DNA of 64,000 nucleotides from NCBI GenBank assembly GCA_012295275.1, contig CM022665.1, positions 18,290,001 through 18,354,000 on the forward strand, in the 5' to 3' direction. This DNA comes from Chrysomallon squamiferum (taxonomy: Eukaryota; Animalia; Mollusca). This document shows positions 1 to 64,000 of the stretch, piece by piece. The stretch's first letter is position 1, and every line of letters starts with the position of its first letter. Position numbers and translations under genes: made by a program. The notes beneath the pieces are model-generated. The model saw only the letters and a list, made by a program, of their open reading frames with translations. It ran no database searches and was not told where the DNA came from.

Positions 1-109
1 GTTAATAAAGAAATAAAATGTTTTCACTGAATTAACAGAATTGTTAAAAAAATAAAAATAAAAAAAAATAAAAAAAACATTATTAGTTTCATAAAATATT
101 AAAACTTAC

Positions 110-2694
110 TAAACAAAATGGATGCATCATGTACAGTCCTTGCTATTATCCCTGGCACATCCATGGAGTTGACAAGTGGAATCAATCCATGTCTTGACAG
201 AGTACCATAAGTGGATTTCAGTCCGACAACTCCGCAGTAAGATGCTGGAAGTCTAGTAGAACCTCCTGTGTCTGAACCTAGAGATCTGAAATAAACAAAA
301 AGTTGCTGAGTGTGACACCTCCTTTATATTAATATTTTGAATGAAGTTGCTGTTTATTTTTGGTTGTTTGGGTAACTTTTAATTAACTGCCATAGTTAAA
401 ATGTTTGTGCGATTTTAGGAATTATGTCTTAGGTTTCTTTCTATTTCTTTTTTCTTGTTTTCTCTTGCTTCTATAATGGAATAAATAAAATTTCTAAATT
501 CTCCAAATATGTAAAAATTCACTCTCTACCTAGATGTGTATCAAAATATTTAAACCTAATTTCTAGCAAACTTTAAAATGCTATAACTTTATTTTGAAAT
601 TATATAAATGAAAGTTGTATCTATTTAAATATATTTTTGTTTACTTTAGTAATTTTAATTCAACATTTCTATAAAAAGTGGATGTGAAGATTATACACAC
701 ACACACACACACACATATACACACCTACAGACACAGTAAAAACACACATAATTATATATAAAATAAAACTCACACACAGGAAACCCCAGTGGCCACTGAA
801 ACAACACTTCCACCTGAACTACCTCCAGCAACAAACCAATCATTGTCTTCTTCACCTTCTAAAACTGATTCTGACTTGTCAAATGAGCTGCCTGGATTAC
901 CCAATGAGCTCATTCGGTTGACTGCTGTTTGTTTGTGTTTCTTAAATCTGTACCTCCATGGGTTTTTCACTGGACCATAAGTACTGTCAGTACTACCAGA
1001 ACTAAAAAATAAATAAAATAATAATAATAATAATTTAAATTTAAAAAGAGTAAAATTATTTTAAACTGAAATCAAAATTACTATTCTTATGCATAGGCAG
1101 TACACTCTCAATTTAACCCTTTCCTAGCATAAGTGGATATATCCACTCAAACTTTCATTAGTTAACTGTAGAAAGTGGATTTATCCCATGGCCTTAAAAT
1201 ACTCTTGTTATTTTGGATTTTTAAAAGATATCATTATAACCATTTGAAAGATTATGAAGTAAGCAGTAAATACATGAATGTACCAACCCCATAGCAAATT
1301 CATCCATGTTTGTCTTCCCCATTAACACTGCACCCTGCTGTAGTGCTCTCTCTACCATGGTGGCATTGTAGGGAGGAATATAGTTGTATAGCATTCTTGA
1401 TGCACATGATGTCCTGACACCAAAAGTACAGAAATTATCTTTGTAGGAAATTGGAATTCCCTCCAGGGATCGAAGAGGCTCCCCTAAAAACAATAAAAAA
1501 ATAATAATAATAATTTAAAAAAATAAATATTAATAATAAAAAATGAAAATACCAAATTTTAAAAGATGAAATATTGATGTCAAAAGTGGGTTCATTTCAA
1601 AATTATGTCCAAATAAAATATAGCTCTTTAAAATTGAACTTTGTTAACTTCATCTGGTGTTAATCTGACCAGATAATAATGGTTGAAAAACTCAGAAAAT
1701 TAGTTCCAATTTATATTATAAGTGATACACAATTATGTTTATGAATTATGTTGTTTTAAAACTGGTATCCATTTTTGGGTTTTATTGTAATTGTAATATA
1801 TCCACATTCAGTTATTTGAATTTACATATATATAGAGAGAGAGACATACAACACACACACACACAAACCAGATTGAAAAAACTGACAGAAAACTGGTTTT
1901 ATTTACCTCGTTGTAATCTCTGAGAAGAAAGATTTGCTGCTGAAACGACTTCTTCTGGTAATTCGCTGATAAATGCATTGAGTTCGCTCACTTTGCTCAG
2001 TCTTTTCAAGCATTTTGTACATAATTCTGTAGGTGAGATCTTGCCCTCTTTAAAATGGCTTAAAATCTATAATTATTATAGAAATTAATGAATATGTTTA
2101 ACACAAAATATTTAAAAATGAATTTGTCGATTTTTTATACAAGAACTAGCAGTAATAAATAAATAAATAAGTGTAAAAAAATTGTACGAAAATACTGAGT
2201 AAAACCTCTGCTTAGATGGGGTAGACCCAAACTGCAAGATTACTGGAAAAACTTATATAAGTTTTGAGAAGGTCCACAAAAAATTAAATCCAAGCCACAC
2301 ATATTACAAATTTACAGGAACCAGTTAGTAACTGGTCTTACAGTTTTTGGAATTGACCTAATCCAGTTGAAATATTAGCATTAATGTTTGGATGCCAATT
2401 TTGTAATTCTTCGTGCACTTTTTGACATCTTTTCTTGGGGCAGATCCCATCTTGATTTTGTAATACAATTCCTGTGAGTGTTAATATTAATATCATCATG
2501 ATCACGTCTTCTCCTTGAATAAAACTACAATTTTCAAGGTGATTTTCACGTACAGTTATAAATTATAGTGCGTGCACTAATACAGTATAATTGGTCCATA
2601 ACAATTTCGTCTATTGACATTATGTGAGCTCTAATGAAGAACATCTAATGGCAACAAAAAGAATACTTACTTCCCTCAGTGATAACGAAAGCAT
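110..2694 (-). CDS. QRSL1: Glutamyl-tRNA(Gln) amidotransferase subunit A, mitochondrial (amidase signature family); exons 1-5, gene continues beyond window start
   Basis: Exons on minus strand: 2694-2671, 2066-1907, 1483-1288, 1001-774, 285-110, all with GT-AG introns and consistent phase. Translation [24 protein letters not shown]...[10 protein letters not shown]...[16 protein letters not shown]...KNPW...AGGSSGGS...[20 protein letters not shown]...[16 protein letters not shown] carries the amidase Lys/cis-Ser/Ser triad motifs. Confidence 0.96.
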
Positions 2695-3083
2695 GCTTCT
2701 GACAAATAATATTATGCAATGTCGCTTCGCAATTTTCCGTTACTAGTTATTTTCGTTCGTCATTTTCCGGAATTCCATTAAGCAAATATGTTTATATGTC
2801 ACTCATTGAATAAAACATATTCACATCTGATGTAAATCCAGAATTAAAGATGTTTGCATTAGTACGTATTTTATACTAACATTGACCAACAGAATAATAT
2901 TATATCAAAATGTTAAAAGAGATTTGCGTTTCAGAATTCCGCATTTTATATTTACTGAACATTAACCAATTAAAAGTTTCGTTTCTGTGTGGTGATGGGG
3001 AAGGAAAATGTCTGGGACTTGAGTGGTATGAGAAGTTGCCTGCACATAAAGATTTATGACCATGTTCTTAGAGTTCCGAGATA
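2695..3083. promoter_or_regulatory. Bidirectional promoter region between QRSL1 and TIGAR-like gene
   Basis: Divergent ATGs only ~390 bp apart (2694 minus, 3084 plus). CpG locally more frequent than in flanks, ETS-like CCGGAA near 2767 and CCAAT at 2966-2970. Transcription starts are not known. Confidence 0.65.
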
Positions 3084-3747
3084 ATGGGAAAGTTGATCGC
3101 AGCTTCGCTAACTCTAGTTCGACAGTAGGTTTTAAACATTTTGGAGTTTTATACTTGAAATAATAAGTTGAAAGTTCTTTTGTGCAGGTTTATTGACACT
3201 CCAGACGGGTTATTCTGCTTCGCAAACCTGGATTGGTCAAATATGGGTTATTACAGTGCTTACTATATTTTACGAGTGACCTCGTCGGGTTATATCATTT
3301 TAAAAATGAAATTAAAAATAATTTCTTGTCATGTTCCTTATTAATCCATCTCCAACGCCTTATTTTTAAAGAAAATATCGTTCTATGTGTTACGGTGATA
3401 TTACTATATTACATTATTAGATTATTGTTACATTAGTGTTGAGCATGTAATGTTTATTATTAACTCGGTAACTGCCTCTGGATTTGTATGTACGTGATTG
3501 ATGATAATGAAAGACTAGTCACTGTTAATACTGTCACAAAGTGTCTGAATAATAGTCCTATCCAGAATTTACTGTCTGAAACTTACTTCTATATTTCTGG
3601 TTGTTGTCTGTTTTTTTCCCATGGACCCCAGTGTCACCCGGTTAACGTTTGGCTTGGTTAAGTTGGTGTCTGCTAACTTTATTCAGTCTAGTTCAGAACT
3701 TGATACTGTTTTTTCTTAATCTGAATTTTTTAATTTTTTTATTATTA

Positions 3748-3782
<35 letters not shown>

Positions 3783-6700
3783 TTTTTTTTAATAAACAAT
3801 GTCGGAATTAAACTGTGGTTCAGTCTTCTGTATGTGCAATACAGGCTTCATTGTTCATATGACAGTTTAAAAAAAATGAAAAACCCCATATATTTTAGCA
3901 TTATAATACTAGTACTACTGTACTAATAATACAACCTTAACAGAATGAAATGTTAAAAAACAAAAACAACACAAATACAATTAAAATTAAAACTAGATTT
4001 TAGAGAGGTAAAACTGTTTTGTGCATAGGATTTAATTTTAACAATTTTTATCATGGGTACATAAGTCATAGTTCTGCCATAGTCATAAGTAAAAAAAACA
4101 AAAAAAAACACCCATATCTTTCAGAGTTATTGAGTGTCAGGTAATAGCTTAGTTCTTGTTTTCTGTTTTTTTCATTTAAAAATAGTATGTGTTTGAAAAG
4201 ATTAATTATTTTGGAGTATTATAACCCTCTTAGTTTTATTTTCTTATTTTGCCTCCAACTTAATAAAATAATAATTATTATATCAAGGTTTATTTCTTCT
4301 TGGATATTCTTTTCTTTCTTTGTATATCTATATATATATAAATCTGAATTCGTTACATTTGAACTATACAGAGACTTATACAAATATTTTTAAAACTTTT
4401 TTTAAAGTTTTTAATACTTTGAAACTTGTTTATGTTAAATAACATTAAGCTTTAAATTAATTTTCAGTGGTGAAACTCTGGCAAATCGAGAAAACATCAT
4501 TCAAGGTAAATAGTAAACTTTTTAACACAAAAATTTGTAACTCTGAAATCAAATATATATTCATTTTATTAAATAATTTTTATTCTGTAAATATATCACA
4601 TTTGTTGAAATTTGTTGAAAATAATTTAACTTGACTGTTCACTTCTTAGTTAAGTTTTTGCTGTGATGGAAAATGTCAGAAAAATGTGAATTCTTGAAAC
4701 ATTTTGCATATATATAGATCTTTTTATACTTAATGATTATTATATATATATATATATATATAGACCTTTTTTTATTTTGTGATTATTCAGAGGTATAGTA
4801 ATTTCTGTCTAAAGTAAAACTGTGGATATTAAATATACAAAAAATAATGAAGTAAATTTTGTTTGGTGTTTTCCTGTTCAGTGTTGTGTCAAATAGGTTA
4901 AAGATTACTGCAGTGACATTAAACTTCATGATCACTCTGTCATATTAACAGATTAAAAAAAATAATAGTAATAATTTACACACATCAAATAACTGACTGT
5001 TTATTATTATTATTATTTATTTATTGTTGTTGTTATTGTTTATTTGTATTATTAGTTGTTTTACTGTTATTATTATTTATTATTCTTATTGTTACATTTA
5101 TGATTTAATGTTTTTTTTTTAAATCAGGTCAGATAGACACATGTCTGTCAGAAACTGGAAGACAGCAGGCATTGATGATTGGCAGCAGACTCCAAAATGA
5201 GCGATGGACTCACGTGTTTGCCAGTGACTTGAATCGTGCGAATCAGACAGCTCAAGTTATTGTAGAAGCTAACAAGTATTACCAGTGTGCCATCATCAGT
5301 GACAGGAGACTGAGAGAGAGGGTGAGTCCATGTTTATATTTAATACTAGTTATGAGTGATAGAGAACATTTTTTTTTTCATAAATGGTCAAGTTTCTTGA
5401 TATGGGATAGTGTGGAAGTAGTAAGAAGACTCAGTTCTGAACAGTGAAGTTACTAACATATGGATGTGTGTGTGTGTAATATCTAAACACACTGTAACAC
5501 AAGGCTTGTTACATCAGTGACTGTGCTAAGAGATGTGATATTTATATACCAAATGTTTTTTTTTATGTATTTGTAATCATATTTATATTTTTAATTATTT
5601 AACATTAATTACAAAAACGAAAGTAATTTATATTATTTGTTACAATACTTACATTAATGTTTATTTTTTTTAATCACTGTGAGTTTATTGTTAGGTTTCA
5701 GTCATATACTGTCAAAAGTATGACAGTTACATCCAAAATAAAAGTATTTTTATTATTTGTTACAGTGCTGATGTTGATTTTTTAATCACTATACTTTTCC
5801 TCTTTTTTTTTTTTGTCCAAAACAAAAGTATTTTTGTTATTTGTTACAATGCTTATGTTTATTTTTTAGTCACTATGAGTTAGGTTTCATGCTGTTAATT
5901 TTGAGAGTATTACCATTATATTTCAGTCTGTTGGCTGTCATTGTTTGATTTGTTTTTATTTGTCAGAGATATGGGGTCATGGAAGGAAAGACATTTCGAG
6001 AGCTGAGTGCTGCAGCTAAAAGTAAGGATGTCACTGTGACAAATTTCACTCCAGCTGGTGCAGAACACATAGAGGAGGTACTTTTTAAATTTTACAAGTT
6101 TTTTTATTACTTTTTAAAACCATATGGTAATGCATGCCTCTGCAAAGCTTTGAACGTTCACTTCTACTTGAAATTCAATTTGATTAATACATGTTTGAAT
6201 ATGTGACTTAAAATTCAATTCGATTGGGATACTGAGATATGCAGGGTATTTTATATATATATCTTGTAGAGATTATAATTAAAGGGCATATAATGCTTTA
6301 AAAATCATTTTTTTAATTTAACTCTCTACATACATGTATTTCTGTTAATGTGAATATTGGTGTATGTATGTAAATTTTTAAAATATTTTTTATTATTCAG
6401 GCTTTTGTTTTTTCTAATTTTCAAGTAATTTATAATAACTGAAGTTTTACTAAAATAAGAAAATATATTGATTTTTAGGTAAGGAAAAGGGCAAAATCTT
6501 TTTTCCAAGATCTTCTCAGTCTGTTGAAGAACAATGCAGTGGAAGATGTGACCTACACTCCGGCCTCTATTAAAAGTAGAGTGAACCAGGGTTTTGGGGA
6601 AAACCTTGTAACAGACACACCTGTCTTGTGTCACCATGACAACAAGAACAGCTCACAAGACAAAACGGAGAGAATCCCCAAGCGGCCGCGTCACGACAGC

Positions 6701-7429
6701 CAAGTGGATGAACAGACAGATCGTGTGAAGACAGTGTGTGCAGTAAATAACCAGCCTGCCACAAAATCTCAGAGAACCATTGACGCATGTCAAAATTCTC
6801 AGAAAGAAAGCAGTGTTCTTGCAAAAAACAATCACTTTGATTTTGAAAACGGCAGGAAGGTTATGGGGGAGGGTTTCTATAAGGAGGGGGAGTTCACTGG
6901 CTGTCCGAACATCTCTGTGTGCTGTGATAACGACACGTCGCAGATACACTTCTACACGGATAATGCCAACCCAAGAGAGATTTTTTCACAAAAACCAGGC
7001 TACAGCAAGTTCAACGACTCCGAGATCAAAACTGTTGTCAAGACAACAAAAACAGCGATGCCCAGCTGTCCCAACGTCTCACTGTCGCCATTGTTGGAAC
7101 ACAGACTACCCAGTGTGTCCAGCGTCAGCTCTGGAAGAAACAGCAGCTTTGACGACAGCGATGGTGCGCCATTGTTCATTGCTGAAGTCCTTGTGGTGAG
7201 TCACGGCGGCCTTCTCAAAGAACTCATTCGCCACATCATTGAGGACTTCAAATGCAGGTTGCCTGGCAGCAAAGGTCATGCCCTACGGGTTGGCCCCAAT
7301 GCAAGTTTGTCGAAGTTTACAATAACTGTTGATGATGTTTCTGACAAACCCATTATTACCTGTCTGAGACTTCATGATAAAGAACATTTACTCTCACTGG
7401 ATGAGGAAGATGCACCAGGAACATTATAG
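3084..7429 (+). CDS. TIGAR: TIGAR-like fructose-2,6-bisphosphatase (histidine phosphatase / phosphoglycerate mutase family), ~444 aa
   Basis: Exons 3084-3124, 4468-4505, 5128-5321, 5967-6077, 6479-7429, GT-AG, total 1335 nt. Motifs: LTLVRHGET (catalytic RHG), IIQGQIDTCLSETG, FASDLNRANQT, RLRERRYGVMEG, FTPAGAE, VLVVSHGG. The N-terminal layout matches TIGAR. Confidence 0.92.
5590..5880. repeat. Degenerate intronic tandem repeat (about 3 copies)
   Basis: Recurring unit aaaagtatttttattatttgttacaat...tttttaatcactatgagtt in TIGAR intron 3. Confidence 0.6.
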
Positions 7430-8570
7430 CAACAAAACAAAATAAAAAATTCTGTTTGTTTTATAAATATTTATTGTGAAAGGTAATGCAATCACTGATG
7501 AAAAAAAAAAATATAGATTAAATGTAAATTAGTTTTAGATGGATGCATTGGATAACAGTTTTCTTTTAGAATTATTTTAATCATGTTTCATTCTGTCAGC
7601 ATTTTGTTTGGAAATGTACTTGCATTTTATCAAAACTTTCTTTCTTTCTTTCTTTTTTTTTTATAAATGTATGAAATAAAACTGTCCATAGCCATCACAT
7701 AGTGTCTAATCATGTTTTGTCTTGTTTTGGAGGGGGGGTTGGATTTTTTTAATTTTATTTTTTAATTATTATTTTTTTAACACAGATTTCGTTGTTGAAA
7801 TGTTTTATTCCAATTCTTATCAGAAGATTGATTATTATTAAACTTAAATGAACGAAAATTAGTTCGAATGATAAAATTGGGGTCTTGAACTCAGTATGTG
7901 TGTGTATATATATATAATGCAATTCTTCATTCTTTCTTCTTTTTTTTAATTAAAAAAAACAAACAAAATGCTGTGGACTTTTTTTTAATTGTTAATGCAG
8001 CAAATAACTAATTCTGTTTAATTCATCATTGTATGCTGTCTGCCAAATAGCCTGGTGCAGTTGTTAATTAATATTTAATATTTTATTTAATTTAAAAGTT
8101 AACTTTTAGGTCAGAAACTTGGAATTAATGAATATTTTGTATCCAGCACCTTATACTGGAACCTTGTGTTCTGTTACTGTCCACGTGTCTTTGAGTAATT
8201 GTTTGACAGTCTTTAGCCAAAATTAAACAATGTATACTATTATTAGTTCTTATTATTTAATTAACAAATCAAAATTTCCACTTTAATTAAAAGAAAAGAC
8301 AGATATTTGAGCCATATTGAAAAAGTGATGAGTTTATATTAAACCCAGTAAACAATGATAAAAACTCAGTTTATTATTGTAAGAAAGGCGTCATTAAAAT
8401 AATAATTTAAAAAAAATGTTTATTTATAATTTTATTTCATACACTGGTCACCTGTCCAGTATGTGGTTTTTCATGATTTTTATTTCATAAATTGATCATC
8501 TGTCCAGTGTAATGTTTTCCATGTATCATTATTTTCATTAAATTACAGTGTTGTACTATTTTTATAAATA

Positions 8571-8864
8571 TAGGTTCAGAATCCTTTATCCTAAATGCTT
8601 GGGACTGGAAATGTTCCAGATTTTAGAATGCAAGCAGATGGCCTGAGAATAGGATCTAGATCTAAATACAAATTTGATTTATATTTCACATAAATCTTAA
8701 ATAAATAGCCTGCTGCATTTTTTATGTAATATTTTTTAAAATTTTGTGCTTAAAATAAAGTCTGTGTATGCAAAACAGTCTGAAAACTAAGATATCATCA
8801 CCATTTCTGCTGCTCGGGGAAAAGTTTTGGATTTGTGAAGTTCGGATAAAGTATCCTTAACCTA
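8571..8864. mobile_element. Tigger/pogo-type MITE (Tigger4b/Zombi-like), ~294 bp
   Basis: TA flanks at 8569-8570 and 8865-8866. Imperfect TIRs taggttcagaatcctttatcc and ggataaagtatccttaaccta. The 5' end (atcctaaatgcttgggac) and the interior resemble the Tigger4 consensus as I recall it; no search was run. Confidence 0.75.
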
Positions 8865-9339
8865 TACTGTAAACTGTTTTTAAGTCAAACTTTTTAGGCT
8901 AAATTACAGTATTCAAGTGCATCCATATTGGATTTTTGAAATGTGCAAGTGAAATAACATATATTTAATATTATTTAAAAAAAAAAAATTAGACAATGCA
9001 TCTACACTGAGATTATGCATGTCTACATGCAAGTTTTATGCCATGATTTAAATAAATATAAGACTACTAGATTGACTTAACTGCACTTTACAGCTGTGTC
9101 CTTTATCAAGTCATTAAATACATAACTACAAACTTTCAAGTCTTCCAAGTTTATTTTAACTTGCAATAATTAGCACAAAACACGCTTTCTTTTTCTTTTT
9201 TCTTTTTAAATTGCACGTATAAAAAAGTATTTTACTTTGATGTGTGTTTAAAATGGTATGCTGCATATTTTTCTTGCAGTGATTGTGATTCTGTTATGTA
9301 AAATAAGTTTCATGTAAGTATTCATTTACTGTTACATGA

Positions 9340-9610
9340 AAATTAATTGTCATTCAGCTCAGAGAAATGATCAAACAAGTATTTTGTTGCTAATTAATAA
9401 GAGTAAATTAATGAATTGTGATTCTGCTCTGAAATTTTTAATTATGTGTAATGTTACTAATTATTCAGAGTAATTTAATAAATTGTCATGATTCTGCCGT
9501 GAGAAACTTTCATACAAATATACTTTTACCGTTAGCAGTAAATTAATGAATTGTAATTCTACTCTGTGACATTTTCAAACATACTAATAAATCACAGTAA
9601 ATTAATGAAA
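9340..9610. repeat. Degenerate ~60-bp tandem repeat
   Basis: Repeated gtaaattaatgaattgt(g/a)attct(g/a)ctctg core, 4-5 copies. Confidence 0.55.
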
Positions 9611-12600
9611 TCTCGTTAAAATATATTGCAAGATTTTTTTTTAAAGAGTATTTGGTTGGGTCAGATGTTTAGAAAGTGTATAAAAGTATTGTAAAATAGA
9701 ACAAATTAAATGTGTATTTTATAAAGTCTGCATATGAGTCGGCCCTAATTTATGTTGATTTTTATTTATTTTGTATTTTTTGTATTTTTTTTTAAAATAT
9801 TTTTATTAATGTTTTTTTTTTTTTAACCGTAAAATAATTCCTGGGTTAAAACAATGATGTGAAATATTTTATAACAAATATTTACTTTATAAATGTTCAT
9901 TTAAATATCTAAAAATAGCTTAATAATTGTGTTAAGAATGTATTTTAGGTTAGTGTCTACAATTTATAGAAAATAAATATAAATAAATGATATATAATAT
10001 TATTTTTATTGATACAGTTAATAAAAGATAATTATGAATATTATGTAATTGTTGACATTTATAATGAAAATAGTTCAGCACAAATTTTAAATTAAATACT
10101 TTTAATGATATATCTACAATGATTATTATTATTCATTTTTATTTTTTACATTTTTTATACTCATTTGTAGTTAAACATGATTTATAAATTTTACATATTT
10201 TTTCAAGCTAGTTTTCATATCTGACCAACTTAAGTAATTATATTTAATGTACCTACTCTTGTATTTAATAGCTAAACTTACTGAGCTTTTTTTCATTTTA
10301 TTTTATTATCTTTTTACAGCATGCAGTAAATAAATTTATAAATTGTGCAGATTTTCAAAATGTTAGCTAAAAAAACCATAGAGAAAAAAATGAACTTAAA
10401 GATGTTTAAAAAAAAAAAAAATATATATATATATATATGTTATATGAAAAATGTAATTGTTACCTTTTTAACATTTTATGTACATTTCATTGTGTAGTAT
10501 GATATAATGTATTTAGTAATCTTTAATTTTTAAACATTTCTTACTGTATGAACTTAAAAAAGATTTTGTTTGTATTATTATTATTATTATTATTATGGCA
10601 TCTAGTATATAGTCTCAGCATAATTTCTTAAAGTTATTTTCATCTTCACTTTTTTTAATTTTAAAATTTATATATGTAATTTAGTGTTACCAGCTTATAA
10701 TTTAATGCAAAGGAAAATTAATTTTATAAATATGTAGTTTAATAGAATTTAAATGAGCTCATTTGAAGACACTGGAAAAAAATCATTAATAGGTTATTGA
10801 CATTCCATACTACAAAGAGATATTTCTCTATGAGAGATAAAATATAAGCCTTTTTAAAAAAAGAAATAAAGAATTATAATAAAATTGTAAATTATAAAAT
10901 TAAAGTTTATTTTCTATTTTATTATTATTATTATTATTACTACCACTTTTACTATTATTTATTATTATTATTTGTAATTGTGATGTTAAAATATTAAAAA
11001 TGACTGGATGAATGGCAGTTTTGACTTCAAAATGGAAGACATTATTTCAATATAAATAATTTTATTTTATAAACAGGTATTTAGCTGATGTATCAGATAT
11101 TCAATAAAAACCATTAAAAGTGTTTTGTTATGTTTTGTTTTGTAATTAAAGTTTCAATATATAGATGGCCACATTTTATGACAGTAAGTTTAAAGAGAGA
11201 AATATATAAGAACACAGAATCACCCACTCTTCTGGGGATGACTTACGGTATCAGAGCTTCAAGGAATTAAAATGAAGTACATTGTGAAAATTCTATTCAA
11301 TTATTTAAATTTTACAGTGAAAATTCTATTAATTATTCATAGTAATGTGAAATTACTTAACACTTTTCAAGATAAATCTTCATCAAAAATAATTTTATTC
11401 TTTATAATTTAACTTTGAGAAAAATTTAAAACAAAAGAACATTTTAGCATTATTTTATTTCTTCAACATTGCATAGATTTTTTCAGATTATGAATTTATA
11501 TATGAAAACAATAATTCAGGTTCATACAATAATGATATATATTTAAAATTGTCATACTAATTTACATAATGGAGTCATGTGCATATAAACTGGAATGGTT
11601 ATGAAATATTTTCTGTCTTATTAATGTTGTATTTAAAATTTTCTATAATTACATTTTGACATTTTTGCATGCAAAAACACTGGAAATACCTTTGAAGGAA
11701 TAATATCTGTTAGGTAATCCCTTTCTTTTTTCTTTTCTTTTTAAGTTATTATTATTATTATTATTAATTTTTTTTTTAAATGAATTAATACTTAACAAAC
11801 ATTTTAGGATTATTTGACAATCCCTTTGATATAATTTCCATTAAAACCTTATTTGGTAAGAAATGACTAGTTGTATTGATATTAAACAAACAGAAAAACA
11901 GTACTCATCAAATGACAGTAAAAAAAAGCTGATGTACAAATTTAGCAAATTGCGAAACCTAAGTTGCGAAACCTTAGTTAGATATACACTAGATGCCTGA
12001 ATAAATGGCACTGATGTACAATCTATATATGTGCAAATATCTTGAAAAGCCACTGTGATTTGCCTAACACAATACTCAAGCATGACTGGAAAATAGGATC
12101 TTGCAACTTAAAGTTAACTCTAAATAAAGCATCTCTTTACCAATATTGAAGCTTTAATGAACAATAAAATTTATCCTTTGTTAGATTTCAGAATTTTTTA
12201 CTTTTATTTCTTTTTGAAGATATTTTGTCTAGGAATATAGTCATAATTTACATACCTGTAAACATTATTTTTTAAGGTGATCGAGTTAGCATCTCATACT
12301 GACATTTACAGACAAAATTACATGTAGCTACTAATAATGTTTTCTACCTTTTCAATGCCTGATGTTTGTAAAAAGACCATGATTAAACACTAAGCATAAA
12401 GCTGTATAATTTTCCAATATAAATAAGAACATAAAAATTAAACAGAAAATAATAATAAAACAACTCAGCAACTAACTTCATGTATATTTAAATTTACTTC
12501 AGTATATTTAATATTAGTATCTTATTAAAAATATTAATATAAATAAAATTATTCCAAGAACATTAGTTGTCTTTTCTTGTATTCCCTCTGTTATAACAAC

Positions 12601-15064
12601 AAGCCTGTATAAGATTTTTCAGTGAAGTAAAATTTTCTATTTCACTTATAAATGAAGGAAACTGGAGTTAACCTGGCTTTATTTTCTTGCACAGTAGAAG
12701 TCGATAAATTTAATATGATCGAAGTCCAAGGGATATCCAGTTTACTTGAAAAAAGTAACAGCATGACTTTGTAAGTGAGAGAACATGGTGTTGTTTCTGG
12801 ATGACAGAAATAATTGTTACCAAGTAAAGTAAATTTTGATTATTACAAATACTCAATATATTAAATTAACCTGATGCTTGTATAAATTCAGGAATTAAAA
12901 TTAAAAAAATTCATTTCTTTATCAAAATAGATCTATTTTATTCTTACAGACTAACCTCATGTAAAAAGCCTGTCATCTCTTGATGTTATAATTTCAGAAA
13001 CACACAGTGTCATATGATGAAAATACAATTTTATTAATTTAAAGTATAGCTGAATTATACACTATAAAACAAAATCATAATAAAAATAAAATACAAATAA
13101 TTTTTAAAATATATAAAAGATTTTAGTCAATTTATCAAAATCAGTTTTTGGTACATTGATTTGTAAGAAGCAATTTTGAATTTACAATTTTCTGATAATG
13201 AACAAGAAAAGTACAATAAATAAAAATCTGTTTGCAAATGATACTTCCAAAAAAAAATTAAAAATCAGTTTTTTATATATTTACCAGAAATATTTCCATC
13301 TATACTATTTGAAATCACTAGATATTCAACTTGATATCCAAACATAAATACTGCAAATACCTTTAATATATCCAGATATACATGTATATAAAAAAATAAA
13401 CAATTAATGCAAAACAGCACATTTTGTGCATATAAAAACACCAACAAGCTAAGCTGATATTACAAGCAGGAAATGTAATATTTGGTATTAGAAAAAGAAT
13501 ATATATTTTAAAATCATCAAGGTACATTTATGAAGTATTTCTATATATATATCGTATCAAAATATAGAACAATGTACAGTATTACAATACAATTTTTATA
13601 TTTAAATATTTCTTGCAATTCACTGTCAAAAAAAATAAAATAAAATAAAATAAAAAATTACTATGATATCATCAGAATATATGCATATTATTTAATAAAC
13701 TCTAAAATTACTGAATTGTTCATAATAAAATTATTTCTTGCAATATTTATTTAACTGAATAGTTTACAACAAACAGATTTATAAAATTTTAATCAAAGCT
13801 TTTGCCAAATATCTTTACTTAGCATAAAGGAATGAAATTTTCTTCAGTTTTTAATTAATGTTAATAATATTATCTTTAGTGATTTTTACATTTGTTTTGT
13901 TATACAAATAGAGATGAAAATATAACAATAACAATAATAACATTAACAAACAATAAAAATAAAATAAAATGTGACCAAACAGCAATAAACAAAGCAAGTG
14001 AACAATATTTTTATTTTGCAGAACTTTGCTAATTAATGCCACTAGAAATAAACAATCTACTTTGAAATACAAAGTATATTTTAATTAATGATTTAAATGT
14101 AATTCCAGTATATAAAAAAATATTCATTGGCTGTTTACAGTATCAGGGCTTTTGTTACTTAAATCTTTCTTTGTTTTTAAAAATTCTACTCAGAACCTTA
14201 TTATGAGTTTTATTTTATTTTATTTTATTTTTATTTTTTTTATTTTTATTTTTATTTTTTGTCTGCTCGCTGATTCATTTGCTTTGATTTCATAGTTGTT
14301 GTCTATATTAACTGATTTTCTTTCTTGAACATAATAATTTTTTAAAGGAAATTAAAGGAACAATACTTTTAGCAAAACTGATTACAGAATCAATCCACTT
14401 GACTAAATTGATTGGGCTTTTTCCTGTCAAAGACTGTAATGCATATCTTTCTCTCTTTACGAAGAAGTTGTGTAAAGAATCCTTTTACTAATGGCAAAAT
14501 GCAGCAAATTTCCTCTTGAGAATAATAATATCAGAAATAATAAGCAATGCAGAAGCAACAGCAAAAATAACAGAAAACTCGAATAACAGTGAGTTCGAAA
14601 GATGTCAACATTTTAACAAAGCAAATGACCCACATGCAACAGTCAACTTTGTTTCTTTTTGGACATTGGTTTCATTTCTTCCAAAAATATTTTACAAAAA
14701 TATCCCATATATGGAAGACTTTCTTAAATTCCATTGATTCGCTCCATCCACATTTTTTATTATGAATGTTAATTCTATTTAAATATGGTCAGCAGACGAG
14801 AGAAAAAAAATAAAAATAAATAAAATAATGACTGGCAGCCATCATAATTTGACTATATCAAGACAGCAAGCAATAAAACACTATTAACACCTTGTAAAAT
14901 TTCACAATTTAAAAACATTATAATGACCAGCATAACTATTATTAATAATATATCTTAACTCAAAGCTTTTGAAAATAGTATCCTGATCGTCAGCAGAATG
15001 TTATATATGTGTGTGTGATTGAGTGTGTAGATATATATTTGATATTATATGAGTTTAATATATT

Positions 15065-15345
15065 TTATGTTCAGTACAAAAGCTTTTTGGTTTTCAATCT
15101 TTCAATAAAGGATGTATCAAACTTCAGTTTATGAGTTTAGTACAAAAGCTTAGACATTCATATATCAAACTTCAATTTATAATTTTAGTATAAAAGTTTG
15201 TACATTGATGTAACAAACATCAATTTATAAGTTCAGTATAATGTATACTGATGTACTAAAATCAAATTTATAAAGTTAGTATGAAAGCTTGGATAATGAT
15301 GTACCAAACTTCAATTTATAAGTTTAATATAAAAATAGTACATTA
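15065..15345. repeat. Minisatellite (~45-bp unit) downstream of the cortactin stop codon
   Basis: About 6 copies of tcaaacttcaatttataagtt(c/t)agta(c/t)aaaagctt...gatgta. Confidence 0.7.
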
Positions 15346-15489
15346 TTACTGATGCCAAACCAGTGAATCATATAAACTGTTTCCTTTGATATTTTACACA
15401 TCAAGCAAAATTGGAATATCAGTCAGAATGTAAAGAAGATAATACTTTACTTCAAAAAAAAAAAAATGTAAACATGTTTTATCGAAGAA

Positions 15490-27380
<11,891 letters not shown>

Positions 27381-28226
27381 GGTCTCTTCTGTCAGACCAC
27401 CTGATGATAAACGGAAGAATTAATTAACATTTGCCTAATGATAACCCATAACTTTTTCTAAAAAGCTTTTAATATAAGGTAAAAAGAAATAGTCTTCAGC
27501 AGTACCATGATTTATTATTAATATATATAAGCAGTAAGAATACTTTTATAAAATTTCAAAAAAACAAAACAAAACAAAAACAGAAATGTATTAATAAATG
27601 CTGTTTTTACATGAAAACTATTTAAAATAACTTCAAGTTCAGCATTAAAAACAAAAGGAATAAAAAATGTTTAAAACATTTGCATTCCTAATTAAATTAA
27701 AACAAACAAACAAAAAATAATTATTTTCGAAGTACAAAATTTGTTTTAAAATATGCACTGACCTAAAACTAAAAAAACCCCAAAATTAATCAATTTATAT
27801 CATTTATAAAACAGTTTGTCTAACAAATAATCTGAACTAGATGTGCTGTCATATATATATATATAACACTATTAATACCAGTTTTAAATACTATAATTTA
27901 TTTTGTATAATTAAATTTAGATTCTTAATTGTTAAATCTTGCTGATTAAAATATTATTAATATAAAACAGTCGTAATTGAAGAAAATCGTTTCATGATAT
28001 ATATTACAAAGGAACCTCTAACTACAATCAGATTTTCACGGTAAAAAAAGGAGGTGGGTGTTGATTTATTCATTAATTTTGTTGGATTTACGACACGGAT
28101 GTTGAATCGTGTCCATTAAGATCTCCAACCTAGTACAAGTTGTTGATCGGATAACTTCATTGGAAATATTTATCATCTACAAATATTTGTCACTGATCAT
28201 AAATATCATTAAATTTGCATTTTTAC

Positions 28227-28380
28227 CTCTGGGTACTTATTTCTGAATCACAAAATATAACCAAAGTATTTTCTGGAGTAAAGCTAAGTAGTACGTTCGT
28301 TGTATTCAGCAAAAGCAACTTTATCTTGCTTCCACTTCCTAGGCCTTTCTTGCTTCCGGGTGAATCACGTGACAGAATGC
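28227..28380 (-). promoter_or_regulatory. Probable non-coding first exon and core promoter of cortactin (copy 1)
   Basis: Donor AGAG|gtaaaa at 28227/28226 pairs with the acceptor at 27401 just upstream of the ATG exon. ETS-like CTTCCGGG at 28353-28360 and E-box TCACGTGAC at 28365-28373. Transcription start is inferred. Confidence 0.55.
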
Positions 28381-28629
28381 AGGAACATTATTTGTTTGCA
28401 TTCGGGGATTGGATAGAATTTTTAAATTATTTTTTAACTTTTCATCATGGTGTATGTAATTAACGTCGTCTGACTAATGCATAAATTGGATACAAAAACA
28501 ATTAAAAACAAAACAAAAATTTAAAAGTAAAAATGTACATGCACTGATTATTTGCTTTAAAAATGTTTATACAAATGTCAGTCGTGTGTGTGCGCTCGAG
28601 ACAGCAGAAGTACTTATTTTGAACTGATA

Positions 28630-28667
28630 AAAACAACAAACAAGGCACTAAAAATTAATGATTTATT
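28630..28667 (-). terminator. Probable polyadenylation signal of the duplicated EED 3' end
   Basis: AATAAA on minus strand (tttatt 28662-28667) followed by a GU-rich element ttgtttgttgttttt. Identical in unit 2. Other AATAAA candidates exist. Confidence 0.4.
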
Positions 28668-30385
28668 TATGTACAAATGAAGAAGTGGACAGTGTTGAAA
28701 ATATTTACATTAATATGAATAAATGCTAATTTAGCATCTAATTCAATAATTCAATGAAAACTTTCTTGAAAAGCATATATGATATTTATCATATAGGTAT
28801 TATATCGATTAGAATTTATAATGGAAACGTAACTAAAAATTACCAAGTCCCTCTTAATTCATTTAAAACACAAGTGTTCAGTTCAAATGAAATGACATTA
28901 AACAAAATAATTTTATTTTCTGTTTTGTTTTTCAATAAATAAATAAGCAAAATAAGTACTTTATAAATAAAATCGGATAATTTTGGTACATTTAGTTTGA
29001 ATTTTTTTTTTTTTTTTTTCCTTCATATTTTAACGAAATCATTCAAATAAAATCATAAATATAAACTGTAATTGATGTATTGGCAAATTCCTTTTTTCAG
29101 CATAGTTATTTATTTTTTTCAGAAGTTTAATGAGTATGGGATATGTGTTTTCCAAAAAGTACTTAGTTATTGAATATTAAAGCTTACTGCCTCATTTTAA
29201 ATAAATTTTTAAAAGTTATCATTTTTTGTTGTAACACAAGGGCAGTCATTCAGTTAGCAAAAAAAAAAAAATATAAAAATAATAATAAATTTCCTTACTG
29301 AAGTAAATTAATTTTCAAAATCTAAAATGATTAAAATGCTCATCAGTGAAAATGTAACATTTAACTCGTATACTATAACAAAAATTAATGGAAATAAGAG
29401 ATGGGATTATTTCAAAATAAGAAGTAACATGATCCAGAAGAAACCATTCAAAATAAGAAATAAAGTTCAACAGATGAAATCATTCAATTTGATAAGAAAT
29501 AAAAACTTCACCAAGATAAACAATAGCAACTAAGAGATTAATAATATGAAGACAAACAAATCTTGTTTACTCCAACAACACATTCACCACATTAGAGTAC
29601 ACAACAGAAATTTAATAAATTTAATAAAGTAGCAGCATGTGAGACACATTCAAGTTTTAAGACTTTTTGTTCAAGCTCTAAATAAATATATTCAAAATAA
29701 TACTGCTGGAAATGTTAAATGCTGCTCATTTTCAACTTATGCTAAACTTAATAACTGGTCCCAGAACAAATAATGGATATTTAACCCTTCAGGTATCGGG
29801 CTGGATCTGACACACCCAAGCACATTTTTCATTAAATTTCTTTATTGAAAGAATTGTGTGATGTTTGTTTTCTGTGCATTAATAATAATGAATATTATAT
29901 CATAGCTCTTATTTTTATTTTCAAACAATAAAAATTAAAATTAAATACAAAATGGCAAGACCCAGTGTAATTATTCCTGTATGAAAAATATTGCAAGCTC
30001 TTATGGCTTAAATGCTTTTAACAATTGTTTTATAAACATATATATATATATATATATATATATACGCATACATACATACATATGTTCACTTTTAACAGCC
30101 AATTTTGTCTTTCACACATTCACTTTAAAAACTAAATTGTAATCAAAGAAGAAATATATACATTTTTAAAAAACTTCATTAACAACTCCAGTTGATCCAT
30201 ACCAGATTGTATAAAACCGAAATTTTCTTTCCTTTAATTTTCAGAATTGTGTTCTTAATAATTTTCTCTTGTCTTTGTCCATTTCATTTTGTCTTCAGAA
30301 AAAGACACTTCTTTCTGTAAGCAGCTCAACTTATTTCTTCACATATGTAAAGGAATCAAAATGGTTCCTCTGTCTGTTGATTCTT

Positions 30386-30866
30386 TCATTTGACTCTATC
30401 CCATCTCCAGATAGTTGAGTCATCACACACTGCTAACAGAATGTTCCCATCTTTAGAAAGAGCTGTCTGTCTAATTGGAGTTGTACATTTTACATGAGAC
30501 AGCTTTGTGAACCTACAAGAAGAATATTTACTGTAATAACAATCGTCACTCTAAATATTGTTTTAGTAATTATCTTATACTTTTTAATTTTGTTGTTATA
30601 TGATGCTCTTGCTGTCAAATAAAATATTTTTTAAAAAGTCCAAAATGGCACCTATCATGCTTTGCCAGTGTGTAAAACTGTCATACTTTATGATTAGCAA
30701 AGGTTGGTATCTACAAGAAATTAAAACATTCTCATTTTTTTTCTGCAACAAAAGAGATGTTTTAAATGTACAAAAATTTTTATTTTTTTATTACCAGTTT
30801 GATCCTAATAAATTTGATAAAAACCTATTTTTAAATTTTATTGTTGTATATTATTATAAGAAAGGG

Positions 30867-30897
<31 letters not shown>

Positions 30898-32668
30898 CAT
30901 GCTTTCACATGGTATTTAATTCTGTCATACCTTATAATTAGCAAACATTGGTATCATCAATTAATTAAAACATCTAATAATTATAATACAGTATTTTTTG
31001 GTACTTTTTATATAAAAATTACTAACCTGGACTGTGTAGGATCATCAACATCTAAATCCCAAACAAAAATTCTTCCAACCTGGTTTCCAAGAGCCATTAT
31101 CTATGAAAATAATAATTATAATGTGAATAAGATAATACAGTTTTTCTTTAAACCTGCATCAGTCAGTTTATGTGTTCCTCATAAATGGAAATATATTGTC
31201 ATATAAAATAAAAAATAAAAATAAAAATAAAAATAAAAATAAAAATAAAAATAAAAATAAAAATAAAAATAAAAATGAAAATAAATAAACCTGCAAGACT
31301 GTTGCAGTAGAATTTTTTTTTTTAGTAATGTGAGCAGATATTTATTTCTATAATATGAATGTGTGGTTGTGCGTGTTAATATTATATTCATGTAATCATC
31401 TCAAACCTTCCCCTTGCACATGAACTCAACACACCTTCTGAGCAAAGTCTAGACAAAACCTCATGTACCAGATCTCACACTCCCTGTAGTCAAATCTGTG
31501 TAGTATTGTAACTGTTGTGTCTGTTGGCGATTTCTCATCCTGATCCATTGTTCCTGGCTTCCAGCAAACTATACAGTTCTCACATGACTGCAACATTGAA
31601 AGTAGTCTTGTCAATACCAGAATATCAGTCTGTACATACCAGTTTTTAACAGGACTGTAAATCATTTATTTAACATTAAGGTGTAATTCAAATTAGATTA
31701 CATCATTTAAAAAACATAAAATACAGAAGAAAATATTTAATTTTTCTTTAAATAGTTTCAAATTAATTTATTTGTTTTTATTTTGTCATTAATTGTTTGT
31801 TTTGGTTTTTTTTTTTTAATTGTTATTATTATTTTTTAATAAAAAATTAAAAGTTAAAAATGGTATTATCTAACATTTCTCATGATCTGAAACAAAATAA
31901 AATATTTTCCTATTCACCTTGGACAGCACAAATTTCCCAAGCCATCGTACACAGTCTACATAATTTCTGTGTATATCTCTTGTGGAAAAATCTGGAAAGT
32001 GGTTTGATACTGTTGGAAATGGACTGAAAATAATAACAATAACAATAACAATAACAATAACAATAATAATAATAATAATAATGATAATAATAATTATTAT
32101 AATAATAGTTAAAGTAATAGTAATGATGGTTATAATGATATACACACACAGACACACACACATCTATATCTATACATGCATACATACATACATACATACT
32201 AACAGATATGGATAGACAGATAAATATAAATCTACATCTGTCTAACCACACATACACACACACACACACAGACACACCTACACACACCTATCAGTATATA
32301 TATTTGTAAATCTGTATGTATATCTGTGCACCTCTAAATAATATAAAATTAACACAACTTGCTCCTATTCAGAGGAGATGGTTTCTGGGAGCATAAAAAT
32401 AAAACAATTTAAAACAAAAATACAAGTTACTCATTATTTTTGGCTGGATTGTAGGTGTATGAATCAACAACAGCTTTCTTTAAAACATGTCTGTGTTAAT
32501 TTTCCACACTTTTAGTGAATGATCCATGCCACATGATACAATCTTGGAACCATCAATGTTAAAATCCTGGAGGCAAAATACACTTTATTATTATTAAGAA
32601 TCACTTATTCAGACAAAGTGTGAGAGAGAGTGAGAGTGAGAGTGAGAGAGAGTGAGAAAGAGAGAGAG

Positions 32669-32748
<80 letters not shown>

Positions 32749-33182
32749 ATACTATAAGGGAGAGAATGAGATACTGGTAACAAAGAGATAGAGAAAAAGT
32801 ATAAAGTAAGAGTGATAGATACATACAAATAGAAAAAGCAACAACAATTATATATAATAAAAGAAAAAGATTATTATTACAGAAGTTAATATTTAGACAT
32901 ATATATGCTAACAGTAATTAACAGAAACAAACTAAATGGATGAATGGATGAACTGAAATACACTTTTTAAAATGTAAATGAAAATGCAGTAACAAACTAA
33001 TTCACTTCTACAAAACAATATTTTAACCAATTTACATTAAAAAAATCATGAAATAAGTCAATATTAAATAGTTAATTTTCAGAGACATACAGCACTAAGA
33101 ACTTCATCTCTGTGACCATCAACCCCACCCAGAATCATAACACAAACATCCGTTTTCACATTCCAAATACGCAATGTGTGAT
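30386..33182 (-). pseudogene. EED: Duplicated 3' half of EED (exons 7-12) lacking exons 1-6; exon 8 frameshifted
   Basis: Exons 33182-33091, 32566-32431, 32023-31918, 31587-31435, 31100-31027, 30512-30386. Exon 8 is 136 nt versus 134 nt in the intact copy (cttta at 32478-82 replaces acg), giving ATG TTT TAA. Confidence 0.88.
32620..32745. repeat. (AG)n microsatellite in EED intron 7 (duplicate copy)
   Basis: Direct reading; length differs from the 42338-42479 copy. Confidence 0.9.
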
Positions 33183-33565
33183 CTGAAATCAAAAACAATG
33201 GAATAACATCTGTTTAATGACAATGAATTTTTGTATCTGTCATTTTGTGTCAAATGTATCTTTTATACTTTTTCCTTTCTGCAATTTAAAATTTATATAA
33301 CTTATGCATGTTAGAAATGATCTGTGATAAATATAAGAGAAAAGAAAAATATATTTATTGCTGAGATTCTTAAGTTTCAACTTTATGGCATAACTGAAAA
33401 GTTAGCTACAAAATGTATTTTAGGAACTTCTGAACTGTATTCATAATAACAGTGGTCATGTTGAAAATTGAAAATTAAGAAGCTAAACAATAATATTAAT
33501 AACAATAATAGTAACAGTATAATAATAATAATAATAATAATAAATCAGTAAATGAGATTACTAAC

Positions 33566-36500
33566 TTTATCTTTCCTGTCTGACTGTACTCCATATTTTC
33601 CTCCAAAACCTTTGGCAGCATCAGTCTGACTGGCATGTTTTGATAACTCCTCTTGATAGTCATGACCCACAGCAGACTACAGAATATAATTATTTTAAAT
33701 TATTCATTAAAAATCATTTAAAAAAATAATTATTAAAAATAATTTTAAAACATATTTATTATTAAAATAATTTTTAAAAATAATTGTTATTAAAAATAAT
33801 TTAAAAGTACAATTATCAGTAAAAATAATGCTAAATATAACTCATTTAAAAATAATTAGTAAATTTTAATTAATAATTAATTAATAATTAATAAATTTCA
33901 GTTAATAAACACTTTTAACACTAACAACATTTTTACTTCAAGAATCAGATAATCTTTGATAACTGTGTACACAATAAAAAATAATAATAATAAAATTAAA
34001 AAAATTAAATTTATCAAGCTGTCAATCAAACAGCAGTCATCTTAGTGCACTTACCGTATATACTTGTGTATAAGTCGAATTTTTGGGAGACTATATTAAG
34101 GTAATATTTTGGGGTTGACTTATACATAGGTAATGCTTTTGTAGCTGTTGCTGAAGTCGCCATTTTGACTATTTTTTGCTACAGGATGCATCTAAAATAA
34201 TCGCAGTCTTTCAGCTTTTCAAAAATATAATTTTATCGTATAAAAAAAAAATTTGAAAAATTAAATAACAAAACCAAATATGAATGTAAAACATGATATT
34301 CTTCCATTTAATGACATAAAAATACATTTTAAAGCGAGAAAACCGTCAGTACGGCATTATGCCTTACGGCGTCTTGCAGTGATCTAGGAATGCAGACTTC
34401 TCTGCCAAATTGCACTAAATATCGGTCCTAATTTCATAAACAAAACTCACTTGTGTAATTGTAAAGAATTTGGTGAAATAATATTGCAATCGTCATTAAT
34501 ATCCACTACCGACAAATCGAAAACAAACTAAATTTCTATAAACATTCTGCAACAAAAATCAGTTCAACTTCTCGCCATATTTGTTATTCTAGTTGGTTGC
34601 CAAGTGCGCAAAGCCTCGGCCAATTAGTGCGCTCGGAATAGGATCGGGGGCGTGTCTTGTAGCAGAGTTTCGATAGAAAAAAATATTGCTGAGGTTCCAA
34701 AATTATCTTACTTTGAATTGCACATGCAAGTTACAGCTCGTGCAAGTTATGTTACAGTAGGCGTACAATGTAGGCCTTCATGGCACTGTCACACTGGTCT
34801 AAAAATAGTGACGGTGCCTGGAATCTACAGTCGACTTATACACAAGTAATACCTAAAATGAAGCAATTATTGGTCTTAAAATACACATCGACTTATACAT
34901 AAGGTCGCCTTGTACACAAGTATATACGGTAATAAGAAAATCTGAAATTGCATGTGAATGTAACACTTTAGATAAAATAAGATGATACAATTATTAATTC
35001 TGATAATCTCTAAAATAACTATGTAATAATTTGTACAAAGATGCCTTGTAATGTTTTATGTTAATAGACAAGAAGGATCAAGCTTACAACATGTAAATAT
35101 TTTAAATAATATATGATTATAAAAATGATAATTTCTAAAAACAGAAACATAATTATTTGAAGAAAGATACCTCATAATATTTAATATTAATAGTTATGAA
35201 GGATCAAGCTTACAACATACGCAAATACAATATTTAAGATAAAATAAAATTATAAAAAGATTAAATGCGATTAGATAATTTCTAAAACAGCAACATAAAT
35301 ATTTGTAAAATTTTACATTAATCATTATACTGGATCAAGATTACCACAGACAGCAATTAAAAAAAGTAACTTCTGAGTCATCACTAATATTTCATTGAAA
35401 TGCATCACCCATATAGAACTTGTGTGTGTGTGTGTGGGGTGTGTGCAAAATTTGATTATGTGGCTACAGAGAGTTGGCTGGTATGGGAAAACAGAGCACT
35501 AACCTTATCCATTCTATCTTTTTGGACTCCATACTTGCCACCATAGCCATACGAAGCTTTTGGGCCCTCTTCAAATTCTTTTTGTTTCACTGTTTTATCG
35601 TCTTGTTCTACTTCCTTCCTCAGCGACTTCAAACTGAAGTAAGAAAGAAAATTCCATTTAAAAATAAGCCATGTGAAATCTGTGAGTAACAAATTTTTCT
35701 TTTTTCTTTTTCTGTTTAAGCCTGTCCCACAAAAGAAAGACATGGAAATCAGCAATAAATAATTTTTAATTTTGTGAATAACAGTAGATACACTATCTGT
35801 GATGATAATGGAAGAAAGCTGAATAGGTGAAATAAATATAATTATAATAAAAGATTAAATAAAATTCCCAGTATCAACTATCAGTGATATATTATTTTAT
35901 ACTTTGATATACTAAAAATATACACACATACACACACAGATAGGCAGACAGATAGATATAAGATATAGATACATACATATATACACACACACATAGGGAG
36001 ATAGAGAGTTAGTGATATTAAACAAGTTTTAATAATCAATTTAAACAAATACTTTGGTATATTTATAAAAAAATGTATTAAAAATATGGATGATCTTATA
36101 AACACTATATCTAGTTATTTACAACCATCGTGCTCTTAAAAAACAGCAAACAAAAACACACACTTAACCACAAAAAGTGTATTAACCAAAATACTAATTT
36201 TTCAGCTAGAACAACACAAAATATCTGACTACATAAAAAAGAAAAATATATATATTTTTTTTTAATCAATTCTGAAACAACAATCTTCATATATTAACTG
36301 GAAGGTATATAATGGCTGCCCAGATTTGCATCCCTCTAATTATTATTTTATTCATATTCATATTATTATTTAAAGTCTTATTATTATTTCATGAAAGAGA
36401 ATGTTGATGAAAACTCACTCTAAAGAAGCTTGATGTCCGGAACCTTCTACAGTCTTTGCACCCCATCTTTGTTCTTGTTCACTGACGTCATTCTGAAAAC

Positions 36501-37073
36501 ATTCAAATACATTTTAATATTTATTATCCATTTTATACACACACACACATGTCTGTGTATATGTGGTGTCTGCAAGTGTGTTTACTTGTGGGTGGATGCA
36601 TGCATTCATGAATGTGTTGCCCTAGCTTTAATCAGAAATGTTAGGACACCAAAGCAAGCTGGACTGCCTTTGTGGCAACTTAAATTTTGTCAAGTTTTCA
36701 CTTCACTGAGGTTTTCACAGATCATAGCTATGTTATGGTGAGCAACCAATCAAATCAACATTTTTCTGAATTACATGTATTTATAGTTTTTATTCGACAA
36801 GGTCAGTGAATCAGTGGCATTTATAGTAAATGCTTGGAGGCAAACCAGGTAGGGCAACCACAGTGTTTTAGTTTTACTGCATGATTTTTTGTAAATGAAC
36901 CATTATGTAAATACTTGTGTAAGTGAAACATTAAGTAAAATACTGGCATAAATAACAATAAATTTCAGTTTAATTAAAGTACTAACTACAAAATCAGGAT
37001 CTGTTTCCCAATCATCATCTTCAGTTGAAATTGGCTTCACGTTTATATTTGTTCCAGCTGCAGCCTTCCACAT
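33566..37073 (-). pseudogene. CTTN: Duplicated 5' part of cortactin (first four coding exons, 134 aa: NTA plus ~1.5 repeats); forms the 5' half of a CTTN-EED chimeric unit
   Basis: Exons 37073-36987, 36492-36419, 35633-35504, 33676-33566 have intact frame and splice sites and match unit 1. Downstream cortactin exons are replaced by EED intron 6/exon 7 at the 33273 junction. Confidence 0.88.
34054..34929. mobile_element. Tc2/pogo-like non-autonomous DNA transposon (876 bp), copied with the segmental duplication
   Basis: Same TIRs, TA flanks and flanking sequence as 24365-25236. Confidence 0.9.
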
Positions 37074-37933
37074 GGTCTCTTCTGTCAGACCACCTGATGA
37101 TAAACGGAAGAATTAATTAACATTTGCCTAATGATAACCCATAACTTTTTTTTCTAAAAAGCTTTTAATATAAGGTAAAAAGAAATAGTCTTCAGCAGTA
37201 CCATGATTTATTATTAATATATATAAGCAGTAAGAATACTTTTATAAAATTTCAAAAAAAAAAAAAAAAAAAAAAAAAACAGAAATGTATTAATAAATGC
37301 TGTTTTTACATGAAAACTATTTAAAATAACTTCAAGTTCAGCATTAAAAACAAAAGGAATAAAAAATGTTTAAAACATTTGCATTCCTAATTAAATTAAA
37401 ACAAACAAACAAAAAATAATTATTTTCGAAGTACAAAATTTGTTTTAAAATATGCACTGACCTAAAACTAAAAAACCCCCAAAATTAATCAATTTATATC
37501 ATTTATAAAACAGTTTGTCTAACAAATAATCTGAACTAGATGTGCTGTCATATATATATATATATATATATAACACTATTAATACCAGTTTTAAATACTA
37601 TAATTTATTTTGTATAATTAAATTTAGATTCTTAATTGTTAAATCTTGCTGATTAAAATATTATTAATATAAAACAGTCGTAATTGAAGAAAATCGTTTC
37701 ATGATATATATTACAAAGGAACCTCTAACTACAATCAGATTTTCACGGTAAAAAAAGGAGGTGGGTGTTGATTTATTCATTAATTTTGTTGGATTTACGA
37801 CACGGATGTTGAATCGTGTCCATTAAGATCTCCAACCTAGTACAAGTTGTTGATCGGATAACTTCATTGGAAATATTTATCATCTACAAATATTTGTCAC
37901 TGATCATAAATATCATTAAATTTGCATTTTTAC

Positions 37934-38090
37934 CTCTGGGTACTTATTTCTGAATCACAAAATATAACCAAAGTATTTTCTGGAGTAAAGCTAAGTAGTA
38001 CGTTCGTTGTATTCAGCAAAAGCAACTTTATCTTGCTTCCACTTCCTAGGCCTTTCTTGCTTCCGGGTGAATCACGTGACAGAATGCAGG
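37934..38090 (-). promoter_or_regulatory. Duplicated cortactin first exon and promoter (copy 2)
   Basis: Same donor (37934/37933), CTTCCGGG at 38060-38067 and TCACGTGAC at 38072-38080 as copy 1. Confidence 0.55.
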
Positions 38091-38335
38091 AACATTATTT
38101 GTTTGCATTCGGGGATTGGATAGAATTTTTAAATTATTTTTTAACTTTTCATCATGGTGTATGTAATTAACGTCGTCTGACTAATGCATAAATTGGATAC
38201 AAAAACAATTAAAAACAAAACAAAAATTTAAAAGTAAAAATGTACATGCACTGATTATTTGCTTTAAAAATGTTTATACAAATGTCAGTCGTGTGTGTGC
38301 GCTCGAGACAGCAGAAGTACTTATTTTGAACTGAT

Positions 38336-38374
38336 AAAAACAACAAACAAGGCACTAAAAATTAATGATTTATT
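38336..38374 (-). terminator. Probable polyadenylation signal of intact EED
   Basis: AATAAA on minus strand (38369-38374) plus a downstream GU-rich tract, about 1.7 kb after the stop codon. Confidence 0.4.
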
Positions 38375-39743
38375 TATGTACAAATGAAGAAGTGGACAGT
38401 GTTGAAAATATTTACATTAATATGAATAAATGCTAATTTAGCATCTAATTCAATAATTCAATGAAAACTTTCTTGAAAAGCATATATGATATTTATCATA
38501 TAGGTATTATATCGATTAGAATTTATAATGGAAACGTAACTAAAAATTACCAAGTCCCTCTTAATTCATTTAAAACACAAGTGTTCAGTTCAAATGAAAT
38601 GACATTAAACAAAATAATTTTATTTTCTGTTTTGTTTTTCAATAAATAAATAAGCAAAATAAGTACTTTATAAATAAAATCGGATAATTTTGGTACATTT
38701 AGTTTGAATTTTTTTTTTTTTTTTTCCTTCATATTTTAACGAAATCATTCAAATAAAATCATAAATATAAACTGTAATTGATGTATTGGCAAATTCCTTT
38801 TTCAGCATAGTTATTTATTTTTTTTTCAGAAGTTTAATGAGTATGGGATATGTGTTTTCCAAAAAAGTACTTAGTTATTGAATATTAAAGCTTACTGCCT
38901 CATTTTAAATAAATTTTTAAAAGTTTTCATTTTTGTTGTAACACAAGGGCAGTCATTCAGTTAGCAAAAAATAAAAAAAATATAAAAATAATAATAAATT
39001 TCCTTACTGAAGTAAATTAATTTTCAAAATCTAAAATGATTAAAATGCTCATCAGTGAAAATGTAACATTTAACTCGTATACTATAACAAAAATTAATGG
39101 AAATAAGAGATGGGATTATTTCAAAATAAGAAGTAACATGATCCAGAAGAAACCATTCAAAATAAGAAATAAAGTTCAACAGATGAAATCATTCAATTTG
39201 ATAAGAAATAAAAACTTCACCAAGATAAACAATAGCAACTAAGAGATTAATAATATGAAGACAAACAAATCTTGTTTACTCCAACAACACATTCACCACA
39301 TTAGAGTACACAACAGAAATTTAATAAATTTAATAAAGTAGCAGCATGTGAGACACATTCAAGTTTTAAGACTTTTTGTTCAAGCTCTAAATAAATATAT
39401 TCAAAATAATACTGCTGGAAATGTTAAATGCTGCTCATTTTCAACTTATGCTAAACTTAATAACTGGTCCCAGAACAAATAATGGATATTTAACCCTTCA
39501 GGTATCGGGCTGGATCTGACACACCCAAGCACATTTTTCATTAAATTTCTTTATTGAAAGAATTGTGTGATGTTTGTTTTCTGTGCATTAATAATAATGA
39601 ATATTATATCATAGCTCTTATTTTTATTTTCAAACAATAAAAATTAAAATTAAATACAAAATGGCAAGACCCAGTGTAATTATTCCTGTATGAAAAATAT
39701 TGCAAGCTCTTATGGCTTAAATGCTTTTAACAATTGTTTTATA

Positions 39744-39775
<32 letters not shown>

Positions 39776-40095
39776 CGCATACATACATACATATGTTCAC
39801 TTTTAACAGCCAATTTTGTCTTTCACACATTCACTTTAAAAACTAAATTGTAATCAAAGAAGAAATATATACATTTTTAAAAAATTCATTAACAACTCCA
39901 GTTGATCCATACCAGATTGTATAAAACCGAAATTTTCTTTCCTTTAATTTTCAGAATTGTGTTCTTAATAATTTTCTCTTGTCTTTGTCCATTTCATTTT
40001 GTCTTCAGAAAAAGACACTTCTTTCTGTAAGCAGCTCAACTTATTTCTTCACATATGTAAAGGAATCAAAATGGTTCCTCTGTCTGTTGATTCTT

Positions 40096-47607
<7,512 letters not shown>

Positions 47608-48225
47608 TTTGGATACGTAACCACGTGTATACCACATGGGTTATAAAAATAAGATTAGTTGGCGGCACATAGGCTGAAATTTGAATACCTATGTGTGTGT
47701 GTCAGCGGCGCAGCATTTTGGAGGATGTAGTGACAGTCATGTTTGTTTGTTCGTTGTCGTTTTTAATAACAGATGCTGTTACCTAGATGTTGCGATGTTC
47801 AATAATTACCTTTGGCTGAGCAAGTGATTGAGAAATACGCACGATGTTAAAAAAAGGTTCAAATGAAATCGATTCTGGTTTGCGCACTTCGCAAACCTGT
47901 ATTTTTGGTTTTATTTATTTATTTATTTTGAAAAATTAGTTTATATTAAATATTCTTCCTCTTGTTTTCTCAGATTATCAAACAAGGTTGCGAAATTCTT
48001 CTTATAGTGTGACTGCCGATGTACCCCATAGAGCGGCACAAATCCAAGCTACTCCACTGGATAAAAATATATATATATATATATATAATAATAATAAATA
48101 ATAAAACAAAATGTGATTTTTAAAGCTAAGAATGTGAACATTTTACTGTATCTTTAAAACTATTTTCTTATTTTCTTATTTTATATTCCCCCTCGAACCT
48201 ATTTCTTGCAAATAAATTAAAGGTT

Positions 48226-48262
<37 letters not shown>

Positions 48263-48744
48263 GTGTGACTGAATGAAAGACCGCTTTTAAAATGACAATA
48301 GGAGAAAGAAAAGTCAAATACATATAATTTTCTAATTTCTAAAAATATTTATTATTTATTATTTTATATTTAATTTATTTTAATTATTTTTTGTTTGTTT
48401 TTCGATTCTAAAGTAAATGGGCGGGGTTTTCCAAATATGTGTCAACCAATCAATGGTCTACATCTGGTGGTAGTTCGCAGACGGTTTTTCTTGGTGATGT
48501 AAGATTATTATTATCAGAAAGATAAAATGTCTGACATATTTACTTAAAAACTGTACCGAGAAACTGTGTCAGTCAATTAACGTAATGATTTATTGTTTTC
48601 TTTTTATCATTCAGTTAAGGATAATTTTAATATGTACCGGACTGATATCCGGCGGATCTTGATGACAACTGTCACGCAGTAAGAACTTTCTCAAGCCGGG
48701 AAATGAACTATGTGCTCGTCGGTGTTTCATGAGTGTATTTTAAT
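47608..48744. promoter_or_regulatory. Divergent promoter region between EED and NUS1
   Basis: Head-to-head ATGs ~1.1 kb apart, CpG-enriched patches, GC box GGGCGGGG at 48419-48426, CCAAT at 48446-48450. Confidence 0.6.
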
Positions 48745-51700
48745 ATGTTGAAGGAAATACTTTTGAGACTTATACATTATGTATTAAGTTTAGGATTATT
48801 TCTTAATCAGACTATTGTCAATTTTCCTAATAAACTGGGTAGTTTCTTTAAGAAACAGCCCCTTGGACGAATTCGTTCTGATGCAAGACGGCTGAAAAAA
48901 TTGCCTTTACACGTGGGACTTGTTATTGTAGAAAGTGAATATTCTTATCGTGATATAGCTAATATTATTGTGTGGTCTGTTGCCTTGGGAATATCATATA
49001 TAAGTGTGTATGATTTTAATGGTATGTTTTTTCTATTTAAATACCACTCTTCTTGCTTCTCTATTACGCATTAATAAAATTTAAGGAAAATTAAAGTTTA
49101 AACTTATAAATGTAATACTTTTATTAATTTTAAACTGATTAAGATTTATTTCGGTTCATACGGTTTATTTTACAAATAATAAGTGTATAAACCAGAATCA
49201 ACTTTCTAATTAACTTTATATAAATGAATAAACGCAGCTGACCAAAACTCATTTTGAAATCAAATAATAAAAATTACCATTGTGAAATCATATTGATGGT
49301 ATTTATCCTCACTATGAATTATATCATAAAACTAGTTGATGTATAAATCTCCAAACACATTAAATGAACTTGTTAAAGACTGGAATGACTTGTATACATA
49401 ATGGCCATGGAGAAAATATGTTAGCATAAAATAGCATCAGAAGTGTATATAAGAAACTTTAAAAACAAATCCAGCAAGTCATTAAAACTAAAAATTAGCA
49501 TGATGTTCAACAGACACACCTTTAATAACATTATTCTAATGTTTTGCATGTGTTTGGTATATCATTGTTATAAATATTAATTTCAGGTGAAATAAAGAGA
49601 AATGCTGTTTTATTGCAAAAAGAAATACAGAAAAGTAAAGAAGAAATACTGGCTTCTGAGAAGTTGAAATATGATATAGAAATTTATTCAACAGACAGAA
49701 GAGAAAAAACTAGGGAAGGTGGTAGGTGTTTTTTATTCATTAATACCACTGATAGACAACATTCATTGTTATTTTTTTCTTTTTTTTGCAATGTTTTCCT
49801 GGCTTCTGAATTTACAAAAAGTAATACATTTCAACTGATGCACATAATTTGTTCATTAGTTTTTCATAAACATACATTTAAGTGATATTATTACTATTAG
49901 GTAAACTAGTGTGAAAAATAAATACAGTATTTATAATTGTAATAGTTGGATAAATCTGCTTTCTGCAGTTAACAGTAATAAAATATTTAGTGATTATATC
50001 CACTTAGTGCAAAGATTTAATCTTATTTACGGGATAATTTTCTGTATTTTGTGGACGTTAAGTTAAGCTTTTAATGCAGAGTACAATACAGACAGTGAAA
50101 CAGAAATTTGTGACACTTGTAAAATAAATCACATTGGCATCCATTCGAATTAATATTAATGTATCCACGAAACTACCATTGTTTTTATATTTAATCTTTG
50201 TATTTTATTGCTAACCAGAAATAATTTAGTGACAGCTGAAAATGTTATGTATTTGTTTTTTTATTTATGGGGTCATTCCGTGTCAAATCACCCAAAAAAA
50301 AAAGAAATTTAAACCCGACCGTCTCAGATTTTTATAAAACTTGGTATACTTGTTGACTGGGATCCCACAGCACCAAATCTGAAATGTTAGCCCAATCAGA
50401 CCAGTGGTGTGGGAGATACGGCCCTACGAAATTTGAGATTTTTGCCAAAAATGGGTGTGACCACCAACCTTACAACCCTCATATCTCAGGAACTACTGGG
50501 CCAATCTTCATAAAATTGGTATTGTTAGAAAGGCAAAATGACAAGGATACCAAATCTGCCATTTTTGTTTAGTTTGGAAAATATTGGAGTACCTTGACCT
50601 TTTGACCTTTGCTATGACCTTGAAATTGACCGTGTGGATCACGTGATCTTGAGATGACCTTTATTGAAATTTAATCTCCCACATGTTAACTAAAACATAT
50701 AAAAGTTTCCTGGGTGTAATATTTTTTGTTTAGCCACAATATAGATTTAAAAAATGCACATACATGAAAATAACACCTTTTCAGCCATTAACATCTGATT
50801 AACTAAAACCTGAATGATCAATTCTGGATGCTAGGGATCACCATCTTTCTTGATCATCGAGTAAGACATTGTAGGCCTACATGTATGCATAAAGTTCACA
50901 TAAATCTGAGAGAACTAGGTGTTTCTGATGCTTAACCGTCTCACTATGTTTGTTTCAAATGCTCACTGTATCCTTCATTCCCAGACACATTCTACTGTTC
51001 TCATCACTTTCATAAAATTGGATTATTTCCTCCTTCAATTCATTGTCCTTTCAATGGTAAAGGGTGACAAAATCAAGATTTGCACATGCTCTGGGTAGGA
51101 TTCAGACATTATGATGTCATTTTAATGTTACTGTAGCTGATGCTAGTTTTTTTTTCCTTTTTCATTCATTTACTGGAATGTGCTAGAGAATGGAGTTTGA
51201 CAGGAGTTTAAGCCCTAAACTTCGACAGAATAGAATTCAAATCAAAGTCCTTTTCTGGGGAAACAACAACCAGCGGTTTGTCTGGCAAGTTATCACCAAA
51301 TTCTCCTATTGTAATACCACCCATACTAAAGCCATCTTCTGCAGGACCTTTGATTTCTGAAGGGTAATCAGACAGTCACAGCACAACTTGTCTCCTGGCA
51401 CTAGTGTCTTTGGAGGATTTACTAAGCATTTGTAAGTGCCCATGCTAACAATTCTTAAAGATCTAGTGCGTGCTTGCTCAGGGTGGCAATTAAGGGGATC
51501 ACAACAGTTTTTCTGCAATGTTGAAAATTTGATGAAAAGTTCTTGTTCATGATACTCTTGATGTCCCGTGTTTCGATCCCACTTCAAAGAGTGAGGAGTT
51601 CGACTTCCTCAGTTTTCCATACACTTCGCAAAAACTCCTTTTTGATATGATGGTGCTGATAACACACATTTTCAGGAGAGTTAAAGCTGCAGTTAGCCTT

Positions 51701-53946
51701 GGAAGAAATAAGGATTTTCATTATTGGCCTGCACCTTCAATTCAATAGAACAAAGTCAGTGCTGAAACCGTTTCAGTAAAGTTAAGCAGGTCATAAAATG
51801 GCAGCAGAGTACATGTGTTATTGCCAAAGGCCCACAAGTCTTGGGCATTTATGTCAATCTTCTCAAGTATAAATCACAGTTTATTAAGGTGAAGTAGACC
51901 TTGTTCATACTCTGTGTACAGACTGGGTGTACAAATACATTATGCAGTACATCACTTGATGACGTCTGATTTCAGACTGGGTTGTACTGTTGTTGACTGA
52001 AACCTTGTTCAAAACCAATGGCAAGGCCCACATGACATGATAAAATTACTTAATAGGTTTTATGAAATAAAAATATTATTTATATATCAACATCTGACAT
52101 TGTGTCCAAGTTAAAAAGCTTCAAATTGTCAAAGAAATGCAGATGAAGAAACTTCTTTTTCTTAAACTTCTAATTGCCATGTGCTCAATGGGGATTGCAC
52201 CAGGGGATCTAAAGGAATTCCTGACCTGCCTGAAGCATCACTTCCTGTTAACCCTTTGAGCCTGATTGTGTAGAACATGTCATGCCATTTGGCATCTTTT
52301 CATATCCTTCAGGCATTCCTTCAGACATGTCAGGTGGGTTTTAACTCCAAAGATGAGTTTTTAGTCTCAGAGAAAACTGTAATGCATTGTATCAATCATC
52401 CATGCAGGTATGCATTTTTTTAAATCTCTATTATGGCTAAACAAAAAATATTATACCCAGGAATCTTTTATATGTGAACTTTATGCATACAGGTAGGCCT
52501 ACAATGTCTTACTCGATGATCAAAAGAGATGGTGATTCCTAGCATCCAGAATTGATCATTCAGGTTTTAGTTAATCAGATGTTAATGGCTGAAAAGGTGT
52601 TATTTTCATGTATGTGCATTTTTTAAATCTATATTGTGGCTAAACAAAAAATATTACACCCAGGAAACTTTTATATGTTTTAGTTAACATGTGGGAGATT
52701 AAATTTCAATAAAGGTCATCTCAAGATCACGTGATCCACACGGTCAATTTCAAGGTCATAGCAAAGGTCAAAAGGTCAAGGTACTCCAATATTTTCCAAA
52801 CTAAACAAAAATGGCAGATTTGGTATCCTTGTCATTTTGCCTTTCTAACAATACCAATTTTATGAAGATTGGCCCAGTAGTTCCTGAGATATGAGGGTTC
52901 TAAGGTTGGTGGTCACACCCATTTTTGGCAAAAATCTCAAAATTCGGTGGGCCGTATCTCCCACACCACTGGTCTGATTGAGCTAAAATTTCAGATTTGG
53001 TGCTGTGGGATCCCAGTCAACAAGTATACCAAGTTTTATAAAAATCTGAGACGGTCGGGTTTAAACCATTGGGTGATTTGACACGGAATGACCCTATGAG
53101 ATAAATATTGAATTTTTTTTAAAGTTATTTGCTAATTATGGAACCATTTAGGGCATGTAGGGATAAACAAATTTTGGGGGGTGAACAAGCTGGTGGGTAA
53201 CATCAATAGTTAATTGTCTGTTTGAATATTTTTTATTTTAAAAAACATTTTTAATGATACTGTACTTATTTAAAATAACCACACACAAAAAAAGATGAAG
53301 AAGAGAGAAAAACGCCTACGTAGTAAATAAAAGATTCAAATGATGATAGCTTTTAAAAAATTGGTCATCTTCATGAATATTTCACAGACTTGAAATATTG
53401 ATCTTTTGAATGATATTATTTTATGAGTAGCTTTAAAAAAATTTAATGAAAGAAAAAAATAACCAAAATGGTCAATTTTAATTTAACAACCAATTTTTAT
53501 TTCATTTGTGTTGTAATGTATACTAAATAAACATAAATATAATTTATCATGTTTTATCCTTTCACTATTTTATACATGTTTAAGCATAATTTAAAAACAA
53601 ATTCTAACAAAACTGTTTTTATCCTTCCACTAGTTTAAATATATATATATATTGCTGTAAAAAAGTATGTTACAATAATTTTTATTTCCTAACATAATGT
53701 ATATACTATTATATTCTACATAAACATAAGTAGAATTTATCTTGTTTAAAAAAAAAATTAATAATAATAATATAACATAATTATTTTTATCCTTTCACTC
53801 TTTTCAGTGTAGATACATATATATTATATATGAGGGGGAGAGAAACATATATACACAAATGTACATATATTATTATAAAAAAAAAAGATTTGATACAGTA
53901 ATTGAATTTTATAACAGATATATGTATGTTTATATTTATAAATTTA

Positions 53947-53980
<34 letters not shown>

Positions 53981-55354
53981 TTCTTCTCAGCATGTACAAA
54001 CATAAAACGAGTCAGAGTTAATTTATTGTGTGAGGAGGATGGACGGTGTAGTATTGTCAAAGTGACAAAACATTTGTGTCAGCTTGTACAAAACAAAGAG
54101 CACAGAGTGGAAGATATCATACCAAACAATGTTGATACATTTTTTCAAGGTAACCATAGCACCTGCATTTCATGTTTTTTCTTTCTTTTCTGTTTTATAT
54201 ATATACACACACATACAAACACATACAGGGGTACAAAAAAAAAAAAAAAAATATTTTTTTAAATTATTTTTTTATTTAATTGTTTTTATTTATATAAATT
54301 GAATACCAGTTTATGAAGACTGTTCATCAGAAAGAAATTTATTTTATTTTTTGTTGTTGTTTTTAAATTTTTATATGATAACCACATAAACTGAATTCCA
54401 GTTAATATTTATCACAAAAGAAACAAAAAATAATTTATATTTTTATTCTAAATGTATTTGGACTACATTTTACTCTTATTTATGGAGATAATAACAAATA
54501 ATCACCACATAATAATCCATTGTCAGAAGGAGATTTCCTCTCATAACATAATTTAAAAAAAGAGAGAGACATATATTTAAGCATATAATAATCATTTTAT
54601 AAACAAACACACACATTAATATAGTGAGAGAAAAAACAAGCAAAAAACCTGTTTTATAATTATCTCAGATACATAGATTCTGCAATATTCTAATTCTTTT
54701 CACCAATTTTTTTTCTTTTTCCTTTTTCTTTTTACAGATTTTACAAAATTTCCCGATCCAGACATTGTTATAAAATTTGGGCCCATAGATTCATTGTTAG
54801 GTTTTCTTCCTTGGCAAATACGCTTAACTAGCATTTTGTGAGTATCCTGTGATTTTCAGTAATAATTCTGTTTTGTTTTTGTGTAGGTGTTTTTCATTCT
54901 TTTTTTTATTCTTTTATTTTTTTATTTAATTTAAAATACAAAAAAAAATATTTATGGAACTAAAATTAAATTTTGAAAATGATTTTATTGCCTAACATCT
55001 TGAAAACAAAATACATGAGTAGTTAAATTGTAACTGATAATTTTTATTTTTAAACTGTTATTTAATTTTTAATGATAAACCAAACCATTAAATTAAATTA
55101 AAAGGTTTGTTGAATCTATATATATATATTTTTTAATGTTTTATCTGTAATTACTAATAAACTTATAATTATTATTTAAACTATCTTTTTCTAACATTAA
55201 GGGGAAAAAAAATAGTCATAGTTAAATGTAAAAAATTTAATTTTTATAACTTTGTATTTTCAGATCATTTCCCTCTCATAGACAGATAACCTATAAGACA
55301 TTTTTATCAACACTGGTTTCATACGCACACACAGAGCAGCGACATGGCAAATAA
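48745..55354 (+). CDS. NUS1: Dehydrodolichyl diphosphate synthase complex subunit NUS1 (Nogo-B receptor), ~253 aa
   Basis: Exons 48745-49021, 49587-49721, 53991-54149, 54738-54837, 55264-55354; total 762 nt (alternative in-phase donor at 49718). Motifs [52 protein letters not shown]...[11 protein letters not shown] and the C-terminal RxG motif EQRHGK. Confidence 0.95.
50270..53094. mobile_element. Non-autonomous long-TIR DNA transposon, Sola2-like (2825 bp), in NUS1 intron 2
   Basis: 4-bp TSD TATG at 50266-69 and 53095-98. Termini GGGTCATTCCGTGTCAAATCACCCA. TIRs ~630 bp (50270-~50903 and ~52471-53094) with only scattered mismatches. GRG...CYC ends, a 4-bp TSD and long TIRs match the Sola2 group. 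Confidence 0.85.
51306..51672 (-). pseudogene. Decayed N-terminal transposase fragment (Cys/His-rich)
   Basis: [11 protein letters not shown]...SLRIVS...[11 protein letters not shown] motif, preceded in another frame by VCYQHH...EEVELLTL with a stop. It lies inside the long-TIR element and no DDD catalytic core is visible. Family assignment is from memory. Confidence 0.55.
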
Positions 55355-55709
55355 AAGTAAAACATTTATCTGCCAAATGGAATAAATTCTGTATGATAAT
55401 ATACGCATACTTACGCAGTTTGTTATTTTACTTGTTTATCCAGAGATACCAACATACAATTCATCAAAAGTAAAAATGTGCTGAAATTTCCTATTTATCA
55501 TTGCATTATTATGTTAATTTTTATTCACATTATCACTTGATGTGACCTCAGTGTACTGTAATGAGATGAACAAAATATTTAAATATGTTATGTGTTTCCT
55601 AGATAGTTTTAACTTCTTTACCAGCCATTGCTAATAATCAAGTTTTGAAAAAGAAAACACATTTAACAAGCCTGTAAGGTTATACAAAATGTGGTATTTC
55701 TGCTTGTTT

Positions 55710-55746
<37 letters not shown>

Positions 55747-55969
55747 AAATAGAAAACATCATTGAGGAAAAAGTAAATGTACTGTTTTTTTTATTGCCAC
55801 TCTTACTAAGTTAATGCATACTAAACAGATCAAATAATAATTCACAGGTATAAGATATTTGGTTAGGTTATTTTCTTTTTCTGTCACAAGAAATATACCT
55901 AAAGAATTCATCTATATTCTGCCAAACACCAGTAATTAGGGGGAACCAATTCTTGTATGTTTTTATCTC

Positions 55970-56140
55970 AGGATATATTAATAAAGATAAACCTCATATA
56001 TGTTGTAAAATAAAAATTAGCATATTTATAAAGGATATAATAATTAAAAGGGATATATTAATAAAAACACAGATAATCCAAGTCACATGTATAATGTAAA
56101 ATAAAAATTAAGATGTTTATAAAGGATATAATAATTAAAT
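55970..56140. repeat. Two-copy ~80-bp tandem duplication downstream of NUS1
   Basis: ggatatattaataaa...tgtaaaataaaaatta...tttataaaggatataataattaaa repeated twice. Confidence 0.65.
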
Positions 56141-57843
56141 ATAATTTAATACTGTCACATTCCTGTCTTAAATGACAATGTTAAAAAGGACACAAATTTG
56201 TCTCAGTAAAAGATAAAGATGGCTGAATGTGGCTGCCCAATATGGCTGCCACCTAATGATCTAATTATATTATATTAATATTAATGTGGTCTGTAAGCAC
56301 TTAATGTTGTTACATTAATAATGTTAGTGCAACCACTAACAATATTATTTTTATGGACATAAAATAACAGGCTGTCTGAAAGTCTAATATCAAAGCCAAA
56401 ATGTATGGACAGTATGCTAAATATTTTCTAAGAATAATTTCATCAGGAAAAATTAAAAACGTCCAAGATTTGATGGCAAAACATTGAATTTCAGTTGTTA
56501 GACATTGGACTGAAGTTCAGCAGGATGTAGGTTCAGACCTCTATAGCCAACTTGTACATCTGGTTTTTCAGAACTGTAGAATATCCTTTCCTTTCAAAAG
56601 GTGCTTATAAAAAATCCCATTAATGTTGATTAGTAAGATAATTCCATGGATGAACATCCTTGGTTTTTCTCTCTATTTTTATTTAAGTGACCTGTAAAAA
56701 CCAGTGATACTTTCAAGTGTGACAATACGATATCATATGAATTGCCTGTATCATTTGTATGGACTACAAAATATAAAATATTGGAATTAATATTGCTGAC
56801 ATATTTGTGTATTCAGTGTATGGAGAGACAAAAATATAATATTTATAGAAATGTTTTAGATTTTGGATTTTATAAAAATTAACTTGTTTAAATTTTTTTA
56901 TTATTACTGTTATTATTATTGATGAATTAATCATGTCTCTTACTATATCTAGGTTACAAAAGATATCCATGTAATAATTTGAACAGAGGTTAATAATGGA
57001 GAAAAGAATATAATGTGTTAATAATGAGGCACCCTTACCATCAGTGGCATAGCTATGCTATGGAAATATGGCCAAACACAGGGCATTTTTCTACTGTTTT
57101 TTTTAGCTGATTTTTATGGTCTAATTATCTGAAATGTCAGATGTCTGGACAGGGACACAGCTTCAGTGTTTGCCTAAGGTGATTATTTATTCAAAGATAT
57201 GCCCATATGTAGCATTCCAGACTTGATCTTATTACTGAAATTAAGCTACCTGTGGGCATTGGGTGTTTTTTGGGGTCATTAGTGTTACTGCTGAGTTTGG
57301 TAAGTTAAATCTGCTTTATCATGTTAATTGATTAGAAATTTTAAATCAGAAATGTATAAAAGTTCATCTTTTTTTAAAATTTTGAGAAAGAAAAATAGTT
57401 TCTGAGCATGCAGCTTCTATATTGATTTTTTAAATTATTTTTATTGCCGTTGCCTGAGATTGAGATGTATTTATTTATTTTTATGGCTTTTTTTTTTTTT
57501 TTTTTTCTTTTTTTTTTTTCTTTAATTTAAATTAAATAAAAACCAAAATCCAGGGATAAAAATTGAATCAAAGCTAAGCAAAAACAAGTTTTGTTTTCTC
57601 ACATTTATACATTTATGTATTAAATTTATCTGTAAATGATGTAATATATAATCACTTTTTAATTCATAAATCACCAAAAATTAAAAAGGGAAAATTCATA
57701 TAAAATGCATTTAATGTTCTATTACATTATTTTAACCATGAATTAACATAGTTAAGTTAATTTTATTATTATTATGAAAATTTTACTTAATCATTATTTA
57801 TTTTTTATTTTGTTTTTGTATTTTTAATACTAAGTATTTTTTA

Positions 57844-57885
<42 letters not shown>

Positions 57886-60800
57886 AGTTATAAAACATTA
57901 AATTGTGAATTTTTTTTTTTCATGTAATAGGCTCCAAATAAATTATTTTTGTTGGCTGAAATGAAAATGTTACAAGTTATATTGTTCAATTATGATGCAA
58001 TAAATATTTACATAACAAACTTTGTTTGGTTTCAGTATTATTTAATCCAGTATGTGTATCTTGTTTCCATATTTAGAAGATAGAAATACGTGTAAGCTGT
58101 CAAACATTTTACCTCTTTTTTTATTGAAAATCTTTAAGCACAGAACGTGTAAATCAAACTATATAGATTCAGAGACTAATGACTCCTCTTTCATTAAAAT
58201 GAGAAAAATTATTTACTTAACATAAGTTGTCTAAAATCTTAATGAGTGCATGTGCATGTGTGAATGGAATATGAAAGTGACTCTTAAAAACATTTATAGT
58301 CAAATATGTATGCATATATGTTCCTTTGTTGCATATCTTTGTATTGTCTGTGTGTGTGTTACATTAAACACTGGTGCAGACAATTGATTATTCACATACA
58401 AATGGTTTATTCAGCTGTTAGAAGTCATTTGCATAATGTGTGAAGGAGATTTATTTTTTTATTATACAGTGAACTGGAAAATTAAATATTTTTATTTATT
58501 TTAAACATCTGCCAGTGAAATTTTCTCAATAAATTATATTCACTGACAGATCCAAATTAAACTAAAACTGTATTTTCCATCACTTAGGAACAAAATGTGG
58601 CTGTTGAAAACTGGATTGCAATTAAAATGTCAAAAAAGAAACTGATAGTTGTTTTCAATAAATGTACACCATTGATTTTTACTTTATTTTATTTTTTATT
58701 TTATTTTTTGACTTTAGATAGGACCATCATCATGGTACTAATTTTTGCATTTTTTTTTTTTTTTTTAATTTATGATATTATTAAACTTTAATATCCTAGA
58801 AAAATAAATATTTTTCTTTATTATTATTTTTTATTTCTGTTGCATCATTTTTCTTTATATTTATTTTACCTTTAAACTGATCTATTTTTATTATTTTATT
58901 TCTGTTCATTTGTTTCATGTTGCATTTTTTAAATTTTATGTTTTTAATTTTTTAATTGTCATTATATATATTTTTTTCAAGTTCTAAATATTTGTTCTTA
59001 CTTTTTTTATTTTTTTTATTTATTATTATTTTAATTCTGTGAATTTACTGAAAGAACACATTTTTTTAATTTTAAAATTAAAATAAAACAAAAATAATTA
59101 ACAACTAATGTTGATATCAAATAATTTTATTACCACAAAGTATACATGGATAAATATACACATTTTTTTTTTCCTAAACCAACACAACAGACATCAACTA
59201 ACACAAATAAGTTACAGGAATGTCCAACAGAAATTAAAAAATACAATAACTGACACTTCTGCAAGAAGTGTATTTAAGTTTCAAAAAATAAAAGTGCAGG
59301 AAAAAAGATAATAATTGCTTTGCAGCTTACAAAAGAAAAATTAAATTTAATAAATATAGTGAAAATAAATAAATAAAACATTTAGCTTAAAAACCTAAAA
59401 CCTAAAAACTATATATATATATAAAGAATACACAAGAACATTATTTACTTGTGTGTAAATGAATAAAGCAAAACATCTGAAGTAGCAAAATTAAAAGCAA
59501 CCAAAAAAATTGATTTAGCTTGCATAAATTTTAAATCAGTTTTTAAAAATGAAATGAATAAAAACTGAAAAAAGCATTTTAAAATTGACAAATGCAGCTT
59601 TCAGCTTACAGAAAAGTAAAAATTTGAAGAATAAAAAAAGTACCGACATTATTACAGATATCTCACTTTCTTGCTAATACTGCTGTTTATTTTCTACATA
59701 GTAAAAGGTCCCTTGCTGCTATATTAAAGAATAAACAACAAGGGCAGCAGCAAATATCCTTTTTTGTTCAAAACAAAATAATGGAGACTTAATGATTTAC
59801 ACAACAAAGGAATGAGTAGATATTAATTAAAAATAAATTTAATAAAATTACTTTGTAAGGATAAGCAGGGTGAGAGATTTAAATAAAACAATAAAAAAAA
59901 AATGTTAAAAAGGTAACAATATGATCACTACAGTAGTCAGACAATTAACCACTTGCAGTAATGTTAAAATATTAATAGCTGAAATGTTAATGGTCGAAAT
60001 CTTGTAGACTCAACCACTTGTTAACTGATGAATCACTGTACAGTATGATTCACATGATTACAGAAATAGAAAACATTAAAATACCCTGTTTAAGTATTGT
60101 GTGCTTTGTAAAAATATGTATTAATTTAAGTCTGAAATTTATAACTGTCTTGAATGAAGACAAAAGAAACAATTTATTCCTTAAAATTTCTGTTTTTTGG
60201 AAGTATACATGCATGCATCTGCAACACACACGCGCACACACACACACACACACACACACAGAGATACGAAATCGATTGTTTATTTTATTCTTGTTTTAAT
60301 TTTGTTTTTTGGAATATTTAAAAATTCACAAAAAATAAGTACAGTTCTTTTCCCAATAAAATGATTATCCAATTAATTTTATAATTAGAATGTGGAAAAA
60401 TCCTCCAGAACTACAATATATAAAAAAATACAAATTAAATTACTACACAAATGAAACTGAATTATTCAATTTTTAAAATAAAATGACTTGAAATGATTAA
60501 ATTTTCAATTCCATTCCAGTAATAATATATGTAATTATATGTACATTTTTGACATAGATAAAATTTCTGAATAATAATATTAAGAAAATTATAATGTATA
60601 ATTGTTATGAATCAAATTTTTAAGATTATCATGAATTAAAATGGTGAAAAAAATTTCAACAGTGATCACAAATCTACAAACTAATTCTTATTATCATTTT
60701 CAAGCTATAATTATAAACATTTCAAAAGCGATGTATATAACATAAATATTTTATAAAAAAATCCAGTCACCTGCACCAAATATTTATATTTTACGGAGTA

Positions 60801-62288
60801 CTAGATGAAGCACATTGTAAGAACATTTACCCATGTTAAAATAAAAACTATGTAAAAAAAAAAAAAAAAAAAATTAAAAAACATAAAAAAAAACATTGAG
60901 TATTTGTTCATACTTATAATGATAAATATGACAATTCAAAATATACTCAACAAAGAAATTTATGGAACATTTTTAATTTTTTATACTCTACACAATCAAT
61001 AAAAAAAAGAGAAAAAAAAAGAGATAAATTTTGATCTACAACTGATCTATAATTGATATCATGTTGTCATTTACTAACTAATTTATAATCAAGGTTTAGA
61101 TTTATTTTCTTGAAAGTCTTTAAACTTAATTCAAGTAAAATTATAAAAACTGGTTATTGGGGGAAGGGCTGTTGTTTTTTATTTTTTATTTTATTTTATT
61201 TTATTATTTAAATTTTTTTTTAGTGAAAGGCAAGTGGGCATAAATTAATAAAGAACAAAATAAAATTTTAAAGTAATTAATAATAAACTGGGCAAGATGC
61301 ATAAATACTGACCAAGTTCTGAAACAAAAACCCCCCAGTAAAATAACAGTAAGGACTGATGTATCTTTCTAAATACACAAATTCTTGTTTAATTTATTTT
61401 ATTTTTATTTTAAATTTTATTTATGATTTTTTTAACTATTGTATCTAAACAAAACCACTAAATAAAACAATATATTTAAAAAAAATAATAATAATAATAA
61501 TAAAAAAAATGTTCTCTGCTATCTTGGTGACTATTTAATAAATCATTTTTACAAACTTATTATTAGACAGCTCTTCCAAGGCATCACATAATAAATCAAG
61601 AAATTTTCACAGCATACAAATTATCTCCCTTGAAAACATCTTACGAAACACCTTCTGAACTTGCAATATGGTAGGTTTGACAACTTAAGTAATTTAAGTT
61701 ATTGTGACATTTTACCTAAACTTTGACCCTGACCATGACCCTAGATGTAAATTTATAATAATTTATAATTCATAATGACTCTAATCTAAAATAAATTAAC
61801 TCTAATCTTAACCATACCATAACCCTAATCTGTTGAAGTAACATTTGATGTTGTGAGTATCAAAAGTTGCTTTCCCTTGCACAGTGTCACCAGATTCAAC
61901 ATTAGTTAAAAAAAAAATGGACACAATTAATGAATACTGTATTTAGTTGGCAACATTAGGAAGATAATACTTTCTGTGATTTAGAATTTGTACAATGAAA
62001 ACAAACCCTTAACAACAGTACCAGGTTAATTCACAGCTCCAGTCTATAAAAAAAACCCATCTTTGTATTTTTGTTAATGATGCATGTGTGTAGCCTGACA
62101 AATTTTATTGTACATGAAAGCAAAACAGAGAATGAGTATATCTGCCTATACACACACACACACGTGTGTGTGTGTGTGTTTTTATATGTATGTACGTATG
62201 TATATATACATAAGAATATACACATACATTCAGACATAAAAATACATATTCTGATATGCATCTGCATGCAAACAAACACACTCATCTG

Positions 62289-62292
<4 letters not shown>

Positions 62293-62333
<41 letters not shown>

Positions 62334-62486
62334 ATGTATAGTAAAACACTGATTTATAATGAGTGTGGTACTGTTGTAATTTTACTGTAAAGCAGTATCT
62401 ATATTATTTAAATACTTTTACAACAAAGGAGAGTTATCGAGTTATTCAGCACACACAAACACACACACACACACCTGTTTATATGC

Positions 62487-62520
<34 letters not shown>

Positions 62521-62680
62521 GAGGAGGAGGAGGAGGAGGAGGAGGATAACAGTATTAATAATAACAATAATAATAATTAATATTAATAATGATACTTCTA
62601 TTAATAATATGAAGAGTAATAATGATACTACTACTACTACTATTACTAATAATAATAATTATAATGATAATGATAATACT
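62293..62680. repeat. Microsatellite cluster: (TG)n, (AC)n, (AAT)n, (AGG)n, (ACT)n
   Basis: Direct reading; explains the poly-I and poly-R ORFs. Confidence 0.85.
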
Positions 62681-64000
62681 ACTCTTTGTAATCACACAAG
62701 CTAATGATGATACATATGAATACAAGCATAAATACCTAAAAGGTGACAAGTCAAAGGTCAGAGTTCATTTCAAATACCAATGCATATAAATTTATGAACA
62801 TTAATAAGGTATCATTTCAGTTTTAATACAAGAAGAAATCTCCAAAAACAAATATATATTAATAAATACAAATAAAAATAGATATTAAATAAGAATAAAA
62901 ATTGATATTAAACAAAAATAAAAATATACATACTGGAAAGAAAATTATTTTAATACCTCCAGTTTTAGATATATAGACACACACATACACACAATTTTAA
63001 TTATATCCATGTATACCAGACAAAAAAAAGAAATGCTAGTATTTCAAAAACCAGCATCTATCAAGTTTTACCTTATTTAGGCTTTTTTCTTTTTTCTCTA
63101 GCTGTAGTTCAATAAGCTTGCAAGAAATAATGTTCAATGACATGCCTATTTTGGTTATGTGAATTAAACAGGCATTAAAATAGACTCATCATGGTTTGAA
63201 CATATAGCCTAAATGAAGGTAAAAAAGTAATTCTGATATATTGAAAAACAGAACAATTATTTTTAATATTATTATTATTATTTACTGTTGATAAAAGTAA
63301 ACAAGTAAAATGGAGTACGATTTCATTTGATTGTATCTGCTAATTTTTTTTTTATTACTATTACTTATTTTTTTTTATGAGATAAGGCTTCACGAAAAAT
63401 TTGACTACAAATTCACAAAAGTAAATAAATAAATAAATGATTAAAGTTTATATTAAAAAGAGGAAAAAATGGCAGCTTCATGCATGTTTTATCAAGGTCA
63501 GACTTTATTTTTAACAAAGTCTGGTAACTAGTAAAGCAAATAAAACAGTATCTTTTAAGTACACGTAACATATTTAGCTTTAAGTACTATAAGAGTTTAT
63601 TTTTTCTAAAAATTGGATACGCTGCACACATACATAAACAAAAATTATTATTATTATTACAAACAAACAGGATTACTGCTTCAGATTAAGAACTTAATAA
63701 TAAAGAATATTCATGAATATATTAAACACAATTACATTTTTGATTAAATACACAAAAGAATAAATAAAAAATAAACACTAAACAGCTATTTAATTTTTTT
63801 TTAAATGTGCAGATAAAAAAACATTTGCTGATTAAATAGATATTATATTTCAAGAAATAATTATTCTGAAAGGAATAGGTGAAAATTAATGTATATTTTT
63901 TGACTGAATAAAAAGTAAATTTTTATAACACAGTACTATGGGGGGGGATGTGTATGTGGGTGTATATATGTTATTTTAATTATTTACTTTTTTCTAAACT

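What the first reader, a model, noticed from the sequence alone, without database searches (positions are those of the whole stretch)
28630..38090. Duplication assembles a complete chimeric CTTN-EED transcription unit between two intact parent genes
Seen: read on the minus strand, the order is intact EED, a copied cortactin promoter and UTR exon (~38090-37934), four intact cortactin coding exons (37073-33566), a hybrid 383-bp intron with a cortactin donor and an EED acceptor (33565-33183), EED exons 7-12, the EED 3' UTR and polyA signal, then intact cortactin. The cortactin exon ends in phase 0 and EED exon 7 starts in phase 1, so default splicing reads ...[17 protein letters not shown] (TGA at 33158-33156), a 142-aa product. 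Known: that product keeps the DDW Arp2/3-binding NTA but lacks most actin-binding repeats and the SH3. Inference: it is a likely NMD target, but if expressed it could act as an Arp2/3-binding decoy or as an RNA carrying the EED 3' UTR. This looks like a very young chimeric gene.
Basis: partly seen in the sequence, partly recalled or inferred. Interest (0 to 1): 0.85.

Follow-up and report, generated by a model that had tools for sequence, protein, structure and literature searches.

The report
Unfixed cortactin-EED fusion allele in snail
A 9.7-kb tandem duplication in a snail puts the front of the cortactin gene in front of the back half of the EED gene, out of frame, but it appears to be carried by only some animals and its RNA is predicted to be destroyed, so it is likely an ordinary copy-number variant rather than a new gene.

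Summary
The anatomy is as described. A 9.7-kb head-to-tail duplication (23587-33278 / 33273-43013, 99.0%) joins cortactin exons 1-5 to EED exons 7-12 between two intact parents. Default splicing gives 142 aa, with a stop 65 nt before the next of five downstream junctions. It is probably real DNA but not a fixed gene. In 1 of 3 DNA runs laid (X1, possibly the source animal), both flanking contigs end exactly at the predicted branch base 33273, and depth is about 1.5 times a rough off-target control, which suggests a heterozygote. In the other 2 runs, contigs run through into parental sequence. The one RNA run laid shows only normal cortactin and EED splicing, but it comes from the study whose laid DNA run lacks the junction, so expression is untested. 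Copy differences are mostly simple-repeat or CpG noise, so the event is very recent. Published truncations of this type bind Arp2/3 but not F-actin and left endogenous cortactin in place. Verdict: a segregating tandem-duplication chimera, a well-known and common class (Drosophila Qtzl even has an out-of-frame EED-family 3' parent), likely NMD-degraded and short-lived.

The parts
23587..33278 (.). Duplication unit, copy A (cortactin 5' half of the intact gene + copied EED 3' half)
   Evidence: self-BLAST and global alignment
33273..43013 (.). Duplication unit, copy B (cortactin 5' half of the chimera + EED 3' half of the intact gene)
33269..33278 (.). Novel junction; a 6-base word is shared by both parental breakpoints, with one T fewer in the adjoining T run; both de Bruijn branch points fall on 33273
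   Evidence: X1 contigs 7 and 8 both end at 33273
37934..38090 (-). Cortactin promoter-proximal non-coding exon, chimera copy (5' end inferred)
   Evidence: GT donor after 37934; 38200-37900 identical to the parent copy; start site not measured
36987..37093 (-). Cortactin exon 2 (ATG at 37073; NTA with DDW, W22)
36419..36492 (-). Cortactin exon 3
35504..35633 (-). Cortactin exon 4 (start of HS1 repeat 1)
   Evidence: PF02218, E 7e-7
33566..33676 (-). Cortactin exon 5, ends phase 0
   Evidence: PF02218, E 2e-14; covered by RNA contig 29 of X9, which continues into parental exon 6
33183..33565 (-). Hybrid intron, 383 nt, cortactin donor + EED acceptor
33091..33182 (-). EED exon 7 copy, entered out of frame
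33156..33158 (-). Premature TGA of the default chimeric frame, 65 nt before the next exon junction
32431..32566 (-). EED exon 8 copy; +2 discrepancy at 32474-32483 in the assembly, not read in any of 4 runs
31918..32023 (-). EED exon 9 copy
31435..31587 (-). EED exon 10 copy
31027..31100 (-). EED exon 11 copy
29841..30512 (-). EED exon 12 copy with 3' UTR; candidate AATAAA signals at 29919-29914 and 29846-29841
   Evidence: RNA contigs cover 29976-30290; cleavage site not measured
40096..47607 (-). Intact parental EED, 12 coding exons, 427 aa
15490..27380 (-). Intact parental cortactin, 14 coding exons, 559 aa (NTA, 6.5 HS1 repeats, SH3)

Best explanation
A 9.7-kb tandem duplication with breakpoints in an EED intron and a cortactin intron places cortactin exons 1-5 before EED exons 7-12 out of frame; it is likely a very recent, unfixed allele, probably heterozygous in the animal behind run X1, whose transcript is predicted to be removed by nonsense-mediated decay. 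Shown: the sequence anatomy, the frame clash and the intact parents. Inferred: (1) origin by microhomology-mediated repair or template switching at a shared 6-base word; (2) the copied cortactin promoter fires like the original, since both copies have the same upstream context; (3) the hybrid intron is spliced, giving a stop 65 nt before the next of five downstream junctions; (4) NMD keeps RNA and the 142-aa peptide low, so the allele is near-neutral or mildly harmful and will probably be lost.
For: The two copies are almost identical. Of 51 difference events, 36 lie in simple repeats (background 16.9% of positions) and 9 beside a CpG (background 4.1%); of the other 6, three are microsatellite edges and one belongs to the exon-8 discrepancy. 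The predicted branch base on both sides is 33273, and X1 contigs 7 and 8 both terminate exactly there with no letters left over. X2 contig 16 carries 1252 further letters past 33273, and X3 contigs 23 and 24 carry 567 and 301 letters that do not lie on the junction path. Two of these three lengths land in parental microsatellites (44259; 23286). Median depth of 8 locus contigs over off-target contigs is 1.50 in X1 (n=12) and 1.00 in X2 (n=13) (rough). A shared word of 6 or more bases arises in 0.4% of random breakpoint pairs, 1.3% allowing a 1-base slip. No AG between 33240 and 33091 restores the frame (0 of 7). The class is common and often rare in populations (PMC4069613, PMC5460883, passages). 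NMD may be active in a gastropod (PMC12277549, passages).
Against: The short junction-spanning contig itself was not among the 32 of 6957 pieces shown, so presence in X1 is inferred from the double break. X1 may be the source sample, so it is not an independent animal. The depth control uses truncated tables of off-target contigs, the tool warns that depth is no copy number, and X3 had only 1 control value (ratio 0.85). Only 3 of the 5 strong holders were laid (X4 and X5 were not), and contigs drop rare variants. X2's cortactin-side contig was not listed. No RNA from a carrier was examined, so transcription, splicing and decay are all untested. In D. yakuba, 24 of 76 such chimeras showed raised expression, so decay is not guaranteed.
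Confidence: 0.7

Rival explanations
1. Assembly artefact: two haplotypes of one locus were written in tandem, and no chimera exists.
For: Differences are dominated by homopolymer, microsatellite and CpG noise. At 29218 copy A has the X1/X2 letter and copy B the X3 letter, and at 30774 copy B has the X3 allele, as two haplotypes would. X2 and X3 contigs show no junction.
Against: There is no N gap in the window. In X1 both contigs stop on the exact base predicted only if junction words are in the reads, and X1 locus depth is 1.5 times its off-target control versus 1.0 in X2. The allele pattern also fits a heterozygote whose single-copy homologue leaked into copy B's consensus.
Confidence: 0.08
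2. The productive isoform skips EED exon 7 (or 7-9, or 7-10), giving an in-frame cortactin-NTA/EED half-propeller fusion that escapes NMD.
For: Cortactin exon 5 is in frame with EED exons 8, 10 and 11: 331 aa (if exon 8 reads as in all 4 runs), 251 aa or 200 aa, with a normal stop in the last exon.
Against: It needs skipping of a constitutive exon whose acceptor, polypyrimidine tract and last about 90 intron bases are intact. The EED part would begin at about human residue 243 (alignment), an incomplete WD40 propeller lacking cage residues F97 and Y148 (recalled), likely unstable. In the assembly, exon 8 is frameshifted (162 aa).
Confidence: 0.08
3. The 142-aa peptide accumulates and acts as an Arp2/3-binding decoy (or the RNA titrates EED 3' UTR regulators), and the allele is a selected young gene like Qtzl.
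For: The DDW motif and whole NTA are kept, and NTA alone binds Arp2/3 (PMC2189811). The promoter copy is identical. Qtzl is a swept chimera with an out-of-frame escl 3' part (PMC3449122, passage).
Against: The junction signature is missing from 2 of 3 DNA runs. The PTC position is classic for NMD. NTA and short-repeat truncations failed to localise and did not displace endogenous cortactin. No RNA or peptide evidence.
Confidence: 0.06
4. The duplication is real but the chimeric unit is silent, or terminates or splices aberrantly, so it has no product at all.
For: No chimeric joint in the one RNA run; enhancers in the 3' part of cortactin are displaced by 9.7 kb (inference).
Against: The upstream context of both promoters is the same EED 3' end and intergenic DNA. 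The RNA run is probably from a non-carrier.
Confidence: 0.08

Closest known systems
Qtzl (Quetzalcoatl; CG12264 + escl) in Drosophila melanogaster
   Same: Chimera from an incomplete duplication across two adjacent genes; the 3' parent is an EED-family gene (escl; family link seen in hit names) inherited out of frame (review PMC3449122, passage; the primary paper was not held).
   Different: Qtzl is reported fixed in 35 isolates with a sweep signal and is expressed. This allele shows its signature in 1 of 3 DNA runs, has no expression evidence, and has cortactin as its 5' parent. The events are independent.
Segregating tandem-duplication chimeras in D. yakuba / D. simulans (Rogers et al. 2014, 2017)
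   Same: Both breakpoints lie in different, parallel genes; 78 and 38 such chimeras in 20 lines each, about 10% of gene-capturing duplications, many singletons, at lower frequency than whole-gene duplicates (PMC4069613, PMC5460883; passages).
   Different: Here the host is a gastropod close to Gigantopelta aegis, and the parent pair is cortactin and EED. A search for cortactin + EED + fusion + duplication gave 4 papers, 3 listed, none on such a fusion by title or abstract.
Sdic (AnnX + Cdic) in D. melanogaster
   Same: Incomplete tandem duplication spanning the 3' half of the upstream gene and the 5' part of the downstream neighbour.
   Different: Sdic was refashioned by deletions into an ORF, amplified about 10 times and became testis-specific; nothing of this kind is seen here.
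Engineered cortactin NTA / N-repeat 1-2 truncations (Weed et al. 2000)
   Same: NTA with DDW plus fewer than four repeats, no SH3 (PMC2189811, passages).
   Different: Those were overexpressed cDNAs; this would be an NMD-sensitive natural transcript with 8 foreign residues.

Membership tests
Tandem-duplication chimeric gene (Rogers class) | Both breakpoints inside different genes | tested here: met
   Left end in a cortactin intron (23879-23419), right end in EED intron 6 (43334-42917)
Tandem-duplication chimeric gene (Rogers class) | Parents in parallel orientation, with 5' promoter and 3' end captured | tested here: met
   Both on the minus strand; promoter region identical; AATAAA candidates present. 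The start site was not measured.
Tandem-duplication chimeric gene (Rogers class) | Junction exists in genomic DNA | tested here: met
   Indirect: double contig break at 33273 and about 1.5x depth in X1; the spanning contig was not displayed
Tandem-duplication chimeric gene (Rogers class) | Chimeric transcript is made | tested here: inconclusive
   0 chimeric joints in 1 of 2 documented RNA runs laid; contigs only, probably a non-carrier
Established young gene (Qtzl/Sdic type) | Fixed or at high frequency | tested here: not met
   Contigs run through the breakpoint into non-junction sequence in 2 of 3 DNA runs; a small sample
Established young gene (Qtzl/Sdic type) | Sweep signal or phenotype | not testable with these tools
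   Needs population resequencing or experiments
Cortactin (product) | NTA with DDW motif | tested here: met
   DDDW at residues 19-22
Cortactin (product) | Fourth HS1 repeat for F-actin binding | tested here: not met
   2 of the parent's 7 repeat-start motifs kept, about 1.5 of 6.5 repeats
Cortactin (product) | C-terminal SH3 | tested here: not met
   SH3 only in the parent's last exons (PF14604 at 15493-15570)
EED/esc (product) | Complete WD40 propeller in frame | tested here: not met
   EED part out of frame by default; in-frame skip forms carry only exons 8-12 or fewer
EJC-dependent NMD substrate | Stop more than 50-55 nt upstream of an exon junction | tested here: met
   65, 201, 307, 460 and 534 nt to five downstream junctions; rule as quoted in PMC12277549
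EJC-dependent NMD substrate | RNA rises when NMD is blocked | not testable with these tools
   Bench test

The most novel reading that the evidence does not exclude
A cortactin-EED chimera caught while still segregating is expressed in carriers, escapes full NMD, and yields an Arp2/3-binding NTA decoy or an in-frame actin-regulator/Polycomb fusion; together with Drosophila Qtzl it would be a second, independent case of the EED/esc 3' half being recruited into a new gene.
Probability: 0.07. Interest if true: 0.65.

Novelty: new member of a known kind. Interest (0 to 1): 0.27.

Why it matters
As it stands it is a clean, base-resolved example of the raw material for chimeric genes in a mollusc, plus a practical warning: the reference sequence here appears to carry a non-fixed allele with unpolished errors inside the duplicated unit, which would produce false extra cortactin and EED models and a false frameshift. 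If carriers do make a stable product, one could compare carriers and non-carriers of the same species and watch the first step of new-gene birth acting on actin nucleation or PRC2.

Tried and rejected
No whole genome is held for this window, so flanking copy number and paralogues could not be searched. The first read-laying attempt over the whole chimeric unit returned nothing; the second covered only 28700-33700, wholly inside the duplicated unit, so no single-copy flank depth was obtained and cortactin exons 2-4 and the promoter were not checked against runs. DNA contigs gave little or no cover in 33543-33700 and none in 32040-32206; this was not used as evidence. Contig depths of cortactin versus EED in X9 were not used to rank expression. 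The 15 short 'joints' shown in table 5 (sides 20-35 letters) were rejected as AT-rich chance matches and used only as a rough depth control. Frame rescue by a nearby cryptic acceptor was rejected (0 of 7 AGs). The +2 lesion in exon 8 as proof of pseudogenisation was rejected: 4 of 4 runs read the parental form, though a one-in-three allele could be dropped. The primary Qtzl and Rogers 2009 papers were not held, so Qtzl rests on a review passage. Literature searches gave nothing on this fusion (listings and abstract starts only). Look-ups of earlier scan findings returned nothing. No structure or complex prediction was run: NTA-Arp2/3 binding is textbook, and the open question is expression. 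No supplements were read.

Full report
Observation. Self-comparison of the window shows one large direct repeat, 23587-33278 against 33273-43013, 99.0% over 9751 columns, with no N in the window. Exon models built on GT-AG boundaries give an open 427-aa EED (47607-40096, 12 exons) and an open 559-aa cortactin (27380-15490, 14 coding exons), both on the minus strand. EED is 94.6% identical over 409 aa to the EED of Gigantopelta aegis, the best of 63 hits, so the host is a gastropod close to that species. Pfam finds HS1/cortactin repeats in 3 and SH3 in 1 of 8 exon translations; the other 4 were too short or gave no hit. Between the parents lie a second cortactin promoter region (38200-37900, identical), four identical coding exons, a 383-nt hybrid intron and EED exons 7-12. 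The cortactin donor is phase 0 and EED exon 7 is phase 1, so the frame ends at TGA 33158-33156 after 8 foreign residues, giving 142 aa. One detail was missed: copied EED exon 8 is 2 nt longer than its parent in this assembly.

Is the duplication real? No genome was held, so I laid public contigs on 28700-33700: 3 of the 5 runs holding at least half the words, and 1 of 2 documented RNA runs. If junction words are in a read set, the assembly graph must branch on both sides, and both branch points compute to base 33273. In X1, contig 7 (32755-33273) and contig 8 (33273-33483) both end on that base with no letters left over. In X2, contig 16 continues 1252 letters past it. In X3, contig 23 continues 567 letters past it and contig 24 has 301 letters before it, none lying on the junction path. 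Following the parental sequence, two of these three lengths end in microsatellites, where contigs usually break (44259 and 23286); the third (43574) is uninformative. As a rough control, the median depth of the 8 listed locus contigs over chance-matching off-target contigs is 112/75 = 1.50 in X1 (n=12) and 80/80 = 1.00 in X2 (n=13); X3 had one control value (0.85). This fits three copies versus two. Limits: the junction contig itself was not among the 32 of 6957 pieces shown, X2's cortactin-side contig was not listed, the control tables are truncated, the tool warns that contig depth is no copy number, and X1 may be the source sample. The reading is: real in at least one animal, probably heterozygous, and not seen in two others, one of them from the same study.

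Age and origin. Of 51 differences between the copies (19 substitutions, 32 indel events), 36 sit in simple repeats and 9 beside a CpG, against backgrounds of 16.9% and 4.1%; only 26402 and 29218 are plain substitutions elsewhere. At 11 difference sites covered by listed contigs in all three DNA runs, 9 were read the same way by all three (7 as copy B, including exon 8; 2 as copy A), and 2 varied between runs (29218, 30774), with copy B matching X3. So most of the 1% is probably unpolished consensus error, and the rest is ordinary allelic variation. Copy B may have taken letters from the single-copy homologue, or the duplication may have joined two haplotypes. True divergence is near zero, so the event is very recent (inference). 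The parental breakpoints share a 6-base word, with one T lost in the adjoining run; 6 or more shared bases occur in 0.4% of random intron-position pairs, 1.3% with a one-base slip. This suggests microhomology-mediated repair or template switching (established mechanism, inferred here).

Expression. RNA run X9 shows cortactin exon 5 continuing into parental exon 6 (loose end at 33566) and one 975-nt EED contig running through exons 12, 10, 9 and 8 and beyond; no chimeric joint was listed. X9 belongs to the same study as X3, which lacks the junction, and contigs drop rare forms, so this neither supports nor refutes expression in carriers. The stop lies 65, 201, 307, 460 and 534 nt before five junctions, meeting the 50-55-nt rule; NMD has been suggested but not proven in a snail (PMC12277549, passages). 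None of 7 AGs in 33240-33091 restores the frame. Skipping exon 7 would be in frame (331 aa if exon 8 is parental; 251 or 200 aa via exons 10 or 11), but the EED part would start near human residue 243 and be a partial propeller.

What the peptide could do. It keeps the NTA with DDW and about 1.5 of 6.5 repeats. In Weed et al. 2000 (PMC2189811, passages) NTA bound Arp2/3, but constructs with one to three repeats did not bind F-actin, reached the cortex poorly and left endogenous cortactin translocating normally. A decoy effect would need high levels, which NMD makes unlikely (inference).

Comparison. Tandem duplications with breakpoints in two parallel genes are a described, frequent class: 78 in D. 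yakuba and 38 in D. simulans among 20 lines each, about 10% of gene-capturing duplications, many singletons (PMC4069613, passages). They are found at lower frequency than whole-gene duplicates, and 24 of 76 showed raised expression (PMC5460883, passages). The nearest named case is Qtzl, formed across CG12264 and escl with the escl part out of frame and reported as rapidly fixed (review PMC3449122, passage; primary paper not held). The shared EED-family 3' parent is a curious parallel but most likely coincidence. A cortactin-EED fusion was not found in the searches (listings and abstract starts only). It works like a newborn Rogers-type chimera; it fails the test for an established young gene on frequency, on a sample of three.

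Verdict. Observation confirmed; interpretation partly supported. Most likely a recent, unfixed duplication allele with an NMD-sensitive out-of-frame transcript (0.70). Rivals are assembly artefact (0.08), in-frame skip fusion (0.08), silent unit (0.08) and functional decoy or selected gene (0.06). New member of a known kind; interest 0.27.

Noticed in passing
window 44082-44951 (-): EED intron 4 has a U12-type (minor spliceosome) 5' site GTATCCTT and a TCCTTAAC branch box ending about 11 nt before the AG (consensus recalled). It lies outside the duplicated unit.
   Followed up: partly
window 34052-34931, 24363-25238, 18033-18631: A MITE-like element with TA-flanked terminal inverted repeats starting CCGTATATACTTGTG sits in a cortactin intron of both copies, so it predates the duplication; a shorter relative (96%) sits in a later cortactin intron. 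The ends resemble Tc2/pogo-type elements (recalled).
   Followed up: partly
window 24917-24954: Seven differences between the copies within 40 bases, all at CpG sites and four of them a missing G in copy A; looks like methylation-linked long-read consensus error in an unpolished duplicated region.
   Followed up: partly
window 29379-29876: One RNA contig of X9 (depth 3) matches downstream of the EED polyA candidates with 35 other letters, those shown clustered in 29416-29602, while three DNA runs show none of them there: a divergent haplotype, another locus or a chimeric contig. Unexplained.
   Followed up: no
window 50260-50902 and 52471-53105: A 640-bp inverted repeat pair (96%) encloses 1.6 kb of higher-GC, ORF-broken sequence with no Pfam hit in the 2 pieces tested, probably a decayed mobile element within an intron.
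   Followed up: partly
window about 47980-54830 (+): A gene head-to-head with EED (under 1.3 kb from EED's ATG to its first recognisable coding exon); the exon translations look like NUS1/NgBR (recalled; no Pfam hit in the 2 exons tested).
   Followed up: partly
window 130-2700 (-) and about 3000-7430 (+): A head-to-head pair: an amidase (PF01425, likely GatA/QRSL1, name recalled) and a histidine phosphatase (PF00300, likely TIGAR-like, name recalled).
   Followed up: partly
window 30660-30710 and 30900-30955: A short degenerate direct repeat within EED intron 11; X1 and X2 each have a contig that goes back from 30708 to 30677 with the same 34 extra letters, perhaps a related repeat elsewhere or a length allele.
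   Followed up: no
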